NCBI RefSeq assembly: GCF_026930045.1
Contig: NC_072740.1
Location: 29,492,384 to 29,556,383 of the forward strand
Direction of reading: 5' to 3'
Source: Uloborus diversus
Lineage: Eukaryota
Length of the DNA stretch: 64,000 bases
Shown here: positions 1 to 64,000 of the stretch, piece after piece
How positions within the stretch are numbered: the stretch's first letter is position 1
How the letters are laid out: each line of letters starts with the position of its first letter
Position numbers and translations under genes: made by a program
The notes under the pieces: model-generated
What the model saw: only the letters and a program-made list of their open reading frames with translations
What the model was told of the DNA's origin: nothing
Databases searched by the model: none

Positions 1-2340
1 CTCTCCCAACTGTGTTACCCACCTCCCTTACCATAGAGTCCCCCAAAATTACACCCTTAGTTTCCCAATCTAACTCCTCATTTGAAACTTCCCCCTGAAT
101 CTCTGGAACATTTATACCCTCTGCAACTGGCCTACACCCTAATGCTAACTGGGCTTCCAAAACTAGCATCTTAAGTCTTAAGTCTGAGAGTTCAGCACAT
201 TTAGTGCAAATATAATCCTCCTCAAAAACAGACTCATTTTCCTCCTTATACAGGCAGAACATATGACATAAATCACAAGAGATCCACCTGTCCCCCTTCC
301 CACTCTTTACCTCTTTCATAATGCATATAACACCCATTTCTACTCAGTGAATATGTTCCAAAAGGCAAAACAGAAAGATAAAAATGCAAAAAACACAGAA
401 TAAATACTAAAAACAGCAGTAAATAAACAGAGTTGCTACACCCAATAAAGCACACAAGATCAAAAACCAGGAGATCACCACATGTTAGGCTTAGCTCCAA
501 AAATGCAAAAACACTTCAAGAATACAATAACAGCAAAAATGAGCCCCCAAAACACAATAAAACTAAATTACATGATAAAGTGAAGTAAAAAAACCTAAAA
601 CTAGACAGTAATAATGAAAAATTATAGTAAAAAAACACTTATCAAATTAGCAGCAATAACACTCCCTGCATCACAGGCGCCCTCTAGTGGCCAAAAAAGT
701 GTAGTTATTATATAATAATAACTACATTACTTCTATTCTTTCACTATTACTTGTTATTTTTGCAACAAATATTATATTGTTTGAAAACTTAGTTCAAAAT
801 AATTTCAATTACTTTTTAGTTCTATCATAAATACACATATGTTTCTATGAGTAATTTTAATAGTTTCTTAAAATTCTTATGCTAAGTGGTTTCTGGAAGT
901 AAAGTATTTTTTTTCTTAATTTTCTATAATCTTTCCATTGTAGAAAAATTTAATGTACTGTTTTATAGGTTTTTCTTCCCCCCAAAAAATTGACTTGATA
1001 TGTTTTTTTTAAACCATTTTATTGAAAAAGTAGCATATTTTTAAAATATATCTTTTGTTCAACAACTTTACACAACTTAAAACGTTTAAAATACTGCATT
1101 TTATACAAACATACAATGGAAGAAAACTATTATCATTAGTAACGTAAATCAGGGAAATTTGGTGAACTTAATCAGGGAAATCAGGGAAAAGTCAGGGAAC
1201 TTTTTTTCACAGTTCCTGTTGCCACCCTGATATATATCCAATTTGTTTTAATTTAATAATAATCAATTTTTATTTTGAATGATTATTTTATTTTAAAATA
1301 CAAGAATTTTATTCCTTAATGGAAGGTAATGTTGTTGCATTTTCTTTAAATACTGTTTATGTAAATTACCATATTTCTTTTATGGCCTTTTATCCATTAC
1401 CTTTTATCAGGAGTGAAAGTTTTGCATCTTTTGATGGATTTTCGTCTTTTTAAAAATAATCAAAGCATACTAAGATGGAGCATGATAAAAAGTAATGAAT
1501 AATCAGTGAATGAGTTAGTCTAAGAAATTGAGATAATTTTTTGATTTTTAAAATTTGTATTCTATAATAATTGATCACAGTTAAGAGAAAATTGATACTC
1601 ATTACCAAATGATGAAACATAAATTCTTAAAATTATAACAAATCATTTCACTTTATTTCTTTCTTAAAAAATCATCGTAATTATTCAGTGTCTTTATACT
1701 AAAATAAATATATTAAAAAAAAGAAAAGAATGTTTATAAAAAGAAGAAAATATTAATAAAGTGCTGTCTTCAATCCTTTTACATACTTAAAAACTGTATT
1801 TAGGATACGCCCCCTTTTTATTTGAAAAATATTTGCCTTAATCATTTTTACAACTTGATCTTTAATCCATTACAGCAAATTTTCAGAAAAAAAAAAAACA
1901 ACCTTGGCTAGTCTTTACATGAATGATAACTAAGAAAAAAAAATACCCATTTGGAATCCATGTAGAACTATTTTTGAAATATTTATTAGAATAAAATGCA
2001 AAAAGGAATGATAATAAATAAACATATATGACACAAAAATATTTGTCTACATCTTGAATCTTTTCACTAAATTCAACACTAACTCATTCATTTTTTAATC
2101 AGCATTCATCCTGTATCTAGAAATGTATTTTACACTAATTTGTAGGGGAACCATTGTTTTTGTTTGCAAAAATTTTGATTTGTAACCATCCTTTAAAGAG
2201 AAATTAAGCTTTTAAACCTTGTTTCCACCATAGAGTATGCATTTTCTCTGATATCTTGACTGTACTGTTTTTTTTTTAAAATTTTTTATTAATGTATTCT
2301 AGTTCCTGTTTCTAATAGTATTACTTGTTTATTTTCTCAG

Positions 2341-2375
2341 CGAAATACAATAGAACTAAGAAGAAAAAAACGCAG
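2341..2375 (+). CDS. RO60: TROVE/Ro60-like gene, possible small exon (KYNRTKKKKTQ)
   Basis: attttctcag|CGAAATAC acceptor and CGCAG|GTAATG donor; phase-0 junction to the next exon gives KYNRTKKKKTQ|VLREKENL…, resembling Ro60 …TKYKQRNGWSHKDLLRL; very short, so weakly supported. Confidence 0.3.
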
Positions 2376-2455
2376 GTAATGCTCACTTTTTGGAAAATTA
2401 AATTTTTTAGGCTTACAAAGTTTTACTATCGTGCAATGTATAATATCTTCACTAG

Positions 2456-2598
2456 GTTTTGAGGGAAAAAGAGAATCTGACTGAAAATGAGGATGAACAA
2501 AAGATGGAACTTCCTAGGACATTTACATTAAAACAGCTAATACGTGTGCTACATATTAGTGCTCCTGCTGATAAAGTGATGTGTCTTCTTGGAAAGAA
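2456..2598 (+). CDS. RO60: TROVE/Ro60-like gene exon (VLREKENLTENEDEQKMELPRTFTLKQLIRVLHISAPADKVMCLLGK-)
   Basis: Acceptor cactag|GTTTTG; donor GGAAAGAA|GTAAGTAAG (GTAAGT at 2599-2604); open frame; similarity to Ro60 …[28 protein letters not shown]…. Confidence 0.6.
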
Positions 2599-3367
2599 GT
2601 AAGTAAGAATTGAAACTTTTTGAAATAACTTAGTTGTCATGTTACTTTTGGGCTGTAACATCCCAACATTTTAAAAAAGGCATTAGGTTGGTGTATTAGA
2701 GAAGTCAATATCTCCCACCTGGTAACGTTATTTCTGACATTTTCAGGTTGGGTTTAGAAAAAGGCCATCCAACATTTTGTATCCAATGACTGTTATTTTC
2801 ATGCTTCATTTGGAAAGTAAAATACATGTCTTTAAATGTTTTTTTCATGAAAACATGCATTTATGCAGGTTTGGGGAAAACTTGTTAAACCGCCACCCTC
2901 GACTTTCACCAACTTTCGGCACATTGCTAAGATTGGCGGTTTAGCGAAGTTTGTACTTAAAATTACATTTCCTACATTTTAGTAAAAAAATCATTTTTCT
3001 GGCTCAATTGGTTCGGGGTCTGTGTTGTGAAAATTACTAAAAACTGTTAAAAATCACATAAAACATAAAATAACTTTTTTAGGCAAGGATTTTTAGAAAT
3101 TAATTATAGCCTATGTTACTTCCTGATCATGTAGCTTTCTATGGTGAAAAAATGGTTAAATGGTTCAATACAAAAATAAAAACAAACAAAAAAACTCTTT
3201 CCTCTTTATAATAGTAGTATAGATGGTAGTTTTTCATTTATACTATCCAGTTTAACTGAAAATCATTTCTTGTTGCATCAAACTGTGCTTTTTTTTCTTC
3301 TTCAAATGCCTTGTTTATGTCTGCTTCATGTGAAGGTGATTTCAGGGGTTTTTTTTTTAAATTTTAG

Positions 3368-3525
3368 GTATCCTAGCTGTTATCAAGATTTCCAATCTTC
3401 TGGATTGCCAGGTAATTGGGATTCAAGTAAGGCTGGTCAGAGAATGAAGCTTCCGGTTCCTGAGACTTGGGAAACTCAAATTTCTGCTTATGGAAACAAC
3501 CCTGCTGTTTGGGAGTCATTAATAG
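3368..3525 (+). CDS. RO60: TROVE/Ro60-like gene exon (KYPSCYQDFQSSGLPGNWDSSKAGQRMKLPVPETWETQISAYGNNPAVWESLI)
   Basis: Acceptor tttttttaaattttag|GTATCC (AG 3366-3367) and donor AATAG|GTATTC (GT 3526-3527); phases are consistent with the flanking exons (2 in, 1 out); …AVWESLI aligns with Ro60 …EVWKALL…. Confidence 0.7.
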
Positions 3526-4723
3526 GTATTCTTCAGTTTAAGTTGAAGAATTAAATTTGATGTGTTTTAGGGAAACAATTATAGTGACTACAATTAAAAA
3601 CTAAAGCATAAATAAATAGCAAATAACAATAAGGAGCATGATTTCAATTTGGGATTGCTTTCAAAACCGAAACAGTCTGCATTTGAGTAAATAAGTCTTA
3701 AAGTGATCTCACTTTAACTGTTGATTTTCCATATTTGGATTTTGCTATTATAAAACCTGAGTTAAATTTTTGGTTTTTGGATTTGAATTTTGTGAAAAGT
3801 TAAATTCAGAACGAATGTGTACTTTCTGCAACTTATCATCAAGGTTTTGATTATTTCACATTATGCATCTGCTCTGCTTATGGCTTTCTTTCCCATCATC
3901 AGAATAATAGTTTTCTTCCATGTTCTCACACAATCTAGACCAAAACGCTTAATCATTTTCCAAATATGACTCATTTCCTTGTATTGAAGTTAAGATTTGG
4001 AGCTCTTCCACTTGCGTAATTTTGCTTGCATGTTTTTCTCAATATATGCATGGTGGATAATTTAAACAACTCATAATAACCATTGAAGCACATAAAACCA
4101 CATTTTATTTCCATACCATTCATCTCAAATTATTTGTCATTGTCAGCACTTTTTTACAATCTATATGTAAAGCGACATCACTTTTTAGTTTTTCAAGACT
4201 TTTTTCTTTTACCTTTTTATAAAATGTTGCCATACTTGTTTCCAAGATTTCAGAGCATATGTTTTTCTTTCTACTTATGGATTAATTTCGAAAAAAATAA
4301 TGGAAACTCAAAAAAGCTTTTTCTTTTTTTTTGTGCTGCAGTAATGTAGTTTGAATCATTTGCTTTAGGCCTATCTTCTGTCAGATTAAACCTTGTGCAC
4401 AAAATAAATAAATAAATATATAAATAAATAAATAAAAATAAGAAAAATACGTAAAAGAACTTGAATCATTCAAGCAATAGTAAAAAAATTTAACTGTCTT
4501 GCTGAATTTCTTCTATGTGAAAATTTATATGCTTGTATCTTTGATACTTAAGCTAATTGTTTTTAAATCTTGCAAGATGGTTTTGACAATGGGTTTTATG
4601 TAAATAAGGTTGCTTTTAATGATGCAAAATTTTTACCAATGATTTTTCTTTCACTGATTTTCTTTCTGTGTTACATTGCAAGAATGAAAAATCTAATCCA
4701 ACTTTTCATTTTACTTTTACTAG

Positions 4724-4833
4724 ATTCTTCAAAACTTCCTTACATGGCAACTCTTCGTAATGTTAAGAATTTAATTTTGTCTGGAATATCACCTAAGCAT
4801 CATGAGAAAGTTTTAAAATACTTGGGAAACAAA
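4724..4833 (+). CDS. RO60: TROVE/Ro60-like gene exon (DSSKLPYMATLRNVKNLILSGISPKHHEKVLKYLGNK)
   Basis: Acceptor ttttacttttactag|ATTCTT (AG 4722-4723); donor AACAAA|GTAAGG (4834-4839); LPYMATLRNVKNL…KVLKYL aligns with Ro60 MPLTALLRNLGKM…EKLCNEKLL (TROVE core). Confidence 0.7.
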
Positions 4834-5578
4834 GTAAGGCACGAAAATTAATTTCTTTAAACATAAAGGATTTTAAATTTTGTATTTTTGTTTGTACATT
4901 TTTGAAAGAAAAAATGTTATTTGCATTGAAGTATACTAAAGCTAGTTCTGTTTCTCTTAGATAATGGTTTTAATTAAAAAAAATACTAACATTTCTGCTT
5001 TTATATGATACTTTGAAACACTATTATTCCACCAGTAATTCTATCCATAAATGCAATCCAAATGATGATATATGATGAGCAATATTTTGTTCTTGCAAAA
5101 GAGACTTATCTAGATAGAACATGAGGAAATTTCTATAAAAATTTAATCGTAGTTTTCAAAAATCCTTATTTGGTCTTCTCCAACATGCCAGAAAAAAGGT
5201 CAGAAAAATATTCTTGACTTAAAAAATTTGAGCTCTGTGTATTATCTTATTAATATCAATAAATAGTTAAATTTCATTTAAATATTGATAATGACCTTAT
5301 TTTGCATTTATCTTTCCTAAAATGTTGCTTTAACTATGAAACTTGTTCCATGACTTTAGGATAATTATTATTTATGCAGAAAGGGAGCAGATAACAATGG
5401 GGAACTATTCAAAAACTAAATTGACTTGTTATTCACAAATTGCTATTATTGATTACTTAAGTCTTCTAGATTGATTTTCATTTCATGAAGGCATTAAACT
5501 CAAACAGACATTAAAATAATTCAGTTGTTTAAAATACTCATCATTGTACATCAAACTTAATTAATATTTCTTTTCTAG

Positions 5579-5760
5579 AATGCTGTACTAAAAAGTAGAC
5601 AGTTTCCAACCCAATATTATGAAGCATATAAAAGTTTGGTAGTGCTTGAAGATATGTTAAAGAAAAATGAAGCAAATGAACTTCCAGAAAAGCCTGAGAA
5701 ATCTGTTCCATTTTGGCTACAAAAGCAAAAAGAAAAAATGCTTTCAAAGTATAATGCTAA
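5579..5760 (+). CDS. RO60: TROVE/Ro60-like gene exon (NAVLKSRQFPTQYYEAYKSLVVLEDMLKKNEANELPEKPEKSVPFWLQKQKEKMLSKYNAK); 3' boundary uncertain
   Basis: Acceptor atttcttttctag|AATGCT (AG 5577-5578); RQFPTQYYEAYK aligns with Ro60 ARIHPFHILIALETYK; the frame closes at TAG 5770, so the donor must lie at 5749 (AA|GTATAA) or 5761 (AA|GTTACA); both are weak and both give the phase 2 required by the next exon. Confidence 0.55.
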
Positions 5761-6195
5761 GTTACATTTTTAGCTAGTTCTTAATTTTTACCATGCAATT
5801 AATTGATTAAAATTTGTTAATCACAAGTGCAAGGGGGCAATCACTACTTCTTAATGTAACCAAAGATGGAATAAATTTGCATTTTGGATACTTCAATTTA
5901 AAAGAAATTACCATACGTTCAGACTCAATACTTCTGTTATTAAGTTACATTTTTTCTTATAACACAAATTACATTATAAGTTACATTTTCAGCTAGTTTG
6001 TACTTTTTGCTATTCAATTAATTGATTGAAATTTGTTAATTACAAGTGCAAGGGGACAATCTTTCCTTCTTAACATAACCAAATATGGAATAAATTTGCA
6101 TTTTAGATACTTCAATTTCAGAAAATTACCTTACCTTCAGACTCTGTATTTGTGCCTTAATATCACATTTATGACTCCCTCTTTTGGTTTATATG
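5761..6195 (+). repeat. tandem duplication (2 x ~215 bp), starting exactly at the putative donor of the 5579-5760 exon
   Basis: 5761-5971 (gttacatttttagctag…ttaattgattaaaatttgttaatcacaagtgcaagggggcaatc…) is repeated at 5972-6190 (gttacattttcagctag…ttaattgattgaaatttgttaattacaagtgcaaggggacaatc…), including the ORF-track twins MLITSARGQSLLLNVTK… and MLITSARGQSFLLNITK…. Confidence 0.8.
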
Positions 6196-7918
6196 TACTA
6201 TATTTTAATAATGATCTCTTCTCCAAAACCTGAAGCTGGGTCCTCCTTTTGTTGAGTGGAGTATAAAGATGTAGAACTCATAGATTAGATAATTTTAAAA
6301 GTGAGAAATTATTTAAATTCTTTTGGTAAATCAGAAAAAAAAATCAATATAAAAATAAATAAATAAGCAAAATACAGATATGCAAAACCCATCATGGTTG
6401 ATAGTTTTCTATGCTTGTTTAGAAACTATATATTGTATTATAGTGATATGAAACTAGCAAACATGGACTGATTTGTTTCACTTACAAGGGGAAAGAAGTT
6501 TTTTAGACAGAGTGTCCTTATAACTAACATTTGTTTCACATTTTGTGGCTAAACTACCTTAACATTTGCTATATTGTACGTGGCAAAGTTTGCCTAGTAA
6601 TTCTTTCGATACACAGCACCTTGAGAGATGCTGTGTTCCTTGAAAACATCTGTGGATGGTTGCCCCATATTTAGATTTTCATTAGGGAAAAGCAACTAAT
6701 ACTCCTATTTGACAGTTATAAATGAGTGTAATGCAACATGTAACAGTAACCATCTTCTTACTTAAACCACCTTGCATTGGTGCTGTTACAAGATTTTCCC
6801 CCATGGGTTTCTTTCAATTTCTTCTCATTGTTTGGTAATTAGATTTAATGAAGAGAAAATCACACCTTTGTATATGGTAAAATTGAAGTTTGTTTATTTG
6901 TGGCTCAAATCAAGGAAGAACAGTAAGGCCTACACTAATGAATTTATAAATAGATGTAGTTTTTGTCAAAGTTGTATACCGTGAAGCTAAAATGTTTATG
7001 TATTAATTTCAAAAACATATTTAATGTTTTTTGTGATTTGATGAACTTTCTACCACCCGAAACTAACTGTATAAAGGATATTTTTTGATCAGATATTCAC
7101 AGCCCTCCTAGTACCCATAAAAGAACAAGTGAACCCAATACCAGCAAGGAAGTTTTCCCGTAAAGATTTTTGAAGCTGTGAAGTATATTAAAAATACTGT
7201 TTTATCTAGATGATATTGCCTGACTTAAAGAAGAAGGGATTCAGTGGTTCTCTCCTGAAATTTTTTTGTAACTAATGAAATATTCTAAGAAAAATGAGGG
7301 GCAGGTTTTTTTTTTTTTTTTGGAGATAAGTGTATTAAAAGTAGTAATATTGAAATGAGAAAGATATTGGTTTATGATCTTAAATACACAATTTTCTTAA
7401 TTGTATAAAAGTTTCGTTTTAGCGTTTGCAGTTTTCACTAAGAGCTTGTTTTTACAATTTTCATTTTTGTTGATATATGCTCTCATTTAAAATAATTATC
7501 AATATAACCTATCCTCTGTTCAATACAAAGAATGACAACAGACTAGAGAAGAAAATAGTCGGGGGAAAAAAATCTCATAAAATTTCGGGGGGAAAACAGA
7601 AAAGAACCGTTTTTTTCGAAAGGGGTTTATTTCCACTCTGGAAAAATTGAAAATTGAATTTTTTGAAATTTTCAGGAAGTTTTAATTGAAAATTTCAGCA
7701 AAAAGTGATAAAAATAGAAATTTCTCATACTTAAATTCTGATGTCATTTCCTTCTTCCCCCACTCGCTGTTTGTATGTTAAAATATTGTCTTAATTTTGA
7801 TAATGCAAGTTGTTGTATGATAATATAATTTTCATGTAGATCAAAAACATTAAATACTTTTTGCAAAAAAAAAAAAAAGAATTTTTTTCACAAAATTATC
7901 TCAATAATATCAATTAGG

Positions 7919-8140
7919 CAGGGCTTCCCAAACTGTAGTCCGTGGACCCCTTGGGTGTCCGCCAACCTTTAGTAGGGGTTCCACAGTAAATTTGGAGAAA
8001 GCAAATGTTAAATGATATAGAGAATATAATAGAATAATGAAAAAAAAAAAAAGTTGAATGATATAGATTTGTAAACCAGAATTTTCCCTTTTGAAATAAT
8101 ATAGTTGGGTTTTGAGCAATACTTCCCAAAACCTCGAGAT
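7919..8140. mobile_element. partial or diverged copy of the CAGGG(G/C)TTCCCAAA-type MITE (same family as 36661-36846)
   Basis: cagggcttcccaaactgtagtccgtggaccccttgggtgtccgccaa… parallels caggggttcccaaagtgggtgccgcggcaccctgggttgccgcaa…; the right terminus is not clearly identifiable. Confidence 0.35.
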
Positions 8141-9637
8141 AAAATGCTTCAACATCGTGCATAAAGGTGATCTCAACACCGTTTTCTGCTTTGACAGAAC
8201 CATGTAGTCTGGCGCCATGTGAGTATGATTGTTTTGATAATCATTACTTCAGACTGCACCTTGAAATCGATCCTCTTGGATACTTACCACACTTTTGGCT
8301 TTGTCTGGAAAACAAAAAATACCATTCATGCAGACATCAATTAGAGTGCCGCACTAAGACCCCTCAAAAAGCGAGACCCCAAAAAGTGAAAAATACCCCT
8401 CAAAACACCCCCTAAAAATTTCAATGGCAAAGTGTGCGCGTCACCCTAAGGGGGGAATCCTTTCATCAATTCACTAAAACTGAATACTGAAGCTATCTAG
8501 ATGCTGAACCGGATATTTGACAAAAATTTAACCCATAATATAAAAACTGGGCCAACTAAACATGGGCATAGCCATCGATTTCAGTTAGGAAGGGGCAAGC
8601 TTACACGCACCAAAAGATAGTGCTTTTAATTTGTCCCCCCCTAGTATAGACTTCAGAAATTACTTGGAAATATAGTCCTCCTCTTCCCCTAAAAAAAACT
8701 TTTTTGATATTTATGGTCAGATGATCGTATAAAAAGGGTTATGGGGCTCCCCCCCACCAGAAATTTTTCGAAATTGAAGTCACTAACTTGCAATTTTAAA
8801 TTATCTTTAGTGACATTTGGAGGGAGAGTAGGAGTCAGATGTTCTCTTTTAGGGAAGGAAAATTACCCCTCCCTGCCCCTTCTGTTAGATCACCCTTCTT
8901 ACAGTAGAGTGACCTTGCACGAAGTGATTTCCACCTCTTTAGACCTTTAGAGAAACACTTTGGGGGGGGGGGGGGGTCAGCATTTCAGAACCAATGCTGC
9001 TGTTCAGCAAGCCCTCTTGATGTGGTTTTCTATTCTTGACGATGATTTCTTCCAAACAGGTTTCAATAGTTTGGTGTACCGCTGGAACAAATGTCTCGAT
9101 AAGTATGGTGACTCTGTCAAAAAGTAATCAGTACCTTTGCCTTCTTACAATACTTTTTTGTAATTCCTGAATAAATTTTTATGCTTTAAGGGCTTGTTAC
9201 CTTACTTTTTGATACCCTTTTGGGTTAGGATACCACCAGTTAGAATGTGTTTTCAGAGAGATCTTTGTTGATACTTGTGCTCTGTAGCAAATGTTGAACA
9301 AGTGCAATAGATATTTTGATTCAGAACCAAAATTTTAAGTCTATATAATTAAGACTGAACAATAATCAGTAAAATGTAGATCGTATCCGTAATAAAATAT
9401 TGCATAAAAGTTGGCAAGTATCCAGGTGGTCAGTCTACCCAAACTTATTATTCAGTAGAATGAGACATACATTTTAAGCCATATTAAGCTATAAGCGAGG
9501 AAAAATTTCATTCTGTAAATAGTAGAAGAAATACACAGCTCTGTCTGTGCCATAAGCCTACTTTTACAGATGGTGAATTATTCATGTATATTCAAGGACA
9601 AAACAATGATTTGTTAAATGATATTTTTTTTTTTCAG

Positions 9638-9803
9638 AATTCAAAATGCATCACTAAAACTCTTGCAAAACTACAAGAAAACTATCAGTGCTGCTGTAGA
9701 AATATCAGCCTTACATAATTTGCAGCCAATTCCAGGAAAAACATTAGTCATATGTGAAATATCGAATTCTATGATTAAAAATTTGAGAGGTAAAAGACAA
9801 AAG
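9638..9803 (+). CDS. RO60: TROVE/Ro60-like gene exon, vWA/MIDAS-like segment (IQNASLKLLQNYKKTISAAVEISALHNLQPIPGKTLVICEISNSMIKNLRGKRQK)
   Basis: Acceptor atattttttttttttcag|AATTC (AG 9636-9637); donor CAAAAG|GTAAAAC (GT 9804-9805), chosen over the upstream GAGAG|GTAAAAG because only it gives phase 0, matching the next exon; aligns with Ro60 [39 protein letters not shown]. Confidence 0.7.
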
Positions 9804-10675
9804 GTAAAACCTTCTTATCTCAACGTTACTTCCTAACCTATTCTATTCTGATATTAATGGAATGTTACCGTAATTTTAATTTTGTTTCTCTTTGGGAGTA
9901 GATCATCTAAAATATGTGTTCAAAATTTGCTTACATTCATACTTTATGAAAGTAGGAAATAAAATTACTACACATTTTCCTTGTATTGACTAAGTATCAC
10001 AACTCAAATTGTTGTGTACTTTGATTGCTTTCAGTTAAAAAATTTACAGGTTTTAAGCTTCGTCCATAATAATATCAACATTAATGTTTTTTTTATTATT
10101 CTTATTGAATTTGATGAGCTTTTTGTTCAGTTCGTCGCCAAAAACTATTATGTATTTTATGTAGAATAATTGGACGACAAGGCATTATTTAGAAACACAA
10201 TAACTATTTTATTTACAAGTCAAAACATCTCTTGCCATTCCAGAACACACCACTGTCAAATCGAACCATTTCGAGCTCGAGTTGAGTTGAGTTGCAACAC
10301 AACATTGAAAACAATTATTACGAAAATAAAATACATGGAGCAATAAAATATACACAACATAAATATAAGCCTCTTATTTTTGTAAGAATGGGAATAGGTT
10401 TAGCTTTAATATAAAATGAGTAAAACGTGTATTTTGCTTTTTTTTTAAAAACTTGTTTTACAGTGGGTGGCTAAATTATTCAAGACACTACTCAAATTCT
10501 TGTATTTTCAAGTTTACACTCATTTTTTAAAGAAATAAACCTGAACCACATTTTTCTTAACTCTACATAGCAACTTGTATCATTATTATTGTTTTTCAGA
10601 AGTGGCAACAATACCAGACTGCATCAGTTTACAAACATTTGAGGTTATTTCAGTTTTAGTCTCTGGTGAGAAAAA

Positions 10676-11900
10676 AGACTGCTGTTGCCATGAGATTATA
10701 TAAAGTATTCTAGAATTATTTCTTCGAAAGTTTTTCCGTCTGCTATAGTTAATACATAAGTAACACTTATTAATAAAGCAATGTTGCTACATTTTGAGAT
10801 TAAATTTCAATACTTGATTTATATTAATGTTTGATATTGTCAAAACTTTTTTTTTTAAAGAATGGACAAGGCTTCAGATGCGTCCCCTAGAAAATATAGG
10901 GAAATAAAAGCATTAATACTTCCCTCCCTACATTTCTAGAAAGCTATTGCAAATTTAACAGGTGTTTCTAAGTCAGTAGCTGCATGAATCAAAAGCTTAA
11001 AATTGACCCAAACAAGTCACTGAAAGCAGATCGCGTAGGCAAATGTAACAAAAACATATCACTGCTCCTTGTACGGACTGTAGAATCAGGGATATATGCT
11101 TTTTCGGATATTTAACATTCTCTAAAAGATATTCTTGATAGAATAGCTCCCCCAGGTAGAGTTGCATGCCACCTGGGGGGGGGGGGCACTGTTGAAAGGA
11201 AATTTTTTGACCAAGAAGCTAAAAGTAGATTTGTCGGAGAAGCATGCCTATCGAAATAATAACATTATTTGTTAATAGCACTACTTACAAATAGCTCTTA
11301 CGTGATTCAAACCTCAACAGTCATTTTTTTGGTTGTTTTTCCCACTTTATAAGCTTTTTCTCAGCCTTGGTGTGGCGTGCGTTTTTTTACTCTTCTACCA
11401 ACTGGCTCCGGACAGTCCTGGTGGAAACTTCAATACCCTGTTCATTCATAAGTAAGACAGGCTACACTCCTTTTGCGATTTTTGAGTTAAATATTACTAT
11501 CTGTGGCCGGTACGAGTATTGATGATGTGTTTTCTGTCACGTTTTCCTAAGTGATCCACTTCCAAAGGCATATTTTGGGCAATTTTAATTTTGATATATC
11601 CAACTATTGTCCTAAAAACACCTATTATACTTGAAATAACTCTCTGGCTATGTGTGGAGGGAAGTAGCAATGCTTGTATTTCCCTACACTTTCTAGGAGA
11701 CATGTTTGAAGCCTTGTCCATTCTCAAAAAAAAAAAAAAAAAGTATTGACTATTAATTAACAATATAAATCAAACATTCAAATTTAATAGCAAACTGTAG
11801 TAACATTGCTTTATTAATAAGTGTTAATTACATATTAACTATAGCAGACACCAAAACTTTCGAAGAAATAATTCTAGAACCCAGTAAGCAAAATATCTTT
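10676..11900. repeat. large inverted duplication or foldback-like element: ~300-bp arms (about 10676-10985 and 11585-11900) around a ~600-bp spacer containing a G12 tract
   Basis: 10741 gctatagttaatacataagtaacacttattaataaagcaatgttgctacattttgag…aagaatggacaaggcttcagatgcgtcccctagaaaatatagggaaata… is the reverse complement of 11590-11850 (…tatttccctacactttctaggagacatgtttgaagccttgtccattctc…caaactgtagtaacattgctttattaataagtgttaattacatattaactatagcagac); minus-strand ORF 11497..11763 and plus-strand reading 10861-10950 mirror each other (MDKASNMSPRKCREIQAL… vs MDKASDASPRKYREIKAL…). Confidence 0.75.
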
Positions 11901-12029
11901 CCTCCCTATTGCCTAAAGGTTGACCTGTCAGGAAAAATCATCTTGCCTCAATTCTGCCTCAGTATTTTTATGTTACTCCATTTATGCTGTCAGCAGGCTG
12001 CCACAATATTGACTGACAAGGTGTATGCA

Positions 12030-12310
12030 GCGTAATATCAGGAAAATATCAAGATGACAGCATGAATCCAGTCTCTAGGCAAGATGACCTTGCTTTTGTA
12101 ATCCTGCATACATATTGATATGACAGGAAAATATCAAGATGTTGTCATGACATCATGAATCCAGTCTCTAGGCAAGATGACTTTGCTTTTTTAATCTTAC
12201 ATACATATTTTCATGACAGGAAAATAACAAGCTATCTTGTCATGGCATCACATCACACTTGTCATGACAGTATGAAATCAGCATGTAGGCAAGATGTTTT
12301 ATCTATTTAT
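12030..12310. repeat. ~100-bp tandem repeat (about 3 copies) in an intron
   Basis: Recurring caggaaaatatcaagatg…catgaatccagtctctaggcaagatgac(c/t)ttgctttt…atacatatt units; related short motifs recur in both orientations at 13130-13420. Confidence 0.6.
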
Positions 12311-14155
12311 TTGCTTGTATTATTTTCACTTCAAAATCAAGAATTAAATTTCATTCTTTAATTATTTCTGTTACTCTTTAAGACTAATTAATTTTCTAGC
12401 TAAAGAATATTTTCTTAAAGCTGACATCTGATCAGAAATTCATATAAAGATATTTTATTAATAGTACTCGCAATTTAATTTAAAAAATGAAAATTTCTTC
12501 GTTTTGCGTAATACTTATATTAAAATTCATGCTTCTAATAGTATTTTAAAGACATAAAATGCCTAATTAGGAATAATTGAGGAAGTTTTTATAGCACATT
12601 AAAGAGTAAAGATAGCAATAAATAAATAAATAAAATAAAGTATTTCTGAGTGGATGTCAGCATTGAAAATATCCCCTGTACAAAGCTTATGAATTTCACT
12701 CAAAGAATAACATAAATAATCATTGAATAAAATTAATCTTACTCATGAGATTAAAGTGATAATACGAAATTCTGGGCTGCATGTCCGTTGTTTCAAATTC
12801 TAGGGACAAAAAGCCTTTTTTTCGGCCATTTTTATCATTGATCGCACATTGTCTGCAATATGGCTTGTCTAGTACTATATTAATAAACAAATGCAGTTAT
12901 CAGTCATTCATAAATTATTCGTAAAACAAAAGTATTTCAAACTAATAACTAAGCAACCAACTATATTAGTGAAGCCTGAAAATTGCATCGCCACGTGCAG
13001 CGTGAGGAGAACTGGACCGACTGTATCGAAGGTCGAAGGAGGAAGATAACAAGCCAGCAATAGGTGGGACGCTGGGTATAATGAACTCTGCGCATACGCA
13101 ACTATCAACAAAGGTCAACCTGTTCTATTGTGTACTAATTACCCTGAGGGTGACAACATGAAATCAGCACCACCTTGACGCCAACAGCATGAAATCAATA
13201 CCATCTTGATGGCGTCAGCATAGATGCAATGCTGATAATGTAAGGAATAATCAATATTGATAGTTTAAGATGAATGCAATGTTGCATACATGTTGTTATT
13301 GCAATGTTGCTTTTTAATCTTTATGCAACCTTTATGCAGTATGAAACATGCCAATATTGACACCATCAGTATAATATCATGATCTGTCAAGGTTGATGCA
13401 AGAAATTTTGCTGATAGGGAATACTTAATATAACCTCACAGCAAGAGCAGTTATCTCTCCTTAGATACTATAACTGGAATAACCTCAAATATTTGTACAA
13501 TGACGCAGACTGGTTGTGTTGCTACTTCTAAAAAACAATAATAATGATACCAGCAGCAATTCAGAATTAAAAAAAATTGTGGTTTGTAGTTTATATCTTC
13601 AAAAAGTGAGCCTAAACTTGAAAATTCGTAACTCCAGAGCTTGAATACGCTACCTTACGGTGATTAACAATACTAAAGAAAAAGGTAAAACATTCCATTC
13701 CACGTGTTTTCTTTGGGGTGAACTACAGGCTTCAGACAGTTAGTGGTGTAACGTAATTTCAGAAGAATGGAAAAGAAAGCTTCCCACAAACACGATGTGT
13801 CATTCATGATTACTGTCATTCACTAAGCATCAAAGCAAGTTATAAGTTACAGCATGCGTGTGTTTTACCTTTTTCATCCGCCATTAGACAGTGGCTGCAG
13901 CGCCCCCTTTAGTTTATTGGAGTTGTGAATAAGAGAATTTGAGAAGTGTCCCTAATAATTTGGCCACGCACTGCATTTATTATTATTTTTTGAAGTTAAA
14001 TATAAACAATATATTCAGAATCTTTATTTTCCTTTCTTTTTTTTTTTTTGGTATAAGTTTCCCTCTGATATTGGTTTTGTTAAATATTTTGACTGTTCTA
14101 GAATTAAAACCTTAGAAATACATATTTTTTTACATGCTTTGTATGTTTTTTTTAG

Positions 14156-14314
14156 TTGCAAGAGACGTGTTTACTCACTGGTTTGATGTGCTTAAGGGCA
14201 TGTGAAGATTGCAAAATGACCATTCTGCTTAACTTTGAAAAGCAGGAAAGCATTGTTTTAAATGAATGTGATCAGTTTCTGGAAGTTGTTATGAATGTGT
14301 GTGAGAAATTCAAA
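14156..14314 (+). CDS. RO60: TROVE/Ro60-like gene exon (LQETCLLTGLMCLRACEDCKMTILLNFEKQESIVLNECDQFLEVVMNVCEKFK)
   Basis: Acceptor gtatgttttttttag|TTGCAAG (AG 14154-14155); donor TTCAAA|GTAAGT (14315-14320); phase 0 at both ends; TGLMCLRA…ILLNFEKQESIV aligns with Ro60 [25 protein letters not shown]. Confidence 0.6.
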
Positions 14315-14706
14315 GTAAGTGCAATTTTTTTTTTGACAAAATAAATAAATATTGTAATGGGCTCAAATACTACTGAATGAAATATTTTGCATTTGAGATG
14401 TTTTCCCCTCTTGTGTTTCCTTTCTCTCATTTTTATCCATACTGGAACATATGTTTAGAGATGTGCCATGTGCCCGGTTTTGAAAATTATTATTATTTTG
14501 AATCTACACTATATTAAAATCTATGTGTCTGTCAATCTGAAACTTCAATTCAAGAACCATTGGGAGTTGAGAGTTGAACAAGGTACCAAAAAACTCAAAA
14601 TTCAATGAGTAACCCATTTTGCCCAGTCGCATCTTTGTATGACTTTAATTCGCAGTTTATTCATTAAACATCAATCAGCATTCTTTTGTTCTCAACAAAC
14701 TTTCAG

Positions 14707-14750
14707 GTTATTCCATTACCAAAGATGAGACCAAGAAAAATGGGTCTGTG
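14707..14750 (+). CDS. RO60: TROVE/Ro60-like gene micro-exon (VIPLPKMRPRKMGL-)
   Basis: Acceptor caaactttcag|GTTATT; donor CTGTG|GTAAGTTG; phase 0 in, phase 2 out; the IP matches Ro60 …SQIPAGG…. Confidence 0.5.
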
Positions 14751-15073
14751 GTAAGTTGTAATGCTTTTAACTTTTCACTCCAGGGTCCCTGTACCTACCA
14801 CAATTTGTGGTTTAACCAGTTAGATGGAAAGCTGAAGACAGCTATGATTTTTTGATCCACACCATTAACCGAGCAATCCCTGGTCCAACACCCCCAGAGG
14901 TACCAGGATTTTGTGACCATGAGCATATTTAATGTCCCCCAGTCACCATTAATGAAGACAGTGGATCTCCGTCCGGCTAGGATAGAACCCGGAACTCTCC
15001 AATCACGAGTCCAATGCCCTCCAGTCACAAGTCCGATGCCATACCCATCAGGCCATCGTGGCCTTAAGTTGTA

Positions 15074-16754
15074 CAGTGCGGTGCAAAAGTTTCAGCACAA
15101 CCAAAATCTGTTGATAAAAAGAAAAGTACACTCCAAAAAGCTTTGAAATTTTTACTGTATTTAAACACTCAGCGTACAAATTCACGTTTCAAATTTCGAA
15201 ACAATTCATAGAAATTAAAATAAGATTTCATAAAAAAAATCAAAATTTTGCTGTCACAAAAGGTGAGTCACAAAAATGAAATATTTACATTTATTAAAGG
15301 ATAAATGTCTTTTAGTAGTCTATGGTGTCACTATTGTTCCTGATGAACTCGAATTTGCAATTTTAAATTGTTAGCACAAGACATTGGAATGTTTTGGGTG
15401 TAAGACTGTACCAGGCTTCCTCGATTGTTGATTTTAGCTCTTGTACAGAGCAATACTACATCCCATTCTCGTATACGTCACGTGAGAGAAGTTTCCAGAT
15501 GTTTTTTATGAGATTGAGATCTGTGGATTGAGTGCTGGCCAGTTCATTACACTAATATTTTGAGACACAAGTCATTCTTTTGCACTGTGGGAAGTGTATT
15601 GAATTGTTGTCTTGCTGGAAAATCCAATTAGAACCCAATAGGACTTCACGAAACGCCAACAAATGCTGGCTTAGAGTATTTTGATATGCTTCTTAAGTTT
15701 ATCTGCCCTTTAAAAAGCTAAGGGAAGTTCGTCCATTGAAGCAAAAGCGCCCCATACCACTAGCAAGCCACCACCTTGTTGCCTACTGAATATGCACTTT
15801 TGATCTTCCTTCAAGTTACGCCAATAGTGTGAGAATTCATCTGGACCATCTAAATTCCATTTTTTTTCATCTGAAAATATAGCACTTATCCATTTGACAC
15901 TATAATGCATGGGGTGTTTTTCCCACTGCAGTCTTGCTTGTTTATGACACTGTTTCAGAAAAGGTTTGTAAGCTAACCTTTTTTTTGATAAATCTTGATT
16001 CATTTATTTGTGTGCGTGTGGTATACGTGATATTTTTTTCAAAGTCAAGTTTTTATCTGATTAAGAGACAAATTTCCAGTTAGAGCCATTCTTTTAATTA
16101 TTCTATCCTCACGAAAGGTAGTTTTTCTCTCCTTCCTGAGCGATACACAGGATTGAATTGTTTTCCACGTTCCAGAATGTAATATATACCTCGTTTATAG
16201 CAATTTGTCATTTCTGAAATTTCCGTAAGGATTTAACTTCAGCTTTCAGCTTCCAGAGTTTCGAAATTTCTTTCAGACAATAACTGCAGAGACTTCGGCA
16301 TCCCGATAACACGTTAAACCATTGCTACACTTTATAATTTGTTGCAAAGAATGCACTGGTCCTTCACGCATCACGTTTCAAGAGATCTTTGCATTAAATC
16401 TGATTTGTGCATAAACTTTTGGGACAGCCAAAAAATGTGGTTTGTGCTTTCTGTGATTTTTTTTTATGGTTACATTTTTCAAAATTTCAGACACATATTT
16501 AAGATTTTACTAGTCATCAACAGTAGAAATTTGAAAGCATTCGGTTGAATAGTTTTTTTTTAAATTCAAAAATTTGCAATGTGCTTAAATGATGTGTGAT
16601 AGTACATTCCCAAACTACATCAAAACCATTTGAAAATCATGTCAAAAAGAGTGACTAATTTGTTTGTATGTTGGATGGATAGCTATTTTTAATGACCTCG
16701 GTTACACCGCACTTTTTCTTTTTTCCCCGAAAAGTGCAGTATAACGAGGGGTTA

Positions 16755-16757
<3 letters not shown>
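15074..16757 (-). mobile_element. Tc1-like DNA transposon (~1.68 kb) with a pseudogenised transposase, flanked by TA
   Basis: Left end TA|CAGTGCGGTGCAAAAGTTTCAGCAC (15072-); right end …AAAAGTGCAGTATAACGAGGGGTTACTG|TA (ends 16757); minus-strand ORF 15710..16003 (…KPFLKQCHKQARLQWEKHPMHYSVKWISAIFSDEKKWNLDGPDEFSHYWRNLKEDQKCIFSRQQGGGLLVVWGAF) is the Tc1 transposase region just upstream of the DDE core; further DDE-like text on the minus strand at 15300-15700 is interrupted by stops. Confidence 0.75.
15290..16650 (-). pseudogene. Tc1-family transposase pseudogene (stops and frameshifts)
   Basis: Only fragmentary ORFs with transposase similarity; no intact ~340-aa frame. Confidence 0.6.

Positions 16758-16831
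<74 letters not shown>
16758..16831. repeat. (TA)n microsatellite, about 36 units, exactly between two Tc1-like termini
   Basis: Perfect TA run between …GGGGTTACTG and CAGTGCTGG…. Confidence 0.95.
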
Positions 16832-16834
<3 letters not shown>

Positions 16835-18333
16835 TGCTGGTAAAAAAAATTGCATCACCCTTGGGTTTTCACAACCATGGGATTATGTGAGAAGTTTTGG
16901 TCGACCGGTTAACAATAAATGTATGTGAAATTCTGCAAAACTCAGGGATCGCGCTAAGGATTTCGAATCGTTCGCCAGTAAATTCCCCAATTTTTAAAGT
17001 GTTAGCCAAATTTCAAAGGTTTTAGTCAAAGACTAACTTAAACTCATTTTAAATGTATTTTTGTCTGCAGAAATATTTAATCAGTAAGTGAAGTATAACT
17101 TAGTTTTTGACAATTTTTTGAGGATAAGGGCAGGGGTATATCCAGGAATTTTTGTCCGTTTTTAGGAATTCGGTGAGAAAAAAAAATGCTAATTTCAGTA
17201 GTTTTTCCAAATCATATGTAATTTTTCAAAGGAAAAAATGGCTAAAAACAACTTCATGTGATATTTATCATTCTTTAATAAATTTTAGATTAGAAATAAA
17301 AGCTTTAAACAAAGTAAAGACTGCATTCCCATCTTACTCCAATGTTTCAGACATTGAACACAATGAAACAAACGTGCCATTCAACAAGCCATCCGCCATC
17401 ACTTTCTACTCAGTAGCCACGCTGCGCACTCGATATCCAATCAGCGAGAGGCGCAAGTATAGTGACGCAAAGAGGTGAGAGGCAAATGTCATCCTTCCTC
17501 CGATCCGATGAACGGTAACGCTCCGCTCCAATGCTAACGCGCGTGCGCGCACCTCAATCTGCTCGGAGTGTTCCGAGGATAAAACAAATTTCAGTGATTT
17601 CTAGTCTGGGAGTTTTGTGAAAGGTTCTTTTTTAGGGGTCGGAATTTTGTGACGGGTCCGCTTTTTGGAGTCCAAATTTTGTGAACGGACTTAATTTTTA
17701 TCTAGATTGACTTCTGAAGGGAGATTTTTTTTCCTCTGTGTATATTTTAGAGAATTTTCTGTTCGCCAATAAATTCGCCAAATTCGAATTTTGTTCGCTG
17801 ATTTTATCGTATTTGGCGCATTGGCGAATGCTTAACGCGGTCCCTGAAAACTTATGAAATAAACATTTAACAGCAGGAATCCGATAATTGTTTACTTAGA
17901 AAGGGGCTCTTTCCGGGCCAAGGTAAACTGCTGACCCCATGCTCATTTTTCCATTTCTGAACCTGCGTGTGAGTTAAGAGAAAAAAAATTACTTAACCCC
18001 ACATCAATTTAAGTCTAATGGCAAGATAAAGGTTTTTAAATTGTTACTTACCAGTTTTGCCCTATGGCACGAAGCAGAATCATCCTGGAAGATGACGTTT
18101 GGAACTGAAGTAAAGTGATCATGGATAGTAGGAAGCAATTTCTCCTCCAAAATGCCAACATACCCCTGAATGTTTACTGTTCCTTGCACAAAGTGAAGGC
18201 TACTAACTCCTTAATCAGAAATACATCCCCAAATCATCTGGGATACGGAACGCTTGACTGTGTGTTGAATGCAGTCGGGATGATACTCCTCTCCTTTGTG
18301 GTGCGGGTGATGCAATTTTTTTTACCACCACTG
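16832..18333 (-). mobile_element. second Tc1-like element (~1.5 kb, internally degenerate) with near-perfect 30-bp TIRs
   Basis: Left TIR CAGTGCTGGTAAAAAAAATTGCATCACCC (16832-16860) vs right GGGTGATGCAATTTTTTTTACCACCACTG (18305-18333), each flanked by TA; minus-strand ORF 18004..18189 (…VPNVIFQDDSASCHRAKLVSNNL…) is a Tc1 DDE fragment (compare the canonical IFQQDN…H motif). Confidence 0.8.
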
Positions 18334-18349
18334 TATATATATATACACA

Positions 18350-19585
18350 CAGGGTGTTTCTGAACTCTTGGGCAAAACTTTAAGGGGGGATAGTACATAT
18401 GAGGACAAACAATATAATAGCAAAAGTAAGGGTCCCAAACGTCTTCTGAAGGAGATAGGCACCATTTAAGTGTAGGGTCAAAAACTTAAATTGTATGCCT
18501 GAAGGAAGCCTTTCAGACCTCAGAAGTATTCAGCAGAGTAGAAGATGAAAAAAGCACAGGACAAACAAAGTCTTAAGGGAAAAAAATCCTTTTGTTTTAA
18601 CTTATTAGATGAGCTAATAAGACAATGAATTTGACTTACAATGAATCCAGTTCAACAGGAACATTAAAAATATATTGTCATTCTAATGACGAACAACATC
18701 TCATCAAAATGGCTAACAACTTTTTTTGAATTAACTTAGAGAAAATGTATTTTCACAAAATAGAACATTCAATATGATTACGCAATTTTCCTTTGAACTG
18801 GACTAAACGACACTAAAATGCAGACATCATACACAAAAAACATTGAGGGAGAGAGAGCCCTCAAACCTGCAACATTATATAGACGGGAAAACACATGGTG
18901 GAACAACCAACATTTGAAATTTTAATCCCTTATGGAAAACAACAAGCTCTGTTGCCACACACTAAAACTTCAGAAAACATCTCAGAGTTATCACATGCAG
19001 GAACTAACCAAAACCCAATCCAGTTCAGATGAGTGAATCCCCCAACGACGTCACTACCGATTCAACGTTGTTTGTATGTTTATGTAGGAGCAATTTGTCT
19101 GAACCCGATAACCTGATCTGCATGGGGCAAAAACGAATTTTAGATGAAATAACAGTGGGTTATTTTATTATTTTTTTATCTAAAAGAAAATTTGAGTAAA
19201 ATGTTAATACAAATGATCATAAAAAATGGAAAAATTGGTCGATTTGGCTGCGGTTTTCACTAAAATTATTCTTTTTACCAGTATTTTTTTGAAAATAAAT
19301 TTTGAAGATGTAGTTTAAAAAATGCTGATAGAGGGCGCTTTAGACTTTGGAGTAACGAACAACTGTTTTTTACCGCTATTTTTGAATCTCATTTTAGCGA
19401 AAACCGAAAACCAATGAACCCATTTTTCCGTTTTTTATGATCATTTGAAGTTTTTTACTGTAAACTCTAATGCCGCCTATCTCCTTTGGAAAACGTTTGG
19501 GACCCTTATTTTTGTCATTATATTGTTTGTCCAGGTGTGTACTATCACGACTTAAAGTTTTGCCCAAGAGTTCAGAAACACCCTG
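18350..19585. mobile_element. non-autonomous DNA transposon with ~115-bp terminal inverted repeats (hAT-like CAGGGTG terminus), ~1.24 kb, no coding capacity
   Basis: 18350 CAGGGTGTTTCTGAACTCTTGGGCAAAACTTTAAG…GGGTCCCAAACGTCTTCTGAAGGAGATAGGC is the reverse complement of 19477-19585 GCCTATCTCCTTTGGAAAACGTTTGGGACCC…CTTAAAGTTTTGCCCAAGAGTTCAGAAACACCCTG; flanking 8-mers tatataca / tatacata match 6 of 8 (a weak candidate 8-bp TSD). Confidence 0.7.
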
Positions 19586-19742
19586 TATACATAAATTTTT
19601 TTATAAAAAGAAAATTTTTTGCTACTTTTCTAACTAATGTAACAAACATAAGTAAATGTCACATTGTAAATAATATCAAACCACTCGCAACAAAATGTTT
19701 AACTTATATTTTGAACTTGTTTTTTCTTACTCCTTAGTGCAG

Positions 19743-19830
19743 TCCAGATGAAGTCTTCTCATACTCCAAAGTGCCTTTGGAAAACATTTTGTACCATTAT
19801 TTAAGACCAGCTACTATGTATGCAACTAAG
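19743..19830 (+). CDS. RO60: TROVE/Ro60-like gene exon (-PDEVFSYSKVPLENILYHYLRPATMYATK)
   Basis: Acceptor cttactccttagtgcag|TCCAGATG, using the AG at 19741-19742 (the only nearby AG that restores frame from phase 2); donor ACTAAG|GTATGTT (GT 19831-19832); PDEVF aligns with Ro60 PADVFIVF. Confidence 0.5.
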
Positions 19831-20606
19831 GTATGTTAGCTAATTTTTTACTCCTCTATATCAGTTCTGTTTGAGATGACATTTTCTATCTCTTGTTTTG
19901 GTTTTGAAAATTATGTTACTATTAATTCAAGTACTGGAAGTGATGATTATTGTTAAAGAAATTATTTAAGTGAAAATCTCATAAGTCGGATTGGCCTAAA
20001 ATTTGTCTTATGCATTCATGAGGCTTTAAAAACTTGCCTTTAGAATGGCAAAATTATTGAAATATTTTGTATTAAATGGCATATCATTAAACATATCGAG
20101 AAAACTCCTAATAGGCATGCCAAAAATGGAGAAAGAATGTCTTACCTATGGGTGTCACACACACACGCAGAGAGTTGCTAAATTTCTTGGCTTGATATCA
20201 GTGGGTTTTAATATATAATTCCATTAAAATTTATTATCTGCGTATCTTCAAGATTCTTATTCAGACCATACTATTTTTGAAAACAAATTAAAATAACAAA
20301 TGAAAGACTGTTCATTCTTATTATTGTTGTTTATTTTATTGAGAAAATAAATAGTGGACTTAGTTTATTCTGCTTACTTCCAGCAATGCTTTTAATATCC
20401 ATGGAGCTCGATTTCTCTTACAGTGGAAGAAAGGCATATGTTACACTTGATCTTCATTAGTATTTAGTCCTTTCTGTTCTAGAAGAAGGGCATGTGTTAC
20501 AAATTAAAAATTGGTCACCTCAGAGCAACAGTAAAATTTCTAATCCCAGAAATAACACTAAGATATCTTATTGTTAACCTGAGACAATGATATGCCTTTC
20601 TTCTAG

Positions 20607-20702
20607 GAACCCATTCAGTTGTTACCCGCATCAGGTGGCATTGAGCCACCAAAGGTGGCGAACGAGGGTTGGCGAGCAAAACGAATAGGGAGCATCCCCT
20701 AG
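20607..20702 (+). CDS. possible terminal exon of the TROVE/Ro60-like gene (EPIQLLPASGGIEPPKVANEGWRAKRIGSIP*)
   Basis: Acceptor tgcctttcttctag|GAACCC; phase-0 open frame of 31 codons ending in TAG 20700-20702; locally GC-richer than the surrounding intron; weak similarity to the Ro60 C-terminus. Confidence 0.25.
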   Translation, partial: EPIQLLPASGGIEPPKVANEGWRAKRIGSIP

Positions 20703-21928
20703 TTTTATACCATTACATGTTTTTTTCTATTTATTCAACTTCAGAGGTCTTGAAAAACGAGCTGGTTTTTCTCAGTTAAACATGTGTAGTTAATATTTTA
20801 GCACTCCTATTGCTGTTGAATAAAAAAACATTTTTCATTGTTCTGTAAAACCATAAAGTAAATATCTGAACTAGGTAGATATTTTTAAAAGTAATGTCTC
20901 ATGCTTTGCATATGATGAGGGTAAAGGAAGTCATTTGTTAAAAAATGAGCATAATGTCATTTCTGTCTTTTATTTTTTTTCACAGTTATTACATCTGGTA
21001 AAAACATTTACAACATGATTTTAGATTTTAATAGACTTTTAGTAAATACATATGTTTAAAGAAACTTTTATGAAATGTTGCATTGAAAGTATTGATAACA
21101 GAAGCATTTAAAATATTCATATGTCTTGTTAAGAGTGGTTACAAATTATTGAGCTTATTTTGCACACGAAGAAATATATCCATAACACTGCCTGAAGCAA
21201 AAGAAAAGGTATAAAAACAAGACATCATAGGCAATATTCTGGCTTTTTATAGAGGTGAAAGGTTACTTTATAATTATTAAAAATTTTCAAATGCTTTTAC
21301 TTTAGACAGCTTTCTGCGTTACAAAGAATTTGGTTTAGAAAAAATTACTCTGCATATTATTAATATAGGAATATCCCTGATGCCAATAGTAAATTAAACG
21401 TTTCTGAATAAATTTTTAAAAAATCTTATGTGCTTTAGTTAATCTTCTGATACCTCTAAGATTACTTTCATATGCTGTTTTTGCAGAAGTGTCTGAGACA
21501 AACCAGGTAAATAATATAAAATTTTAAAAATTGAAAAGTGACTGACCTGCAATCCTATCAGCGAAAAGTCATTAATGTTAAACAAAACTCAAACTTGATT
21601 TCTATCTAAACATTTTTGTTTGGTGCTTCACTAGTTATCCAGAGAAGCTGGAATCACAGAGCTGAAAACTATTTGAGTTAATCAATTAGTAAGGTTTGTT
21701 TCCTTAACCTCTTTTCATATTTGTTGACTTCTTAAAGAGTAAGAAATGTGCTCCAAATAATAATATTATAAGGTTGTAAAAATATCTGAATTGATAATAT
21801 ATGAGTGTTGTGTATACAAGTAGCTTTTAATTTGGCAATAAATGTTTGCAATTGCTTTACGTATTTTTATATTACTTTCAATAAAAGCTTTTTCAGCTTA
21901 AATAGCAAAAAACATCCATTTTAAAGTT

Positions 21929-22237
21929 TCAAATAAATCTTTTTACATAAATACTTAATATTACAACTGTAAAAGTTAGGTAATTATATGGAATAAAACC
22001 TTGAGCTCCATTGGAGAAACAATCTAGATCAGTTTTGAATGCATCAATAAAAGACTTGTTCATATTAACACATTTTGCTTCTCTTAGATCATCTATTGAA
22101 AACTGTGCACAATTAATGTCACTACAGCTGTGTTGATAGTCATATTCACGTATCCACTCCCATATCCATGCCAGTTGGCAATCACAGTGTAGTTGGTTTC
22201 CAGATAGTTCAAGTTGCTGCAGTTGACTTTGTGCTCC
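21929..22237 (-). CDS. chp: chaoptin-like protein, terminal coding exon: last LRR, LRRCT and hydrophobic GPI-signal-like tail, stop TGA (21929-21931)
   Basis: Acceptor ttattctatttttccag|GGAGCACAA (AG = complement of 22238-22239); translation GAQSQLQQLELSGNQLHCDCQLAWIWEWIREYDYQHSCSDINCAQFSIDDLREAKCVNMNKSFIDAFKTDLDCFSNGAQGFIPYNYLTFTVVILSIYVKRFI*; CDC..W..W is the LRRCT signature and matches the chaoptin C-terminus (…LNCDCDLGWVEFW…); small residues (SNGA) followed by a hydrophobic tail are consistent with GPI anchoring, as in Drosophila chaoptin. Confidence 0.7.
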   Translation of the reverse strand, partial: GAQSQLQQLELSGNQLHCDCQLAWIWEWIREYDYQHSCSDINCAQFSIDDLREAKCVNMNKSFIDAFKTDLDCFSNGAQGFIPYNYLTFTVVILSIYVKRFI

Positions 22238-22939
22238 CTGGAAAAATAGAATAATGTCATTTCTAAATTTAGTACTTTCATATTAATAAATGCTATAGTT
22301 ATTATTTCTAATTCATCAGAATAGTACTCTTTCTATTTTTTTTATATTAAACTGCAGCATTGTAATAATATCAATTGAGGCATTACGAACAACAACAACA
22401 AAAAAAATTATTAAATTTTGTTTTAAAGCTTTAGCTATTCTTCTTGAATTAAATTTTAAAACCAATCATTATTTTATAGAATTGAATTCCTTTTCAAATT
22501 TTCCTTTTTGGGATACATTTTTTGGGATGCATGCAACTCCTAAAAACATCCAGACACTGAGTATTAGGGTGGGTTACTGTCCTGTGGTAAAAAACAAAGA
22601 TTACGATTTTCGTTGGGCAGGGCAAGAAAATGGTGCCAAATAACATTTTAAGGTTATATATAAAATTTCATTCAATAAGGAGATCATTTTGTGCCTCTGG
22701 TTTGAGTTTGAAAAACCTGTATTTAAGGAAAAGTAATCTATCTTTATTAAAAAACTGATAAACAAAATTACAAATATGTATAACAGCTTAAAATTTTCCA
22801 AGTATTAATCATTTATTTACTACAATATGATAATCATTAATTTAGAAAATTTAAAATATTCATCTTTAAATAGCTTGAAAGTCCTTCTTACAATCAAGTT
22901 TTGGCATAAGTTTCTGGGACTGCACAATGTAGTTGAAAC

Positions 22940-23165
22940 TTCTGTCAGTTCTAACTGCCCTTTCACAGGGGTGCCCAATCCCCTGCATAAGGACGATGGT
23001 GCACTCCCTCAAATGCTGGGGAGTATCCCTGTCCCCCTGCCAGAAAATAAGATCAAAAACCCTGTCAAATTCAAATCAACCCACCTAAAAATTTTAAGGC
23101 TGCAGTATGCGCCATGAACCCCCCCCCCCTCTGGTGGGCTCCCCTGCCTTTCAACAGCCTGTTTA
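22940..23165. repeat. interspersed repeat with a C11 tract, in the chaoptin intron
   Basis: ggggtgcccaatcccctgcataaggacgatggtgcactccctc…ccatgaaccccccccccctctggtgggctcccctgcc resembles the reverse complement of 26215-26385. Confidence 0.5.
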
Positions 23166-24557
23166 TGGCATGGCAGGCATAGTAAATGCAGTTCTTTTCT
23201 GCCTGAAACAAACTGTTGAATATGTTTGTCAGAGACTGATTTCAGAATTGATGATCAGACACATTTTTCCAGTCAATGAGATTGATGTTAGATTCTGCAT
23301 CAGACTTAACAACAAGAGTTTCAAAAAGTCAGAGTCCATTGTGAGTGGTCAAATGTAGTTGTTAGTATTTTTGTATTTGCAAGATGAAATGTCAAATAGC
23401 AGTGCACTAGCTTGGAAAAATGGTTTTAATTATTTCCTTAGGTGTTTTCGGTCAGGATTTCAAACGATAGTTGCATTTCAAGAGGTAGATTTTTAGCATC
23501 TCTCACTCATTTATGTTGCACGGTAGGCAGGAAGCGTTTGACCAAATTCACACATCTCGGCCAATTCTAACAACTAAAATGGCAGGTGTGAATTTAAACT
23601 AGATGCAAATTGAAAGTTTCATTACTTGTTTCTGTAAGCGATGTAGCATTTATTATTATTGCAATCTTACATAGAACAAATCCTATTTGGGTAAGGAAAT
23701 CCAAATTGCAAACTCAATCCGGAGGCAAAAAGACTGATCAGAATAGAATAAAATTTCACAGAATGCTCTATTTTACACCTTTAAGTATGCTTAATTTTGT
23801 ACTACAAATTGAATTTGTGGAATGTTGATATAAAATTTTTAAATAATTTAATTCCATTTGAAAAATGGATGGGGACATGCCAAAAGTGTGACTTTCTGGT
23901 TAATTTAAAAAATTTTGTGGAAAAACTACATGAGTTGTTGTTTTAATAAGAGTAGAATAACAACAGGTAAGTTATTTCTAACTATTAAAAAATAAAAACA
24001 TTTTCTGAGTTAACAATTTTTGTGTTAGGCTACTGGGACATAATATTGTTAAGACTTTGGAGAATCACCAATATGTCAAAAAACATTTTAACATGAAATG
24101 ATTTTTACTCAATTTTTATTGTAACACAATGATACAACCAAATTGCATGAAAACTGTTACACAAGTTTAATTTTTTAATGGTGATTATGAATCTAATGAA
24201 AAAAAAAAAAAAAGATTGCCATTAGAAATTTGAAAGTTGATTGCATATCTTTATCTCAAGACTATCCCTTAGAAAATTTTTATAATTTAAATTTTATATT
24301 GCATAGTATTTCCGATAGATTGACTAATTTTATGTGTTTTTAGCTGGGGCAAAGCTAACTTGGCAGTGTACATACTGTTGTTATCAGGTTTTTTGTACCT
24401 TTCACAATGTTGATAAGTTGACTCTACCTGAAATATAGTATAGATAGTATTGAAATGAGAAAAAGTATTTAATTTTTTTCTCCATACCACAGGTTAATTG
24501 TTTGTATTTATTCATATTTCTTTTCACATTAATTTTCTAAAGTAAACAGCAAGTTAC

Positions 24558-25349
24558 CTTTTCAAATGTAGTAGGTATTCTTTCAACTGTCTGTAATTTG
24601 TTGTTTTTAAAAGATGCTGTGAAGTTCTTTACTTCATTCATTGTGTAAAACATGTTTCGCGAGAGAGTTAGTAGGTTGGTATTTCTAATATCCAACTTTA
24701 AGTTTGGTGTCTGTAAATTAGTTAAAGCTGATTCATCTATGTGTTTCAAATTTCCACCTTCCAGTACAACAGATTTTACTGATTTAGGAATACTCCCATC
24801 AAGTCCTTGAAACTTTTTGTCTTCAATGTGCAAGTGTATTTCTCTGAGCCCATTATTTTTTTGCAACAACTGACTTACATCAATGTTTTTTAATTTGGAA
24901 TACAAATCCATTTCTATTCTTCTTAAAGCAGTTAAGCGTTGAAAAGCAGCTTTCTGAATGTCCTGCACTTTCAGATTTTTAATTATTAGCTCCTGTAAAC
25001 GTTCCATGTTTCGAAAGCTATTTTCCTGTATTGCTTGAATGGGATTCGATTGCAGATAGAGTGACCTCAAATTATGCAAATGGGACCATACATTGTTATG
25101 TATATTTTGCAGTAAATTGTTTGAAAAATCTAACACTTGCAACTTCTTAAGGTGTTCAAAAGCTTCTGACTGAATGGTTTGAATATTGTTTAAACTTAGA
25201 TTAAGAAATAAAATATTGTTAGGCTCCAAGACTGGTACACTTATCAGGCTTGTGTTTGCAAAGTTCAGAGATTCCAAGCTATTAGGCAGGCTATTTATAA
25301 TCCATTGTGGTACCTCTTCAATTATGTTATGCGAAATGTCCAAAGAAAT
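24558..25349 (-). CDS. chp: chaoptin-like protein, coding exon 2 (264 codons of LRRs)
   Basis: Polypyrimidine tract + CAG acceptor on the minus strand (tctttttactttacag|ATTTCTTTGGAC, AG = complement of 25350-25351) in phase 0 with exon 1; LRR-rich ORF (…SNNLLQNIHNNVWSHLHNLRSLYLQSNPIQAI…LDIRNTNLLTLSRNMF…); the terminal TCCLL* of the ORF is read-through, and the real end is AAG|GTAACT (donor = complement of 24552-24557), which joins in phase 0 to the LRRCT exon. Confidence 0.8.
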
Positions 25350-26214
25350 CTGTAAAGTAAAAAGAGTTACATGATGAGTATGAAATTATATTTTAGACAA
25401 TTAATGTGAAACGAACTAATTTTTATTATTTTTTAAATTGAAATGTTTTTATAAAACAGATAAATTTAATTAAAAAAATTGCTCTTTTTGCTAAATTTGA
25501 AGGGCTGACTTTTTTTCAGATAACACATGAATTTAAAAACTTTATTAAATTGATAGAAGATTCTCCTTCCAAAAGTGTCTTTTTAAATAATATCTTCATG
25601 GAGAGTATAGTACTTTAAGTATTTTAAGCTTGAAATACGTTTTATTTTGATTCTTTGGATCTGCAAACTCTAACCAACTTTTAAAAAATCACAGTTTTAA
25701 GTCTGTTATTTTAAGTTCACTACAGTGAAAATTTTTAATTTTACCTATAAGTCAGTGTTTTTTTTTTTTTTTTTTTTTTTGAGGCAGGAGGATGAATTTT
25801 TTTTAATCATTGTTTCCACAACTGAAAGTGCTCAAAATAGCAGCAAAATAATTTCGTATTTATCATTCAAAACTTTTAAAAAATGAATTCAATATTTCAC
25901 TCATAAGTTGCTAAGCTTTAATGAAAACTAACTTGGGGCAAGTTGAAGCCGTCTTAAAGAATGTTAGAATTTCGCAACACTATTTTTTTTTAAATTATGG
26001 TGTTTACATTTCTATTTGTCTTATGTTTTAAAGGTGCCTGAAGATTTTATTATTTTTTTTTATTTACCTCAACTTGAACGTTTTGTGCTACTTATTTATT
26101 TATTGAAATTGAATGCCATGTTAATCAAATTATTAGCATAATTACTTTGAAGAAAATGATACTATTTCCATGAAAAAATAACGATTTTATGTGCATTTTT
26201 AGTTTTCTCGGGTG

Positions 26215-26385
26215 CCCAATAAGGATAGGTCATGGTGCAGACTGCCGTATTCAACGTTTTAGAGGGTGGGTGTTTTCTGGGGTATTTTTCTTTTCTGGGG
26301 GGGGGGGGCTGACTCTGGAGGGGGGTGCACCATCAGTGCCCTTAGGGTCAGGGGCACCCATGGTTTTCTATTGTTCTTAGTTGCA
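26215..26385. repeat. interspersed repeat with a G12 tract, in the chaoptin intron (inverted relative to 22940-23165)
   Basis: …ttttctggggggggggggctgactctggaggggggtgcaccatcagtgcccttagggtcaggggcaccc; reverse-complement similarity to the 22960 copy. Confidence 0.5.
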
Positions 26386-26471
26386 TAAACCTAAACATCA
26401 GTAGTTCAATTTCTGGCTTACTTTTGTGTACATTTGCAAATTATATATTTGAGGAAAATAAGCATACTTAC

Positions 26472-29063
26472 AAGTTTTGGTAGTTTGAATTTCCTTGCTT
26501 CACCAGGTAGAAAGATTCTGTTTTTTGCTATGCTTAAATGTCTTAAATGTTGTAAGCTTTCTATATGACTGAAGTTAAAAGACTTAATTTTATTTCCTGT
26601 CAATTCTAAGGACTGTAATGTTTCTTTAATTTCAAGTAGTGATTCTGTAGGAAATTCAGTTATACTATTATAAGATAGGTCTAACTGTTCTAAAACTGTA
26701 GTTGAAAATAATGTTCTTGGCAAGCTTTCTATTGTGTTGTGAGATGCAAGGAAGATTCTTAATTTATTTTGCTCTTCAAATAAATTACTTGGTAGTTTTT
26801 TAATATAATTTTGAGACAAGTCCAATATTTGAAGACTTCTTAGTCCTCTGAATTCGCTTTCTTCGATGATATCTATTAAATTGTTCCGAAAAACCAAGGT
26901 TTGTAAATGCATCATCTCTGCTACAGCAGAATTCGTGAGATTTGGAATTTGATTATTACTGAAGTCTAGTACATTGATGGAAAGTCTAATTGGGTCAAAA
27001 TAATTATTATCTACATAAGATATATTATTGCTGTTGAAGTTAATGCTTTTAATATTACTTGAAGTGTGACTGGAAGTGTAATATGCAGTTAAATTTTGAA
27101 TTTCATTATGATCAACATCAATTCTCAGTGTTGATAGTCTTCCTACTTGATCAAAAGCCTCTAAGTTGAAGGCAATTAATTTATTATAAGCTACATTTAT
27201 AAACTGAATGTTTGGTAGATTTTGAAATGCTTCATTTTCAATTTCTTCTATGAGGTTTCCTTCTAAGTTAATTGAAATTAATGAATCCAAGTTTAGAAAT
27301 GAAGATTTCTCTATTAATTTTATTAGATTATCATTTAATTGTAAGTGTACTAAATTTTGCAAATCTCTAAATGTGTTCGATTTTAATGAGCTAATTTTAT
27401 TGAAAGCAATTTTTAACTGCAATAAGTTTGGATTATTGATTCCATTAACAAAATTTATTTCTAAATTCTTGAGGTCATTGTGGTCCAAGTTCACAGTTTT
27501 AAGATTCTGAAAAATAGCGAATGATGCTTGGGGCAAATATTGCAAATTATTGTTGCTTATATCTAAGTCTTGTAGTTTTAACAAGTGGCTAAATTTTCTG
27601 TACGGAAAGGTAGACATTTGTAAAGCATTGTGTAGAAATATCTTCTCTAAAGAATGGCCTACATCCTTGAATGTTGTATTTCCAATGTTTGAAATTTTAT
27701 TATAAGATAAATCAAGATGCTTCAGTCCACCAAGTTGTTGAAATGAACCACTCTCAATACTTTCAATCGAGCTTTGAACAATGTACAATTTTTCCATTGA
27801 AGGTCCAATATTTAAAAATTGATGATTTATCTTAGATTTTTGTTTATTAAAAAACAACTCTCTTAGGTTGGGAAGATTTTGCATACTTTCAGAGGAAATG
27901 CCATTCATCTTTGGGCCTCTAATATCTAAATATTTCAGTGTTGTTCCAAAATGTTCGACATCATTAGGTTGAATTGTACCTATTTTATTTCCTGCTAGAG
28001 ATAATTTGACTAGCTTTTTTAAAGCAAGGCTGGGAAACTCAAGTAAATTGTTATAGCTTAAGTCTAAGGTTTGCAATGTATGTGAGACACTATAGAAGGC
28101 ATCATCTGAAATAAATGATATTGAACAATGAGGCATGTATAATTCAGTTATATTTGTTGTCAGAAATGTGTTATTTACTATACTTATTGGATTTCCTTTT
28201 AGTAAAAGACGATTAATATTATTGAAATTCTTAAAACTTTCTGGTAGCAATTCTGTAATAAGGTTGTACTCTAGGTGAATTTCTTCTAAATTGATTTTAT
28301 TCTTTACTTCTTTTCCTTCAGATATTGAAAAAAGTAGATTTTCATTTAGGTTGAGTATTCTCAAATTTCTTAAGTTGGTTAACATGTTAAAAGGTATTTC
28401 ATGAAGCTGATTTCCCATCAGGTTTATGCGTCGTAAGTTGTACAGTTTATTCTGTAATGTGAAATCTTCAATTGAAGTAATAGCATTGTATGCAAGATTC
28501 AGGTCTTCTAGAACTGCCATATTTTTAAAAACATCATTTTGTACATTTGTAATTGAATTTTCAGATAAGTCAAGCACTTTCAATGTGTTGCTGATGCTTT
28601 GAAAATCATCACTTTGAAATGAACTTATGTGATTTGAAGCTAAGTTCAAGTTGTATAGCTTCTCTAATTTTTGTATAGCTTCTTTAGGTACTCGAACTAG
28701 CTCGTTGGTACTGAGATCTAGAATTGATAGTGTTTTTTCAAGTCCTGCTAAAGCATTTGATGGCAGATCACTTAAGAGGTTATTATTAATTTGTAGTTTC
28801 CATAATCCAGTTCCATTCAAACTATTATCTTCTAAAAATCTTAATTTGTTGTTTTTCAAACTCATAATGTAAATAGCAGAATTGTTGATTTGACGGGGAA
28901 CTGTCATAAATGGTATGTTATGGCAACACACTGATCCTAAATCTGGGCCTCCACTTGAACAAGTACATAGTGGATTGAATAAGCAAGGTCTGTGTTGTTC
29001 CTTGTATCTTGATTCGACAATGGCAAGTATAAAAAATAAGCATAATATTTCTTGAAGTCTCAT
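26472..29063 (-). CDS. chp: chaoptin-like LRR cell-adhesion protein, coding exon 1 (ATG at 29063; signal peptide, LRRNT, ~33 LRRs; 864 codons)
   Basis: Continuous 881-aa minus-strand ORF; N-terminus MRLQEILCLFFILAIVES is a signal peptide followed by an LRRNT Cys cluster (CLFNPLCTCS...VCCHNIPF); repeated LxxLxLxxNxI(xxI) units throughout; collinear with Drosophila chaoptin as I recall it (e.g. LEEIHLEYNLITELLPESFKNFNNINRLLLKGNPI vs LDNLHLEYNHIEVLPPNSFKYF...GNPI); the ORF tail after codon CTT (26472-26474) is intron read-through because a canonical GTAAGT donor (minus strand; plus 26466-26471) begins exactly at a codon boundary. Confidence 0.85.
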
Positions 29064-30749
29064 CTGGAAAAAACAAAAAAGAAAGAAATGTTTAGCATTA
29101 GAGAATTCTGATACTAGTTTTTGAGTTTAGGGTGGTGGCAAGGGGGATTAAGGGTTACATCCCAGGTTCCTTGGTTTTAATCCACATTACCAACACTAGT
29201 ATACTATCTTTTATAAGTGTAACGACTCTTATGACCCCGCCCCCCATAAGGTAAATTCTAGCTGTGCAAGTATTTAAGTTTGCGAATCAGTAACAAGGCT
29301 TGACATGTAGCTGTATGTATATGACCTGGAGCCTGAGGGATTGCTAGCACAGGTAAAGGTGTTGGTCATGACCTGTCCTCTCTTAACACGACTAAACATA
29401 AAAATGCATTTTGGGAGCTTCAATTTCGAGAAATTACTGAGGGAGAGCCCTTGACCCCCTGGTGGCTGGATATTATACTTTTAACTCTCACTTCCAATGA
29501 GTATGCTCATATTTCAATAATGCCCCCCCCCCCAAAACCATAAACAGGATCTACTTTAGGGAGGGAGGTTTCATAACAATCTTTTCATGTGTATATACTT
29601 GTATACTAGACTAGGAAACATTTCGTGTTTCAAGCTACAGACCAACGGTTGACCCCAAAAACCCTTCTCTTGTTTCTCTTCTGCTCATCACTGGTTCACT
29701 AGTTTTCTACGCATCGACCAGTACAGTTAGCTCACATCCTTCACTCTTTGCAAAAAAAAAATGATATTGTTTTCAGAAAGAAAAAAAAAATCACTGTATT
29801 TTACTTTAAAATGTTAACACCAAGTGTGAGTGTTAAACTTTATAAATATGAATTAAATATTTATATTCAGAATGAACATCCTTTTAATTGTGTATTTGAG
29901 TGTTAAGGTTTTGCATGGAATTGCTTGTACCATTTAGAATAAAAATCTTCTTTTTCATATGTAATGGCGATTTATACTTTTCAATGGGTGTTAAAGACTG
30001 GTCATATGATTTTTGACCCTGAGCTTAACCTGAATTCGCTCATATTTTAGAATTCTAAACTTTTCCCACTGCTAAATTGCAATTCCAAAACACATGTATA
30101 GTGTAATACAATTTAATTTTAAGATGTAATGAACAAAAATGTCACCCTCTTAAAACATTAATGTTATTTAGATTATATTTTAAAAGTTTCTAATATATTT
30201 TATTCTAGTTAATCAAATGGTTAATCAGGGGCATTTAAAATTGATTTTAGCAATAGCTATCATCGATTAACATGCACTTAAACTCGTGTGTTAATACTTT
30301 CCTTATGTTATTATATCATCCATTTATTTGAAACGAAATTTAATTGTCGAAATTTTTTTTTTTGGCATGTATTCAAATGAAGAACAAAACATTTCCTAAC
30401 AGACTAATTTAAATTTTAAATCCCTCTTTTTATTGTAACACAGAAACCATAACCTAATTTCTTATAAGCAGTTGTATAAATTTGTTTATAGGCAATTAAA
30501 TTTATGTTCTCAGTTATTCACTAAAATAAATTGACATGTGGCCATACTTATCAGAATCTGCCTGGGGGAGGGCAAGCACGGATCACGTGCTGAAGTTAAA
30601 ATTTTAGTACAACTTTTAAATTTTGAGTAACTATTATTAAATTTTAAGTAAGATAGAGATTGTTTATGGAATTTTATAAAAAGTGATGAAATAATAGACT
30701 AGTGCATTCTAATTGCAATGTTTATTTTTTAAACTGTCATGTGTTCACC

Positions 30750-31226
30750 AGAGCTAGATAATGTAGACGCACGCGCGCACGCCGATACATCCGATGACGT
30801 GCGGAAACATCGCCGCGGATGAGTTGCATATCGTCCGATAATCGTATAAGTTCATACGTTATAACGTTTAGGTATCGTTTTAAATTGATATTGATATTAT
30901 TTATTTCGATTGTAAAAATTATTTCCAGATAGTTTATACACCCGCGCGTTCGGTGGATGTATTTGCTGTGAGCACCCGCATCTCGCGATAATCGTTCAAA
31001 TTCTTACTTCTAATTGGTTTTAAACTGATATTATTTTATTCATTTGTAAAAGTTATAAATGGATAGTATATGCATAAGCGCCTAAGGTGGATACAGTCGC
31101 TGCTGTGCGGATACATTCGCTGTGGGCACGCGCATGTCGCGATAATCGTTCAAGTTCCTACTCTTCACTTAAAATTTGTTTTCAACTGATATTTAATTAA
31201 TGTGTAAAAATTGTCAATAGATAGTA
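30750..31226. repeat. ~160-bp satellite-like tandem array (left part, about 3 units)
   Basis: Repeated units (…gcg(c)taaggtggatacagtcgctgctgtgcggatacattcgctgtgggcacgcgcatgtcgcgataatcgttcaagttc…aactgatat…gtaaaa(a/g)tt(a/g)t(a/c)aat(a/g)gatagta) at about 30760, 30925 and 31075. Confidence 0.75.
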
Positions 31227-32587
31227 CACTCCTGTTTGTAAAAATTGCAACACCACGAAGGACTTGCGCGAGTGAGCTGAAAATTGCAGGAAATGCAAAG
31301 TAGGGCATGATATGCAAATGACTAGAATTGCAGACCAGTAGCGCAATAGTAATAGACGGCTGTAGCGAGGTGTGTATGATTATCGGTGGTTATATGCAAG
31401 AGTAAACGTTAACTGAATCGTTACTATGCCTCTTCGACGAAAGAAAGCGAAATTTGAGCAAATTTCGGAGTTTGAACTGGCAGAATCGTCGGCCTTCGTG
31501 AAGCTGGACTGTCTTATCGTGCAGTAGCTGCTCGTGTGCAGTGTAAAAGCAGCACAATCATGCGTGTTTGGAAGCAGTGAACGGACGAGGGTCGGACAGC
31601 TTGGAAATCCGGGAGTGGACCCCGAAATGTGACGTCAGTTCGCGATGACAGACACCTGGTGCGTATGGCGCTGACGGACCGCACAGCTTTTTTCTAGGCA
31701 ATTGGCAGCACAGTGGTCAACAGCTACAGGTGTTTCATTGTGTGCTTTATCAATTAGGAGACGTCTGCTGCAGCTTGGACTGCGCGCAAGGATTCCTTTA
31801 TACAAGATTCCTCTCACTCAAAATCATCGCCGCTTGCGGCTACAATGGGCCAATGTGCATAGGAGCTGACGTGCTGATTGGCAGCAGGTCGTCTTTTCTG
31901 ACGAATCCCGTTTCAATTTGTGGCACTATGATAGCCGAATTCGTGTCAGGCTACCGGTGAACGGCACATTATCGAACGCCACAGTGGACGAACACCCGGA
32001 GTAATGGTCTGGGGTGCCTAGCATATCATGGACGATCACAATTGCTACGAATTGTGAGCAATTTGAACAGCACCCGATACATAAACGAAGTTTAACAGCC
32101 TCAAGCTATTTCCTTTCCTGCAAGGATTGCCAGGGGCTGTATTCCAGCAGGATAATGCCCGTCCACATGTCGCCAGGACTGTCAAATCCTACCTTGATTT
32201 GCAGCAGGTACAGCTTCTTCCTTGGCCTGCATATTTCCTGGATATGTCACCGATTGAACATGTGTGCGATTTCGTTGGGCGGCGTCCCGCTCGTGATCCT
32301 CGTCCTGTTGCTTCGACAGACGAACTTTGGTTGCGCATACAAACAATATAGAATACTCTTCCGCAGGCAGATATTCGAACTTTGTTTCACTTCATGCCGA
32401 GTCGTGTAGCAGCTGTTATTGCGGCGCGTGGTGGCCACACAAAATACTAATTTCTATCTCTTTTTATCGTTTGTTTGGTTTGAAAATGTAATCATTTATT
32501 TGTACCATTACCACTCAACTGTGCATTAAACTTCATTGAACTATGATGCTTCCTTCATGGTGTTGCAATTTTCACAAACAGGACTGT
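31227..32587 (+). mobile_element. Tc1-family transposon (1361 bp) inserted at TA inside a satellite unit; transposase pseudogene
   Basis: TIRs CACTCCTGTTTGTAAAAATTGCAACACC (31227-) and GGTGTTGCAATTTTCACAAACAGGACTGTG (-32587), each with a flanking TA; internal frames match the widespread arthropod Tc1-like transposase (SRQLAAQWSTATGV, SIRRRLLQLGLRARIPLYKIPLTQNHRRLRLQWA, FQQDNARPHVARTV, LPWPAYFLDMSPIEHVCDFVGRRPARDPRPVASTDELWLRIQTIWNTLPQADI) but with several stops and frameshifts. Confidence 0.85.
31427..32447 (+). pseudogene. Tc1-like transposase pseudogene
   Basis: Starts MPLRRKKAKFEQISEFE…; ends …AARGGHTKY*; reading requires at least 3 frame changes; in-frame stops after LDCLIVQ and DPEM. 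Confidence 0.8.
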
Positions 32588-32880
32588 GTATACGCAAGCG
32601 CGTAAGGTGTATATATTTGCTGCTGTGCGGATACATTCGTTGCGAGCACGCGCATCTCGCAACAATCATTTAAGTTCTCCTTCTTTACTTCTAATTTGTT
32701 CAAAATTAATGTTGCTAAGGTAAAACGTAGTAATCATAGCTAGATAATATAGAAGGACGCAGACACGCAGATACATTCGCTGCTGTAAGAAAATATTTGG
32801 TGCTGTGCGGATACATTCATTGCGGACATGCGCATCTCGCCATAATCGCGAGTAATGTTCTAGTTTCCCACCTGTCCTTT
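32588..32880. repeat. ~160-bp satellite-like tandem array (right part, about 2 units)
   Basis: tatacgcaagcgcgtaaggtg…gctgctgtgcggatacattcgttgcgagcacgcgcatctcgcaacaatcatttaagttc… and a second unit from about 32740; the first unit is completed across the Tc1 insertion when joined to 31226. Confidence 0.75.
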
Positions 32881-35800
32881 TTTCCTTATGTTAAAAAATT
32901 ACTAAAATGTTAATCCTCCCTTCTTTTCTCCTATTCATCAAGTTGTGATAACTGAGCAATTCTTTTCATGTTGCTTAGACTTTCTTTTTTTTCATCTTTT
33001 TTTTTTGGCACTCATATCAAATTACAAAAGCACCTGTGGCTTTAAAACTTATCATATGGGGCCAGCAAGTTCGTACTTGCCGTCTTTTTGGAAGTTTGCA
33101 GCGCGCCCGGCGTAAGCGCTGCGCTTTAAGTTTAACGAACAATGTGAAAGAAAAGTTGTTTGTGTTAGTTTTTCTTCTTCTTTTTTTTAAAGGTATCTGG
33201 AACGCTATTTAAACAGATTAAATGTTTCAAAAAAAAAAAAAAAAAAGAAAAAAGAATTTCTTAAAAACTTAACTGAACTACCCTAAATCCGACAACCACG
33301 GACTTTGCCGAATTTCGGATTGCTGCCGAAAATTGTGACATTGCGCATGAAAAAAACTTTGAACGATCGCCTTTATGTATCTTTACAAAAGTTATGAACT
33401 TACTTTGAAATAATTACAGGATAAACTCGCTTAAATTTCAGCACTTTCCTCCAAACAACGATGCTTAAAGCAAGAGATTCGAACTTTATACCGTGAAATA
33501 AAAATTTCTCAAATTTTCCCGATCTATACTCGAAAATTTGGACATTTTTCCGATTTTAGCTCAGTCCTTTTAACTAAAAACTAACGCAATAAAACACATT
33601 CTGGCATAATTTAATATTATCTTCCCGTTAATTAAAGACTTAAATTAGAGTAGAAGCTAAACTGTGCAAAAAAGACGGGACACCCCGATTGTGAATTCAT
33701 CAATATTTTGCATAGTTAATTGCTTGTGAAAAAAAAGCATGTTTAATAATGCTACCAGAAATTCAAAAGGAATATTTTGTTATTTTCCGTTAAAACACAT
33801 TTTGAAAACAATCCTGATCATTACGAAGAAAGTTCAAAACATTTTTTTCCTCTTTTTTAAAATAGTTTATTTTCTGTAAAATGTCGTATATTGTAAAAAA
33901 ATCGTATGCGCCGCACCCGCTGTATCCACCACATCGGCAATTTATAAACTTTTTTTTTTCGCAGGCATGCGGCTTAGGCCCGAAAATACGGTATAGTTTT
34001 GGAATCCTTGTGTGCTATTAAGGGCTATAAGGCTGTATTATTATTATTACTATAAGGCTATATTAGGCTATTAAGGGACCTAAGGCAGATGGGGGACTTG
34101 CTCCTAGTGGTATCTCTCATCTTCATTAATAACACTCTTGCTACTAGATTTATTGCACTTGTTTTTGTCCCCTCCCTCAACAGAGCATTTCCAAGAAGCA
34201 GCGAATTGCTAGTTTTTCCTTTGTTCTCAGAAATTTGTGTATCTTATTGATTTCTTAACTTGGGAGCTGAAGAAGAGAAAGGTCCCACCAATGTAAGATC
34301 TGCAGTGGAGATATAATTCCCAAAAATATGTGAGCTTACGAATGCAAATATATCTGCTAAAAGAAGCTTAATTTTAAAATTTAATTTAGGTCCTTGCATC
34401 CATATGCTCACATAATTGGCATGACAATTAGTTCCTTGTAATTTCAAAGCATATACCTGCAATTATTTGCAATTTTGGGCTTTGTAACGCTGTTTTAGCC
34501 AACGAAGTTTTACAAAATGTATTTATTTCTTATGATTAATTTTTTTTTTTTTTTGAATCCGAACCACCCTCCCCGATTTTTTCAATTTTTTTATGTGATA
34601 GACAATTATTAGCTTGCACATACTTTTGAGTTGCGTGCGCAGATACTTTATATTTTTATCTAACTCTGGTGTTCACAGGGCTGCCGAGAGCCAACGCGTG
34701 TCCCATTTCAGTTTTATAACTGTCCCTCTCCTCCCATAACCCTATACTCTTCAATCTTATAACTACAATTCCGAGCTGGGCTCCTAGTTTCGGACTTGGC
34801 TGATATACCCTTGGCGGCCCTGTTTGTTCAAAAGGATGTTTTACTTCAATCTGTGACCCCCTTTGTTTAGCAAATACACGAAACATTCAGCTCTTTCATT
34901 CGCAAAATATGAGTGAAAAAAAAATGAATCTAATTGCTTGATGCTCGTTAGTAATAAATGTGATGTATTTCTCTTTATATTTTAACAAACTCTTGTAATG
35001 ACATAATTGGTTACATTTTGTCTGAAATATGAGAGGGAAAGTTATTACATTTTTAACGCAAGCACGGCAAAACTCTTTTTTTTTTCCAATTTGCTAAATA
35101 TCATGAATTTTCTAAACATAGCAATAAGTTGTCCTATGAAATACCCAATGTATTATCGGAATCTGATTGGATAAAAGTCTGTAGATGTGCTCGTGCGTCC
35201 ATAAAATTCATTTTTTTTTTGGCTTGGCGCATCTATTCCATAGAGTTAAGAGTCGATTGTAGGGTAGACCGGGGCACGTTTACGCATGGGGTATGTTTAC
35301 CCAGTGCCCTTTTTTCAAAACAAATTATAACTGGAGAGCCAACAGCCATAACAGATTGATACTATTCCCTAGCAAATATTTCTCACAAGTTTTTGGCCAT
35401 CAGTCGAGCTTCGGTCTAGCATGCGGAAAGGATAATCTGTTTTTTACCAAGTTGAGTAAATTTCGTGTTGAACGTTTTGAAGCTTATTGTGAATGAATAA
35501 TACTTAGTTAAGAAAAACAAATACATAAATATTAGCAGAATTTTATCTTTTTTTGATAATTGTACTTGTATGAACTGAAATGTTATTATTATTATTATTA
35601 TTATTATTTTTGCCCATTAAAAAGAAATCCAAACTTGGCGACGAGGCAAGTTTACGCGTCGATGTCGAAGCACCTTTATACACACGTTCTTACTGTGTCT
35701 CACTTAAACATGCCCCTGACACTTTTTTCGCTCCAAACTTTCTCAAACCTCTTTAGTATTTTCCAGTAATTTAGTTTTGAAAATTACCACTAAATCTTTA

Positions 35801-35989
35801 ATTAAGTTACACATTCGTATCTTATAGCTTACAATCATGTATAGTGCTGTGTGCTATCTTCATACCCCTTCAGCTTTTAACTTTATACACTATTGAGTCT
35901 GTAATAAATTTGCTTTATTTTAACGATGGTAAGACATTATGTTCAAAACACTAACAGAACCACGTAAGGTGTCAAAATAAATATATGCG

Positions 35990-36100
35990 TAAACGTGGGC
36001 GGATACAGGATTTCATTTAGGGGGGGGGGTCATGCTCAAGAACGTAGTCTTAAGTACAAAAATGTTCTTCTACGAACCCCCCCCCCCCCGCAAAAACTCT
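35990..36100. repeat. homopolymer-bearing dispersed module (G10 … C12)
   Basis: gtgggcggatacaggatttcatttagggggggggtcatgctcaagaacg … cgaacccccccccccccgcaaaaactc; the GTGGGCGGATACA…G(n)TCATG core recurs at 37770-37930, 59385-59410 and elsewhere. Confidence 0.6.
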
Positions 36101-36660
36101 TCAAATATACAAACAAAAATCATTGAAAGCATAAACGCTCTTCAAATATGTTTACAAAAATAATTGAAATCATTGATAAAAATCATTTAAAAAGTTTTCT
36201 TTTAAAATATTTTTTCCGTTTTAGAATGTAAGCCGAAAGTTTTCGGAAACGACAACTCAAAGTTTTCGGAAATTTTGGATCAAAAACCCCTGGTTGATTA
36301 AATATTTTCATAATACTCGACACATATCCATCTTAGATTATAAATTTGCATGATACTCCACACATCCATCTTGTATGCAAAAATATAACATCACTTAAAA
36401 TAATACTAAAAAATGCGGCAAAAATCTAATTAAAAATTAAATATTCTAGAGGTATAATTCAGACTTGATAAATTACTCAACGACTGATCAATTCCAATTG
36501 TAGAAAATCGGAGATTGACGAAGACGTCGCAGTCTCAGAGTCTGATACAGGAGCTCCAGATATGTTTCCATCGGTTTTGGGTTCTTTAGTTTTTTCAACA
36601 GTCCAAAAAAAAAAAAAAAAAAGACTACACTGATTTGTCACCCGAACGCTTCATTGTTTT

Positions 36661-36846
36661 TGTAATAGATCAGGGGTTCCCAAAGTGGGTGCCGCGGCAC
36701 CCTGGGTTGCCGCAAGGAGGGGCGAGGGGTGTCGTGAGCTCTTCATATTTTCAATATGCGTGTATAATTGAAACAGATTAGGGTTCCGTGAAAAAATTGT
36801 AATTCGTCAAAGGGTGCTGTGAGTCGGAAAAAATTGGGAACCCCTG
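36661..36846. mobile_element. MITE (186 bp) with 13-bp perfect TIRs CAGGGGTTCCCAA…TTGGGAACCCCTG
   Basis: Termini are read directly; a GC-rich stem-forming interior (gccgcggcaccctgggttgccgc…); minus-strand ORF 36743..36949 overlaps it but is meaningless. Confidence 0.8.
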
Positions 36847-36848
36847 TT

Positions 36849-37102
36849 ATATGAGGCAGTGAGAAGCAAAGGGATGTAAGTGGCAAAATTAAAAATTTGG
36901 AGATAACCAGTATACATAGTAGGTGAACCTCTCCTCTGTCTTGGGGCAACAGTTGTTACTAGTATCCCTGGTAGTTGCTGCTATACAGCATGATTTAGAA
37001 AAAAATTCAATCAAAGCCCACCTAGGATGTTAACTTTAAAGGCCTTTTATTCAGAGCTTGAAAAAGTCCACTTACATCCCTTTGCTTCTCACTGTCTCAT
37101 AT
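36849..37102. mobile_element. second MITE (~254 bp) abutting the first, with ~35-bp TIRs ATATGAG(G/A)CAGTGAGAAGCAAAGGGATGTAAGTGG
   Basis: 36849 atatgaggcagtgagaagcaaagggatgtaagtggc vs 37066-37102 gtccacttacatccctttgcttctcactgtctcatat; the interior (36890-37030) recurs at 62225-62370. Confidence 0.75.
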
Positions 37103-37769
37103 GTAGTTCTTTCTAACATACGCGGGTTTTCAACAGGGTTTCCGTCTAATACGGTGGGCTAGTTTACAAGAACCTTTGTATAATGAGGTTTTGCGCTAAC
37201 ACGACACTCCAATTTTACATTTCTTGCGCGATACTAAATCCAAAACACTGATTTAAACTAATTAACTATTTACAGCACATTTAAAAATAAACTCAGCACG
37301 ACTAAAAACGAAACTATCTAAAAATTACAACAGAAATAAAATTATAATCTATAGAGACTTTACATAAAATAAAACATTTACACACTCAAATGTTTTATCG
37401 ATTGAAACGATGCCTGTAGCTTTGGATATGGTTTTACAATAATTATCGTTGATTAAATTTGTTGCATAAAAAGAGATCAGGCGTCAGACACTTCTTTGTT
37501 ACTTTTCATTATACTGGCTCCTGAACACAGCGCAGCAGACTAACTGTCTCAAGAAAAGCTATTTTACTGTCTACATATTTTAAATACATATACTATAAAT
37601 AGAAAAATGACGGTTAATACCAAAAGGAAAAAAATCGAAAACTATATACTTTTTCTTATTATGGTTTCGGTCCGACTTTTCGTTTTTTTTTTTTCAAGCA
37701 GTCATTTTCGCTACCCAAATGCAATGAACCTTAAAACATATTGCAAAGTTGTCGCAGATTTTGATGGGG

Positions 37770-37930
37770 GGGGGTCATGTTCCCCCCTCCTTGTATCCAC
37801 TTTTTACGATTTCGTTCAAGTTTTTTAAAAAATTTTTTGAGCAAACAGTCAAATACTGTTGCGGGTTTGGGGGGGGGGGGGCATGACCCCCCCTTGTATC
37901 CGCCACTGGTGTTCGGGGCAAGTTTACGCA
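37770..37930. repeat. two tandem copies of the poly-G module (GGGGGGG(T)CATG…CCCCCC…TTGTATCC(G)CCAC)
   Basis: gatgggggggggtcatgttcccccctccttgtatccac … gggtttgggggggggggggcatgacccccccttgtatccgccactggtgttcggggcaagtttacgc. Confidence 0.6.
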
Positions 37931-40900
37931 ACCGATCTCGTGTTACACTCCAAATTTGGTAGCAAAAAAAATGGGAGGAAGTGCTTTTGTTTTTCGAGGG
38001 GAAAAAAGAGGTTAAAAGCATTTAACGTTTCAAAAGCGCCCAAAAACGATATTGTTACAAATTCTGTAAATAGTAATTATTTTTATGATTAATTTGTTGT
38101 AATCTAGCTAAATTTGGCGTTTATTCCATTATCTTTCATCTGAAATTATCTTAGTAACGTAACCTGTAAATAGTTTCTTGTAATGTACATAAAACCCCCT
38201 AACATTCGACAGAAGTATACGGTTCCCCCATTTCTGAATGATAAGATTTGTGAATGGAACAAAAAGAAAATATGAGAAAGTTGTAGAATTTCGTCGAACT
38301 TTCCAAAGCAGCATAAAAAGCGTGCAGCATTTGAATGGGAGAGTTTTTTTTTTGCTTGTGAATCGTATCAGCTGTGCGCTGGAGAGTATGTATTGGCTCT
38401 GTTTTGTGAAGCCTTTGAGCTGTGTTTTTGCGTATTTGGATGTAAATACGTGTGCCATCGTTGAGTTTACGATGTTAATTGATATTTGCTTAGTTGCTGA
38501 TGATTGATTTAGCAGTTGTAACTACCTTATTTTCGAGCGTAAACGCTTTTGTGCTAATGAGTTTAAATGCTTAAAGCTTGCAGGTGTGGCGTATACAGCG
38601 GCAATGTTGCCATGCCACAAGGAAACGTGAAGGAAAAAAAAAAAAAAAACAGGGGGAAATCCTATTTCTTGAAAATCCTGAAATGGGCAGGAAATTTCCT
38701 TCCTTTTTTATTGAAGTTGCAAAAATCTATGCACAAATGCATAAACTTACCAAAACAATAATATATTCAATGATAATAATAATAAATAATTAAATAAAAT
38801 AAAAATCGGTAATTAACTTTAAATTTTTTTGTGTTTTTGTTGAAGTAGTGAAATATTAAAATGTCTATCATTTAGGCAAATATTATTTAATGCTTAACTT
38901 GACATGCACCTTGAATTTTATGCTAATTTAGTTTAGAGAGCTTGAGAATAGTCATCAATCATATGAACAGTAAACTGCCAACTATCCGCAAATGACTTTT
39001 TCGCAGTGTTTCACACTAAAAAAATAAAAATTTTAAAAAATAAATAAAATAAATAAAAATAAATAAATAAATAAATAAATAAAATTGGCGATGTTTAACT
39101 GAATATAGATAAATGCGTCCATTTTCACTTAAAAAGTGAAAAGCTGTTTCTAGATACTCCTATTTCTTTCTTTCTCTTCCCGTCCAATCAAGCGTACACT
39201 TCTTATTGCTTTAGATCGGCAGAAACTACACTGTTAAAACTACAGGTTGCATTTGGCACCTTTCAGGGGTGAAAAGCTTGTTCACCAGCGGTACTCTATA
39301 TGGTGCTGAAATTGCACCCTTAACACGAATGAAAAACTAATAACATCCTTAATCCAGCCTGCACCGCGCTGAAAAATGAAACCGTATGGCAGAACATTGG
39401 CACCTTTCTGTTTCCCGTTGCTGACCCCCCCCCCCCCCCCGTGTTGTGTGCATTTTTGGATACAATTGTGTAAATTATTATTTATTGTTTTGAGTTATAA
39501 AAAAGTCTTTGCTCATTTTCCACACTGAATAGCTCTGAAAATGATTAAAACTTGTAATTTAAGGCATTTGATCACATTTCAACTTTCCCAACATACTTTA
39601 GAAATGTTCATCACTTTAATTTGTCTGTTCGTGCACGAAATTTCGTACATCCACTTGGATTGCTCAGTAATTTTAATATGTTATTGACTTTTACTGCAGC
39701 ACGAAATGAAGAGCGTAGGTATTTGTAAATCATTTACAGGAACAACCATGAATATTCAATTGTATTGCAATCATGGAAAAATAAAATCGTTTCATAAACG
39801 TTCAAAATTTTAATCAAGAGTCGTACGTATATATGATTTGACATTTGAAAATCCGTATGGATGATAAATAAGCACGTTTTTTCAATGTGAAGTTTTTCGA
39901 CAGAGTAGAAGCCAAAACAAATTCTAACGATCACTGTTTCTAGAGTGACGAAAAAAGCTCAGTCATTCGCTTCATGCAATAACGCCAACGGAAGATAGTT
40001 AACTTCGACACGAGATAATAAATTTAAAAAAAAAAAAAAAAATTGAGACGTAGAAGGAACTTCTTTTTCACACACAACAACCTGCTTTTTTTTCGTGCTT
40101 TCTGTTTTGTTTATAAGCAGCACCGTTACAACTCCAGTTCACTTACTGATTGCATCACATTGCTAAAAATAAATCTCCTAGTTAAAAATCCCCAAGCAAG
40201 TAAAACCACGCATTCAAAATTAATGGTTGAATTAACTTTTCAAATATCATCTAATTTAAGAGTTATGTTCGAAAGCTTTAAAAGCTACACTATGATCAAA
40301 TGCCTGTACTTACGCGAAATTTTGAAGAGTAAATCGCAGGAACTTATGAGTTTTAATCCAATTTCGTACTTCATTCAATGGGAAAATGCATCTGCGTAGT
40401 TACTTCCTGCGTCCGCCATTGATTGTGGTTGAAGGATGTCAGAGAGCGCGTGCGCCAACGTTTCACCCTTGTTTTTAGGAGGTCTGTCTTCCCATTTATC
40501 AGCGTCATTCACCTTGATCACATTTCCTAGCCTCCATTGCACCCTGAAGCACCTTGTTTTGACCCCAGGGAGCCAAATAGCTGTCCAAAGGCACCCGTAG
40601 TTTTGACAGTGTATTATAAAAAGGATTTTTCTCGTCCAAATAGGCAACAGGATATTGCAAGTTGTAGTAAAAACTTTAATAATAAGTAATATTGGATCCT
40701 GTAGCATTTTATGCGATAGACATCAAGTCTATCATACTGGAGATTGAAAAAACGTTATTAGTAATGCGATCATAATCCTTTTTTAAGAGTCTGGAAATTA
40801 ACTATTAGAATATTTTTTAGTTTGTTTAGTACATTTTTTTCATTTTGGTTTAAATGAGCCTAAATTACAGGTTCATTCGTTATTCACTTTTCTCAGCAAT

Positions 40901-42599
40901 GCACATAATGGTTTTGAAGCAGAAAAAATATTAATTTCGGTGGAGCAGAACAATGTTTCGTAGGTGTCGCCCACGAATATTGTTTCGTAGCATAATGACT
41001 GATGAATAGAAAGATTTATGATAACTTAAAGAATAATAGCTCATTAGCAAACAACTAACTGAAACATGATGTTTAGATCTACACTACTTACGCAGGTAAA
41101 CGAGTGATCAGACTAGTTTTATTCAAAAACATGCCCTTTCCACATACCTTTTTGATGTAACCTAGCTGAATATGTTTTAGTTAATTTGATTGAACTACTT
41201 ACTGGCGTGTGTGTGTAATTTGTTTGCAGTGATGAGCAATCCTTTTTTAGCTTTTGCTTACATGGAGCATAACACAGGGACTCGTCCCGGTGTCCCGGCG
41301 GGTCAGGCCACCACTGCTTAAAAACGAAGGGCTCCTGGTTTAGTAGTTACAGAGATTGCATTGTTTTCAACAAACAGATTTAACGGTGAATCTTGGTGTA
41401 ATTTCAGAATTTCACTCATGAGAGATTGGTTTTGCATGATAATAATCTGTCATATCTGTTTAGCATTCATTTTACTGTCCCAAAATCCCGGTCGCAAAGG
41501 ACAAATGGATATCCTCTCAGAGAAAAGTCATGAGCAATCTAATTAAATTTCTTCAGTGTTATTTCTAAAAAAAGTGTCTTGCAGTATTGTTCTTACTTTG
41601 ACCAGCGTATACCTTACTGAAAACGTACAGCTTTGATGTTGATAAATCCCCGAGAAATTAGCGAATTTCATTCTGATACTGATTTGCCTAATCTTTACCT
41701 TGGTCGTGATTTAGAATTTTCCTGGGGATGGGGGCGGGGGTGTAAAGAGTGTATACTCAACGCAAATTAAATCGGAGAGCTATGAAAACCACGCCCACTT
41801 TTATAATGAGAAAGAATTACCTTTTCAGTGTCGGGGGAAGGGGCAATCCTCCCCTTACCCCCCTAACTGACGGACTAGATTAAATGAGTTATTTGTTTTT
41901 ACTTCATCACGTCAAAAAAAATCTAGTTCTATAATCTTGTCATACATTCACATTGTATCTAACTATTGCTTCGTTCGCGTTCAGTGCATAAAGGGCGTAA
42001 GTCATGAACTTATGCCATTTCTGCACAAAACCAAAAATGTGGTCCCTAAATAGAATGCTTTGTTGTTCAAGAATTGACTTCCCTTCTACTCTAGTCGATG
42101 TCTCTACATACAAATATGGTAAAACCAGAGCTAGCTCAATTTTGCAACAAATGGGACTAATGCCCTTTCTGAAATAATCGATTCGTTTATTTTTCTTCTT
42201 AACTTTTGCATTTTTTTTTCCTTTCAAGATCCAAGTAATGAATGGTTAACTTACTTAAGTATTGCTCCTTGTAACCCCAAAATACATCACGATAGGGTTT
42301 TACAAATCGGTACCTTTTTTTTCTTTGACCTTATGTTTCTATTTTTACGTATGAACATTAATGCATTTATTTAATTCAAACGTTTATCACTTAGTATAAT
42401 ATATGCAAAATTCTGCTGTAATTATTTACGCAATCTCTTACCCAATTACTATCCTCTTTCTAAAATATAGCATTGATTTATGATCATTATAAATTCAAAA
42501 ATGTCACAAATCGGTGAATTGTGCATAATTTAATGGTATATTAAACAAACCGCATATACAGTGATAAAAACAAGTCTGTATTTAAAATGAATGTAAATT

Positions 42600-43060
42600 C
42601 CCTTGAGTATGCAAGCTGGGTTCAAAGCTACATCTCTGGGAGTATAATTGCAGCTGTGTCTCTGAGTTCTTGTCTCGTATTGTACCAAGTAATTGACCTT
42701 GAAACTGGACCTTTTGCACTGAAATAATTTTTGAGACCAACAAATTAAGGAAGTTGATTAGATTTCATAGATTTCTGACCTGAGTCTAAAACTACACCAC
42801 ACGTAGAGCATAATTACAGCTGTTGCTCAAAGTTGCTGACTCATGGCCTGTAGAAAAATTGACCTATAACTTCGACGCTTTGTTCAAATAACCTATTTTG
42901 AGACCGTGTAATTAAAAAAGTTGATTAGATGTCAACGGGTTTCTATCCTGAACCTAAAACTACACCACATGGACTCAATAACCAAATATAACTACAGCTG
43001 TGTCTCAAAGTTATTGACCCGTCGTGCAGAGTTATTTTTTTTTAGTTTAAATTTTCGACT
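42600..43060. repeat. ~190-bp tandem repeat, about 2.5 copies
   Basis: Units ending …gtctaaaactacaccacacg, …cctaaaactacaccacatgg; shared blocks taattgcagctgtgtctctgagtt / taattacagctgttgctcaaagtt / tataactacagctgtgtctcaaagtt and gagaccaacaaattaaggaagttgattagat / gagaccgtgtaattaaaaaagttgattagat. Confidence 0.75.
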
Positions 43061-46000
43061 TTGGGACCGTTTAACTACTAAAGCCAAGCCCATACTATTT
43101 TATGTTTTTCTGAGTACAATACCACAGTGAATAGTTAATCCTGTACTGATTTTTGAGGGTCACTCACGACTTTAGCAGATATCCGGGCACAAACAAATAA
43201 CGGTTCAATTGACCTTTGCCCTCAAAACTATGAGTGGACCACCAAATTATTTATGCTAGCTTGTACCTATAACCAAGTAGTGTCCGTATTTAAAAAAAAC
43301 CGCTTGGTTCGCTCAGTGCTTTTGAAACAAAAACGATCATTTGTCTCGCGCCATATATTCACGACATTAAACTTTAACCTCTACTCAAAGAGAACAAATC
43401 ACATTAAAAAAAAAAAAAAAAAGAATAACTAAAGCTTTTTTCTTATCATAGTACTACTAACACATCGTGAACTTTTTACGAAAATCGAAGACATCATCTA
43501 TCACGAGATGTCAAAAAAGAAAAAAAAAAAAAACTCTTAAGCAGGGTTATTTGTACTTAATTATTTAAATTCAAGTGACTACATATTGTAACATTTACAA
43601 TGAGAGTTCATAAGTTTTAAAAGTATCCAATATGGCGATCGTTCGACATTTTGCATCCACCATGTTGAAATTTTCGTTTGCGATCCGAAATTCAGCGAAG
43701 TTCGTGGTTGCCGCATTAAGGTTCTGAAACTGCATAAAAAAATCATGTTTTTTTTTTCAAAAATCTTTAAAATGTTAAATTTGTTTAAATTGCATTCCAA
43801 TTTTCTTTACTATTAACTTCACTTTTAAATTGTGGATGCGGCGCATTTAGTAGATATTTTTATTTTTTTCATACATCTTTGCAATGCGGTACTTACAACG
43901 GGTGCGGCGCGTACTCCCAAAAATTGCGTACTAGAACTTTTGAATTAGTTTTAAAGACAAAATTATGTTCCGCCTGATATTTTATTGAAAACTAGAGGGC
44001 TCAGTCTCCTGCTCGCCAACGACAACAACCGTTCGTCGACTACGGCTGCTGCGTCTTGGCGATATTTTGCAGATTGGGCGACAGAACTAGGAATTTCTCG
44101 AAGTATCTGGCGACTTAATCGGCTATATATCTCCAAATTTAGAGCCAAACGGGATGATAGTTAATGATTTGAATGATTTAGTTTTTAATTAATATTTCTG
44201 GCGGGTAAGTTAAAGATTCGAGCGAAATGGTTACCTCAGAATGCCTTGTATCCTACGATGCCTGTATCGGCTGTCGAGACAATGATGGTCCGTAGGAAAT
44301 AGGGTTACAGACTCATATTAAGCGAACCTTTTAACCAAGGTAGTCATGTTTTATGTCTTATCAGATGAAATATGTTAATATGTCCTTACCATCCAGGACA
44401 AAAGCTATAAACACGTGGTTGGTAATGACAGGCTGAAGATAGAATTAAACTAAGTGCATTATTTCTAACGTTTTAGATGCTTTGTTTTTTGAAAAAAAAA
44501 TTTGGTATGGTGTCCCCCCCCCCCAAAAAAAAGCACCGTTGAGAAATATTATATATGATTACCATGCTTATTTTATTTTATTGTAGCACTGAAAAGTTCG
44601 ATTATCTTTAGATCACACTGCGTAAATAAAAATATAATACAATGCTTCAAAATGTGGCTACACTCTTTGGTTCCAAAAACTTTTAATTTGTACCAGGCCA
44701 CAGTGGAAGAGCTGAAGGGGGGGAGACCGCTGAAGAGTTCATACAAAACAAATAAGAAGAAAACTCTCAAAACTTTATTTTTTCTAGAAAAAAAACGTAC
44801 GATTTTCCTCTGAATATCGTAAGTTTTGCGAAATTCCCCACCCCTGTCCCCTTCCAGCACCATCAAAATTAGTCTAAACTTTTGTTTTCGGTACATCAAT
44901 GTCAAAACAATTCCGGGGGTGATCCCCCAAACCCCTTTTCCTCATTAAAGTTTGTCGGAAATTGCGTAATTGGAAATTTAATTTCAATAAATTGCTGGGA
45001 TGAATCCCTGGCCCTGGGCACTATTCCTATCTCTAATATTACTGAAAATGGCACACAATCGTGTTTTACAGGCTGCAAATTTTGGAAAACTTCTTAGGGT
45101 ACTGAGCTTCCCCCTCTCTAGCATCACGAAGATAAGTCTGGAGTGAAGTGTTTACAGCTACAATTCAGAAAAGTTTCCTGGCGAGAATCCCAGCCCCCCC
45201 CCCCTTCTCTTTTGTAAAGAATATTATTCTTATGACTACGTTCATATTGATAATTTCGATCCTCTGCCATGCATACATAAACATAAGCAAAAAGTGATGT
45301 AAGCAAAAGTTAACTTTATTGCAATTGTGAAAATGACTCTATACTAATCACAGTAATAAAAAAAACGAACCGTTCTCACTTACGATTTCAAAAATTATAC
45401 ATTCCCGATCTTAAATTTGCTTACAACATTTTATTTTTACGTTTTTCAAAATGTATATTTGAAACTTTCCCACCGTTGAATTAAATAAAACCCTTCAAAA
45501 CATGCCCGGTTTTTTTGAGATTTCCGGATTTCGGAAGTTCGGATTTTCGAGTTCGTACTATGTATGTAATACAAACATGTATTCTAAGTGAAAAAAATGT
45601 AGTATCCGCCGAATCCCCCCCCCCCCAAAAAAAATAAGCAGCATCGGCCACTGCCATCCCAAATGTATTTGGTTGTTCCTTATAGAAAATTTTGTCTACT
45701 CAATTTCATGTCGCATGTTTTTTGCACACATAATTTTTCTCTCTAGCAGACATCCGTTGCTAAATGTGTTAGTGTTCATTTTCAATTCCTGCTTTGAGCT
45801 CAGATTGACTTATTGCTGATTATTTTTTTAATCTCTATTATTTTACGAAAGTTTTTACTTGTATAAATTGAATAAAGAAGGTTAGTATTTTATGCTATAC
45901 GTTCCTTGTGCTTTATACTTAGAGTAATATAGAGAAAAAATGAGATTCCATATAATAAATGTTCTTTCTTTGCACTTGATTTTCTCACTTAAAGATTCAA

Positions 46001-47540
46001 CATTTTCCCACAAGATTTTGAAAACATATATTACTGTAGAGATTTATAATATTTTACTTGTATATCCTGCTTATAGACCTAAATTCAGTGAGCCTCAGTT
46101 GTGTTGATTAAACCACATTTATTTTAAATAACCAAATTTAAAAAAAAAATGTTTTCTAAATTTAAATTTGAAAGCAACATAAACCTGTGATAACTTCAAT
46201 ATTTTAGGTTAATAGAATAAGTGTAACATTTAGCTTCGATTTGATATAAAAGTTTAGATTTACTTATGTATCTCTCATAAGTTATAACATTGGAAAAAAA
46301 GACCGCTGAGTATATATAATAATATCCGTGCATATAAATAATTAGTAAATGAAAACTTTTATCGCAATCGTTGAGAGACTACTAAAACTAAGAGTTGGAA
46401 TTACATTTCTATATACAGTCGAGTCCCGACTTACGCGAGGGATGCGTTCCAAGACCCCTCGCGTAAGTTGAAATTTCGCGTTGTAGAACAAGGTTAGTTT
46501 AGGAATTTTTGAAAAGCATACCCAATTGCTTCAGACATTTGTAAACACCCCTCAAATTGTTTCAAACCATTTTTTAACTATATATTACAGTATCTTTTAA
46601 AAAGAACTGACGTTTTTCTGTATTTTAGAAAGAAAAAAAAAACATTATTTAACATAAAATACTGTTGAGGAGCACAGAATCAATTATCACTGCGGGAAAG
46701 AAACATAAAATAAAGCAGTATGTTTCTTACAGTATGTGCACTACAGCGTTATAATAGCACTGAAGAGTAGATATAGTAATATATTAATAATTTAAACGAG
46801 CTGATGTGTGCCTCACATGACTTCCTTTTACTCCATTTTAATGTCATTTTCCCATTATTGGCAATTTTAATGTGATTCAATAGTTTAATCTCTAAATATT
46901 AAAAACGATGGCCAAATTAAAACCAGATAAAAAAAATCGCCAAATTTTCCGCCAAGTTGGCGACAAAACTTGGCGACCAAAAGACTGGCGATATATCGCC
47001 AAGTGTCCGTCAAATTGTAACACCACTTAAGTTTGCATTGATATTAACAATGATTTCCCCCCAAAAAGGTGCAAAAGACCCCCTTAGGAACATCCGAAAG
47101 CAACCAAAAGGGGAGGTGCACAACTAGACCCCACTACGAGTCTATGTACCAAATTTCAACTTTCTAGGACATACCATTTTTGAGTTATGCGAGATACATA
47201 CGCACATACGCACATACGCACATACATACAGACGTCACGAGAAAAGTCGTTGTAATTACCTCGGTGATGGTCAAAATGGATATTTCGGGTGTCTATACAT
47301 TCTTAGGCACTTTTCCGCATGTGGTCGAATCGAAAAAAAAACTCAACATTCATTTGGGGGTGAGCAAAATGGAAATTAAGGGCGATTTTTGAGTGAAAAT
47401 TTTTTCGCGAATACAATACTTCCTTTTTTGTAAAAGGAAGTAAAAATGAAGAAGGTTTATGAGCTCGATCAGTCGCGTGACAGCGAATGCACATTAGGCA
47501 ACTCGTCATAGTCTCAGATAACACTAGGCTTGACCTATAC

Positions 47541-48290
47541 CCTCATCGAGTTTCCAAAAATTGTTACCGTAGATGAAGAGCATAAGTTGTAAATGAAACG
47601 CGAACGTAAGAATTTCTACCTCTTTCACGTGAATTAATCAGAGTTACCAGGGGTTGAAAGGTGTCCCAAAATGAAACATTTACCGTCATTGAGTTTCCAA
47701 AAATTGTTATCATAAATAAACAGTAAAAGTTGTAAACGAAACGCTTAAGTAAGGTTGCCTACCTATTGCGTGTGAATTAACACTCCGTCGGGCGCAATAT
47801 GTTGTAGAACACGATCGGGCGCATTGAGCCTGGGAATCACACTTTAATCTACTGATTTTTTCTACGCATGTTTACATTTTCTTACGAAAAAATTGTCAAC
47901 TACAAACACCAAAGAAGAGGAATAAAACAGTTTTTCATGATTTTCGAATGTAACATAAGTTTAAGAAAATGAATATACATTTTTCCATGAGCTATTGAGG
48001 GGGCGTGGCTAACTAAAGAATTCGAGGTGTGCCTAATAGATCAGTTGCGCCCGACGGAGTGTTAATCAGGATTGCCAGGGGCTAAAAGGTGCCCAAAAAG
48101 GAGTAAGTTACCCTCATCGAGTTTCCAAAAGTTGTTGTCATAAATAAAGAGTAAAATCTATAAAGAAAACGTTCAAGTTAAGTTTGCCAACCTTCTTCCG
48201 GTCCCTAATCAGGGTTGTCAGAGGTTTAAAAGGGCTCAGAAATTAATAATTTTCCCTCATCGAGTTTCCACATATAAAAAAATGTAGGCA
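47541..48290. repeat. internal ~150-bp tandem array (4 units) inside the 46416-48521 element
   Basis: Units begin ccctcatcgagtttccaaaaattgtt… at 47541, about 47690 (ccgtcattgag…), 48110 and 48252; each contains …gaattaatcag(a/g)(g/a)tt(a/g)ccagggg(t/c)t(g/a)aaaggtg(t/c)ccaaaa. Confidence 0.75.
47781..48060. mobile_element. 280-bp MITE with 17-bp perfect TIRs (CACTCCGTCGGGCGCAA / TTGCGCCCGACGGAGTG) and a TTAA target-site duplication, nested in the tandem array
   Basis: Flanks gaaTTAA|cactccgtcgggcgcaa … ttgcgcccgacggagtg|TTAAtcaggattgccagggg; the uninterrupted neighbouring unit reads gaaTTAAtcagagttaccagggg, so TTAA is duplicated exactly (a piggyBac-type target). Confidence 0.85.
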
Positions 48291-51289
48291 AAAATATCAC
48301 AAAGCCGATGGTATAGGGTTGTCATAGCAAACGTAGTCCAATCATAGGCTATCGCTATTCGAAGTTTCAATAATTGAAACTTCGCGCCCCGCGACTCTTT
48401 TCCAAAAATTTTCGCTCTGCAGGCAATGAGTTGGCGTTGGAAAAAAAAATCATTACTCAGGGAAAACTCGCGTTGTAGCCATTTCGCGTAAGTCGGATCG
48501 CGTTGTAGCGCGATCCGACTGTATTTTACAAACTAGAAACACGATATTTTCCCAAAATCACCATAATTAATGACAATATCGCCTGTAATTACCTTGGTTG
48601 AGAGGGACTCGGAAAATAAAGAGTAATTTATGATATAGAAAATAAGAGTAAATAGAGTACCCTTGTAAATGATAGCAAATTAACATATTAGACATTTTTC
48701 TTAAAGATTCGTTTGTATTGTATTCACAATTACCCCACTATAGAAACCGTGAAAATATTTTACCTATTAGTGCAAAAACAAATCTATTGTTTAAAGGCAT
48801 TAACTCATATGGACCAAGATCATGGACCACCTTACCCAACTGTTTAAAAACCATAAATAGCAGAAATTTGTTTAAGAAAAGGCTTAAAAATTTTATACTC
48901 AATTCTACTGCAATTAATTTAGGAAAAAGTAGCGTATTTGTAATAGTATACCTTGATTTTGTTATAAATTTCGACTTATTTTTTTGCATTACTTGTGTTG
49001 TGTTTATGTGTTCTTTGTATGATTATGCATATAAACTGGTCTTAAATTAAGTTTTACTTTTCTGAGTGGTGGGAGCTAGTCAGGCTATTGTTATAGCCTT
49101 TACTTCCACCTACTCAATCAGGGATTTTCAAATAGACAGAGTGAATTATACTTCTGTTAGTAATTTATTTCCTGTTATTCTCATCTGTGAAATGCATTTT
49201 TTGTAAAAAATACTACCCTGATCGAAAAAAAGAAAAAATGAATATATACCAATAATAAAGAAGATATCACTAGTAAATTTTCAAAATATAAAGAGTGATT
49301 CTTACCTTGATAAATTAAATTTTCGAATATAGAATCCAAATGTACTCCACATCTGTCGTGCGGGAGAATTTCCCCTCTTCTTGCTTCTGGTGTTTCTGAG
49401 GATTAACTGAAACGGTCCTAATAGGCTTAGAATATTTTCCAGATATTATTCGTGCTGAGGTGTGCTTTTATATAAGCTTTTGAAACTGTGGTGCTTCAAA
49501 AGGGGAAAAGAAAGCCCACAAGTTCTTGGGCCTATTTCGATATCGTCAGAATCGTTTCGTAAACAGATGTAATATTAATCGATGAGTCACATAAGTACTC
49601 GATGATTTGGGGGGGGGGGACTTGTTCGCATTGCATTTAGTTTTTTTTTCTGTAATTCAAAGTAAATTTTAAAATATGCTGGAATACATACCCTTTTCCT
49701 GAAAACTGGCTAGTTTTATTAATGATGTATGAAGCTTTTATCGTAATTTTCCGAAATGTTTAATGTGTTGAAACTTAACCTAGTATTTTTTAAAAAATTG
49801 TGTCATTTTCCTGAGAAAATGAAAATTTTCCAAAAAAAAAAAAAAAAAAACGAAATAGCATTTTTTTTCACACTCTCTCTTTCTTTTTTCTTTGTTGTTG
49901 TAAAAATAAAAATTCATACTTGCTTGAAGCTTGTATAGTGCCCACAAAATGTAGTGCATTTCAATACAAATCGAGTTTTTAGGAAACTTAAGAATTAATA
50001 AATATAAGTTTAAAATTCATACTTACTTGATTCTGGTGTAGTGCCTGCAAAGTGTAGTGCATTTAAATAGAAATTGAGTTTTAAAGAAATTTAAGAATTC
50101 TTTCAAAGCACGATTTAAAATCTCCGAAAATGTTGTTTTTTAACGTTACAAAATTCAAGTGTTGGGCACATTAGTTAAATTTTTAGTTGATTGAATGAAT
50201 TTGACCAATTTTTTGGTGAAACTAATCGATTGATTCGTGCTTAAATTAATCTGCGTTGGGCACATTAGTCTTTTGTTTAGTTGCTTAAATTAATCTGGCT
50301 AACTTTAACTTGGATTCATTTCAACTAGACGAAATTCAGTTCATTTATTTCTGATTTTTCTTTTAAGTAGCTATTGAATCAATTCAAAATAACCCTTTTT
50401 CACTCGTATTTATGTAGCATTGTTATTTTTCCTCAACCGTCATTAAATTTGAGCAAACTTTTCATCAGTTGGGAATTATTTTTAAATACTCATTCATTCA
50501 TATGTTCATTTATTAATTGTTTTACTTACTTATTCACGGCACTCACTCATCATTCACTCATTAACTTATTCATTCATTATTTTTTTCTCTTGCATTTATT
50601 CACTCACTCAAGTCTGGATCTATAAATTTTGGGCCCCCAGCAAAAAATCACCAGGGCCCCTAACCACCCATTGGATTCTCCCCCCTCCCCAACGAGGGAT
50701 TCTTGTTCGTTTTTAATTACTTCAATATTTCTACCTTAATTTTGAATTCATTTGTTTAAATATTTTTATTTCTTTATTATTACATTCGATTTTTTTTAAG
50801 GTTTTGAGTAGTTATGTGGGGCTTTTTATCCATATTTTTGGATAATCATTCTGTTTATGAGTAATAGTACCGTAAAATCGTCCAACTATGCGCCATTTTT
50901 CGCTGTTTTCAATGAAAATTCCGTGTACATCTTTGATTTAGAAATTTGAGGACTTTAGCAATGGTAGCTATGCATCTCATCTTTCAAATGAAATGTTAAA
51001 AAAAATCTAAGTTGGAAAGAAGAGGAAGGGGAATTTTTCCCCCGTGGCCGATAGTTGTACCCCTACGGGGTACAACTAATGCACAGTGGTGCAACAGTGG
51101 CCCATTGTTGCTCCCTTGGCACAAAGTTGTACCAATGGGAGCAACAAAGTTTATGGTAGCAAGTAATCAATGGAGCCAAAATTTCTCAGGACGTTTCTCA
51201 GTATTCTAATTTTATTCAATCTTTCAATTCGATTTAAGTTTAAAAAAAAAAGAAAAACCAAAACTGTTCTCCTCTGCATATCTGGGTTT

Positions 51290-51760
51290 TAATAAAATAA
51301 TTTTGAAAAAAAAAAAAAAAAAAAGGACCGACTTCAAAATTGCTCTAAAAAGTGAAAAATAATTTTGTTCTTTGAATACCATCGATAATACTTTTAAACG
51401 TAATTTTTGAAGTTGGCGCAAAAACAAAAATAAAATCATGTGTAACCATACCTTCGCTCATAGTTTTTAGGAAAATCATCCTAAGTTAGGAACGAAATAT
51501 TTATACCGTTGCTCAAATATGCTGTCAATCAATTCATAATGTATGCGAGTGGTATTGAAGAAACTGGGCCCGGTTAAATTTAGAGTTGTACTAGTTGAAT
51601 TAGGGCTACTAATGATTTTATCTATAGTTTTTGGGCCAACTTCAAAAAATACTTTTAAAAGTATTATCGATGGTTTTCAAAGAATAAAATTATTTTTCAC
51701 TTTTAGAGCAATTTGAAGTTGGTTCTATTTTTTTTCAAAATTATTTTATTTCTTTCTTTT
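51290..51760. repeat. foldback/MITE-like inverted repeat: ~150-bp arms around a ~180-bp loop
   Basis: 51330 gaccgacttcaaaattgctctaaaaagtgaaaaataattttgttctttgaataccatcgataatacttttaaa vs 51655-51730 tttaaaagtattatcgatggttttcaaagaataaaattatttttcacttttagagcaatttgaagttggttc. Confidence 0.8.
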
Positions 51761-52829
51761 TAGTGTAAATGTATTTCAGAAATAGTCTGAAGTTACCATC
51801 ACGAAACTTCACCTTATTTTTTCATAAAAATGCTTCATACTAAAAAAAAAAAAAACGCCTAAACTAAGCGGTTGGCACTAAAAATTTGTCCTTGTTCCTC
51901 TCTGGAATTCATTTGTATGCTAATTTAATTATAACCATTTAAATATAAACGGTTTCTCAAACTAATTTATATTTCACAACATACATACAAGTTGCTTAGT
52001 TTCAAAATCTATTATTGGCATAGGTGATTCTCCTCACTTCCTGGTTAAGTTTGCCCCTACTATGGAACAATGACGGGGAATAAACTTGATGTATGCTTGA
52101 TGCAGAGAAGCCTTCATTCAACATTCTCATAACAATTACTATTAATATTACTGTTATATGGTAACAAACTTTGGCAACAATGGGTTTTTATTGGGGGGGG
52201 GGGCAGGATCTACGAAGCGGAAACTAGAGAAACGTTTCCTTTCAAAAATCCTAGATGATGTCTCAGATGACTGTGTAATTGATGCCACAACTAAACCACC
52301 CTATCAAAGACGGTTCAGTAAATGACCAAAAATGTAAATTATCATTGCCAGAGAAATATTTGCACAAAACTATTCCAAAATACCTTGAGTCTGAGCCACT
52401 GCCGGATCTGGGGTAAGCCAGTCCGAACCCTTACTTCGAGTGGCAAATTCAATTGTATCGATAAGAGCCCAAGCGTGGAGCCAAAAGGATGTCATAACCT
52501 CCTTAAAAGACCAAAGAAAGCTTAAAACTTCACTTTTCGATCTTTTGATCTGCACAATTTTTGAGAGAAAACTCCGATTAATCCACGAATAACTTTAAAA
52601 ATGCATTTTTATAGAGAATATATTTCTAAAACATTTCCAGAACAGAGTCGGTTTTCTGCTCTCCTTCTCCCAACTTGGTCCCCCGACTCCTTAACGTCAC
52701 CAGTGACTTCAATTTTAAAAAAAAATTCGAGAGAAAAATCACTGCTCCCTGTCTTTCACCTACGTTACCAAAAAAAAAATTTTTTTTTTGAACTTTGACA
52801 TCTTGAATTCAAATAATGTTTTTCGCAAT

Positions 52830-52975
52830 CACGAGTGTGTGTGTGTGTGTATGTAGGCATGTGTGTGTGTGGGTAGTTGTGTGTTTGTGTGTGTGGGGGG
52901 AGTATGTGTATGTGTGGGTAGTTGTGTGTATGTGTAGGTGTCTGTATGTATGCGTGTGTGTATGGAGACGGTTTT
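52830..52975. repeat. GT-rich imperfect minisatellite ((GTGT/GTAT/GGGT)n)
   Basis: gtgtgtgtgtgtgtatgtaggcatgtgtgtgtgtgggtagttgtgtgtttgtgtgtgtgg…; ORFs 52816..53016 (+) and 52829..53071 (-) are artefacts of it. Confidence 0.9.
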
Positions 52976-55139
52976 CGCTAGAGGAGCAGCATCGTGAGGC
53001 GGCCAGCCGACCGTGATGCTGCAGAGGGAGGCGGGGGGGAACATAAAATCATAGGAATTCAAAACTATCAAGTGAGAACAATAAGCAATCGTGATTGCTC
53101 AAAAAAAGGCTAAAATGCGATTTTTTACGGTAGTTTTGGAGTTTCCTCAAGGACCGTCTCTTTTTTTAATCACCGTAATTTATAGTAAAATCTGTACTGG
53201 AGCTTTTCATTTAACTAAAGAAAAAGCGAGTGTTTGGCGTATTGTAGCTATGTTATTGCTACGTAATTTAAAATTGTTATTTATGTAACGATAAAAATAT
53301 TTTTTCAGAAAATTTGATCCGGACGAACGAGGTGCCGGATCAACGAGATTCTACTGTAATTTCAAAAACAGAATACGTTTCATGTATCCTTGATGAACAT
53401 AATTTCTAAAAAAGTTCCCCTCCCAAATCCATCGTCTGGATTCCCACTGTTTAAATTTAATGATTTAACAGGGAAATCGCATGAAATTGACTGTTTTTTA
53501 CCCATAACTTTTCTTCGAAAGTTTTCCTGTAGAGCGTTGCGTTTTTAAAAGTTTCAATCTCCAAAAATGGACGAGGGAAGGCTCCCTGAACCTTTTTCCC
53601 TTAACATTACCAAAGATAATCTAAAATTCATTTTTAAAAACTAAAATTTCAAAAAATTCTCAAGGGAGAAACCCCCGAACCCCCATTCTTGAGTGAATAT
53701 TATGCTTACAATTAGGTTCATATTTCTAATTATCAGTTTAGTTTTGACTCACTGACTCCATTTAAAAAATCCCCCTTTGAAAAATACAGATGCCACCAAT
53801 GTCCTACACTCAGTTAATTATGTCTCCTCGCCACCCTGTACCCCTTGGGGGTTATGTAAACCCCCAAGCTCCCTGGTATAGTGGTACCCCTATTACTGAA
53901 GCTCTGCGCACGCCTCTGATGCTTAGATATCTATTTTTTGAATCAAATGTTATTCCTCTATTAACCGTCGTTAATTTTTAAGTGCTTTCAGTGGTGGATC
54001 CAACGAGGAGGCTAAGGGGGCTATAGCTTTCTCCCCCCCCCCTTTGATTTAGTGCAATGCCATAGAGTAAAATTGGATAAGTGTAACTTACCTAAAAAGA
54101 CGCACGTCAGCTACATTTTATTTTCTTATATTGACATCAAATTTCTATTTTCGTAGATAAAAATGATAGTTAGACAGTAATATTAATGTCTTGTACGATT
54201 TGAAATTTGTCAAGATTTAAGTTCTCGTTCAAAATTTTTAAAACCTAAAACTTGCCGTAAATGTTATACATCATATCTTACACTGATGCAGGTAGAGAGA
54301 GCACGTATTTAAGTTTTGTTGCTTTAGACAGAGTATTCCTTAGAAGGCATCAAAACTTTAATTTAGAGGGATACAATCGTCGTGAGAGGTGGGAATGGGT
54401 CCACTGACTACATTACAGTCATTATTTTAAGGTATGTAAAACATTAAAAACGGAAGTAGGTGGACGTGAAGTTATTGAACGAACTATTTAAAAACCGTCA
54501 ATTAAACTGCGCTATAGAGAAAAAGTATGCGTGTGCATTTTGTTCACTATCCGTGTTAGATTTTGTTTTTTAATTATTTGTAGGCCGTGAAATTTTTTGA
54601 AAAATAAATGTCTTGTTTGTACTTACAACTGTATACAAACTTCCAATAATTTTCGATTGTTTACAATAGCAGTTATCGAACTTAGCTTTTTAATTGGAAT
54701 GCAGCTTTTTTTCAACTTATTTCACGATGAAGAAAAAACTTCATATTGTGGAGTAATATTCCATCATGCCTTTAAATAGTAATCTCTGTGTGTCAAAAGT
54801 TGCATCATACCCGCTAACAGATTTATAATTATTGCAAGTCGGCGAAGATGCTTCATCAGGTGTATTATTACTCGAGCATTAAGGTAATATAAAATTTCAA
54901 ATGAAGATATTTGTTTAGATAAAAAACGTAGCAATTTTTTGAAGTTTGAAACAGTTTAAATTTAAATTAACATTTATTCGCATTTTTTCCAAACTTAAAA
55001 CTCCAACCCTCCCAAACTGTATGAATTCCGGCGAGTTATATTTCCGTGTGGTTTTGCAGTTAAAAAAGGTGCACAACCTTTAATTTTAGCACACATTGGC
55101 AATCCTAGTATGGTAGTTTATGTGTATGTAAGAAACGTC

Positions 55140-57115
55140 ATGACCATCCCCTCTCCCCCTTGAAAAACAAATTCCCAGATACGCTACTACGCACGAATAT
55201 GATTATTTTGTAGCTTATTTGAGAAATTAGTATTTTTTACCCCTGTTCTTTGTGAGACTTCAGCGATTAAACTTAGTTGAACCGAATTATGTAAAGATCC
55301 GACGTAAATCATGGAATAGTATAAAGAATATATGCATATTGGTTTATAGGACCATCCAACATATAATTGTTGAAGCTTAAACATGGATAATGAATGAATT
55401 ATTGATACCGAAATAATTTTGGTATTTTCTGGGTTGTTCATATGGAGAATACTGACCCATATTTTCGCTTTACCATTATTTCTATGGAAATACCAAAGCA
55501 AGTAGAACCGTCGGAAACCGCAATGATTCCTGCTTTGCAGGATGCTATTCAAAAAACGCGTAACAGCAGCATTTCTTTTCCGTTCGGCTTTCTTGCCAAC
55601 ATGTTTTACGCTTGTCGCTAATCGATTTTACAGCCACTGTTAAGTATACTTTTTGTGTTGATTGCATTTAAAATATCTCCTGGTGGTAATATGTTGCTGA
55701 GCATTTTCATTTGCTTTGAACCAAGGTTCACAAACTTAACGATTGCAGTTAATCTTTGAAGAAACTTCATTTAGGGCATTTTTTACAGGCTTTTCATTCA
55801 GACCAAACTCATAACAATATGAAAATTCGTTATGTCGAAAACAGCCTTTTTATGATTAAAAATGTAAACTTTAATCTCTTAGGATCTTTTTTAGATTCCA
55901 AAAACCAGCCTATATGAAGTCTTGAGCAATAATTTACCTCTGTGCCAAATTTGGAAGAAATCCGACTAAAACTGTGGATTTGTATAAGGAACATACACCC
56001 CCCACACACAAACATACATCCATTTTTATATTTATAGATACATGTAAAGAAAGCCTTGACTACATCCCTCCCCTTTGAAAGAAAAATTCCGAATGCGCTA
56101 TTGTGCATTACTATGATTATTTTGCAATTTATTTGCTTTATTAGTACTTTTACCCCTTTTCTTGGACAGCCTGAAGCGACTTCTATTAAACCGAATTAGG
56201 TTATCGGTTATAGTTGAACCGAATTACTTAAAGATTCTACGTAAATCAAGGAATAGTATAAAGAAAATTTACATATTGCAAATTGGTTTCATAAGGTGAT
56301 AAGGATCTTAGAACATTAGGTTAAATTTTTGCTGCAAGGATGAAATAGATGTAGTTTTAATAAAAGTAGTTTAATACTGAAACAGTCGAAGATAGTACGT
56401 CAATATTGAATGCAATATTATTACCTTACTCATGTTCGTATTTTCTCTGCTATTAACGGGAAAAACACTGATCAAAAATTACACGCAACCCTTACTGTTG
56501 TGGATTTTATAATTAAACAATATTTAAAACTTATGATTTAACGGTAGCATTCAAATCAAGTAGCAACATGAGCAGCATCAATGAACCCCTGGAGCTTCGT
56601 AGGTCGCAGTTTAAGTAACGATGTACAGCAGCATTTTTTATACCTACGGCTTTCTCGCCAAACATGCTTTAACGCTCATCGCTAAACGGCATTGACGGCC
56701 AGCGTTCAGAATACGTTTTGTGTTGATTGCATTTAAAATAGCTCCTGGTGGTAATATGTTGATAACCGTTTTTATTTGCTTTGAACCAAGGTTCACAAAT
56801 TTCACGATTAAAGTTAATCTTTGAAGAAACTTTATCTAGGGCAGTTTTTTACGGGCTTTTCATTTAGACTAAATTCATAACTATACAAAAATTTGTTCGT
56901 GCAGAAAAGAGAGTTTTATGACTCAAAATATGAAATTAGACCTCTTTGGGTCTTTTTAAAATTCCAAAACCCCGCCTATACGAATTCCTGAGCAACAATT
57001 TACCTTTGTGAAAAATTTGGAAGAAATCCGACGAAAAATGTGGATTTGTATAAGGAACATACACACATACCCACACACCCACAAACATACATCCATTTTT
57101 ATATATATAGATTAA
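55140..57115. repeat. tandem duplication, 2 x ~0.95 kb at about 85% identity (55140-56085 and 56085-57115), ending where the Penelope-like RT begins
   Basis: Paired blocks: 55150 cccctctcccccttgaaaaacaaattcccagatacgctactacgcacgaatatgattattttgtagcttatttg / 56075 cctcccctttgaaagaaaaattccgaatgcgctattgtgcattactatgattattttgcaatttatttg; 55650 gattgcatttaaaatatctcctggtggtaatatgttg…gctttgaaccaaggttcacaaac / 56715 same; both end …tggatttgtataaggaacatacac…catccatttttatat. Confidence 0.8.
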
Positions 57116-57129
57116 AAATTCTGTTGAGT

Positions 57130-58330
57130 TTGTTAAAAAAAAAATTCATAGTTTCGTTCCAAATAATTCTTTTAAGGTTTCTTTTGATATTAACTCTTTA
57201 TTTACGAACGTTCCCGTCGAGGGTTCATTGTTATGCGTTCGTAAAAGACCATCTGAATTTCATTTCACCAATACGGAAATTGAGGATTTAGTTTTCCTTA
57301 CCCGTACCTGTCTTAAGCAAGGTTCTTTTGTTTTTAATGGGAAATTTTATATTATGTTAGATGGTCTGGCTATGGGAAACCCACTCAGCCCCATTCTTAG
57401 TGATATTTACATGCATTATTTTGAGGTTAAGCTGTTCCAAAAACTGCAGTTTCAATTTTATGTTCGGTATGTTGATGATTGTTTTGTTCTAATGAACCAG
57501 AATCAGTTTGAGAGTGATGAGGTTTTATCTATTTTAAAATCCATTGATCCTCATATTCAATTTTCTTGTGAGAAAGAACGGAATAATTGAATTTCGTTTC
57601 TTGATGTACTTGTTTCTCGTACTGAAATTGGTTTTGAAACTACTGTTTATCGCAAACCTTTTGCTGTTTCTTTACCTCCTCATAAGACTATCGTCTCATC
57701 CTCCAAATCAAAAATATTCTGCTTTCAATTCTTTTGTTTATCGCGCAATCAATATTTGTCCTTCATCGGAACTTCTTCAAGGGGAACTTAATTATCAAAA
57801 AGCTGTGGCAATTGATAGAGACTATCCGCCAACTTTGATTGATTTCATTTATAAAAAAAATTCAAATAAATCCCAAACTAATGTTCTTAACCGAACATTC
57901 ATCAGAAAGAATTTGGTTGTTTTGCCATTCTTTCCATCTATAAGCTATCAGGTTGCTAAGATTCTAAAACGTTTCCAATTCCAGGTGGTGTTCTCTGCTA
58001 TTAATAAATTTTCATTCTCTTCTCTTAAAGATCATATTCACCCTCTTAATTGTTGCGGAATTTATGGAATTAATTGTAGTTGTAAACTTGCGTATATTGA
58101 TTAGACTCGGCGTGCTTTAAAAATTCGTTGAAAGAGCATCAAAATTATGTGAAAAAACAACAATTAAGTAAGTCTAGTATTGCTCAACATTATTGAGATT
58201 CGAATCACTCTTTTGATCTTAACTCTTATCAGATTATCCAAAAATGCCCCAATTCATCAGATCTTGACTTTTGGGAATCTTTTCATATTTTAAGGAACAG
58301 TTTTAACTTAGTTAATGATCTTAAAGCAGT
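57130..58330 (+). mobile_element. Penelope-like retroelement (PLE) fragment: reverse transcriptase + GIY-YIG endonuclease, 5'-truncated and pseudogenised
   Basis: RT motifs are read from the plus strand: SFDINSLFTNVPVE (motif A region), FYIMLDGLAMGNPLSPILSDIYMHYFE (motif B'), YVRYVDDCFVL (motif C, YVDD); downstream CGIYGINCSCKLAYID*TRRALKIRLKEHQNYVKKQQLSKSSIAQH is the GIY-…-YIG endonuclease signature with the YIG codon corrupted to a stop; further stops at 57590 and 58104. Confidence 0.75.
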
Positions 58331-59639
58331 TCCATATTTTTCCAACATTTGGCTCCCATATCTTTAATACTGTCCTTTCCCTGTCCATTTTTTTCTATTT
58401 TGCATATTTTTTTCCCATTCATTTTTATCTATCTTGCTTTGTTTTTAACCTTTTTTGTCTTAGTTGACATCCCCCTCCCTTTTTCTTCTATTTATCTTTA
58501 TTTTTTTTCCTTTTTCCGAATATTTTTGTTTCTGTTTATTTTATTTCCTGTTTTTTTTTTCTTCTTCTTCCATTCAGCTTTTCCTTTCTTGCGGTTCACG
58601 GTTATTGAGATTTTCTTTTTGTTTAAGCTTTGGCTTAATATTTGTCCAATTGAATTCTTTCTTCCTGGGTTTACTGTACCTCAGAGAAAGCTCTTAGCCT
58701 TTGCTTCTTTTCCTATTGGTTCCTTATCGGTTTATAATTTTCTCATTGGGTGTTTGGCTAATCCGCTATTTTTATCTTTTAAGCTGCATGCTTATCTGCT
58801 CTTGGCTTTAGTCGGATGTCTTTTCATCCATAAGCTCATTACTTTTTGCATTGAAAAAGGCGTTCCCTGTGATGCCGAAACACGTGTCTGCTGTTATTGG
58901 ATATTTGTGCTTTTTTGACGTTGTTTTTTTCTTACTTTACTGTTCAGCACAAAGGTATTTATTTATCAGATTACAATGTGATTTACAATACCATGGGAAG
59001 GCTTGGAGGAAATAGCTTCGTCCTGATGCTATCAAGGTTTTTTAATCTGAAGTTATCACTTTCAAATTCACACAGTTATATATTTTACTTCTTTCTGAGG
59101 CTAACGGGGCTATAGCCCTCCCCCCTCCCAATGAGATCAGAACTTGCTCTGGATAAAACCGCATTTTCGGAGTTTTTAAATACTACAAAGAGGGCTTAAA
59201 ACTGTTTTTAGACCTCTAATTTTGGAATTTAAAAAAAAAAAAAAAAAATCGTATTTAAAATCCTAAATTTTATGGGAGACCGACCCCCCCCCCCCACCGA
59301 GATTGAGAGTATCAGCAAAAATGACAATAAAGACCCTCTAAAACAGTGACTCCCCACTTGGAGTTGGACCGAGGTTAGCCCCCCCCCCCTGCTCAAGTTC
59401 TAGATCCGCCACTGAGTTTTTTTTATATAAATTGAGATGCAATACATGACTTCAATCTTTTGTTCATGTTCAAGTTTTGTTTTCATTCTTCAAAATTTTA
59501 GAATTGGTGTGACTTTTATTAAGGTAATTGGCACCGCATGAGCGAAATCTCGGTTCTTCGGGGGAACGGGATGTACACCAGCTCCCGCCGCTGGCGGGTT
59601 GCATGAGCCGCCGTAGGTGACGAGATCAAGGAGGCCACT

Positions 59640-60140
59640 AACGGTGGCTAGTAAATAAATTAAATAATAAACGAGAAATGAAAATGAGTGTATGAATAAA
59701 TAAATTCATAATCATAATGAACGAGTAACTTTTAATTTAATGAAGGAATAAACAAATGAGTGAATGAATGAGCTTAGGATTGAAGGATTGAATAAAAAAT
59801 GAGTAGGTTAAGGAATGATTGAAATGAATAAATATGAAAAAAATAAATGCATAAGTGAATGAATGAGCAACGATAGGAATAAGTAGATGAGTGAAATATG
59901 CAATAAATGAATAAATAAATGAACATATGAATAAGCAAATGCGTGAGTGAATAAGTAAGTGCATAAATGAATCAGTAAACGATATGAAGTACTAAATAAC
60001 TAAAAGAAATAGTGAGTGAACACATTATTGAATCAGAATTAGTGAATGAATGAATGAGTGTATGAGTGAATAAATAAATGAATATGAGGGAAAATGTTAT
60101 AAATGAATAAATAAATAAATAAATAAGTGAATGCCTGAGC
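59640..60140. repeat. simple/low-complexity (TGAATGA / ATAAATGA)n tract
   Basis: …gaatgaatgagc…aaataaataaatgaat…; the reverse-complement version (TCATTCA)n occurs at 50490-50630; ORFs 59737..60181 are artefacts. Confidence 0.9.
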
Positions 60141-60875
60141 AAGTATGTGAATACATAAAATATGTATGTCGGTTTCACCAATTTTAAATATTATAGTTGC
60201 ATCGTAAATTATTTGAATCTACAATCGCTTTCGAAATGTTGAAGAATTTCATTACTTGCTCCGATTTCTTATTTTTAACTCGTAGCTAAATCCGCAAACC
60301 CAGGGCCCTACTTGGCTTTAATTAGGCTAGTGTGTAGTTAGTATAAAACTAGTAAGAGTGATCTAAATCATCCTAGACAGAGCCTGATTAAAGTATAGGA
60401 AGGTTCTAAGCAAAGATTTTTTGGGACCATTATGTAGTCAAATTTTACACTTTTAGTTATTAGCAAAAACAACTTGAGCCACTTGGGGTCCCCTAAAAAA
60501 GCAAGGGCTCTAGACTACAGCCTAGTTGGCCTATTCAGTAATCAGGCCCTGATCCTGGCAAAACGTATAAGGAAACAGATTGAAATAGTTACAAGGAAAT
60601 CAAAGAACTGTAAAATCATTTTTTGCTACACATTTTTTCCCCGCTTCATTTGGGGACCCTTCGTAGCTCGGGGGCCGATCACCGACTAGCCGACCTGACC
60701 AGTCCAGTCCTGGGTCTTATGTTGTTAGGATTTTCATCTGCCCCTTTTTGCTCAAACTGTTTTTTGAATAACTTAAGCAATTCGATATAAAGGGTTAGCA
60801 GTATTCTTTCTTCTTCTGATGATCTTGTCAGAATGTGATCTTAACCTCAATTGTTTGTGAACCCTGTATTATCTA

Positions 60876-61034
60876 TTTTAGCTCGATCACATTATACTTA
60901 TGAGGACTGGAGCAAGTGATACAGTTTGCGCGGACATTAGGAGTACCATGTGGTCATTTCTTCATAAATACCGAGTTACTGTTAACCCTGAACTATTATA
61001 CACAGACGTTGATTTCTGTCTAAGGACTATGAAG
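60876..61034 (+). other. candidate coding exon of an unidentified gene (possible first coding exon containing ATG)
   Basis: Acceptor-like tattatctattttag|CTCGATCAC and canonical donor ATGAA|GTAAGTC; stop-free for 53 codons: LDHIILMRTGASDTVCADIRSTMWSFLHKYRVTVNPELLYTDVDFCLRTM; composition is more balanced than the flanks; no family recognised. Confidence 0.25.
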
Positions 61035-61289
61035 TAAGTCTTGTATTGCAAATTTTAAACTTGATGTGCTTGTGTTTTACTTAATGTGGATTTGTGTGAG
61101 TGATATTTTCGTGAAACTAGTCGTAAACAAATATTTGTATTACGATGATTTTATTACAGAATTCGCAGTTTTTTAATAGTATAAATAATGTAATATGTAA
61201 TGTGTAAATAATGTAGATTATTTTTTACTAAAAGAGCCAGTTATGTAGTGAAATTGAAATTGTCATAACCATCTCTCCTGTTAAAAGTT

Positions 61290-61640
61290 GTGTGCGTCTG
61301 TCGGGGAGACGCATCTTTTCGAACACGGGAGCAAGCTGAAATTCGATTTAGGAATTGAAAGATTCGTAATTTTTAGAGGAAACTCACGAGCCCTGTTTCC
61401 CCTTTGTACAACTTTAATTTGCGGAGACATTAATTAAAACGTTAATCCTTAGCAATTATTCCCTGCTTCCCAAATTTCAAATCTGCTACTGGCAGATTGC
61501 CAATAATCACTTTCTTTCAGCTTCCAGTGAAAGTTAATTTAGTTGACGCGGGGAAATAAGTCGGCCTTGGCCTGATTCGAGCGAAAGAGCATTAAATTAG
61601 ACACGTGCCGCAGCGATTATTAATGTACTGCTCATTAAAG
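61290..61640. promoter_or_regulatory. candidate conserved non-coding or cis-regulatory block, rich in TAAT/ATTA homeodomain-type cores and CpG
   Basis: ggagacattaattaaaacgttaatccttagcaattattccctg…tgccaataatcactttc…agttaatttagttgacgcgggg…gcattaaattagacacgtgccgcagcgattattaatgtactgctcattaaagg; non-repetitive within the window and compositionally distinct from the surrounding AT-rich DNA. Confidence 0.2.
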
Positions 61641-62134
61641 GACTCGTTTATTTCAAAAACCAGTCAAGCGACAAAATTGCTCATTTTATGAAAACATCTA
61701 TATTAGAATAACAAATTATTCAATGATAATTACAACATTGTTTATTGAAAGAAATACCCTAGTAGTACATGACGTACGACGATATCGTAAAAATTACCAA
61801 TGGCTATATCGCTGCGTTGTCGTGTCACGATATAAAACTGAATAATTCGACGGAGCGTGCGCTATTGTGCAATAACGTTACGCGTCATCTTAGCGATAAC
61901 GCAGACGTCATTGTGCAGTCATCGTTTTGCGCATAAATACAATATCTTCCTATATTGTTTACGCGTTATTGTATCGATAACGTCATGTGTCGGCAGTTTC
62001 GCGAACACATCCGCTACACAATATGTAAAAAATTGTTAAAGAAGCACCAAGAAGTGAAAGAATCGATCTCAGATGACGAGGGAATCTCTGCCAAATTTGC
62101 TCCCTTCAATAGAGGTCAGAAAAGCGCTTGATGT

Positions 62135-62445
62135 TGTAGAATGCACTTTAGAGCAAAGCGGAAAAAAGAATGTTGAAAGATACTAAGTATTTCGTAAATT
62201 TTCAAATGCTGCAGTGATAAAAGCAAAGAAATTAAAAATTTAGAGATAGCCAGTATAAATGATAAGAGAACCTGTTTTCTGTTTAGAAAAAGAGAAAGTA
62301 CAAGTAATTCTGGTAGGTACTGCGATACAGCATGATTTAGAAAAAAAATCAATGCACGCCTACCTAGGGTTTGAACTTACAATATGTTTTACTCAAAACT
62401 TTAAAATATCTTCTTACACCCCTTCGTTTCTCACAGCATCAAATG
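62135..62445. mobile_element. diverged second copy of the 36849-37102 MITE family
   Basis: 62225-62370 (aaaaatttagagatagccagtataaatgataag…ctggtaggtactgcgatacagcatgatttagaaaaaaaatcaatgcacgcctacctagggtttgaac) parallels 36890-37035 (aaaaatttggagataaccagtatacatagtagg…ctggtagttgctgctatacagcatgatttagaaaaaaattcaatcaaagcccacctaggatgttaac); the right end cccttcgtttctcacag resembles the TIR ccctttgcttctcactg. Confidence 0.6.
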
Positions 62446-64000
62446 ATATTGAACTTTTACTTTGCAATTCTGTTAATGAAACAAAAATAGCCAATATTTT
62501 AAAAACCTTGTGCAAATGAAAAAAATGTACCTCATGTTTAGTTGAAATGTCGATTGTATTTTGAAACACTTAAAACAAAAACTAATAAAGTAACTCATTT
62601 TGTTTTTAGAGTGTTTAAAATTCAAAACCTTTATTTTTGTTAAATATAGGTACGACGGTTTTTAAAACAGCCGCTTTATATAATCAAATAACCTTAGAAT
62701 GAATGTGATTTTAATGAACTTCGGGCACTGTGTACTCATAGCTTTTTGCTTCACTTATTAAGAAAATATTTAAAAGAAATGGGGCTTAGATAAAGGTTAA
62801 TAATTTTCCTGATGTGAACACTTTCTAAAAGGAAATTTGCTTCAAATATGAAGTATGTTTAAAAATTTATATCTTAGTTGCTTATTTATTTTTTTTTTTT
62901 TATTCTAGCTTCCCTCCTGATAGGTTAGATTCTGAGAAAGATGTGTATATATGTGGCGGTAGCAACCAATTAATCAAGTAATATTTTAAAACTTTTCTTT
63001 AAGAGTTCATCTCCTAATTTTTACTGTCATATCTATAATTTCATCTTAAAAGCCATTTTTTTCTAGCTATATATTTTAAATTTGGTACAATGGTTAATAA
63101 CCAAAAGGTGTGAGCTTTATGCTGCTGGTCACGAAAGTACCGAAAAATTTTTTAAAACTTTTAAAATGCTCCTGAAAGTAATGAAAAGACTGGAAATTAT
63201 TATCATGAACATTTCAGTCTTTGCAAACCTTTTTAATCACCTCGTATTTTTTTCACTAAATCTCAGCTAGCCCATGCCTGATCAAAGTACAGTAAATGCA
63301 ATAGTAACTCTCCTATTTAGTAACTGTGATTTTGAAATGCAGACTAATATTTGGTGGATTTAGAAGATCCTGAATATTTTGAAAGTCCGCATTTGCTACA
63401 AGTCAGTTTTTAAAACTGAAAATTTATTAATGAATAATTTTTTGTGTTGAGAGTTTTTGAACTTCTTATATAACCGTAAACAAGCATTTAATGAGGGGTA
63501 TTGCATTATTTTATATCCTTATAAGTTGAGGTGCATTTTACTTTTCTTTTCGTATTTCCAAAATCTGCTGAAAAACTTGGATATTAAGAAAACATAATTC
63601 AACCCATATACTTATAATTCTTGTAAAGTTACTTTAACCTGTTAACTGGGTGGTGACGAAATATTTCATCATAAAGGGTTACTACTGCAGTGGGCATGTG
63701 GAAATATTTTGTCACACAATAAAGCTTTATTTGTATAGTCTCCTTTTTTGAGTTGTGCAAAGGTTTATTTACTTGTTTGCAAGTTAGTGATACTTGAGAT
63801 TTTTCCTGTATACACTCTGATATTCCTAAGAAATCAGGAGTATTGAACTAAAAAAGTCAGGAAATAATAGTTCTGAAATTTTGTGGCCATCTTGCTTTAG
63901 TAAAATAATTTTATTTTAGATCAATTTGTGTGACATTTTAGTAAGTTTAGGGTCATTCCATGTCAAGATCCAAAACCTGATAAAAAATTTCCCTCACATT

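Follow-up and report, generated by a model that had tools for sequence, protein, structure and literature searches.

Transposases of the Tc1/mariner type cut at TA dinucleotides and favor deformable, alternating AT DNA (PMC8934666). Sleeping Beauty prefers the sequence ATATATAT centered on the target TA, and variant Sleeping Beauty transposases show a 24- to 43-fold enrichment within simple repeats rich in TA (PMC8934666). In plants, transposons have been found that reside in (TA)n and whose neighboring copies are separated by pure (TA)n, and several microsatellite-targeting transposons have been described there, i.e., Micron, MuTAnT, MiM (miniature elements inserted in microsatellites) and Ac-mMITE (PMC8449440; PMC8227079). 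The latter elements are Mutator-like, and most of their copies reside in (TA)n.

Here, we describe a (TA)n tract that is split by a Tc1-like element, designated B, in the genome of the spider Uloborus diversus. The window, i.e., the whole stretch of DNA that was analyzed, comprises 64,000 nucleotides and is AT-rich, with a GC content of ~33%. In its target choice, B resembles the Tc1/mariner elements discussed above: both ends carry the TA duplication, the termini have the sequence CAGTG...CACTG, and the surrounding DNA is alternating TA, the target preference described in published work (PMC8934666). In contrast to Sleeping Beauty, B is a natural, decayed spider element, and the one other family copy found with both flanks does not lie in a TA run. 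With Micron, MuTAnT, MiM and Ac-mMITE, B shares the presence of (TA)n on both flanks and the clustering of neighboring elements around one tract, but it is Tc1-like and not Mutator-like. Also, whereas most copies of Micron, MuTAnT and MiM are flanked by (TA)n, such a pattern is not seen in the B family, in which the comparison is weak with n = 1. We consider the ordinary integration of the non-autonomous, Tc1-like element B into a pre-existing TA tract the best explanation of this locus, with a probability of roughly 75%. The features at the center of the locus are the following.

16758-16831: perfect (TA)37 of 74 bp, left part of the tract split by B (TRF: period 2, 37 copies, 100% matches)
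16832-18333, minus strand: element B, Tc1-like and non-autonomous, with terminal inverted repeats (TIRs) of 29 nt
16943-17846, no strand assigned: element N, unclassified, 904 bp, nested in B, with ends CAGGGATCGCG.../...CGCGGTCCCTG
17898-18300, minus strand: remnant of the transposase of B, middle third only, with the second-D motif FQDDSASCH
18334-18345: (TA)6, right part of the tract split by B, directly after the right terminus of B
18350-19585, no strand assigned: element C, 1236 bp, non-coding, with TIRs of ~155 nt starting with CAGGGTG

The whole-window count of TA runs revealed only two with six or more units, and these are the two flanks of B; the third-longest run in the window is (TA)5 at position 57100. 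Thus, B lies inside one TA tract. The repeats adjoin B at either end and are in phase, and when B is taken out together with one TA, they join to form a continuous (TA)42 with CACA after it. A preliminary description of the locus had reported a perfect (TA)n run of ~74 bp, which is now delimited as (TA)37. It had also offered, as a fallback option, that B inserted into a TA run, and this option fits the presence of the TA repeat on both flanks. The tract folds as a perfect hairpin, for which Rfam returned weak miRNA-like matches only, far below the gathering scores.

The TIRs of B, at 16832-16860 and 18305-18333, have the sequence CAGTGSTGGTAAAAAAAATTGCATCACC, start with CAGTG and match at 28 of 29 positions, which was obtained in none of the shuffles. 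Near-perfect TIRs of 30 bp had been claimed earlier; their near-perfection is confirmed, but the length found is 29 nt. Approximately 135 codons are left of the transposase, and the right TIR is fused directly to this remnant, which contains an intron-like segment of 89 nt (17953-18041). The TIRs and the remaining transposase fragment agree with the earlier classification of B as a non-autonomous, TA-bounded, Tc1-like element. A Pfam search with the fragment gave no significant match, and the relationship was found by homology searches. At the amino-acid level, the remnant is 72-84% identical to P0121-P0129. At the nucleotide level, the transposase stretch is 85-91% identical to contigs L001-L003 and L006-L011. 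Seven of these are short ENA contigs, six of them from one Tara Oceans assembly, and two are metagenome contigs of JGI. A more distant relative, with 67% nucleotide identity, is present on Logan contig L005. The first-D, second-D and E motifs of a DD34E-type transposase are found in L005 and in one of the JGI contigs, L010, and thus in the family, whereas B itself keeps the second-D region only. Seven short ENA contigs and L005 showed no match to the TIR of B and are, hence, uninformative on flanks. Exact scans for this TIR in metagenome, bacterial and archaeal genome, and viral collections found none.

Both ends of a B-family copy are available on the JGI contigs L010 and L011, which are 99.95% identical and represent one sequence with 32% GC. 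This copy, at positions 2262-3888 of L010, is a foldback with arms of roughly 700 bp that are 93% alike. The left TIR of B and the adjacent subterminal sequence (16829-16941) are 88% identical to positions 2261-2372 of L010, and the next 51 bp of L010 match positions 17847-17897 of the window at 98%. Thus, L010 is continuous with B on both sides of N and reads straight across the insertion point (TGCAAAACGTATGAAATAAAC), which identifies N as a nested insertion and L010 as the corresponding empty site. N is bordered by a target-site duplication (TSD) of 6 bp, AAAACT, at 16937-16942 and 17847-17852, and no match to N was found in any of the fetched loci. A further 366 bp of L010, which encode the C-terminal part of the transposase there, are missing from B between positions 17897 and 17898.

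B is devoid of the N-terminal and the C-terminal third of the transposase, and both TIRs and the subterminal sequence are kept. Judged by its sequence, B is a doubly deleted, interrupted, non-autonomous element. In the retention of both TIRs and the subterminal sequence, it is similar to internally deleted non-autonomous derivatives of Tc1-like elements and to foldback copies; compared with such derivatives, it shows nothing unusual besides the additional nested insertion of 904 bp. It had been argued that B must be young because its TIRs have outlasted its interior. This reasoning is invalid, as the interior was deleted and interrupted and not merely mutated.

The copy on L010 also defines where the B family ends. 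When the ends of B were aligned with both ends of this copy, homology began exactly at TA-CA(G/A)TG (hyphens mark the element boundaries here and below). The termini of the L010 copy read TA-CAATGCTGG...CCAGCACTG-TA, and its flanks, GAGCA-TA and TA-ATTTTC, consist of unrelated sequence in which one TA, and no TA run, adjoins either end. Because this copy stops at the same boundaries and is flanked by plain TAs, (TA)n does not belong to element B. The alignments establish the anatomy and the boundaries of the elements, and they place (TA)n outside the B family. The preliminary description had named genome-wide copies with (TA)n as a conserved internal part of one composite element as the observation that would speak against a junction. 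The boundaries of the L010 copy exclude (TA)n, and on this copy the composite-element reading was rejected.

A unit composed of A (an element further to the left; see below) or the spacer, the tract and B thus seems very improbable, and so does the related idea that the length of the tract is an assembly artifact. In favor of these ideas, one may cite the difficulty of assembling long TA runs and the perfect hairpin formed by the tract. However, the L010 copy has the same termini as B without a TA run on either side, the relative of A on Logan contig L004 shows no link to B sequences, and an artifact would affect how long the tract is, yet it would not put TA repeats on both sides of B. Besides B, the copy on L010 (which equals L011) is the only one of the family found with both flanks, and because these are single TAs, the TSD of the B family does not seem to grow routinely into a repeat (n = 1). 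Likewise, this one flanked copy, which is weak evidence, gives no indication that the B family would prefer microsatellites. Plain TA dinucleotides also flank another element in the window.

31227-32588: element E, a Tc1/mariner element whose TIR resembles that of B, with plain TA on both sides

To the left of the tract, the following features were recognized.

15072-15073, no strand assigned: TA TSD to the left of element A, where the sequence reads ...AAGTTG-TA-CAGTGCGG
15074-16589, minus strand: alignable part of element A, a decayed Tc3-like (DD34E) Tc1/mariner transposon
16590-16698: 109 bp, unalignable, either an insertion in the right inverted repeat of A or the start of flanking DNA
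16699-16714: motif CGGTTACACCGCACTT, which resembles the right terminus of A (12/16 match to CTTTTGCACCGCACTG)
16715-16757, no strand assigned: spacer of 43 bp, ending with ...GGGGTTACTG at the TA tract

As read from the sequence, A indeed opens with TA-CAGTGCGG at 15072/15074, as described earlier. Its transposase, encoded on the minus strand, is heavily decayed, with stops and frameshifts. A search with the stitched protein yielded 398 homologues; several bear the name Tc3 transposase, and the highest identity is 47%. A Pfam scan of the stitched protein gave nothing significant; the family was found by homology searches. Over 1278 bp, L004 and A share 77.7% identity. In this relative, the inner repeat motif is present on each side, and 34 residues separate the second D and the E, i.e., the DD34E spacing; in A, the position of the E is occupied by a K. 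The inverted repeats of A are ~215 bp long, and each contains an outer and an inner repeat motif (outer motif at 15080-15098; inner motif at 15253-15272, and at 16404-16430 on the right side). In these inverted repeats with two direct repeat motifs each, and in its Tc3-like DD34E transposase, A resembles Tc3 and Sleeping Beauty. It differs from these in its strong decay and in the disruption of its right terminus.

Apart from its outermost 16 nt, the left inverted repeat of A (15074-15290) can be aligned to positions 16390-16604 in reverse complement, and the homology is continuous only to 16589. The geometry of the inverted repeats predicts a right end at 16602. The terminal 16-mer expected for A, CTTTTGCACCGCACTG, is absent there (3/16 matches at the predicted position), and the 12/16 match is found at 16699-16714 instead. 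A match of the latter quality was attained by 12 of 5000 shuffles. The true right end of A is, therefore, probably located near 16714, after an insert of 109 bp, and 16602 is the earliest possible end. These candidate ends are followed by TT and TA, respectively. The 109 bp at 16590-16698 did not match L004 or any other locus.

These results affect the earlier picture of two transposons inserted back to back. A had been thought to run to 16757, but its alignment stops at 16589 and its terminus-like motif lies at 16699-16714. The sequence GGGGTTACTG, which had been taken as its end, does not recur elsewhere in the window or among the fetched loci. The part before the tract that cannot be aligned to A comprises 43 bp (16715-16757), or 153 bp (16605-16757) in case A stops at ~16602; no match to this 153-bp sequence was found in any of the fetched loci. 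With at least 43 bp of non-A sequence between A and the tract, B does not lie back to back with A, and the tract is not located where two TSDs abut. Nor is there any sign that A created a TA run, as had been considered: its clear left flank is a single TA (TA-CAGTG), and no TA run is present at either candidate right end.

The preliminary description had suggested the birth of the microsatellite from TSDs. According to this proposal, the TAs duplicated upon insertion seeded the repeat, which then grew by slippage and would be younger than the transposons. The site without B would, under a model with a single TA in the empty site, read ...GGGGTTACTG-TA-CACATAAATTT. The tract is indeed bounded exactly by element-like termini, i.e., ...TTACTG-TA and TA-CAGTG, and the perfect purity of its 74-bp arm would be expected for a young, expanding tract. 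However, the repeat is found on both sides of B, so two single TAs would each have had to expand independently. Slippage requires a proto-repeat of several units, a requirement that further argues against growth from a single TA. Moreover, both flanks of E and of the L010 copy have remained single TAs, a single TA precedes A on the left, a TA run is missing at its two candidate right ends, and A does not even adjoin the tract. Thus, with TA repeats on both sides of B and plain TA at L010, at E and at the left end of A, the birth of the microsatellite from TSDs is disfavored, and we consider it quite unlikely. The key clue against it is the presence of the repeat on both flanks of one element.

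The spacer forms, together with 16696-16716, an imperfect palindrome with arms at 16696-16716 and 16730-16749. Its DNA fold has an energy of -11.2 kcal/mol (z = -3.6), and none of 200 shuffles folded equally well. The palindrome is, thus, significant and could indicate that the tract was hit more than once. In that case, it would have received two TA-targeting insertions, i.e., B and a palindromic piece of ~66 bp (16692-16757), the latter being a tiny miniature element of the Tc1/mariner type, and pure (TA)n would have been left between them. The 66-bp piece is flanked by TA at 16690-16691 and 16758-16759, its outer end, CAGTAACC, lies beside TA, and it has a CAGT end in the reverse complement. 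There is also a precedent in plants, where adjacent elements are split by pure (TA)n (PMC8449440). However, the piece is present as a single copy in the window and in all fetched loci, and the pairing between its left end (ATGACC...) and its right end is poor. Moreover, its left arm matches the expected terminus of A at 12/16 positions, which suggests a rearranged end of A and not a separate element. We therefore regard a second insertion of this kind as doubtful, both with respect to the repeated targeting of the tract and to the identity of the 66-bp piece as a miniature element. If true, the locus would be a spider Tc1/mariner counterpart of the plant microsatellite-targeting arrays, and the tract would have captured at least two such insertions and then expanded between them, with transposon ends aiding the growth of the repeat.

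Integration of B into an existing tract would require a simple course of events. The locus would first have held a (TA)n microsatellite. B, presumably mobilized in trans by a Tc1-type transposase, would have integrated at one TA of this tract, which would have been duplicated, so that (TA)37 came to lie to the left of B and (TA)6 to its right. As alternating TA DNA supplies many target dinucleotides, no special mechanism would be required. A would represent an older and unrelated Tc3-like insertion, 43-153 bp to the left of the tract, whilst C would derive from a separate insertion at the tract's right edge, and N would have inserted into B later. We infer this order of events and, with it, that the tract is older than B. 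Perhaps, the left arm was lengthened by replication slippage after the insertion of B; such growth is suggested by the unequal arms (37 versus 6 units) and by the perfect purity of the longer one.

C begins four bases past (TA)6, at the right edge of the tract. Its TIRs constitute an inverted match of 155 bp at 82.6%, in which the 29-nt termini are exact, and it is bordered by a TSD of 8 bp, TATACACA/TATACATA, at 18342-18349 and 19586-19593, with 7/8 matches. These properties fit a hAT-like non-autonomous miniature element, the superfamily being assigned by the length of the TSD alone; a transposase-encoding partner of C was not found. The only match of C in the fetched loci, 67 bp at 70% on L010/L011 (E = 0.004), was taken as chance. 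C, N and the (TA)6 to the right of B had been overlooked in the preliminary description.

The locus is real but ordinary, and the view that two transposons seeded the repeat is unsupported. It represents a clean single-locus case of a Tc1-like element within a (TA)n tract, with little import beyond annotation. For the annotation of spider genomes, it provides the boundaries of five elements, and it links one non-autonomous Tc1-like family to copies in metagenome assemblies.

The region around the TA tract is dense in transposons. ARAGORN detected no tRNA genes. The window also carries the following gene.

29066-26463, 25349-24558 and 22240-21932, minus strand: exons of a chaoptin gene

The best protein match of the chaoptin exon is a chaoptin-like protein of Stegodyphus dumicola, with 66% identity. 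Counted from the stop codon of the chaoptin gene, the TA tract and the transposon cluster lie 2.3-6.9 kb downstream.

Besides the TA tract and the transposons A and B, the window holds several other features, listed here in order of position.

Further features of the window, with strand where assigned
~14850-15065, minus strand: putative tRNA-derived SINE head, left of element A
16692-16757: imperfect palindrome of 66 bp, with TA at either side
16943-17846: element N, unclassified, 904 bp, inside element B, with a 6-bp target-site duplication
17953-18041, minus strand: intron-like segment (GTAAGT...CAG), 89 nt in this copy
18350-19585: element C, non-coding transposon of 1236 bp, with TIRs and an 8-bp target-site duplication
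21932-29066, minus strand: chaoptin gene, three coding exons
31227-32588, plus strand: element E, a third Tc1-like element, with TIR and plain TA flanks
57228-58104, plus strand: reverse-transcriptase fragment (Pfam RVT_1, E = 1e-6)

The transposase of the B family appears to contain an intron immediately after the region of the second catalytic D, judging by the sequences of the window copy and of the contigs L001, L002, L005, L006, and L010. In L005, a more distant relative, an intron-like gap is found at the identical position, starting with GCAAGT. Sequences of this family occur in contigs labelled as metagenomic (marine or other) with 85-91% nucleotide identity to the spider locus, intron included. 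These contigs comprise L001-L003 and L006-L009 from ENA, six of the seven derived from a single Tara Oceans assembly, and the JGI contigs Ga0181466_1000090 and Ga0068630_1000039 (L010/L011). Two possible sources are arthropod DNA in the sampled material and a horizontal transfer of the family. The B-family copy in L010 (2262-3888) is a foldback, in which two arms (2262-3006 and 3180-3888), ~93% alike, surround a single-copy centre; the same inverted junction, located inside the transposase fragment, is present in several short contigs (L003, L007, and L009).

Element N (CAGGGATCGCG.../...CGCGGTCCCTG) is bracketed by the duplication AAAACT (16937-16942 and 17847-17852). Since the related copy in L010 is continuous across the insertion point, it serves as an empty site for N. 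A 108-aa ORF within N was searched against Pfam without a match.

Element C was inserted 4 bp away from the TA tract. Its TIRs of ~155 nt (82.6% identity) start with CAGGGTG, and, from the length of its target-site duplication (TATACACA/TATACATA) alone, it looks hAT-like. The preliminary description did not include this element. On the other side of the tract, the left arm of the palindrome matches the expected right terminus of element A at 12 of 16 positions; the palindrome could represent an A terminus that was rearranged, a very small miniature element, or a sequence left by DNA repair. Element E, the TIR of which (CAC(AG)TCCTGTTTGTAAAAATTGCAACACC) is similar to that of B, has plain TA flanks and was taken as a control.

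To the left of A, the sequence looks like a tRNA-derived SINE head (GGCCTGATGGGTATGGCATCGGACTTG...GGGTTCTATCC), an impression from its bases only; it includes a 22-bp tandem duplication (14997-15040), and ARAGORN called no tRNA in ~14850-15065. The transposon cluster lies downstream of the stop codon of the chaoptin gene, which, compared exon by exon with spider chaoptins, shows 50-66% identity. The RVT_1 match scored slightly below the gathering score. Just downstream, the fragment is overlapped by an ORF (57544-58104) with a motif that appears to resemble a GIY-YIG endonuclease, a likeness that would suggest a Penelope-like retroelement.

Follow-up and report, generated by a model that had tools for sequence, protein, structure and literature searches.

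Exon organization and splice junctions

The window analysed in this study, a 64,000-nucleotide stretch of the genome of Uloborus diversus, harbors on its minus strand an ordinary, expected gene with three coding exons, which is very probably the spider orthologue of chaoptin (chp). The three-exon model put forward in the original prediction was found to be right base for base, and the gene and its immediate flanks consist of the following features.

29064..29088, minus strand: pyrimidine tract and CAG acceptor, putative end of a 5'UTR intron (TTTCTTTCTTTTTTGTTTTTTCCAG/ATG)
26472..29063, minus strand: coding exon 1, an ORF closed by a GTAAGT donor, 2592 nt = 864 codons, with the predicted signal peptide, an LRRNT-like cysteine cluster and the majority of the LRRs
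25350..26471, minus strand: intron 1, 1122 nt, GTAAGT...TTTACAG
24558..25349, minus strand: coding exon 2, 792 nt = 264 codons of LRRs
22238..24557, minus strand: intron 2, 2320 nt, GTAACT...TTTTTCCAG
21929..22237, minus strand: coding exon 3, 102 codons plus the TGA stop (21929-21931), with the final LRR, an LRRCT-like cap and a C-terminal hydrophobic tail
21826..21873, minus strand: putative polyadenylation-signal-like hexamers, AATATA starting at 21873 and ATTAAA at 21831

Just as had been read from the letters, the 864 codons of exon 1 end with ...KLPKL and, at a codon boundary, pass at once into GTAAGT, exon 2 is entered in phase 0 through the acceptor CTCTTTTTACTTTACAG, and the apparent stop that read-through of exon 2 would reach (EK-VTCCLL-stop) is skipped by the donor AAG/GTAACT. 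The acceptor TTCTATTTTTCCAG leads into exon 3, which encodes NQLHCDCQLAWIWEW and the tail ...CFSNGAQGFIPYNYLTFTVVILSIYVKRFI. The joined coding sequence of 3693 nt, with phase-0 junctions, codes for 1230 aa plus stop without any internal stop, in agreement with the protein of about 1230 residues that had been anticipated. The ORF is not a random one, since 864 codons stand open in DNA of 30-33% GC and the product shows 63% full-length identity to an annotated spider protein.

The junctions in Uloborus diversus, as predicted from the splice consensus and from cross-species conservation, recur in other spiders. The annotated gene of Stegodyphus dumicola has the same three coding exons (865+265+105 codons) with the same phase-0 junctions and a donor GTAAGTAT after ...LPKL, the gene of Nephila pilipes is split at the same places into the same three coding exons, and all three exon lengths in our window lie within 1-3 codons of those in both species. 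The position of intron 1 is kept in Stegodyphus and Nephila, and the acceptor of intron 2 lies 7 codons before the motif QLE(L/M)SGN both here and in Stegodyphus, to which the amino acid identity is 66% in exon 1, 58% in exon 2 and 51% in exon 3. Exon 2 here is one codon shorter than in Stegodyphus, and the introns measure 1.1 and 2.3 kb against 4.2 and 2.1 kb in that species. The genomic ORFs of three more spiders end in LPKL or LSKL and then continue with V(K/S)... past the end of exon 1, a pattern suggestive of read-through at this GTA.. donor. Additionally, a 4021-nt transcript contig of another spider (L002), which contains no introns, is collinear with the protein and carries an in-frame stop ahead of the same ATG.

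A real transcript with other junctions or extra coding exons is highly improbable in our estimation. Such a transcript could enter exon 3 at another in-frame acceptor 21 nt further downstream (...CAACTGCAG/CAACTT, with the AG at CTGCAG), and retention of intron 2 would give a truncated secreted isoform ending in ...EKVTCCLL; moreover, several spliced isoforms are known for fly chp (PMC4021355), and junction 2 falls in a 1-residue indel relative to the other spiders. Against this, the chosen acceptor of exon 3 has a pyrimidine tract and lies 7 residues before QLELSGN, with the spacing of the annotated Stegodyphus exon 3, the exon lengths agree with those of both spider genes as described, and no further LRR-coding segments were found in the introns by tblastn.

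Flanking regions and intron content

The pyrimidine tract and acceptor TTTCTTTCTTTTTTGTTTTTTCCAG stand directly 5' of the ATG, and equivalent arrangements are displayed by Stegodyphus (TTTTATTTTCAG/ATG) and Nephila (CTTCTGTTTACAG/ATG), the Nephila model having an exon 3.07 kb upstream that is spliced onto exactly this ATG-abutting acceptor. Because the (Y)n-CAG/ATG arrangement is conserved in three spiders and used in the Nephila model, the 5'UTR intron suggested earlier is plausible, and at least one non-coding 5' exon most likely lies further upstream and would be spliced onto the same acceptor. On the 3' side of the stop, AATATA occurs at 56 nt and ATTAAA at 98 nt, and a canonical AATAAA is not reached until 955 nt downstream (20974).

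The introns had been described as filled with transposable elements, which was overstated, as each was found to contain only a single diverged stretch of repeat, about 150-185 bp long.

26190..26375, no strand assigned: GC-rich dispersed-repeat fragment in intron 1
22967..23119, no strand assigned: inverted, diverged copy of this fragment in intron 2

The two fragments matched each other in inverted orientation by nhmmer (E=7.4e-6) and obtained a Smith-Waterman score of 40 versus 17.2 +/- 2.6 for shuffles. Neither TE ORFs nor blastn self-repeats were observed in the introns.

Chaoptin orthology and molecular evolution

The protein was matched best by the annotated sequences of Stegodyphus dumicola (P0001, full-length identity of 63%) and Nephila pilipes (61%), which bear a chaoptin or chaoptin-like name, and no database cluster was more than 65% identical to it. 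Insect chaoptins were 32-34% identical, with E-values of about 1e-170 to 1e-188, and the end-to-end alignment bears out the proposed collinearity with Drosophila chaoptin at both ends. In a neighbour-joining tree on corrected identity distances (100 bootstraps), the protein fell into a 17-taxon clade with 100% support, together with the chaoptins of insects (Drosophila, Hermetia, Tribolium, the ant Linepithema and Anabrus), of a collembolan, of a sea spider and of a mite. Drosophila chaoptin (P0124) is 75% identical to Hermetia P0016.

It is worth asking whether the gene could belong to a paralogous all-LRR family, the 'chaoptin-like' clade or artichoke, be given the chaoptin name through similarity by automatic pipelines, and perhaps act outside the eye. 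Many database names do come from similarity, the name 'chaoptin' is spread over three or more clades of the tree (Larinioides P0047, Trichonephila P0108 and Anopheles nili P0097), and the protein is no more than about 33% identical to insect chp. The 'chaoptin-like' paralogues (Limulus P0051 and P0067, Larinioides P0047, and insect P0055, P0058 and P0064) resemble our protein in being all-LRR proteins of about 1230-1260 aa, but they are 27-28% identical to it and form a separate clade, and artichoke and its relatives (P0075, P0105, P0100) share the long LRR ectodomain but reach only 24-26% identity, are 1320-1410 aa long and form an outgroup clade. Both groups lie outside the fully supported chp clade, and the insect chaoptins score 600-650 bits, nearly double the 330-370 bits of the paralogues, leaving the paralogue reading with a slim chance.

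A Toll- or Slit-type LRR receptor was also considered and rejected. Among the 120 matches listed, none was named Toll or Slit; the named ones were chaoptin, chaoptin-like and artichoke, and the rest were unnamed LRR proteins. Apart from LRR families, Pfam detected neither a TIR nor an EGF nor any other domain in the protein, which stops 29 residues past the last cap cysteine, and solved Toll, LGR and other LRR proteins scored at most 125 bits (by phmmer for this set) against 600-650 for the insect chaoptins. The nearest solved structures, the ectodomains of Toll/TLR, TOL-1 and LGR, share the generic LRR solenoid (Foldseek E about 1e-18), but with 16-22% identity and partial coverage, and they carry TM+TIR or 7TM modules. 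The chaoptin identity proposed at the outset withstood this comparison, the one named beforehand as able to refute it, and is supported by the tree, with its 100% grouping with Drosophila chaoptin.

The coding sequence gave a dN of about 0.26, a saturated dS (>2), and an omega of about 0.10-0.13 where computable. Taken together, we regard the gene with good confidence as the chp orthologue of an araneomorph spider, intact and under purifying selection, with three coding exons, encoding an LRR solenoid with a predicted signal peptide and a putative GPI-type tail and having, by orthology, a presumed role in the retina.

Position within a TEP1 intron

In this spider, as well as in Stegodyphus (Eresidae) and Nephila (Araneidae), chaoptin was observed antisense within an intron of TEP1. 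The flanking host exons in the window were located with the Stegodyphus TEP1 query (P0220).

14165..14314, plus strand: last detected host exon before chaoptin, TEP1-like, end of the TROVE domain (tblastn, P0220 aa 278-326)
60885..61028, plus strand: next detected TEP1-like host exon after chaoptin (tblastn, P0220 aa 360-402, E=8e-6; P0222 aa 748-770)

The host intron lies between TEP1 residues about 326/359 and 360, and the concatenated host exons match Pfam TROVE (E=1.1e-4). The nesting explains an annotation artefact in Nephila, where TEP1 was broken up into two models flanking chaoptin. Within a distance of 10 kb, neither a mite nor a sea spider showed the arrangement. An ancient nesting kept by functional constraint, for example through a shared chromatin/enhancer context or through transcriptional interference between a photoreceptor-specific gene and a vault/telomerase-associated gene of ubiquitous expression, seems to us very doubtful, and simple inertia offers an alternative for the conserved arrangement, which we consider a small curiosity.

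A location inside another gene's intron might also raise the suspicion of a pseudogene, that is, a recently inactivated or silent copy. The chance of this is close to negligible, as nothing interrupts the 1230 codons of the ORF in this AT-rich DNA and every splice signal is intact, omega is about 0.1, and the nested site is ancestral and occupied by the orthologue in two other spiders, with introns kept, so that it is no retrocopy.

Protein architecture and membrane anchor

Three features of the encoded protein were placed on the window as follows.

29010..29063, minus strand: predicted signal peptide, aa 1-18 (MRLQEILCLFFILAIVES/RY), heuristic
22019..22222, minus strand: last LRR and LRRCT-like cap, aa 1134-1201 (...NQLHCDCQLAWIWEW...C...C)
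21932..22009, minus strand: putative GPI-attachment propeptide, aa 1205-1230, with omega N1204 assumed and S1203 possible

Heuristics support a signal peptide with predicted cleavage after Ser18: the h-region ILCLFFILAIV comprises 11 residues (KD 3.55), the site VES/RY places V at -3 and S at -1 in keeping with the -3/-1 rule, and the start position is common to the spider homologues P0001 and P0002. Pfam recognized only the families LRR_8, LRR_4, LRR_5 and LRR_1 in the protein, and a self-built sequence HMM counted about 38 LRR units, where some 38-41 would be expected of a chaoptin. The AlphaFold (AF2) model (pLDDT 88.3, pTM 0.83) displays one continuous solenoid with 45 inner beta strands at a spacing of ~24 residues, corresponding to about 45 LRR turns, and a helical C-terminal cap after the last beta strand. 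The protein further contains 13 N-glycosylation sequons (NxS/T).

The Pfam LRRNT and LRRCT models gave no match even at E<=10, and the LRRNT- and LRRCT-like caps are suggested by motifs, conserved cysteines and the AF2 model. The cap motifs PCxFNPLCTC and NQLHCDCQLAWIWEW are present; C27, C33, C35, C47, C1146, C1148, C1184 and C1201 are invariant in an alignment of 9 sequences (A1), and in one of 44 sequences (A2) C47 is invariant, with a conservation of 90% or more at C27, C33, C35, C1166 and C1184.

The C-terminus is laid out as a cluster of the small residues S-N-G-A, an 8-residue spacer (QGFIPYNY), the hydrophobic LTFTVVILSIYV (KD 2.38) and a terminal KRFI, with a putative propeptide of 26 aa and a hydrophobic tail of 12-14 residues, and this layout is common to spider and insect chaoptins, Drosophila included. 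Heuristics support a GPI-type C-terminus with omega near Asn1204, which fits the omega-site rules. The same residues could instead anchor a true chaoptin orthologue as a type I membrane protein with a 4-residue cytoplasmic tail (KRFI) and no GPI anchor: basic KR comes after FIPYNYLTFTVVILSIYV and the Stegodyphus protein closes with ...YIGRHI, which obeys the positive-inside rule, the strictly hydrophobic run of 12-14 residues is short for a GPI signal, and a basic residue after the hydrophobic stretch would also suit a transmembrane anchor that leaves hardly any cytoplasmic tail. We judge this unlikely, because an 18-residue segment with P, N and two Y makes a poor transmembrane helix (best 12-residue KD window 2.38), the S-N-G-A cluster precedes the tail by 10-12 residues and, with a total length of 26 residues, gives the canonical GPI layout, the tails of other orthologues (P0002, P0124, P0016, P0008) are purely hydrophobic without a basic stop-transfer, and fly Chp is GPI-anchored (PMC2672165, PMC4021355).

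Compared with Drosophila chaoptin (P0124; Hermetia P0016), the spider protein is alike in its collinear predicted signal peptide, its PCxFNPLCTCS cluster, its all-LRR ectodomain with ~38 sequence-detectable repeats in both, its CDCxLxW... cap, its small residues followed by a hydrophobic tail and its many sequons (13 in the spider, 16 in the fly). It differs in the identity of about 33%, in its length (1230 versus 1315 aa), in lacking the segments that insects have inserted ahead of and within the C-terminal cap (A1 columns about 1117-1137 and 1270-1295), and in its tail ending KRFI. Stegodyphus P0001 and Nephila P0003, on the other hand, share its three coding exons, phases, ATG-abutting acceptor and antisense position in the TEP1 intron.

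Functional and comparative significance

We know of no functional test of chaoptin in any chelicerate. Fly Chp (Swiss-Prot P12024) is reported to have 38 LRRs and 16 potential N-glycosylation sites, 13 of them used (PMC2672165), and it is photoreceptor-specific and needed for rhabdomere microvillar adhesion and stability (PMC4021355, PMC2672165). By analogy, the spider signal peptide would be removed after Ser18 and a GPI anchor added near Asn1204, and the outer leaflet of the rhabdomeric microvillar membranes in the spider retina would carry the mature ectodomain, which would glue adjacent microvilli together. The exon structure with its conservation, the orthology and the fold are what our analysis shows, and signal-peptide cleavage, GPI anchoring, retinal expression and an adhesive function are what we infer for the spider gene.

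In spiders, comparative genomics counts chp among the genes of the visual system (PMC13372096), the one kind of mention of chaoptin in chelicerates that literature searches yielded, and since spider orthologues are already annotated as well, the gene opens no new question. The three-coding-exon structure, the ATG-abutting acceptor and the putative C-terminal anchor signal are conserved across araneomorph spiders. Our data add one correctly structured spider chaoptin orthologue, which is useful for genome annotation and offers studies of spider eyes a candidate marker for rhabdomeric photoreceptors.

Gene structure and conservation

The chaoptin gene of Uloborus diversus is intact, selectively constrained, orthologous to chaoptin, and carried in three coding exons on the minus strand. 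The exon details of the original prediction, which came from the sequence alone, were all reproduced by sequence reading and by scripted joining of the exons. The ORF list of the window includes minus-strand ORFs of 881 aa (26418..29063) and 268 aa (24537..25343), and the exons are as follows.

29063..26472, minus strand: exon 1, exactly 864 codons, C-terminal end ...KLPKL, with GTAAGT directly after
25349..24558, minus strand: exon 2, 264 codons, preceded by the acceptor ...CTTTTTACTTTACAG and ending in GAA AAG at the donor GTAACT
22237..21929, minus strand: exon 3, preceded by the acceptor ...TTCTATTTTTCCAG, coding for GAQSQLQQLELSGNQLHCDCQLAWIWEW...CFSNGAQGFIPYNYLTFTVVILSIYVKRFI and closed by a stop

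The joined coding sequence of 3693 nt gives 1230 aa with no internal stop, and reading exon 2 through past its donor yields VTCCLL and a stop. When aligned with homologues from spiders and insects, the protein shows no gap at the first junction (LPKL / ISLD) and a one-residue indel at the second (TFEK / GAQS). The annotated chaoptin-like protein of Stegodyphus dumicola (P0001) maps back exactly onto its own locus (L001) as exons of 865, 265 and 105 codons separated by two phase-0 introns; its exon 1 ends ...LPKL / GTAAGTAT, and exon 3 starts seven residues before QLEMSGN, as it starts seven before QLELSGN in the Uloborus protein. The Nephila pilipes gene (L003) has the same three coding exons as well. 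Genomic ORFs of three more spiders (P0004, P0005 and P0006) end in ...LPKL or ...LSKL followed by V(K/S)..., which, judged from the sequence, is what would be produced by read-through of a GTA.. donor. The spider protein P0002 is encoded by an uninterrupted ORF, collinear with the exon model, on a 4021-nt contig (L002) assembled from run SRR7472191, and because the full ORF is present and introns are absent, we read this contig as a transcript; it has an in-frame stop 5' of the shared start codon. No further LRR-coding segments were detected in the chaoptin introns. In the codon comparison dN was about 0.26 and dS was saturated. Omega came to about 0.10-0.13 in the comparisons that allowed its calculation, approximate values since saturation left dS undefined for several comparisons; the gene has accordingly evolved under purifying selection.

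Relationship to chaoptins

A homologue search of a 5.8-billion-protein collection, with 120 matches listed, returned as best match 'chaoptin-like [Stegodyphus dumicola]' (1235 aa, 63% identity, 100% coverage), followed by the unnamed P0002 (1233 aa, 61%) and 'chaoptin [Nephila pilipes]' (P0003, 61%). These matches show the stretch to be of spider origin. For insect chaoptins, 96-100% of the length aligned with 32-34% identity (E 1e-188 to 1e-160), insect and Limulus proteins named 'chaoptin-like' reached about half the insect chaoptin scores at 27-28% identity, and artichoke proteins scored below these. Proteins named Toll or Slit were absent among the 120 matches listed, the Pfam domains of the product belong to LRR families only, and the best solved structures (IGFALS, TOL-1, LGR4/5, TLR3) are generic LRR proteins at 125 bits or less. 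Better matches to Toll- or Slit-type proteins than to chaoptin, which would have refuted the chaoptin assignment, are thus not seen among the matches listed.

The insect clade was linked to the Drosophila protein, the one studied by experiment, through a search with Hermetia chaoptin (P0016), which shares 75% identity with Drosophila chaoptin (P0124, 1315 aa). In a distance-based neighbour-joining tree of 39 proteins (1208 trimmed columns, 100 bootstraps), the Uloborus protein groups with the three spider proteins named above at 100% support, and this group lies, again at 100% support, inside a 17-member clade that also comprises Drosophila, Hermetia, Tribolium, ant and orthopteran chaoptins together with collembolan, sea spider and mite proteins. 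An insect/Limulus/Larinioides 'chaoptin-like' clade, a nematode clade and an artichoke clade fall outside. The gene passes, in this distance-based tree, the reciprocal check against Drosophila chp that the original prediction had called for.

Protein architecture and C-terminus

The N-terminus carries a strong hydrophobic core, ILCLFFILAIV (KD 3.55), and a VES / RY site that satisfies the -3/-1 rule. An HMM trained on strict repeat-motif matches within the protein itself counted about 38 LRR units, matching the 38 LRRs reported for fly Chp (PMC2672165). Modelling of residues 19-1204 by AlphaFold2 with a 44-sequence alignment (pLDDT 88.3, pTM 0.83) predicts an all-LRR fold, a single unbroken solenoid whose 45 inner beta strands recur about every 24 residues, even through parts with a degenerate sequence motif, and then three helices in the cysteine-bearing C-terminal region. 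Foldseek against the PDB returned only long LRR ectodomains (TOL-1, TLR7/8/9/13/3) at 16-22% identity and no solved chaoptin structure. The isolated N- and C-termini gave no Pfam match to LRRNT or LRRCT, and the putative caps are assigned from motifs and conserved cysteines: C27, C33, C35, C47, C1146, C1148, C1184 and C1201 are invariant in a 9-sequence alignment, and in an alignment of 44 sequences a subset of these cysteines keeps a conservation of at least 90%. The protein carries 13 NxS/T sequons.

Downstream of the last cap cysteine, the protein continues with S-N-G-A, an 8-residue proline-containing spacer, the hydrophobic run LTFTVVILSIYV and KRFI. An omega site at N1204 (omega+2 = A) or S1203 (omega+2 = G) gives a propeptide of 26-27 residues, and a propeptide of this length in such an order is the classical GPI layout. 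In most of the spider and insect clade members examined, small residues cluster after the last cysteine, a spacer follows, and the protein then ends in a hydrophobic tail that leaves no room for a cytoplasmic domain; the sea-spider and mite models depart from this plan. Drosophila chaoptin follows the same C-terminal plan as the Uloborus protein, and it is GPI-anchored (PMC2672165, PMC4021355). The C-terminus is consistent with GPI anchoring, which it does not demonstrate; a minimal transmembrane anchor in its place is a minority alternative, suggested by the shortness of the tail and the basic residues at its end.

The 5' end

A polypyrimidine-AG next to the ATG had suggested an intron in the 5'UTR, and conservation supports this suggestion well. 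The tract TTTCTTTCTTTTTTGTTTTTTCCAG directly abuts the start codon, and a pyrimidine tract with CAG abuts the ATG in Stegodyphus (TTTTATTTTCAG / ATG) and in Nephila (CTTCTGTTTACAG / ATG) also. The Nephila model (L003 10001-13071) joins a 19-codon exon lying 3.07 kb upstream to exactly this ATG-abutting acceptor. The resulting N-terminal extension of P0003, 19 residues (MISQKYIGFVSKHKLKLKE) that the other spiders do not have, is probably a translated 5'UTR exon and not real coding sequence. P0005 starts MLLISFQ / MKF, of which ISFQ is the expected translation of a pyrimidine tract and CAG, and the L002 transcript has purine-rich bases before the ATG and no pyrimidine tract.

Nucleotide comparison with the Stegodyphus upstream region and the L002 5'UTR, made for the upstream non-coding exon, gave low-complexity matches only. 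A protein-level match of the following feature to L001 5543-5773 was considered as a conserved upstream exon and rejected, as it is a transposase relic.

32085-32348, plus strand: Tc1/mariner-type transposase relic, …FQQDNARPHVARTV…LLPWPAYFLDMSPIEH…; Pfam DDE_3 E=0.019, below threshold

A comparable Tc1/mariner relic lies upstream of the Stegodyphus chaoptin at L001 5543-5773.

Introns and repeats

The chaoptin introns, 1122 and 2320 nt long and AT-rich, had been described as filled with transposable elements, which is an overstatement: self-blastn of the window (E<=1e-5) showed no repeats in them, Pfam found no TE domains in their ORFs, and each has a single repeat-bearing, GC-rich island. 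Both islands represent one repeat, in diverged copies that run in opposite directions; only nhmmer and Smith-Waterman alignment brought them out.

26190-26375 and 22967-23119, inverted pair: intron repeat copies, nhmmer E=7e-6, Smith-Waterman score 40 vs 17.2 +/- 2.6 for shuffles

A third GC-rich island (29121-29299), just upstream of the ATG, has its own inverted diverged copy at 29544-29659 (nhmmer E=2.6e-5), about 250 bp further upstream, and there is a weak third match at 55078-55158. Either a MITE-like element or two copies of a repeat within the putative 5'UTR intron could account for this pair. No RNA genes were found in the whole window by a tRNA scan or by Rfam (gathering thresholds), and the repeats therefore show no tRNA-SINE signature.

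Nesting within a TEP1-like host gene

The Stegodyphus chaoptin is enclosed, in antisense, by a gene with a 2010-aa product that we read as TEP1 because of its TROVE, DUF4062, WD40 and TEP1 beta-propeller domains; chaoptin sits between TEP1 residues 359 and 360. The concatenated flanking exons of the window gave no matches in a word-indexed search, an exhaustive HMMER search led to the TEP1 family, and Pfam TROVE matched the concatenated host exons at E=1e-4.

2492-2599, 3324-3524, 4723-4833, 5579-5797, 9636-9815 and 14165-14314, plus strand: TEP1-like exons, Stegodyphus residues 40-326
60885-61028, plus strand: TEP1-like exon, Stegodyphus residues 360-402
57228-58104, plus strand: reverse-transcriptase fragment including the next ORF, Pfam RVT_1 E=1.1e-6, 29.0 bits vs a 29.6-bit cut-off
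L003 1-3592 and 23589-28896, minus strand: annotated Nephila TEP1 models

As plus-strand TEP1-like exons stand on both sides, chaoptin lies antisense within an intron of about 46 kb. Nephila chaoptin is antisense in the same TEP1 intron as in Stegodyphus and Uloborus; there the annotation gives TEP1 as an 808-aa TROVE model and an 1819-aa DUF4062/WD40 model flanking chaoptin, and these probably belong to a single gene that the gene caller divided owing to the nested chaoptin. No TEP1 gene was seen within 10 kb of chaoptin in one mite and one sea spider. Relaxed tblastn did not find the exon for Stegodyphus residues 327-359 in the window, where 14315-21928 is one candidate stretch; this small, poorly conserved exon may be too diverged, or it may lie on either side of chaoptin.

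The remainder of the host intron contains the Tc1/mariner relic and the reverse-transcriptase fragment (57228-57590). The ORF after this fragment has no Pfam match and ends …CCGIYGINCSCKLAYID, a GIY-YIG-like motif, and by sequence 57228-58104 may be the remnant of a Penelope-like retroelement. Six other long ORFs in the window had no Pfam match. Between 16750 and 16840, a low-complexity simple-sequence tract gave many overlapping blastn matches to the L002 3'UTR; they were rejected as homology, the tract being by appearance a microsatellite-type repeat.

Proposed function

The gene is an ordinary one. Chaoptins have been annotated in spiders before, and spider comparative genomics already includes chp (PMC13372096). 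By analogy with Drosophila Chp (PMC4021355, PMC2672165), the precursor would enter the ER and be N-glycosylated, GPI would replace the C-terminal peptide, and the protein would be displayed on the rhabdomeric microvilli of spider photoreceptors, where it may mediate adhesion between one microvillus and another.

Follow-up and report, generated by a model that had tools for sequence, protein, structure and literature searches.

A decayed spider Tc1 transposon within a short, degenerate tandem array

In the DNA stretch considered here (64 kb; hereafter, the window), an earlier note described a Tc1 transposon caught inside a satellite array, with the empty insertion site preserved in the neighboring repeat unit. 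The locus raises three linked questions, namely, what the element is and how exactly its limits can be placed; whether the flanking repeats are host sequence or a part of the element; and what kind of repeat the array represents. The features of the element are as follows.

31227..32588, plus strand: decayed Tc1 (DD34E) element, 1362 bp (alternative end 32586, 1360 bp), from a repeat scan and the alignment to the related copy L001
31426..32450, plus strand: transposase pseudogene, from reading of the frames, Pfam, and the alignment to intact relatives
31227..31262, plus strand: left terminal inverted repeat (TIR), CACTCCTGTTTGTAAAAATTGCAACACC..., from the repeat scan and the termini of relatives
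32551..32588, minus strand: right TIR, with a 2-nt CT insertion at 32584 compared to L001 if the end is placed at 32588
31225..31226, no strand: left TA of the target-site duplication, from the sequence and the junction alignment
32589..32590, no strand: right TA of the target-site duplication (alternatively 32587-32588, a TG mutated from TA)

The 1.36-kb block is GC-richer (47%) than its surroundings, as seen from the reading of positions 30000-33800 and the repeat scan. Its frame-corrected translation (341 aa) matches the Pfam domains HTH_Tnp_Tc3_2 (PF01498, 5.3e-14), DDE_3 (PF13358, 1.8e-09), and HTH_38 (PF13936, 9.6e-07), and also the catalytic domain of Sleeping Beauty (SB100X, 5cr4; E = 5.7e-17), and hence has both an N-terminal paired-like HTH region and a DDE catalytic domain, the two parts by which membership in Tc1/mariner is recognized. 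The D..D..E residues of the catalytic triad are still legible, and a count on the alignment gives 34 residues between the second D and the E, from FQQDNARPH... to ...SPIEH, both in the window copy and in an intact homologous protein (P0002), which is the spacing that defines DD34E. The element thus belongs to the Tc1 DD34E family by every structural criterion save the integrity of its open reading frame.

The search of a collection of 5.8 billion proteins yielded 1608 relatives of the translation. The best of them (P0002-P0004) are intact transposases of 345-346 aa, 87-89% identical to the window translation, and they are followed by hundreds of Tc1, Tcb1, and Tcb2 transposase entries from Stegodyphus mimosarum and Trichonephila clavipes. 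The assignment to Tc1 made in the earlier note is therefore borne out by the Pfam domains, by the Sleeping Beauty catalytic domain, and by 89% identity to intact spider transposases of 345 aa. Its attribution to a widespread arthropod family needs narrowing: the lineage is specific to spiders, and abundant in their genomes, rather than generically arthropod. At the DNA level, the element was compared with copies from contigs that encode homologous transposases and originate from other spiders or samples (L001, L003, L004, and L005). It aligns end to end with the intact copy L001 at 94.2% identity over aligned bases, and BLAST identity is 88% to L003 and L004 and 83% to L005. In all four cases, the homology begins and ends at the TIR ends.

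When the three forward frames are compared, the transposase is seen to switch frame several times. We observe four premature stops (31578, 31867, 32093, and 32349) and, relative to L001, five frameshifting indels (31478, 31688, 31952, 32019, and 32109), two in-frame indels (+3 at 31760 and -12 at 31967), and a 43-nt deletion at 31345, upstream of the open reading frame. The intact reading frame of an autonomous element is absent, and the window Tc1 is a dead copy that has lost its coding capacity for transposase. Stops and frameshifts had been reported in the earlier note, and the damage is real, including several deletions, but the individual stops were misnamed: those placed after LDCLIVQ and DPEM do not belong to the transposase frame, because the frame of the ATG was continued beyond an unnoticed 1-nt deletion at 31478, past which the homologous transposase frame reads RIVGLREAGLSYRAVAARVQ.

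The limits of the element are clear at the left and slightly ambiguous at the right. The arms of the inverted repeat at 31226-31262 and 32551-32587 comprise 37 nt and are 92% complementary, and the same termini are found in L001, L003, L004, and L005. A duplicated TA target is recognized at the window element, and TA lies on both sides of the element in L001 (TA/AACTCCTG...CAGGAGTT/TA, with the slash denoting the element end) and in L005 from S. mimosarum (TA/CACTCACG...CGTGAGTG/TA). The left end of the window element is TA/CACTCCTG, and the right end, ...CAGGACTGTGTATACGC, allows for two readings. In reading A, chosen by the aligner, the end is at 32588, with a 2-nt CT insertion in the right TIR and a TA/TA duplication. 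In reading B, the end is at 32586, the TIR has a single substitution, and TA has become TG in the right copy of the duplication. Without gaps, the array units are in register at an offset of 158 to the left of the element and of 1520 to its right, and the difference of 1362 suits reading B without any indel, whereas reading A requires a 2-nt indel in the unit. At the same time, the junction alignment scores are 72 for reading A and 73 for reading B, with 104 matching columns each, and the score falls steadily if the right boundary is shifted by at least 4 nt. As the two readings score alike, the limits are validated to within 2 nt and not to the base. Accordingly, of the boundaries once described as fully validated from within the sequence (31227-32587), the start at 31227 stands, and the end is to be set at either 32588 or 32586. 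The strings quoted in support of those boundaries occur once each at their given places, AATAGATAGTA at 31216 and TATACGCAAGCGCGTAAGGTG at 32589, and so do the quoted string of the intact unit (31057), the CpG-rich string (31105), and the left TIR (31227).

The repeats around the element, phased at their ...GATAG/TA... junctions, form an array of five head-to-tail units, all in direct orientation, three of them to the left of Tc1 and two to the right, the last one being truncated. The units total about 760 bp, and the span, including Tc1, is 30749-32870.

30749..30932, plus strand: U1, 184 bp, the most diverged edge unit, with a GC-rich CpG core (30765-30853) and an AT-rich tail (30854-30932)
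30933..31066, plus strand: U2, 134 bp, with one copy of the 20-nt subrepeat
31067..31224, plus strand: U3, 158 bp, with adjacent subrepeats at 31087-31106 and 31107-31126; its start, TATATGCATAAGCGCC, is the paralog of the empty site
32591..32748, plus strand: remainder of U4, the unit interrupted by Tc1, which makes a 160-bp unit together with the TA at 31225-31226
32749..~32870, plus strand: U5, ~125-132 bp, truncated at the array edge, with three copies of the 20-nt subrepeat region and without the AT-rich tail

The count of at least five units given earlier agrees with this, while the uniform length of ~160 bp does not: the units range from about 134 to 184 bp, largely because the 20-nt subrepeat GCGGATACATTCGCTGCTGT is present in one to three copies per core. 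Every unit is bipartite, consisting of a GC-rich, CpG-rich core of ~60-97 bp (48-56% GC, CpG observed/expected ratio 1.5-2.2) and an AT-rich tail of ~70-80 bp (19-27% GC), from which CpG is nearly absent. Pairwise identity of the units is 56-78%; the central units are most similar to each other, and the edge units U1 and U5 share a junction variant of their own, CTAGATAATRTAGA. The direct repeats have in common blocks such as GCTGTGCGGATACATTC and GCATCTCGCGATAATCG, and CpG-bearing motifs such as the latter are the best-conserved blocks among the units. Two core motifs are confined to the array within the window, where shuffled sequences are expected to contain 0 and 0.08 matches, and no second array of the same kind is found within the 64 kb. 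Rfam (at the gathering threshold for the whole window, and at E <= 1 for positions 30400-33300) and ARAGORN found nothing, so that neither a known RNA gene nor a tRNA-derived SINE accounts for the units.

That Tc1 occupies a TA within this array, with the neighboring unit serving as the empty site, follows from excision in silico. Tandem Repeats Finder (TRF) does not call the array in the native window; removal of the element and one copy of the target site restores a periodic array, with a period of 156 bp across the junction, for which TRF gives 2.3 copies (79% matches) or, once the penalties are relaxed, 3.0 copies (72%). The excised junction and the U2/U3 junction match at 104 of 133 aligned positions. 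Together with the confinement of the core motifs to the array, this rules out a coincidence. This part of the earlier note holds, and the predicted empty site would read ...AATAGATAG-TA-TA(TA)CGCAAGCGCG....

Two ORFs on the minus strand encode chaoptin, as judged from their homologs:

24537-25343 and 26418-29063, minus strand: chaoptin ORFs, 66% identical to Stegodyphus dumicola and 64% to Nephila pilipes

By these identities, the window is DNA of a spider without close kinship to any annotated species. In S. dumicola and N. pilipes, chaoptin lies antisense between or within the parts of a TEP1-like gene that encode TROVE and WD40 domains. With tblastx, the exons of this gene are recognized in the window as well, one group at 5531-5674, 9624-9767, and 14165-14269 and another at 49444-49497 and 60936-61039. 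Since this nesting is conserved and exons are found on both sides, the array and Tc1 are intronic in the TEP1-like gene (plus strand). They are situated 1.7-3.8 kb upstream of the ATG of the nested antisense chaoptin gene (29063). Upstream of chaoptin in S. dumicola and N. pilipes, we see no array-like sequence, which is a weak test given protein identity of 64-66%. An unrelated, distant Tc1-like relic is present upstream of chaoptin in S. dumicola.

The term satellite, used for the array in the earlier note, is supported in one respect and fails in another. The tandem head-to-tail arrangement is there, with five direct units and a TRF period of 156 after excision; the homogeneity of monomers expected under concerted evolution is not, with identity of 56-78% and lengths of 134-184 bp. 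The array comprises ~760 bp in five diverged units, and the 64 kb contain no second one. The label is thus unproven, and short degenerate tandem array is the conservative one. Arrays of this size are known either as euchromatic outposts of satellites or as internal modules of Helitrons and MITEs (PMC10048060), and both possibilities have to be considered.

The first of them, that the array is a short euchromatic outpost of an abundant true satellite family of this spider, inside which Tc1 landed, agrees with the head-to-tail units of typical satellite size, with the divergence of the edge units U1 and U5, which exceeds that of the central units in the manner of real arrays, and with the fact that bona fide satellites do have short arrays near genes, of up to about six to ten monomers (PMC10048060). 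We nevertheless regard it as unlikely, given that there are just five units, of unequal length and 56-78% identity, a single array in 64 kb, nothing similar upstream of chaoptin in S. dumicola or N. pilipes, and no homolog in the metagenome, prokaryote-genome, and viral collections, none of which contains a spider genome. In these collections, the 17-mer core GCTGTGCGGATACATTC has 75 exact matches in metagenome contigs, 35 in prokaryote genomes, and none in viral contigs. None of the metagenome loci is extended past ~20-41 nt by BLAST with whole units, and these are therefore chance matches; this includes a locus with two matches 189 bp apart (L046). The 35 prokaryote matches are single, occur in bacterial contigs, and are about as many as chance would yield for a 17-mer in such a collection. 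The literature on spider satellites, or on Tc1 in them, offered nothing specific.

The second possibility, that the array is an internal tandem-repeat module of a Helitron/Helentron or a MITE, and the locus hence is a transposon nested in a transposon, seems still more doubtful. It draws on the observation that short arrays with under 10 monomers frequently belong to elements of this kind (PMC10048060), and on a dispersed repeat of ~280 bp at 33188-33468, 320 bp downstream of the array, with an inverted copy at 43537-43809. A link between the two was rejected, as the dispersed repeat is not contiguous with the array and its second copy has no adjoining array, and the sole inverted repeat that brackets the array is a 14-nt AT-rich match, no better than chance.

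The enrichment in CpG, also pointed out in the earlier note, is confirmed: the array contains 55 CpG dinucleotides compared to 29.1 +/- 4.3 in shuffled sequences, and the observed/expected ratio is 1.9 compared to 0.72 for the window. In 760-bp stretches across the window, the median is 14 CpG and the maximum is 52, at 30751, that is, no other stretch of this length has as many as the array. Such enrichment in a decaying repeat upstream of a nested gene is the one mildly unusual feature of the locus. The ratio within the cores (1.77) is above the neutral expectation, and drift of a junk array is not enough to explain it. The decay of CpG to TpG in Tc1 relative to L001 is not directional (7/85 compared to 6/74 in the reverse comparison), which fits a locus unmethylated in the germline and would explain the survival of CpG; it does not account for a ratio above one, of which the composition of the amplified founder unit is the more likely cause.

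Two functional interpretations build on these observations. According to the first, the CpG-enriched bipartite repeat would be a lineage-specific unmethylated regulatory or boundary element, or else a seed or outpost of a dispersed satellite family, between chaoptin and its TEP1-like host, and the GATAG-TA-TA junctions would be recurrent landing sites of Tc1; this is very improbable. The other, about equally improbable, holds that the repeat could be a functional unmethylated cis-regulatory block, similar to a promoter, an enhancer, or an insulator, between the same two genes, which Tc1 disrupted or which tolerated the insertion. The highest CpG density in the window, the position 1.7-3.8 kb upstream of the chaoptin ATG, the best conservation of CpG-bearing motifs such as GCATCTCGCGATAATCG, and the lack of directional CpG decay in Tc1, consistent with an unmethylated germline state, would speak for such a block; the orthologous position in two other spiders lacks the array, the units are decaying, and no RNA family or tRNA is found.

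Finally, the idea that the units are the long IR-DR-type ends of the transposon itself has nothing in its favor except the adjacency of units to both ends of the element, and is practically eliminated by their direct, and not inverted, orientation on the two sides and by the complete copies L001, L004, and L005, which have the same TIRs and TA duplications, while the sequences that adjoin their TIRs show no relationship among themselves or with the units. Long inverted ends with direct repeats in every copy, which characterize IR-DR elements, are not seen, and BLAST of the five units against 80 loci, including L001-L005, produces seed-length matches only (at most 41 nt, nearly all of 20-29 nt), which fall in metagenome loci. 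The refuting observation named in the earlier note, repeat units carried by the transposon, is thus not what we find, and the units are independent of the element.

Taking all this into account, the best explanation overall, in which we have high confidence, is the insertion of a spider-lineage Tc1 into a pre-existing short tandem array in an intron of the TEP1-like gene, followed by decay. A transposon of a lineage abundant in spiders integrated by cut-and-paste at a TA, duplicating it, and the target TA was at the TATA-rich boundary of two array units that probably already existed (...GATAG-TA-TAYGCA...); this copy then decayed in place and lost its transposase. Units differ from one another by 22-44%, compared to the 5.8% that separate the element from the intact relative L001 and the 8% between its TIRs. 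Because units differ by 22-44%, and the element by about 6%, the array was likely old, or at least heterogeneous, at the time of insertion, and the array probably came first and the insertion later. The array itself is a small and old repeat that is no longer homogenized and probably has no function; local unequal exchange or slippage during replication is the most likely source of its growth. Nothing suggests any interaction between Tc1 and the array beyond the chance use of a TA.

A transposable element in a tandem repeat, with a paralogous unit as the empty site, is routine, ordinary repeat archaeology, and what is new here goes no further than one more member, a dead one, of a spider Tc1 lineage already known and a local repeat not described before. 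The significance beyond annotation is small. A cleanly delimited dead spider Tc1, with its termini, its TA target, and its lesions relative to an intact relative, is useful for a repeat library, and the case shows how a paralogous repeat unit can substitute for an empty site. For the CpG-rich array to be of interest, it would have to prove a dispersed family genome-wide, or, by methylation or chromatin, a regulatory island upstream of chaoptin.

The locus can be compared with three known systems. With Tc1 (DD34E) elements of S. mimosarum and T. clavipes, the window element shares short TIRs, the TA duplication, a length of ~1.4 kb, and a single transposase gene with a paired-like HTH, DDE_3, and the 34-residue D-E spacing; their proteins are 74-89% identical to the window transposase at the amino acid level. 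It differs from them in being a pseudogene with four stops, five frameshifts, and deletions. At the left terminus, it starts with CACTCC, as does L005 from S. mimosarum, whereas its closest relatives L001, L003, and L004 start with AACTCC. With Sleeping Beauty and the salmonid Tc1-like IR-DR elements, it has a homologous catalytic domain, but it lacks the long IR-DR ends, its TIRs being ~37 nt, and the repeats that flank it are host sequence in direct orientation. As for the array, it resembles short euchromatic satellite-like arrays, such as those of the Drosophila 1.688 family or the TE-borne arrays of fewer than 10 monomers (PMC10048060), in that a small number of 130-180-bp monomers are arranged head to tail where genes are dense, and differs from them in that its monomers are far more diverged (56-78% identity), vary in length via the 20-nt subrepeat, and have no known parent satellite or carrier element.

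Within positions 5531-61039 of the window, a large intron of a TEP1-like (TROVE + WD40) gene houses the chaoptin gene in antisense orientation, with the exons of the two genes located as follows.

5531-5674, 9624-9767, 14165-14269, 49444-49497, 60936-61039, + strand: TEP1-like gene exons
22000-22267, 24522-25360, 26430-29084, - strand: chaoptin exons

The CpG landscape of the window is strongly heterogeneous, since the observed/expected CpG ratio (o/e) is 0.28 in the large chaoptin exon (26418-29063), an extreme depletion, compared with 0.72 for the window and 1.9 in the array, the five-unit degenerate tandem repeat. This heterogeneity suggests a germline methylation mosaic.

A second strongly CpG-enriched patch (61500-62050, o/e about 2.0), unrelated in sequence to the array, lies directly 3' of a TEP1-like exon; CGATA/TATCGATA-type motifs are abundant in it, and it may be a promoter-like island. 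CpG-rich patches also hold both window copies of a dispersed, roughly 280-bp repeat (33188-33468 and, inverted, 43537-43809), neither of which is contiguous with the array. The copies are 68% identical, and the repeat, which adjoins an A-rich run, probably represents a SINE or MITE-like element. Other, small tandem repeats of the window are listed below.

12054-12250: 93 bp x 2.1
16758-16831: (TA)37
49909-50099: 103 bp x 1.9
52835-52961: (GT)n, imperfect

Relics of mobile elements were observed as well. At 57228-58104 (+) lies a retroelement relic, whose ORF 57228-57587 matches RVT_1 (reverse transcriptase) with E = 1.1e-06, slightly below the Pfam cut-off. A second Tc1/mariner-like relic, containing stop codons, is found at 15515-15970 (-), with a weak match to the intact spider Tc1 transposase P0002 (26% amino acid identity over 159 aa, E = 2.8e-07).

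In the chaoptin-containing locus L081 of Stegodyphus dumicola, a Tc1-like relic lies upstream of chaoptin (5467-8136; 28-60% amino acid identity, in patches); it is a different, distantly related relic that arose by a separate insertion and has no orthologous relation to the window copy. The nesting of chaoptin in the TEP1-like gene is itself a nested-gene synteny conserved among distantly related spiders, as the same layout is annotated in S. dumicola and Nephila pilipes.

What the first reader, a model, noticed from the sequence alone, without database searches (positions are those of the whole stretch)
35990..37930. Recurrent dispersed module carrying 10-16-nt poly-G/poly-C homopolymers in an otherwise AT-rich genome
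At least 18 homopolymer G or C runs of 10 nt or more occur in 64 kb: 8957 G16, 11176 G12, 23119 C11, 26297 G12, 29524 C11, 36022 G10, 36085 C12, 37775 G9, 37868 G14, 39423 C15, 44512 C12, 45195 C11, 45617 C11, 49610 G9, 52190 G11, 54045 C10, 59285 C12 and 59385 C10. Many of them share flanking sequence, for example GGGGGGG(T)CATG…CCCCCC…TTGTATCCGCCACTGG (37770-37930, twice), its reverse form GTGGGCGGATACAGG…GGGGGGGGGGTCATG (35995), …CCCCCCCCCCTGCTCAAGTTCTAGATCCGCCACTGAG (59385), GGATCCAACGAGG…CTATAGC…CCCCCCCCCCC (53997, 59100), and GCAAGTTTACGC at 35620 and 37920. This indicates an abundant repeat family, not yet characterised here, whose consensus contains a long homopolymer. That is unusual for TEs and potentially mutagenic through slippage. 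The tracts could also act as G-rich structure-forming sites.
Basis: seen in the sequence. Interest (0 to 1): 0.5.

Follow-up and report, generated by a model that had tools for sequence, protein, structure and literature searches.

The report
Poly-G/C tracts carried by hAT transposon ends
The long runs of G or C scattered through this AT-rich arachnid (spider-like) genome are real, and about half sit in decayed copies of a known, widespread kind of cut-and-paste transposon (hAT, 'Pegasus-like' MITEs), so the finding is mostly ordinary.

Summary
All 18 tracts exist (offsets up to 12 nt). This is about 30 times more than extrapolation from shorter runs predicts. The window is arachnid DNA: its chaoptin exon is 66% identical to Stegodyphus.

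The shared flanks are not one long repeat. They are the ends of hAT-superfamily elements. In 120 or more metagenome contigs the motif CAGTGGCGGATYYA begins where similarity between loci starts. It is followed by G-run, short word, G-run, palindromic core, C-run. The other end is C-run, 8-20 nt, TTCTGGATCCGCCACTG. Fourteen elements have perfect 8-bp target-site duplications, and four loci carry a hAT transposase domain.

Silkworm MITEs with the same terminal repeat and 8-bp duplications were called 'Pegasus-like' in 2010.

In the window I assign 8 tracts to such ends, three of them on weak or manual evidence. Two more lie in a five-copy repeat that shares an internal motif with these elements. 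Two lie in a small unclassified repeat and six are unassigned.

The palindromic core varies between subfamilies but stays self-complementary. That suggests a selected cis-element, which I did not find described in the papers I could search.

Verdict: a new member of a known kind, of modest interest.

The parts
35994..36089 (+). Degenerate G-run-type end 'A': CGTGGGCGGATACA, 12 nt, G10, TCATG, 42-nt insert, C13.
   Evidence: Sequence. It folds as a DNA hairpin, -17 kcal/mol, z -3.4. The CM did not detect it and the right-end HMM hit is only E 0.55, so the assignment is manual.
37755..37802 (-). Degenerate micro-element 'B2'. On the - strand: AAGTGGATACAAGGAGG, G6, AACATGA, C9.
   Evidence: CM R1 E 0.13 (+) and 0.17 (-). 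It is a 106-nt-spaced duplicate of B1 (family D3).
37856..37908 (-). 53-bp micro-element 'B1'. On the - strand: CAGTGGCGGATACAA, G7, TCATG, C13, AAACCCGCAACAG. Both ends look like terminal repeats, as in the 62-bp element of L078. No target-site duplication is recognisable.
   Evidence: CM R1 E 3.4e-8 (-) and 5.9e-5 (+); sequence.
53989..54042 (+). G-run-type (5') end: CAGTGGTGGATCCA, ACGAGGAGG, CTAA, G5, CTATAG, CTTTCT, C10.
   Evidence: CM R1 E 5.8e-7. It has the same architecture as the metagenome termini. With 59414 it forms the only correctly oriented pair of good ends, flanked by AGTGCTTT / AGTTTTTT, 6 of 8 identical.
59097..59130 (+). Hairpin fragment without a terminal repeat: GAGGCTAACGGGGCTATAGCCCTCCCCCCTCCC. 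It is a paralogue of 54011-54042.
   Evidence: CM R1 E 0.036; self-BLAST 54008-54047 against 59097-59134, 82.5% identity.
59284..59295 (+). C12 inside the about 320-bp MITE remnant 59097-59414.
   Evidence: It lies between the hairpin fragment and the right end. The assignment rests on position only.
59378..59414 (+). Right (3') end: C11, TGCTCAAGT, TCTAGATCCGCCACTG.
   Evidence: Right-end HMM built from 17 elements validated by target-site duplications, E 3.2e-6; terminal repeat with 0 mismatches.
45590..45653 (-). Degenerate end. On the - strand: CAGTGGCCGATGCTGCTTA, T8, G12, ATTCGGCGGATAC. It contains two copies of the terminal-repeat core.
   Evidence: CM only E 4.4, so the assignment is weak.
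53330..53448 (+). About 118-bp decayed MITE without a long homopolymer: AGGTGCCGGATCAACGAG ... CCCCTCCCAAATCCATCGTCTGGATTCCCACTG.
   Evidence: left end, 4 mismatches; right-end HMM E 0.012.
44694..44730 (+). Possible decayed G-run end: CAGTGGAAGAGCTGAA, G7, AGACC. It lies upstream of tandem family-X fragments.
   Evidence: CM E 0.49. Weak.
29347..29601 (+). Family X copy carrying C11 at 29523, followed by AAAACCATAAACAGGATCTAC, which resembles a right end.
   Evidence: Alignment A2; nhmmer E 1e-56. The paralogue at 6233 reads ATCTCTTCTCC where this copy has C11.
6038..6288 (+). Family X copy in which the homopolymer position reads ATCTCTTCTCC.
8596..8828 (-). Family X copy with two 7-nt runs (8635, 8749). 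It contains GAAAAATTTCTGGTGGGGGGGAGCCCCATAACCC.
   Evidence: The motif resembles TTCTGGGGGAG..CCCCCAGACCCC inside the MITEs of L041 and L066, which have perfect target-site duplications, and in L072, L089 and L102. A related motif lies downstream of the hAT ORF in L125.
45088..45256 (+). Family X copy carrying C11 at 45194 (TTTCCTGGCGAGAATCCCAG, C11). Partial tandem copies lie at 44844-45099.
53570..53772 (+). Family X copy without a long run (GGGAGAAACCCCCGAACCCCC).
22980..23129 (+). Family Y copy ending in CATGAA followed by C11.
   Evidence: Local alignment to 26230-26354(-): score 40 against a shuffle maximum of 24. Transposon class unknown.
26230..26354 (-). Family Y copy. Its G12 (26297) aligns with the interrupted CCCTGTCCCCCTGCC of the other copy.
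8962..8976 (+). G15, unassigned. Followed by the hairpin TCAGCATT..AATGCTG.
   Evidence: Its similarity to 39425 is confined to the run plus TCAGCA and is not significant.
39425..39440 (+). C16, unassigned.
11175..11186 (+). G12, unassigned. It lies at the centre of a large inverted-repeat structure (10432-13689).
44514..44524 (+). C11 followed by A8. It resembles the C12 A8 of 45615 but has no recognisable terminal repeat.
   Evidence: 44494-44532 against 45591-45634, 77% identity.
49609..49619 (+). G11, unassigned.
52193..52203 (+). G11 followed by CAGGATCTAC, a 10-mer shared with the 3' part of the family X copy at 29548. Unassigned.
   Evidence: A terminal-repeat-like CACTGCCGGATC lies at 52397.

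Best explanation
The recurrent module is the subterminal region of non-autonomous hAT-superfamily DNA transposons of the 'Pegasus-like' type.

Shown:
- The element begins with the terminal inverted repeat CAGTGGCGGAT(C/T)(C/T)A.
- Immediately inside one end lies G-run, 3-5-nt word, G-run, palindromic core, C-run. In all four loci that carry a transposase ORF, this is the end upstream of the ORF.
- The other end reads C-run, 8-20 nt, TTCTGGATCCGCC(A/C)CTG.
- The homopolymers are therefore part of the element's own sequence.

Inferred:
- The tracts were spread through the genome by cut-and-paste transposition and MITE amplification.
- After insertion the runs change length by replication slippage and decay by point substitution. 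This would explain why paralogous copies have a pure run in one copy and an interrupted C/T-rich stretch in the other.

In this window I assign 8 of the 18 tracts to such ends: 36020, 36077, 37766, 37869, 45615, 54033, 59284 and 59379. The model support differs:
- CM or HMM support at E below 1e-5: 37869, 54033 and 59379.
- Weak CM support: 37766 (E 0.13-0.17).
- No significant CM support, so assigned mainly on the sequence motif: 45615 (E 4.4).
- By eye only: 36020 and 36077.
- By position only: 59284.

Two more tracts (29523, 45194) lie in a five-copy repeat (family X) that shares an internal motif with these elements. Family X has no demonstrated ends. The remaining eight tracts lie in another small repeat (family Y) or in unclassified sequence. 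They are most simply explained as other transposon-borne G/C-rich patches expanded by slippage.

Most likely role of the G-run/palindrome/C-run (inferred): a cis-acting element of the 5' end, recognised either as a hairpin or cruciform, or as a set of direct and inverted transposase-binding sites, during assembly of the transposition complex.
For: Element terminus. In every locus the sequence upstream of CAGTGG is unrelated and the architecture downstream is the same.

Target-site duplications. Of 33 inverted pairs of ends, 14 have perfect 8-bp duplications and 21 have at most 2 mismatches. Element sizes run from 62 bp to 4.9 kb.

Transposase.
- L121 is a complete 4,938-bp element whose ORFs carry Pfam Dimer_Tnp_hAT.
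- L101 and L124 are internally deleted copies with the same domain just inside the G-run end.
- L126 is a distant relative with DUF4371, a FAM200/ZBED5-like domain and Dimer_Tnp_hAT, and the same end architecture.
- L121, L124 and L126 were found through the protein, not the DNA pattern.

Literature. Silkworm BmMITE-14 and BmMITE-16 have the terminal repeats CAGTGGCGGATTA and CAGTGGCGGATTT with 8-bp duplications and were classed 'Pegasus-like' (PMC2997013). Pegasus is listed among hAT elements (PMC1131882).

Window. A covariance model of the 5' end finds 37908-37874 (E 3.4e-8), 53989-54040 (5.8e-7), 37856-37893 (5.9e-5), 59414-59399 (0.005) and 59099-59122 (0.036). The right-end HMM finds 59378-59414 (3.2e-6).

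Decay or expansion. C11 at 29523 corresponds to ATCTCTTCTCC at 6233. G12 at 26297 corresponds to CCCTGTCCCCCTGCC near 23070.

Constraint on the palindrome. Among 60 termini (33 distinct sequences), 89% of cells are paired against 76.5% in shuffles. The covariation score is 0.317 against 0.069 ± 0.019 (0 of 500 shuffles reach it), and slid controls reach at most 0.076. One pair shows GC 10, AU 7, UA 7, CG 6, plus 3 wobble pairs (GU 2, UG 1), and is never unpaired.
Against: - No window copy has a clean 8-bp target-site duplication. The best is 6 of 8, for the pair 53989/59414.
- tblastn found no transposase remnant in the window.
- Eight of 18 tracts have no demonstrable hAT context. The link between family X and hAT rests on a short shared motif and a right-end-like sequence, not on defined ends.
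- The metagenome sample was selected for G7 and C7, so it cannot show how universal the runs are in this clade. Only the four protein-associated loci are unbiased, and their runs are shorter (5-7 nt).
- The proposed function of the palindrome is inferred from covariation only.
- Folding of the window copies is not better than composition-matched shuffles, except for copy A.
Confidence: 0.78

Rival explanations
1. The tracts are ordinary mononucleotide microsatellites. They arise in place by replication slippage wherever a short G/C patch exists, in a lineage with a slippage or repair bias that favours G/C-run expansion. Their association with transposons is incidental.
For: - Six tracts have no repeat context and two lie in an unclassified repeat.
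- The length distribution is bimodal, with nothing at 8 nt and a mode at 11-12 nt, as expected if runs above a threshold expand.
- Paralogous copies differ between a pure and an interrupted run.
- Two other spiders have almost no such tracts at the orthologous locus, so the effect is lineage-specific.
Against: - Four of the 5 terminal-repeat motif hits lie within 50 nt of a tract, although those flanks cover about 3% of the window.
- Tracts occupy the positions where the family has G/C runs in unrelated hosts.
- Slippage explains tract length, not tract location.
- The two explanations are complementary rather than exclusive.
Confidence: 0.35
2. The tracts, or their lengths, are sequencing or assembly artefacts, for example homopolymer miscalling or polishing errors in a long-read assembly, or two-colour-chemistry poly-G.
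For: The narrow length mode at 11-12 nt and the absence of 8-nt runs could reflect base-caller or polisher behaviour. No reads are available to check this.
Against: - G and C runs are equally frequent (9 and 9) and lie inside continuous sequence without N.
- Many runs are paired as G-run, palindrome, C-run, in the same arrangement as independent metagenome assemblies from other projects.
- A/T runs show a smooth length distribution.
Confidence: 0.07
3. The G-run/palindrome/C-run is not a DNA-level transposition signal. It is a promoter or a 5'-UTR RNA hairpin of the transposase gene, carried along passively in MITEs.
For: - It lies only at the end upstream of, and on the same strand as, the transposase ORF in 4 of 4 loci.
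- Compensatory covariation, including a few G-U type pairs, is what an RNA stem would show.
Against: - MITEs as short as 53-62 bp keep the module, although they encode nothing (L078; window 37856-37908).
- The module starts within 3-6 nt of the terminal repeat, which leaves little room for a promoter upstream of it.
- The extra direct copy of 'G-run + word' (15 of 41 unique combinations against 3.0 in shuffles) is not explained by a single stem.
Confidence: 0.2
4. The module belongs to a rolling-circle (Helitron or Helentron) element or a SINE whose GC-rich hairpin lies near one terminus.
For: G-run/C-run hairpins near an element end superficially resemble Helitron 3' hairpins. This resemblance comes from my own knowledge. 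Poly-A tracts are also abundant in the window.
Against: - The elements have terminal inverted repeats and 8-bp target-site duplications.
- They carry hAT transposase domains.
- There are no tRNA or Rfam hits in the window.
Confidence: 0.02

Closest known systems
'Pegasus-like' MITEs of Bombyx mori (BmMITE-13 to -16; Han et al. 2010, PMC2997013)
   Same: Terminal repeats CAAGGGCGGATCCAG, CAGTGGCGGATTA, CAGTGGCGTACCTA and CAGTGGCGGATTT. The first 11 nt of BmMITE-14 and -16 are identical to the ends found here. They have 8-bp target-site duplications of any sequence, sizes of about 260-430 bp, and no coding capacity.
   Different: Different host (a lepidopteran rather than an arachnid). The paper's table and the passages I read (searches for the motif and for 'Pegasus' only) give terminal repeat, duplication and size, and do not mention a homopolymer/palindrome module. 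The window copies are older, truncated and lack clean duplications.
Pegasus of Anopheles gambiae (GenBank U47019), listed among hAT transposons by Kapitonov & Jurka 2005 (PMC1131882). From my own knowledge, RepeatMasker has a class DNA/hAT-Pegasus; the label appears in PMC8730325.
   Same: hAT superfamily, 8-bp target-site duplications, 5' terminus with G at position 3.
   Different: I could not obtain the Pegasus sequence, so direct similarity of ends or internal sequence was not tested. The name comes from the silkworm paper's classification.
Subterminal transposase-binding repeats of well-studied hAT elements (Ac/Ds AAACGG hexamers; Hermes GTGGC repeats). This is established knowledge and was not re-read here.
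   Same: Short motifs repeated in direct and inverted orientation just inside the terminal repeat, differing between the two ends. GTGGC is contained in the terminal repeat found here.
   Different: Here the repeated unit is 'G-run + 3-nt word' arranged direct, direct, inverted, so that it forms a perfect palindrome. The word changes between subfamilies while self-complementarity is kept.
Dispersed poly-G/poly-C tracts of Caenorhabditis (Zhao, O'Neil & Rose 2007, PMC2211496)
   Same: G/C homopolymers are strongly over-represented in an AT-rich animal genome, dispersed, on both strands, and their positions are not conserved between related species.
   Different: That survey counted tracts of 18-32 nt, at 3-6 per Mb. 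Here the tracts are 9-16 nt, at about 280 per Mb in this one window. The passages I read do not mention transposons, whereas about half of the tracts here are traceable to transposon ends.

Membership tests
hAT superfamily of DNA transposons | 8-bp target-site duplication flanking the element | tested here: met
   Related loci: 14 perfect duplications and 21 with at most 2 mismatches among 33 inverted pairs of ends. Window: only 6 of 8 identical for the pair 53989/59414, and none for the other copies.
hAT superfamily of DNA transposons | Short terminal inverted repeats beginning YARNG, with G at position 3 | tested here: met
   CAGTGGCGGAT... at one end and ...ATCCGCCACTG at the other. Window ends: 37908(-), 53989(+), 59414. 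The G-at-position-3 criterion is from PMC1131882.
hAT superfamily of DNA transposons | Encodes a transposase with the hAT C-terminal dimerisation domain | tested here: met
   PF05699 in L101 (E 4.6e-10) and L121 (E 1.1e-8), and in L124 and L126 from the precomputed Pfam hits. In L121 and L126 the ORF lies between the two ends. In L101 and L124 only the G-run end is in the locus, and the ORF lies just inside it. None in the window (tblastn): the window copies are non-autonomous.
Pegasus-like MITEs (as classed in PMC2997013) | Terminal repeat of the CAGTGGCGGAT type plus an 8-bp duplication of any sequence | tested here: met
   The 11-nt terminal core is identical to BmMITE-14 and -16, and the duplications are as above.
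Pegasus-like MITEs (as classed in PMC2997013) | Sequence similarity to Anopheles gambiae Pegasus (U47019) itself | not testable with these tools
MITE (miniature inverted-repeat element) | Small (under about 800 bp), non-coding, with terminal repeats, target-site duplications and multiple copies | tested here: inconclusive
   Met for the related loci (62-400 bp). In the window the copies are fragments: 53 bp (37856-37908), about 118 bp (53330-53448) and about 320 bp (59097-59414), without clean duplications. Copy number in the genome is unknown.
Caenorhabditis-type free G/C tracts | Homopolymers of 18 nt or more (the cut-off used in PMC2211496) | tested here: not met
   The longest tract is 16 nt. 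About half lie in transposon modules.
Helitron/Helentron | No terminal inverted repeats, no target-site duplication, 5'-TC and CTRR-3' termini with a 3' hairpin | tested here: not met
   Terminal repeats and 8-bp duplications are present in the related loci.

The most novel reading that the evidence does not exclude
The 'G-run, word, G-run, palindrome, C-run' block just inside the 5' terminal repeat is a functional element that depends on structure (hairpin or cruciform, or alternative hairpins). It would be required for transposition of a hAT clade spread across many, presumably eukaryotic, hosts. It would be kept by compensatory change across more than 10 different cores: ATGCAT, CCATGG, CGATCG, CGGCCG, CACGTG, CCCGGG, TTGCAA, TGCACGTGCA, CATG, CTATAG and others. 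To my knowledge no such structured DNA signal has been described for hAT ends. As a side effect it would seed slippage-prone and possibly fork-stalling G/C homopolymers throughout host genomes.
Probability: 0.3. Interest if true: 0.55.

Novelty: new member of a known kind. Interest (0 to 1): 0.33.

Why it matters
For annotation: about half of the G/C homopolymers in this genome region can be masked and explained as hAT/MITE remnants. They need not be treated as mysterious or as assembly errors, and they flag positions where homopolymer length calls should be checked.

For biology:
- A transposon family that carries 7-25-nt G and C runs in its ends is a ready source of slippage-prone, polymerase-stalling sequence near genes. 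One family X copy starts about 280 bp upstream of the start codon of the chaoptin exon.
- The covarying palindrome offers a concrete, testable candidate for a structured cis-signal in hAT transposition.

Tried and rejected
- Self-BLAST of the window at two sensitivities: tract flanks do not form one long family.
- Alignment of the two longest tracts, 8962 and 39425, which share 'G-run + TCAGCA': score 68 against a shuffle maximum of 77, so this is chance.
- SINE/tRNA-derived hypothesis: no tRNA and no Rfam family in the window.
- Viral contig scan for the module: 0 hits.
- BLAST of the window against the 120 metagenome loci: only low-complexity hits. Similarity between hosts is confined to the terminal modules, so model-based searches were needed.
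- tblastn of hAT transposase fragments against the window: nothing.
- ORF scans of the 2.9-3.2-kb elements in L035 and L099: no transposase, so these are non-autonomous.
- Alignment of the regions upstream of family X copies: no common 5' end could be defined.
- Treating 35994-37908 (the finding's own coordinates) as one element bounded by inverted ends: both ends are of the 'G-run' type and there is no target-site duplication, so this is not supported.
- Literature searches for the terminal-repeat sequence: only primers, apart from the silkworm MITE paper.
- DNA folding of the window modules: not better than shuffles that keep the runs, except copy A. The structural argument therefore rests on covariation, not on energy.
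Full report
**1. What the window is**

The window is 64 kb with 33% G+C and many A/T runs. An 881-codon open exon at 26418-29063(-) encodes chaoptin. It is 66% identical to Stegodyphus dumicola chaoptin and 64% to Nephila pilipes, against 35% or less for insects. This is therefore nuclear DNA of an arachnid, most likely a spider not close to any species in the protein collection. Other transposons are visible:
- a Penelope-like reverse transcriptase with a GIY-YIG motif at 57228-58104;
- a MITE with Tc1-like ends at 16832-18337;
- a 176-bp MITE with ends like hAT-Charlie elements at 36671-36846.

**2. The observation**

An order-0 model expects 0.01 G/C runs of 9 nt or more. The counts for lengths 4 to 8 are 127, 46, 13, 5 and 0. 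For lengths 9 to 16 they are 1, 2, 7, 4, 2, 0, 1 and 1. Extrapolating the decline of the short runs gives about 0.5 runs of 9 nt or more, against 18 observed, so the distribution is bimodal. A/T runs decline smoothly.

The chaoptin neighbourhoods of Stegodyphus (30 kb) and Nephila (29 kb) contain 1 and 0 such tracts. The excess is therefore specific to this lineage or this assembly.

**3. Do the flanks align?**

They do not align as one long repeat. Self-BLAST finds almost nothing around the tracts, and the two longest tracts share only 'G-run + TCAGCA', which is not significant.

A short motif is shared, however. CAGTGGCGGATC with up to 2 mismatches occurs 5 times against 1.08 expected, and 4 of the 5 lie within 50 nt of a tract. 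GGCGGAT is 26-fold enriched in tract flanks.

Orienting the copies by this motif shows a common order: motif, G-run, a short palindromic word (TCATG or CTATAG), C-run.

**4. What the module is**

In every locus the sequence upstream of CAGTGG is unrelated to the others, and the sequence downstream follows one plan:
- CAGTGGCGGAT(C/T)(C/T)A;
- a G-run of 7-25 nt;
- a 3-5-nt word;
- a second G-run of 3-7 nt;
- a core that is a perfect palindrome in 48 of 120 loci (chance for a 6-mer is 1 in 64);
- a C-run of 7-15 nt.

CAGTGG is therefore an element terminus.

Searching the same loci for the inverted motif gave 33 candidate pairs. Fourteen have perfect 8-bp direct repeats immediately outside, and 21 have at most 2 mismatches. 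Element lengths run from 62 bp to 4.9 kb.

The other end has its own consensus: a C-run of 6-10 nt, then 8-20 nt, then TTCTGGATCCGCC(A/C)CTG.

L101 has the G-run end followed 300 bp later, on the same strand, by an ORF with the hAT dimerisation domain (PF05699, E 4.6e-10). Homologues of that ORF led to three loci found through protein, not through the DNA pattern:
- L121 is a complete 4,938-bp element with both ends, flanking TTTACATA / TGTACATG, and degenerate transposase ORFs carrying PF05699.
- L124 is an internally deleted copy.
- L126 is a distant relative, 35% identical in protein, with DUF4371, a FAM200/ZBED5-like domain and Dimer_Tnp_hAT. Its 5' end reads CAGTAGCGTATCCAGGGGG TTGATTT GGGTGTTCAAACACCCCCCC.

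In all four loci the G-run end lies upstream of the transposase on the same strand.

Terminal repeats beginning CAG, 8-bp target-site duplications and this transposase domain together define the hAT superfamily.

**5. Is it known?**

Yes, as a kind. Han et al. 2010 (PMC2997013) list four silkworm MITE families with terminal repeats CAAGGGCGGATCCAG, CAGTGGCGGATTA, CAGTGGCGTACCTA and CAGTGGCGGATTT. All have 8-bp duplications of any sequence, and the authors class them as 'Pegasus-like' after the Anopheles gambiae element.

Kapitonov & Jurka 2005 (PMC1131882) list Pegasus among hAT transposons. They note that the third nucleotide of hAT 5' termini is always G.

I found no description of the homopolymer/palindrome block in the searchable literature. 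Repbase and Dfam consensus sequences, which I cannot read here, would show it.

**6. Mapping back to the window**

A covariance model of the 5' end (23 termini, 6 base pairs), run without filters, finds the following:

| Position | Strand | E-value | Note |
|---|---|---|---|
| 37908-37874 | - | 3.4e-8 | copy B1 |
| 53989-54040 | + | 5.8e-7 | 5' end |
| 37856-37893 | + | 5.9e-5 | opposite strand of B1 |
| 59414-59399 | - | 0.005 | terminal repeat only |
| 59099-59122 | + | 0.036 | hairpin only |
| 37755-37802 | both | 0.13-0.17 | weak |
| 44701-44730 | + | 0.49 | weak |

The region 37856-37908 is thus a 53-bp micro-element like the 62-bp one in L078.

An HMM of 17 validated right ends finds 59378-59414 (E 3.2e-6) and 53414-53448 (E 0.012). 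The site at 59414 is therefore a right end whose C11 is the family's right-end C-run.

The sites 53989 (left end) and 59414 (right end) form the only correctly oriented pair of good ends. They are flanked by AGTGCTTT / AGTTTTTT, 6 of 8 identical, for which I estimate a chance probability of about 0.008. This may be one 5.4-kb element swollen by nested insertions, or two separate remnants.

Copy A (35994-36089) has a decayed terminal repeat and a 42-nt insert in the palindrome. I assigned it by eye.

No transposase remnant exists in the window.

**7. Other tract-bearing repeats**

Five copies of a repeat I call family X align over about 150-250 nt: 6038-6288, 8596-8828(-), 29347-29601, 45088-45256 and 53570-53772, with nhmmer E from 1e-29 to 1e-56. 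Family X contains AATTTCGAAAAATTTCTGG-GGGGGAG-CCCC..ACCCC. This resembles TTCTGGGGGAG..CCCCCAGACCCC in five metagenome loci (L041, L066, L072, L089, L102). In L041 and L066 it lies inside MITEs with perfect target-site duplications. A related motif lies downstream of the hAT ORF in L125. The 3' part of family X (C11, AAAACCATAAA, CAGGATCTAC) resembles a right end.

Family X carries the C11 at 29523 and the C11 at 45194. Where copy 29523 has C11, copy 6233 has ATCTCTTCTCC.

A second small family, Y, links 22980-23129 and 26230-26354(-) (score 40 against a shuffle maximum of 24). The G12 of one copy aligns with CCCTGTCCCCCTGCC in the other.

Runs therefore interconvert with interrupted G/C-rich stretches after insertion, by slippage, by substitution, or by both.

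Six tracts remain unassigned: 8962, 11175, 39425, 44514, 49609 and 52193.

**8. Constraint on the palindrome**

For the 60 termini with a 6-nt core, I cut out G5, core, C5 and counted pairs.
- 89% of cells are paired, against 76.5 ± 1.5% in shuffles.
- The covariation score is 0.317 against 0.069 ± 0.019, reached by 0 of 500 shuffles.
- Slid controls reach at most 0.076.
- The second core pair shows GC 10, AU 7, UA 7 and CG 6, plus 3 wobble pairs (GU 2, UG 1), and is never unpaired among 33 distinct sequences.

The search pattern required the two runs but not the palindrome, so this result is not caused by how the loci were selected.

In addition, the word after the first G-run repeats the first three bases of the core in 15 of 41 unique combinations, against 3.0 in shuffles (maximum 11). 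The unit 'G-run + word' thus occurs in the order direct, direct, inverted. A single hairpin does not explain the extra direct copy. Co-evolving transposase-binding sites or alternative hairpins would.

**9. Mechanism**

Shown: the module is the end of a hAT element, and homopolymers are built into both subterminal regions.

Inferred from established hAT biology: copies were dispersed by cut-and-paste transposition catalysed in trans, and short non-autonomous derivatives multiplied.

Inferred from the paralogue comparisons: tract lengths drift by slippage and decay by substitution.

Inferred from the covariation and from the consistent position at the 5' end: the block is a selected cis-element. 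It most likely acts in recognition of the end or in assembly of the transposition complex. The rival is a promoter or 5'-UTR hairpin.

**10. Verdict**

The homopolymers do belong to repeat consensus sequences, but the repeats are several, the main one is a known hAT type, and such ends are common. About half of the tracts are explained with reasonable confidence, and the rest are unresolved. Interest is modest. The conserved, covarying palindrome is the only part that might be new.

Noticed in passing
window 24537-29063 (-): Chaoptin gene. An 881-codon single exon (26418-29063) and a further LRR exon (24537-25343). It is 66% identical to Stegodyphus dumicola chaoptin, which identifies the window as arachnid DNA. 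A G12 tract (26297) lies about 120 bp downstream of the large exon's stop codon, in the gap before the next LRR ORF. A family X copy with C11 (29523) starts about 280 bp upstream of the exon's start codon.
   Followed up: partly
window, whole: G/C run lengths are bimodal: 13 of 6 nt, 5 of 7 nt, 0 of 8 nt, then 1, 2, 7, 4, 2, 0, 1, 1 for 9-16 nt. A/T runs decline smoothly. This could be a slippage threshold, a transposon consensus length, or homopolymer compression by a base-caller or polisher.
   Followed up: partly
window 35270-35303, 35642-35658, 37914-37930, and reverse complement at 35986-36002: The motif CGGGGCA(A/C)GTTTACGCA occurs 4-5 times. It lies immediately outside both inverted hAT ends at 35994 and 37908. 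This could be a target preference or part of a larger composite repeat. Unexplained.
   Followed up: no
window 57228-58104 (+): Remnant of a Penelope-like retroelement: a reverse transcriptase motif (YVRYVDD) followed by a GIY-YIG-like motif (CGIYGINCSC...YID) in adjacent ORFs. It lies inside the candidate composite 53989-59414, next to a 1-kb tandem duplication (55126-56039 and 56042-57112, 67% identity).
   Followed up: no
window 16754-18345: A perfect (TA)37 array abuts a 1.5-kb element with Tc1-like ends: CAGTGCTGGTAAAAAAAATTGCATCACCC and its inverse, 98% complementary.
   Followed up: no
window 36671-36846 and 36849-37102; 62229-62445: A 176-bp MITE with 13-bp ends CAGGGGTTCCCAA (like hAT-Charlie elements). 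It is directly abutted by a 254-bp foldback MITE with 35-nt arms that are 97% complementary. That MITE has a 74% identical copy at 62229-62445. Both lie between the two inverted Pegasus-like ends of the finding.
   Followed up: partly
window 10432-13689 and 51291-51750: Large nested inverted-repeat structures (arms of 127-155 nt, 80-83% complementary) with a G12 near the centre of the first. The second is a 460-bp near-palindrome flanked by A19.
   Followed up: no
L126 3648-9089: This distant relative of the family is flanked by GATGC on both sides, a 5-bp rather than 8-bp repeat. It has a pogo-like DDE_1 gene inserted on the opposite strand.
   Followed up: no
L035, L041, L045, L046, L066, L070, L072, L078, L090, L098, L099, L102, L120: The 13 perfect 8-bp target-site duplications I read show neither nnnTAnnn nor nTnnnnAn, the target consensus patterns I recall for the Buster and Ac groups of hAT elements. 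T at position 3 occurs in 8 of 13. I counted these by eye, without statistics.
   Followed up: no

Follow-up and report, generated by a model that had tools for sequence, protein, structure and literature searches.

A probable piggyBac-type MITE within a 143-bp tandem array of a TA-flanked non-autonomous element

Background

Positions 46416-48521 of the window (the whole 64-kb stretch of DNA that was analysed, to whose numbering all coordinates refer) raise the question of which mobile elements have come to lie within one another at this locus, and in what order. A sequence-only reading had claimed that an inner TTAA-flanked element lies within a tandem array, and the array within a TA-flanked outer element; this nesting holds and the coordinates are exact. 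The locus is a case of transposons inserted into transposons, well resolved yet ordinary. The nesting geometry, both target-site duplications, an equivalent of the empty site, the non-coding nature of the elements and the age order of the insertions can be read directly from it, each element being judged from one copy in the 64-kb window. The window also carries a chaoptin ORF, which is 66% identical to that of Stegodyphus and 64% identical to that of Nephila and points to a spider-like arachnid as the host.

Results and discussion

Target site of the inner element

The inner element occupies positions 47781-48061 (unstranded), is non-coding and has a GC content of 39.5%, with an AT-rich core and GC-rich ends. 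Its length is 281 bp, where 280 bp had been given earlier, and its ends, CACTCCGTCGGGCGCAA...TTGCGCCCGACGGAGTG, are the perfect 17-nt TIRs that had been described, the left one at 47781-47797 on the plus strand and the right one, its reverse complement, at 48045-48061 on the minus strand. A scan for CACTCCGTCGGGCGCAA allowing at most three mismatches returned 2 matches in the window, with 0 expected. Copies of TTAA adjoin the two ends (47777-47780 and 48062-48065, both unstranded), and the inverted repeat is 22 nt long when TTAA is included. The ends are asymmetric, as the TIR core, TCGGGCGCA, recurs sub-terminally in direct orientation at the left end alone (47815-47823, plus strand); all three occurrences of this 9-mer in the window are inside the inner element. 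In its size (under about 800 bp) and lack of coding sequence the element agrees with MITEs, and it is known from one copy.

In silico removal of 47781-48065 (285 bp) restored the split repeat unit to exactly 143 bp, and the alignment of the restored unit 2 with both of its neighbours had 0 gap columns. The site reads GTGAATTAATCAG in unit 1 and GTCCCTAATCAG in unit 3, with a single TTAA or CTAA, so that the unit consensus has one TTAA at this position. Two copies there would have spoken against the TTAA duplication claimed earlier, which is instead borne out by the paralogous empty site and the gap-free 143-bp unit. The tandem repeat provides its own empty site, and the TSD is therefore proven without population data, which makes the locus a tidy teaching example.

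The tandem array

In the array (47538-48270) a 143-bp unit is repeated 3.1 times, with 66-77% identity between units. Unit 1 lies at 47538-47680. Unit 2 is divided by the insertion, with its first 100 bp ending the left part of the array (47538-47780, plus strand) and its remaining 43 bp opening the right part (48066-48270, plus strand), which goes on with unit 3 at 48109-48251 and closes with 19 bp of an incomplete unit 4. TRF detects the array only once the MITE is taken out, and then reports a period of 143, 3.1 copies and 77% matches. The earlier description, four units of about 150 bp, was correct as to the tandem array and has to be amended in the number and size of the units. The outer element had also been described as if its interior were tandem repeat only. 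This does not stand: with the inner insertion subtracted, roughly 1.8 kb of the outer element remain, and the array accounts for ~448 bp, or ~25% of the interior. Unrelated sequence takes up over 1.1 kb of the interior (46439-47537). Unique sequence in the interior comes to about 1.4 kb.

The array would either have been brought in by the outer element or have grown at this site through slippage or unequal exchange. Transposon-borne tandem repeats, and the spread of arrays in this manner, have already been documented (PMC3879986; PMC6004289), and carrying and spreading the array may be a candidate role of the outer element, seen here in one copy. The nearest array-bearing systems are the tandem-repeat-containing MITEs DTC84 of Donax trunculus and pearl/CvA of oysters (PMC3879986). 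DTC84 and pearl resemble the outer element in their central array of at most ~5 core repeats of satellite-like length, their microsatellite segment and their inverted-repeat flanks. They have putative duplications of AA, form high-copy families and carry the array as a fixed module, whereas the outer element was seen once and its array fills the smaller part of the interior.

Structure and origin of the outer element

The outer element (46416-48521, plus strand, 2106 bp) is flanked by TA at 46414-46415 and at 48522-48523 (both unstranded), supported on both sides by the sequence and by a pattern match that takes in the TA. Its left TIR, CAGTCG-AGTC-CCGACTTACGCGA (46416-46438, plus strand), runs into a local palindrome of 14-15 bp (46427-46470), and its right TIR, CAGTCG-[GATCGCGCTACAACGCGAT]-CCGACTTACGCGA (48484-48521, minus strand), has an extra 19 nt that complete a palindrome with a 12-bp stem. 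The TIRs are imperfect, with 6 + 13 identical bases split by 4 nt at one end and 19 nt at the other, a 15-nt difference. The pattern TACAGTCG-N(0-25)-CGACTTACGCGA (equivalent to CAGTCG, a loop and CGACTTACGCGA) had 2 matches in the 64 kb, in inverted orientation, and none in 100 shuffles. The motif CTACAACGCGA, with 3 matches against 0.25 expected, is confined to the two ends of the outer element and has the same orientation at both. Because of this shared orientation, the 15-nt indel and the separate palindrome of each end, the ends are not simply symmetric. The interior includes a (ACATACGC)n microsatellite of 3.8 copies (47196-47225, unstranded). The longest ORF has at most 87 codons, and protein searches found no homologue of the ORFs. 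The Tc1/mariner-style ends (TA followed by CAGT...) and the missing transposase noted earlier are thus confirmed, and at 2106 bp the structure exceeds a MITE in the strict sense and is classed as a non-autonomous element.

The TA duplication, the CAGT-type tip and the missing coding capacity are features that the outer element shares with non-autonomous elements of the Tc1/mariner superfamily, and so are TIRs that carry repeated sub-terminal motifs and an end able to form a hairpin; compared with Tc1/mariner MITEs it is, at 2.1 kb, too long, and its TIRs differ by the 15-nt indel. Its nearest relatives may be pogo/Tigger-type MITEs, with ends CAGTCG...GGGAT.GGTTCCA.GACCCC; string searches of the literature gave no support for a Tigger-like resemblance of the ends. 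Tc1-like relics are present in the window at ~31.1-32.35 kb (HTH_Tnp_Tc3_2, E = 1.7e-11) and at 16.8-18.3 kb. Their TIRs begin CAGTCGCTGCTGTGCGG... and CAGTGCTGGTAAAAAAAATTGC..., not CAGTCGAGTCCCGAC..., and no autonomous partner with the outer TIRs was found within the window. A Pfam scan of the long ORFs of the window yielded no transposase and an RVT_1 fragment only, and stretches that appeared Tc1-like by eye (15.5-16.2 kb and 18.0-18.2 kb) had no Pfam match.

It is possible, though we lean against it, that the outer structure is a former hairpin-like MITE of ~100 bp, later enlarged by insertions unrelated to it and by a tandem duplication at the locus, and that the array was never mobile. 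The small share of the interior taken up by the array would fit such a history, as would the left end, which by itself forms a near-complete hairpin (ACTTACGCGA in (+) and (-) orientation at 46429 and 46459), and the occurrence of TCGCGTAAGT and GAAAnnTCGCGTTGTAG as direct repeats at both interior edges. The block at 47030-47445, which has its own microsatellite, a terminal hairpin and an A-run, suggests a separate insertion; Rfam and tRNA scans of this block for a SINE origin gave only a sub-threshold mir-297 match, on the microsatellite. However, these further nested insertions show no definable TSDs or TIRs, and MITEs with fixed internal tandem arrays do exist (PMC3879986; Xmix/Xstir), both of which speak against this history.

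Superfamily of the inner element

Published piggyBac TIRs are 12-19 bp long and start with C[C/A/T][C/A/T][T/G/A][T/A/G][T/G/A] (PMC5381638). Four 5' end classes (CCCTT, CCCTC, CCCAT and CACTA) are conserved, and spider genomes contain many piggyBac types (PMC10813416). The tips of the inner element, C-A-C-T...A-G-T-G, and its 17-nt TIR are compatible with the published ranges. Positions 1-4 of the TIR, CACT, match the motif and are identical to the tips found in piggyBat and in spider PiggyBac-8 and -21, but CC at positions 5-6 departs from the degenerate motif that has been published. In the spider Argiope trifasciata, PiggyBac-8, -13 and -21 have the tips CACTA, CACGT and CACTT, respectively, with TTAA duplications, and piggyBat, an active element of Myotis lucifugus, has CACT tips adjoining TTAA as the inner element does. 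The suggestion that non-canonical ends mark a distinct TTAA-targeting family therefore fails: among piggyBac ends the CACT tip forms a recognised class, known from piggyBat and from spiders, and since its combination with TTAA already occurs within piggyBac no new family is needed.

The inner element thus shares with CACT-type piggyBac elements the TTAA duplication, the 5'-C...G-3' termini, the CAC(T) tip, a TIR within 12-19 bp, an asymmetric sub-terminal repeat and a piggyBac-rich spider host lineage; the spider-like host was counted towards the assignment because spider genomes are rich in piggyBac types. It differs from autonomous piggyBac elements in being without a transposase, and its TIR likeness to named families covers the first four bases. 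More general relatives are piggyBac-type MITEs such as human MER85 and the PiggyBac class in iMITEdb. A tblastn search of the window with the T. ni protein, of limited sensitivity, found no relic of a piggyBac transposase (best E 4.8).

An unlikely alternative is that the inner element is a 283-bp TA-targeting MITE of the Tc1/mariner type, with termini ACACTCC...GGAGTGT, inserted at a TA that happened to have T and A as its flanks. TTAA being palindromic, a single copy is also compatible with a TA duplication and A...T termini, and the string gaaTTAAtcag is explained equally well, gaat+TA+atcag being the same string. The inverted repeat, moreover, continues through the TTAA to its full 22 nt, and Tc1/mariner relics are common in the window. 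The TA reading nevertheless requires a T to the left of the TA and an A to its right, a coincidence of ~0.11 at ~33% of each base in the window, whereas the tips obtained with a TTAA target, CACT...AGTG, already match a documented piggyBac end class, spiders included. ACAC... is not known as a typical tip of Tc1/mariner elements.

Assignment to another superfamily that duplicates TTAA or 4 bp (Kolobok, Sola), or to a new non-piggyBac TTAA family, is very improbable: TTAA duplication is not piggyBac-specific, because Kolobok targets TTAA too, TIR positions 5-6 depart from the piggyBac motif and no partner transposase was found in the window, but the RR...YY termini of Kolobok contrast with the C start and G end of the inner element, and a new family is superfluous where CACT tips with TTAA are known inside piggyBac. 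Kolobok and the T2/Xmix MITEs of Xenopus have the same TTAA target and MITE size as the inner element. Kolobok membership was rejected, as Kolobok requires 5'-RR...YY-3' termini (the RR being AG in all Xenopus copies), and those of the inner element are 5'-CA...TG-3'. In Xmix, an internal segment became the tandem repeat family Xstir. A Stowaway-like affinity was likewise rejected, the one likeness being a 7-mer, CTCCGTC, which is presumably common to both and stands at a different offset. A piggyBac-type MITE is thus the reading followed below.

Order of the insertions

The inner element has 0 differences over 21 paired TIR and TSD positions, against differences at 23-34% of sites between units of the array. 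Were the MITE as old as the divergence of the units, the probability of finding no difference would, by our own calculation, be ~0.77^21, or roughly 0.004. The inner insertion is therefore younger than the array.

We consider it probable that the locus arose as a piggyBac-type MITE inside an older Tc1/mariner-type element, an account whose superfamily assignments, trans-mobilisation and array origin are the parts that we infer. It would involve two independent cut-and-paste insertions, at different times, both of non-autonomous DNA transposons. An older transposase-less element of the Tc1/mariner superfamily would have entered a TA, which was duplicated; later, a 281-bp MITE of the piggyBac superfamily would have entered the single TTAA of repeat unit 2, duplicating it in turn. 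The transposase that mobilised the MITE would have been supplied in trans from another locus of the genome, and would presumably recognise the 17-nt TIR, whose tip is 5'-CACT, and the motif TCGGGCGCA.

A bolder version, in which the 281-bp element represents an uncatalogued, recently active spider piggyBac lineage (with CACTCC-type ends and TCGGGCGCA as a candidate binding motif) and the outer element is a vehicle seeding 143-bp satellite arrays genome-wide, seems to us improbable; if true, it would offer an arachnid case, open to dating, of a satellite born by transposition. Both elements are additions to kinds of transposon that are already known, and tandem-repeat-carrying MITEs were known before. 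The locus leaves current views on TTAA-targeting transposons and on transposon-satellite links unchallenged, and its value is mainly one of annotation. It draws attention to a family of piggyBac-type MITEs, probably a young one, in a spider-like genome, and this family could serve as an insertion-polymorphism marker or indicate an active transposase.

Searches for further copies

A blastn search of the region against the whole window returned self matches and unit-to-unit matches of the array only. Scans for the 17-mer TIR in collections without the host genome matched at least 120 stretches in metagenomes, 93 in prokaryote genomes and 1 in viruses. The contigs concerned are GC-rich (median 62% GC), and each match is single and was put down to chance; among the matches listed there was no second TIR, interior similarity or TTAA flank. 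A paired-TIR scan of the JGI metagenomes, again a collection without the host genome, gave 0 matches. Six-frame chimeric translations of the MITE and the outer element, searched against 5.8 billion proteins with the aim of catching spurious ORFs derived from other copies, had no match. A search of paper text for the TIR strings of both elements found no relevant paper except for piggyBat oligonucleotides. When the window was scanned for TTAA-TIR-TTAA structures, one further match was obtained, at 10770-11817, which was rejected as merely part of a long foldback-like inverted repeat.

Insertion site and structure of the inner element

The 281-bp inner element (47781-48061) is flanked by parts of a tandem repeat. 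The empty site was rebuilt by removing positions 47781-48065 in silico, after which TRF reported an array of period 143 at 47538-48270, made up of 3.1 copies with 77% matches and indels at 1%; TRF did not report the array from the native, unedited sequence. After this repair unit 2 measured exactly 143 bp and aligned to units 1 and 3 without gap columns. The insertion point reads GTGAATTAATCAG, GTGAATTAATCAG and GTCCCTAATCAG in the three units, and comparison of the units therefore established that the insert added exactly 285 bp and that the repeat consensus has a single TTAA. The TTAA duplication proposed in the sequence-only reading was thus confirmed, as the consensus unit holds one TTAA, not two, at the insertion point and deletion of 285 bp restores the 143-bp unit; the nested arrangement described there was also borne out and precisely located.

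The 17-nt inverted ends, CACTCCGTCGGGCGCAA, lie at 47781-47797(+) and 48045-48061(-); no further match turned up in the 64 kb with up to 3 mismatches permitted, zero being expected by chance. Their complementarity runs to 22 nt because TTAA and one further base on each side are palindromic. The element has 39.5% GC, with an AT-rich core and GC-rich ends, and its longest stop-free stretch is at most 46 codons. Three copies of the 9-mer TCGGGCGCA are present in the window: one per TIR, plus a sub-terminal copy in direct orientation 27 bp inward from the left end. Such an asymmetric layout of TIRs plus a direct repeat is among the structural groups of piggyBac-like elements (PMC5381638), and is not exclusive to them.

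Superfamily of the inner element

The TIRs of 157 surveyed piggyBac-like elements are 12-19 bp long and start C[C/A/T][C/A/T][T/G/A][T/A/G][T/G/A], and the same survey states that CCC is often not the first three bases (PMC5381638). Four 5' end classes are conserved in piggyBac, CACTA among them; spiders have many piggyBac types, including PiggyBac-8 (CACTA/CACTA), PiggyBac-13 (CACGT/CACGT) and PiggyBac-21 (CACTT/CACTT, with a 640-aa ORF) of Argiope trifasciata, all with TTAA/TTAA (PMC10813416 and its Table S2). In oligonucleotides of the active bat element piggyBat, the left end is TTAA followed by CACTTGG... and the right end is CACTACGG... (PMC13405395). These reports run counter to the argument of the sequence-only reading that such CAC... 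ends lie outside piggyBac. With its 17 nt, CACT tip and C...G termini, the inner TIR therefore falls inside the known piggyBac range, departing from the degenerate motif only at positions 5-6 (CC), and the inner element is best read as a piggyBac-type MITE.

Alternatively, the insert could be a 283-bp ACAC...GTGT element whose duplication was limited to the TA in the middle of tTAa; TTAA being palindromic, this gives identical filled and empty sequences. We consider it unlikely, however, as it requires a T before and an A after the target TA (chance ~0.11 from the window base composition, which is AT-rich with 33% GC) and loses the agreement of the tips with an established class of piggyBac ends. 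Kolobok, the other well-known TTAA-targeting superfamily, requires 5'-RR...YY-3' termini (PMC6004289, PMC9587614), which the inner element does not have.

No piggyBac transposase relic was found in the 64-kb window. A window scan for TTAA-TIR-TTAA returned the MITE and one incidental match within a long foldback-like structure at 10708-11879, whose arms of ~350 bp (10708-11054 and 11531-11879, 72-83% complementary) surround ~480 bp. Metagenome, viral and prokaryote-genome scans for the inner TIR gave chance 17-mer matches only.

The outer element and its interior

At the left boundary of the 2106-bp outer element (46416-48521) the sequence reads, from 46414, TA followed by CAGTCGAGTCCCGACTTACGCGA; the right boundary, in reverse complement, reads TA followed by CAGTCGGATCGCGCTACAACGCGATCCGACTTACGCGA and finishes at 48523. 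A search with TACAGTCG-N(0-25)-CGACTTACGCGA returned exactly two matches in the window, inverted relative to each other, and none in 100 shuffles, which identifies the ends as real TIRs with TA duplications, broken by an indel (4 nt vs 19 nt). At the right end, the additional 19 nt complete a palindrome with a 12-bp stem, and a different palindrome of 14-15 bp lies immediately inside the left TIR; both fold much better than shuffles (z-scores -4.1 and -4.8). The motif CTACAACGCGA (3 copies vs 0.25 expected) is confined to the two ends and has one orientation in all copies, so that the ends are not simply symmetric.

Based on the TA duplication and CAGT-type TIRs, the outer element is best assigned to the Tc1/mariner superfamily as a non-autonomous member; at its size it falls outside the strict definition of a MITE. 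We take its left end to resemble Tigger/pogo-type ends (CAGTCG...GGGAT.GGTTCCA.GACCCC...CGCG), as a lead only, literature string searches having given no confirmation. No ORF exceeds 87 codons, no homologue of its concatenated six-frame translation was found among 5.8 billion proteins, and protein-space searches with both inner and outer elements returned no matches.

The array that the sequence-only reading gave as the interior is present but is not the sole content: it spans only ~448 bp, and 46439-47537 is unrelated to it. A block at ~47030-47445, containing the microsatellite (ACATACGC)n (47196-47225, 3.8 copies), ends 3' in a hairpin (cttccttttttgtaaaaggaag) and then an A-run, which hints that it may be an insertion of its own, SINE-like or otherwise; its boundaries could not be defined, and searches gave no tRNA or Rfam match and no second copy. 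A 25-nt near-perfect palindrome, CGAAGTTTCAATAATTGAAACTTCG, lies at 48360-48384 between the array and the right end. With one copy available, the array could be a fixed module shared by the members of a transposon family, like those of DTC84/pearl (PMC3879986) or Xmix/Xstir (PMC6004289), or a local duplication inside a relic. When the region was compared by BLAST with the window itself, no match fell outside the locus.

Order of events

The TIR bases (17+17) and duplication bases (4+4) of the inner element show zero differences, whereas 23-34% of sites differ between array units and the outer TIRs are decayed; by these comparisons the MITE insertion is the latest event. Had the MITE inserted as long ago as the units diverged, all 21 paired positions would be identical with a probability of ~0.004 by our own calculation. 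The locus is best read as a piggyBac-type MITE lying in a short 143-bp array that is itself contained in an old non-autonomous element of Tc1/mariner type, in a spider-like genome. Nesting of transposons, MITEs specific for TTAA, piggyBac ends with CACT tips and MITEs that carry repeats have all been described before, and the locus adds at most one new family of kinds already known.

Other features of the window

A degenerate Tc1-like transposon occupies 31092-32350 and 32620-32860, its left end being TA followed by CAGTCGCTGCTGTGCGGATACATTCGCTGTGGGCAC (CAGTCGCTGCTGTGCGG). Stop-free stretches at ~31.1-32.35 kb match HTH_Tnp_Tc3_2 (E = 1.7e-11) and, weakly, DDE_3 ('FQQDNARPHVA'); two more copies of its end-like segment (~32620-32680 and ~32800-32860) are direct, not inverted. 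A second, ~1.5-kb Tc1-like element (16832-18333) has 29-nt TIRs, CAGTGCTGGTAAAAAAAATTGCATCACCC, at 16832-16860 and 18305-18333, a long (TA)n microsatellite (16754-16835) adjoining its left end, and a Tc1-like remnant 'VIFQDDSASCHRAKL' at 18007-18210(-). Additional Tc1-like stretches were noted at 15555-16194(-); Pfam gave no match for these or for the 18007-18210 remnant. The ends of the outer element agree with the two relics no further than CAGT(CG).

Directly downstream of the outer element, a 110-codon ORF (48718-49050(+)) without a Pfam match carries '...LPNCLKTINSRNLFKKRLKNFIL', which is reminiscent of the C-terminal end of certain ORF2 proteins from non-LTR retrotransposons. An RVT_1 reverse-transcriptase fragment at 57228-57590(+) (E = 1e-6, just below the Pfam cut-off), with adjacent ORFs extending to 58104, suggests a retrotransposon relic.

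Protein matches also revealed a chaoptin-like LRR gene, whose closest relatives in spiders identify the host as a spider or a near relative among the arachnids. The gene has two long exons, 24537-25343(-) and 26418-29063(-). The latter is an ORF of 881 codons encoding the N-terminal part of the protein, with top matches in protein search to Stegodyphus dumicola chaoptin-like (66% identity) and Nephila pilipes (64%), and insect proteins forming a second tier at 34-42% identity.

Follow-up and report, generated by a model that had tools for sequence, protein, structure and literature searches.

At this locus, a fragment of a Penelope-like element (PLE) lies directly behind two noncoding tandem units, which raises the question of whether the pair belongs to the same insertion or is simply the DNA that the PLE entered. 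The original prediction had assigned the fragment to the PLEs, as opposed to LINE and LTR elements, and had suggested that the repeat might be its pseudo-LTR (pLTR) or 5′ portion. We examined both within the window, the whole 64-kb stretch of DNA that was analyzed, which also holds a chaoptin exon. The locus is an ordinary, mutationally dead, 5′-truncated copy of a spider PLE. The best explanation, to which we assign a probability of roughly 0.7, is that a solitary, dead, 5′-truncated EN+ PLE sits beside an earlier noncoding tandem duplication that represents its flanking target.

The PLE copy spans window positions 57113 to about 58970 (about 1.85 kb). In tblastn searches with nine RT+GIY-YIG proteins, PLE similarity spans three reading frames and runs to 58352–58415. 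The following features were assigned:

57113–58367, + strand: PLE ORF remnant (tblastn, translations, homolog search)
57114–57689, 57691–58128 and 58131–58367, + strand: pieces of this ORF in their respective frames (translations)
57180–57659, + strand: RT core (Pfam RVT_1, alignment to the homologs P0001–P0008)
57180–57215, + strand: RT motif A, SFDINSLFTNVP, read from the translation
57357–57392, + strand: RT motif B, LDGLAMGNPLSP, read from the translation
57459–57479, + strand: RT motif C, YVRYVDD (YVDD), read from the translation
57597–57614, + strand: RT motif FLDVLV, read from the translation
57648–57659, + strand: RT motif YRKP, read from the translation
58057–58196, + strand: GIY-YIG endonuclease core with internal CCHH motif, read directly
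58057–58065, 58075–58083 and 58093–58101, + strand: GIY, C-x-C and YIG (with G changed to D), read directly

The stitched translation of the ORF pieces returned 136 protein matches (best E = 1e-148, 59% identity, 98% query coverage). The closest are spider proteins, including one from Uloborus (P0008, 77–78% identity) and others from Parasteatoda, and identity to the spider RT+GIY-YIG proteins ranges from 54 to 78%. The homologs combine RVT_1 with GIY-YIG, and all of the closest matches that were scanned are RT and/or GIY-YIG proteins. Pfam RVT_1 scores 31.5 bits on the stitched translation (cut-off 29.6). A PLE-type RT domain is present in the ORF, with RT motifs 1 and 2 missing because of the truncation; weak PDB profile matches of the fragment include telomerase RT.

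The GIY-YIG region is C-terminal to the RT and collinear with it, at 50–56% identity to the homologs. The Pfam GIY-YIG profile gave no match on the window copy itself; the homologous regions of P0006 and P0048 score above the cut-off and that of P0001 just below it. Read directly, the endonuclease is GIYGIN-C-S-C-KLAYID...KEH...AQH. The string CGIYGINCSCKLAYID, closed by a stop, sits at 58054–58104, where a Q codon after YID has become TAG (58102–58104), and KEH and AQH follow. This reading contains the CCHH motif of PMC8557442, in which two His accompany a C-x-C that lies between GIY and YIG. The motif and the RT and GIY-YIG homology support the predicted identity as a PLE, not a LINE or LTR element.

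The RT–EN linker of the window copy and of P0001–P0006 has no conserved Cys pair upstream of GIY, and linker inspection found the CX2-5CxxC motif in neither the window copy nor the homologs. Neptune and Nematis carry this zinc-finger-like motif in the RT–EN linker, and Hydra has lost the internal CCHH (PMC8557442). The absence of the linker motif together with retention of the CCHH therefore fits Penelope/Poseidon as defined in that study, and, judged from domain architecture alone, the copy is probably of this type. Like Penelope of Drosophila virilis and the Poseidon element PAc of Anolis carolinensis, it has a single ORF with the RT followed by a C-terminal GIY-YIG. It also resembles the Penelope/Poseidon elements in lacking the CX2-5CxxC finger, in its 5′ truncation, in a predicted hammerhead motif in the terminal UTR, and in the AT-rich DNA at its junction. 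Unlike them, the window copy is a solitary fragment without a pLTR or a tandem or inverted partner, and its family belongs to a spider lineage, the nearest proteins being unnamed Uloborus and Parasteatoda predictions.

The copy is indeed dead, as had been proposed, with three in-frame stops, two frameshifts, and the change of YIG to YID. The stops reported at 57590 and 58104 correspond to TGA 57588–57590 and TAG 58102–58104 in the translations, to which we add TGA 58194–58196. The frameshifts (+1 near 57690, −1 near 58129) were located by tblastn and in the translations; the string "...ALKIRLKEH" given in the original prediction crosses the second of them unmarked. The ORF does not end at 58330, as had been stated, and closes instead at a native stop, TAA 58365–58367. 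We considered selenocysteine at the in-frame TGA 57588, as in spider Naiad PLEs, and rejected it: one homolog has C at the aligned position and the others have R, S, or K, and the same copy also carries a TAG stop and two frameshifts. In Naiad PLEs, the endonuclease is N-terminal.

Beyond the ORF, the element extends about 600 nt past its previously proposed end, and the following features were assigned in this region:

58368–58975, + strand: PLE 3′ UTR and tail (blastn to related PLE tails)
58848–58891, + strand: predicted PLE-type minimal hammerhead ribozyme motif (tail comparison, structural descriptor)
58848–58850 with 58889–58891: predicted hammerhead helix I (GCA with UGC)
58851–58857: hammerhead core UUGAAAA, a U3–A8 variant, followed by the unpaired base A58858
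58859–58864 with 58871–58876: predicted hammerhead helix II (6 bp), followed by GAAA at 58877–58880
58881–58886: C-ACGU-G with a palindromic loop, followed by U58887 and C58888

The 3′ end lies within 58957–58975. A T-rich stretch occupies 58380–58580, and a conserved terminal block covers about 58845–58969. Tails matched by blastn are at 11183–11231 and 9782–9860 (inverted) of the related locus L001 and at 1686–1747 (inverted) of L002, and 58875–58965 resembles the tails of the related copies in these two loci. In annotation, the PLE call should be lengthened by about 600 nt in the 3′ direction to take in this tail and its predicted hammerhead.

The hammerhead motif was detected by tail comparison and a structural descriptor and not by Rfam, which returned no hammerhead or other credible RNA for the whole window at the gathering score or for 54500–59500 and L001 at E ≤ 10. 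The descriptor, which was composed after the matched sequences had been seen, matched only 58848–58891 and the PLE tails of L001 and L003/L004 (a single locus) in 233 kb and gave 0 matches in 20 shuffles. MFE folds contain helix II in all three sequences, and its pairs differ by compensatory changes. The motif has an unpaired base after A9, a G10.1–C11.1 pair, and a helix III whose loop is palindromic (AGCU versus ACGU); cleavage is predicted after 58888. These properties agree with the published features of PLE hammerheads (PMC4209133). The Cercyon PLEs of Schistosoma mansoni likewise have a minimal type-I hammerhead in the terminal repeat region (Cervera and de la Pena 2014, PMC4209133). The likeness to the Cercyon hammerheads extends to the unpaired base 5′ of helix II, the G10.1–C11.1 pair, a long helix II, a tiny palindromic helix III, and the replacement of C3–G8 by U3–A8, a core variant first described for Cercyon PLEs (PMC4209133), whereas the host phylum and the sequence are different. 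The relatives with an intact motif (L001 and L003/L004) retain C3–G8, so U3–A8 in the window copy would be a subfamily or copy-specific state. As predicted from sequence and fold, the spider PLE family has the typical PLE minimal hammerhead motif, here as the U3–A8 variant.

About 245 N-terminal residues are missing from the PLE protein. For all of the nine RT+GIY-YIG queries that reach so far, tblastn alignments begin at 57111 (residue 244 of P0013, residue 189 of P0018). With full-length relatives as queries, tblastn found no homology to the PLE N-terminus or to RT motifs 1 and 2 anywhere in the 64 kb. The abrupt start of the ORF at the end of the second tandem unit is a genuine truncation just upstream of motif A; the second unit ends at 57112. 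The units upstream of it are:

55126–56039, no strand assigned: tandem unit copy 1, 914 nt, noncoding (blastn, MAFFT against copy 2)
56042–57112, no strand assigned: tandem unit copy 2, 1071 nt (blastn, MAFFT against copy 1)

The tandem, which had been described as 2 × 0.95 kb, is a real pair (blastn E 5e-137 and 9e-27) with units of 914 and 1071 nt. The pair is old, and its two copies have diverged unevenly, with 83% identity across 489 aligned columns on the 3′ side, 71% across 242 on the 5′ side, and centers (220 and 345 nt) that cannot be aligned. Copy 1 terminates in ...CATCCATTTTTATATTTATAGAT and copy 2 in ...CATCCATTTTTATATATATAGAT, which contains a (TA)4+ site and abuts the 5′ truncation of the PLE; both units finish at an identical sequence, with a 2-nt spacer between them. 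A minus-strand ORF is kept in both copies, and in our own reading of the two translations, the differences are mostly amino-acid changes. The minus-strand translations of both copies gave no Pfam match and no homolog in a collection of 5.8 billion proteins; we rejected decayed coding sequence as the nature of the units after six-frame reading, Pfam, and the protein search all came back empty. The units have no tRNA-like (SINE-like) head, and no terminal inverted repeats or poly(A) tail were seen on direct reading. No third unit occurs within the 64 kb: additional nhmmer matches reach at best E = 0.03 to 1.3 and show high compositional bias, and a more decayed third unit up- or downstream was rejected because nhmmer offered only such high-bias matches. 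Exact-pattern scans of two public collections (genome, viral contigs) with almost no spider DNA found no other copies.

We compared the units with PLE sequence directly. In PLEs, a pLTR duplicates part of the element itself, usually with the hammerhead included (PMC8557442, PMC4209133); pLTRs are frequent but not universal in PLE insertions, and solitary 5′-truncated copies are common (PMC8557442). By blastn and nhmmer, the units resemble neither the ORF and tail of the element (57113–58975) nor any of 46 related PLE loci, with the limit that these loci are 64–69% identical in DNA and a fast-evolving 5′ UTR or pLTR would be undetectable by similarity. The CUGANGA...GAAA core and the family tail box are absent from both strands of 55126–57112, Rfam finds no hammerhead there at E ≤ 10, and the units hold no remnant of the missing 245 residues. 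Nor does the window contain a second copy of any PLE segment, as a pLTR would be. These results do not support the suggestion that the repeat is a pLTR or the 5′ portion of the insertion. In three related spider loci, a recognizable inverted copy of the PLE tail lies upstream of the PLE copy. At L001 and L003/L004, an inverted tail, or tail plus endonuclease C-terminus, abuts a 5′-truncated copy, and the insertions are flanked by 11–12 bp target-site duplications (TSDs); inverted partial copies also occur at L002. No inverted tail copy is present upstream of the window PLE.

At the level of sequence similarity, then, the units show no detectable relation to the PLE, and we take the pair to be flanking target DNA and not a pLTR, a 5′ part of the element, or a hammerhead-bearing retrozyme. 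Non-LTR retrozymes, proposed derivatives of PLE pLTRs, are comparable in having head-to-tail tandem units near or associated with PLEs. The window units, of about 0.9–1.1 kb, differ: neither of their strands contains a hammerhead core, and they bear no resemblance to the PLE tail. The hammerhead in each tandem monomer that defines retrozymes was looked for and is absent. To our knowledge, these retrozymes are the only class that would make a tandem repeat beside a PLE part of the same system. For annotation, the label pLTR should be reserved for those PLE-abutting repeats that match sequence of the element itself.

Unit copy 2 ends at 57112, 1–2 nt from the start of PLE homology, a coincidence that is improbable if the two events were unrelated, target preference aside. 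The second unit closes in T5(AT)n, and the 5′ junction falls within this end; the window has just five (TA)4+ loci, and one of them lies 3 nt from the junction. A PLE protein cuts AT-rich DNA at ATT (PMC11167929); target preference would explain the shared boundary. The TSDs of two relatives are not AT-rich, so (TA)n targeting is not strict in the family. A marginal candidate TSD of 13–14 nt pairs TATATATAGATTA (57102–57114) with TATTTATCAGATTA (58962–58975), with one mismatch and one indel; its score is equaled by 3.2% of random pairs, and the 3′ end of the element is uncertain by about 18 nt. Since GGTATTTATTTA also occurs in L002, some of this candidate may be tail sequence of the element itself. 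Alignment scores for this candidate and for a supposed third unit start after the PLE fall only in the 3–6% tail of random pairs.

Most likely, the PLE entered the TA-rich end of a pre-existing duplication. The decay of the PLE is estimated at d of about 0.05 (95% CI 0.01–0.16), and the units differ by 17–29% pairwise, or about 0.085–0.15 per lineage; the duplication thus probably preceded the insertion, with age intervals that overlap.

An alternative that we regard as rather unlikely is that the units are no one-off local duplication but members of an unrelated repeat family with dispersed copies (a non-autonomous transposon, or a short satellite whose monomer is ~1 kb), with the PLE adjoining that repeat or inserted at its edge. 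The uneven divergence (identity of 83% for the 3′ segments and 71% for the 5′ segments, nonhomologous centers of 220 versus 345 nt) resembles two family members with conserved ends more than a single segmental duplication, and the identical end sequence of both units and their 2-nt spacer point the same way. Against it, the 64 kb contain no third copy (the extra nhmmer matches, at E = 0.036 to 1.3, have high bias), the units are devoid of terminal inverted repeats, poly(A) tail, tRNA-like head, and protein remnants, and the exact-pattern scans of the two public collections, in which there is almost no spider DNA, were empty.

Less probable still is that the units are part of the PLE insertion, as template-switched passenger RNAs or as a PLE-dependent, tandem-forming non-autonomous element, which is the earlier pLTR idea taken most broadly. 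In its favor, unit 2 runs exactly up to the PLE truncation and unit 1 meets unit 2 in the same way, a geometry that serial template jumps onto RNA 3′ ends would be expected to leave. Complex insertions, both tandem and inverted, are a known trait of PLEs (PMC8557442), and tandem hammerhead-bearing retrozymes have been proposed to derive from PLEs (bioRxiv 10.64898/2026.07.22.740005). Yet no unit sequence is common to the PLE tail, the ORF, or the related loci, and there is no hammerhead core; given the 17–29% difference and the nonhomologous center, a single event that copied one template twice is excluded, except where that event is very old or drew on different templates. We know of no second example of such an arrangement. 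In its specific form, in which the PLE machinery carried or copied sequences devoid of a hammerhead, for instance through serial template switching onto other RNAs during target-primed reverse transcription, we consider the idea very improbable; if true, the locus would be a chimeric [unit][unit][5′-truncated PLE] insertion and a record of PLE tandem formation. The sharp junction at 57112/57113 would also be accounted for if the units were transposons inserted in a once longer PLE, giving an apparent 5′ truncation. The displaced 5′ part of the PLE would then be expected upstream of 55126, and tblastn with full-length relatives found none in the window; with no N-terminal remnants upstream of the units, we rejected this scenario, which is hardly credible.

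On the preferred reading, a solitary PLE inserted beside an older duplication, the locus matters little beyond annotation, as one more decayed copy of a spider family of apparent Penelope/Poseidon type. The exact abutment of duplication and truncation point is its sole unexplained detail, of interest only if it recurs genome-wide. From known PLE biology, the GIY-YIG nuclease would have nicked AT-rich target DNA, and target-primed reverse transcription would have proceeded from the 3′ region of the RNA through the tail with its hammerhead motif, then the endonuclease and the greater part of the RT. Copying would have halted about 18 codons beyond RT motif A, on its 5′ side, so that the new copy lacked the N-terminal domain as well as RT motifs 1 and 2; it would then have decayed neutrally. 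On this reading, the empty site with both units in place would read ...TTTTTATATATATAGATTACAATGTG....

Positions 57113 to ~58970 hold a solitary, dead, 5'-truncated copy of a Penelope-like element (PLE) with a putative-hammerhead tail. In three-frame translation, the ORF at 57115–58330 is broken: it begins in frame 3 (NSVEFV...SFDINSLFTNVP...LDGLAMGNPLSP...YVRYVDD...FLDVLV...YRKP), carries on in frame 1 (SSHPPNQK...CGIYGINCSCKLAYID*TRRALKIR), and returns to frame 3 (KEHQNYVKK...SIAQHY*DSNH...LVNDLKAVPYFSNIWLPYL*). The stitched translation of 406 residues passes Pfam RVT_1 and matched 136 proteins, the best with E = 1e-148 and 59% identity across 98% of the query. Among named homologs, the nearest come from the spiders Uloborus diversus (RT part 78% identical by blastp, 77% by tblastn) and Parasteatoda tepidariorum; remoter homologs are proteins of 600–700 residues from beetles, rotifers, flatworms, and echinoderms. 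Scanned individually, the homologs carry RVT_1, and GIY-YIG exceeds the Pfam cut-off in two of them (P0006 and P0048). Canonical EN+ PLEs are defined by a single ORF in which a GIY-YIG endonuclease lies C-terminal to the RT (PMC8557442), and the original prediction of a PLE is borne out by this layout. The CX2-5CxxC linker finger, a feature of Neptune and Nematis PLEs (PMC8557442), was found neither in the window copy nor in its homologs. Judged by its predicted architecture, the element is of the Penelope/Poseidon type.

All protein queries that reach far enough begin to align at 57111, which corresponds to residue 244 of the N-terminally complete P0013 and residue 189 of P0018, another RT + GIY-YIG homolog. 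No homology to the PLE N-terminus or RT motifs 1–2 occurs elsewhere in the 64 kb, so ~245 residues are missing, and the copy starts ~18 codons upstream of RT motif A (57180–57215). Its coding lesions are as follows:

57588–57590, stop TGA
about 57690, +1 frameshift
58099–58101, G to D in YIG
58102–58104, stop TAG in place of Q in YIGQ
about 58129, -1 frameshift
58194–58196, stop TGA in place of a conserved W

The first two stops and the YIG-to-YID change had been recognized earlier; the third stop and both frameshifts are additions. The end placed earlier at 58330 falls short, as the native stop (TAA, 58365–58367) lies 37 nt further 3' and the tail extends ~600 nt more. With three nonsense mutations over 413 codons, the copy is estimated to have diverged by ~5% from a functional ancestor (95% interval 1–16%). 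Selenocysteine-encoding Naiad PLEs occur in spiders, and in the alignment, TGA 57588–57590 falls where P0008 from Uloborus, the closest homolog, has a cysteine. We rejected a selenocysteine reading and regard this codon as an ordinary nonsense mutation because the residue is R, S, or K in other homologs and the copy is otherwise lesioned.

The tail was compared with related loci on a Parasteatoda contig (L001) and on metagenome contigs of spider origin (L002–L004, of which L003 and L004 are one locus). Positions 58875–58965 match DNA directly 3' of the PLE ORFs in these loci, as well as inverted copies of those tails directly 5' of related ORFs. The conserved tail block of related copies holds a hammerhead-like motif, predicted to be arranged as follows:

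L001: GCA CUGAUGA A GGUUGC-loop-GCAUCC GAAA C AGCU G UC / UGC
L003/L004 (inverted copy): GCA CUGAAGA U GAUUCC-loop-GGUAUC GAAA C AGCU G UC / UGC
Window: GCA UUGAAAA A GGCGUU-loop-GAUGCC GAAA C ACGU G UC / UGC

A structural descriptor, drawn up after the sequences had been inspected, matches only these motifs in 233 kb (both strands), with 0 matches in 20 shuffles; its sole match in the window is 58851–58888. MFE folding recovers a 6-bp helix II in three of three motifs, with pairs that differ through compensatory changes. The predicted motif has all four traits of metazoan PLE hammerheads, namely an unpaired base after A9, G10.1–C11.1, a long helix II, and a tiny palindromic helix III, and the window's U3 and A8 reproduce a core covariation reported in Cercyon PLEs (PMC4209133). 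Since the remaining core is intact, we infer that the U3–A8 state was inherited rather than produced by two random mutations. Rfam called no hammerhead. The 3' end of the element lies somewhere in 58957–58975, where ...CAGCACAAAGGTATTTATTTA is common to L002 and the window; other copies stop a few bases sooner.

Immediately 5' of the PLE is a direct repeat:

55126–56039, tandem copy 1
56042–57112, tandem copy 2

The copies are 83% identical in their 3' part (489 columns, E = 5e-137) and 71% identical in their 5' part (242 columns, E = 9e-27), with unalignable centers of 220 and 345 nt. There is no further copy in the window, the best extra nhmmer matches being biased and not significant. In our reading of the translations, all frames are broken or the copies differ mainly by amino acid changes. 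We found no Pfam match, no homolog in 5.8 billion proteins, and no tRNA-like head; as far as can be told, the units are noncoding.

The original prediction had raised the possibility that this repeat is the pseudo-LTR (pLTR) or 5' portion of the PLE. A pLTR is a partial copy of the same element ahead of a full or partial copy and consists of UTR and terminal sequence from that element, usually with a hammerhead (PMC8557442, PMC4209133, PMC11167929). A pLTR would thus resemble the tail. The units show no similarity to 57113–58975 or to 46 PLE loci, and neither strand contains a hammerhead core or family tail box. We also rejected the units as a decayed N-terminal coding region, as protein queries detected no N-terminal homology in them. 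The true PLE-derived upstream repeats of L001, L002, and L003/L004 are inverted tail copies. In L001 and L003/L004, such a copy lies right against a direct copy truncated at its 5' end, and these composites are flanked by target-site duplications (TSDs) of 11–12 bp:

L001: 9782–9875 and 11158–11248, TSD ATGTGCTACGT
L004 (same locus as L003): 3700–4579 and 4582–6530, TSD CGATCAGGTTAT

The inverted part of L003/L004 includes the endonuclease C-terminus, the L004 direct copy has its 3' end inside the hammerhead right before GAAAC, and ~17–19 nt of additional sequence separates each inverted tail from the TSD. The inverted tail fragment of L002 is ~220 nt 5' of the start of a full-length ORF. Given the lack of tail similarity and of a hammerhead, and the PLE-derived repeats of relatives, these homology comparisons do not support a pLTR reading or assignment of the tandem pair to the PLE. 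A fast-evolving UTR could escape similarity searches, since the coding DNA of relatives is only 64–69% identical.

Unit 2 terminates in CATCCATTTTTATATATATAGAT, and PLE homology starts 1–2 nt further; the whole 64 kb has just five (TA)4+ loci, of which this is one. A mechanistic link, for instance by a switch of template to other RNAs or through passenger units dependent on the PLE, appears quite improbable. The simplest account is that a tandem duplication bounded by TA-rich sequence was present first and that the PLE nuclease later struck its edge, where the element would have inserted. Purified PLE protein cuts AT-rich DNA with a preference for ATT (PMC11167929), and Naiad PLEs reportedly target (TA)n (PMC8557442). 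Two marginal observations fit this account: a candidate TSD (TATATATAGATTA vs TATTTATCAGATTA), whose score is equalled by 3.2% of random pairs, and a 3' flank resembling the unit 1/unit 2 junction, with 6.5% of random pairs as good. Two points count against it: in two relatives the TSD is not AT-rich, and duplication and insertion are not separable in age. The locus is an ordinary repeat annotation in a spider genome, for which the PLE call was right and is now sharpened.

The window is AT-rich (~33% G+C) and contains two long open exons from a gene for the leucine-rich-repeat protein chaoptin:

24537–25343, minus strand, chaoptin exon
26418–29063, minus strand, chaoptin exon

Their best protein matches are spider chaoptins (62–66% identity; Stegodyphus dumicola 66%, Nephila pilipes 64%), showing that the host is a spider. 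Flanking the PLE region, 59097–59420 (element-like, with G- and C-runs, A18 at 59231–59248, and ends resembling CAGTGGCGGATC) and 53990–54045 share a 35-nt motif (GAGGCTAA.GGGGCTATAGC...CCCCCC; 54008–54042 in the latter) and may represent pieces of a small MITE-like repeat, with no detected relation to the PLE. Simple low-complexity DNA comprises a (GT)n microsatellite 5' of this region (52834–52962) and a degenerate (AATG/AATA)-rich array directly 3' (59740–60160). Several further pairs of local repeats, direct or inverted and 70–87% identical (10504–13625, 30955–32848, 36886–37103/62229–62445, and 47538–48270), are unrelated to the PLE or the 1-kb unit. The window is repeat-rich, and a long (TA)n microsatellite at 16758–16831 with inverted repeats on both sides (16820–16860/18305–18345, 41 nt, 98% identical; 18349–18493/19442–19586, 145 nt, 84%) may represent DNA transposon ends or a foldback element.
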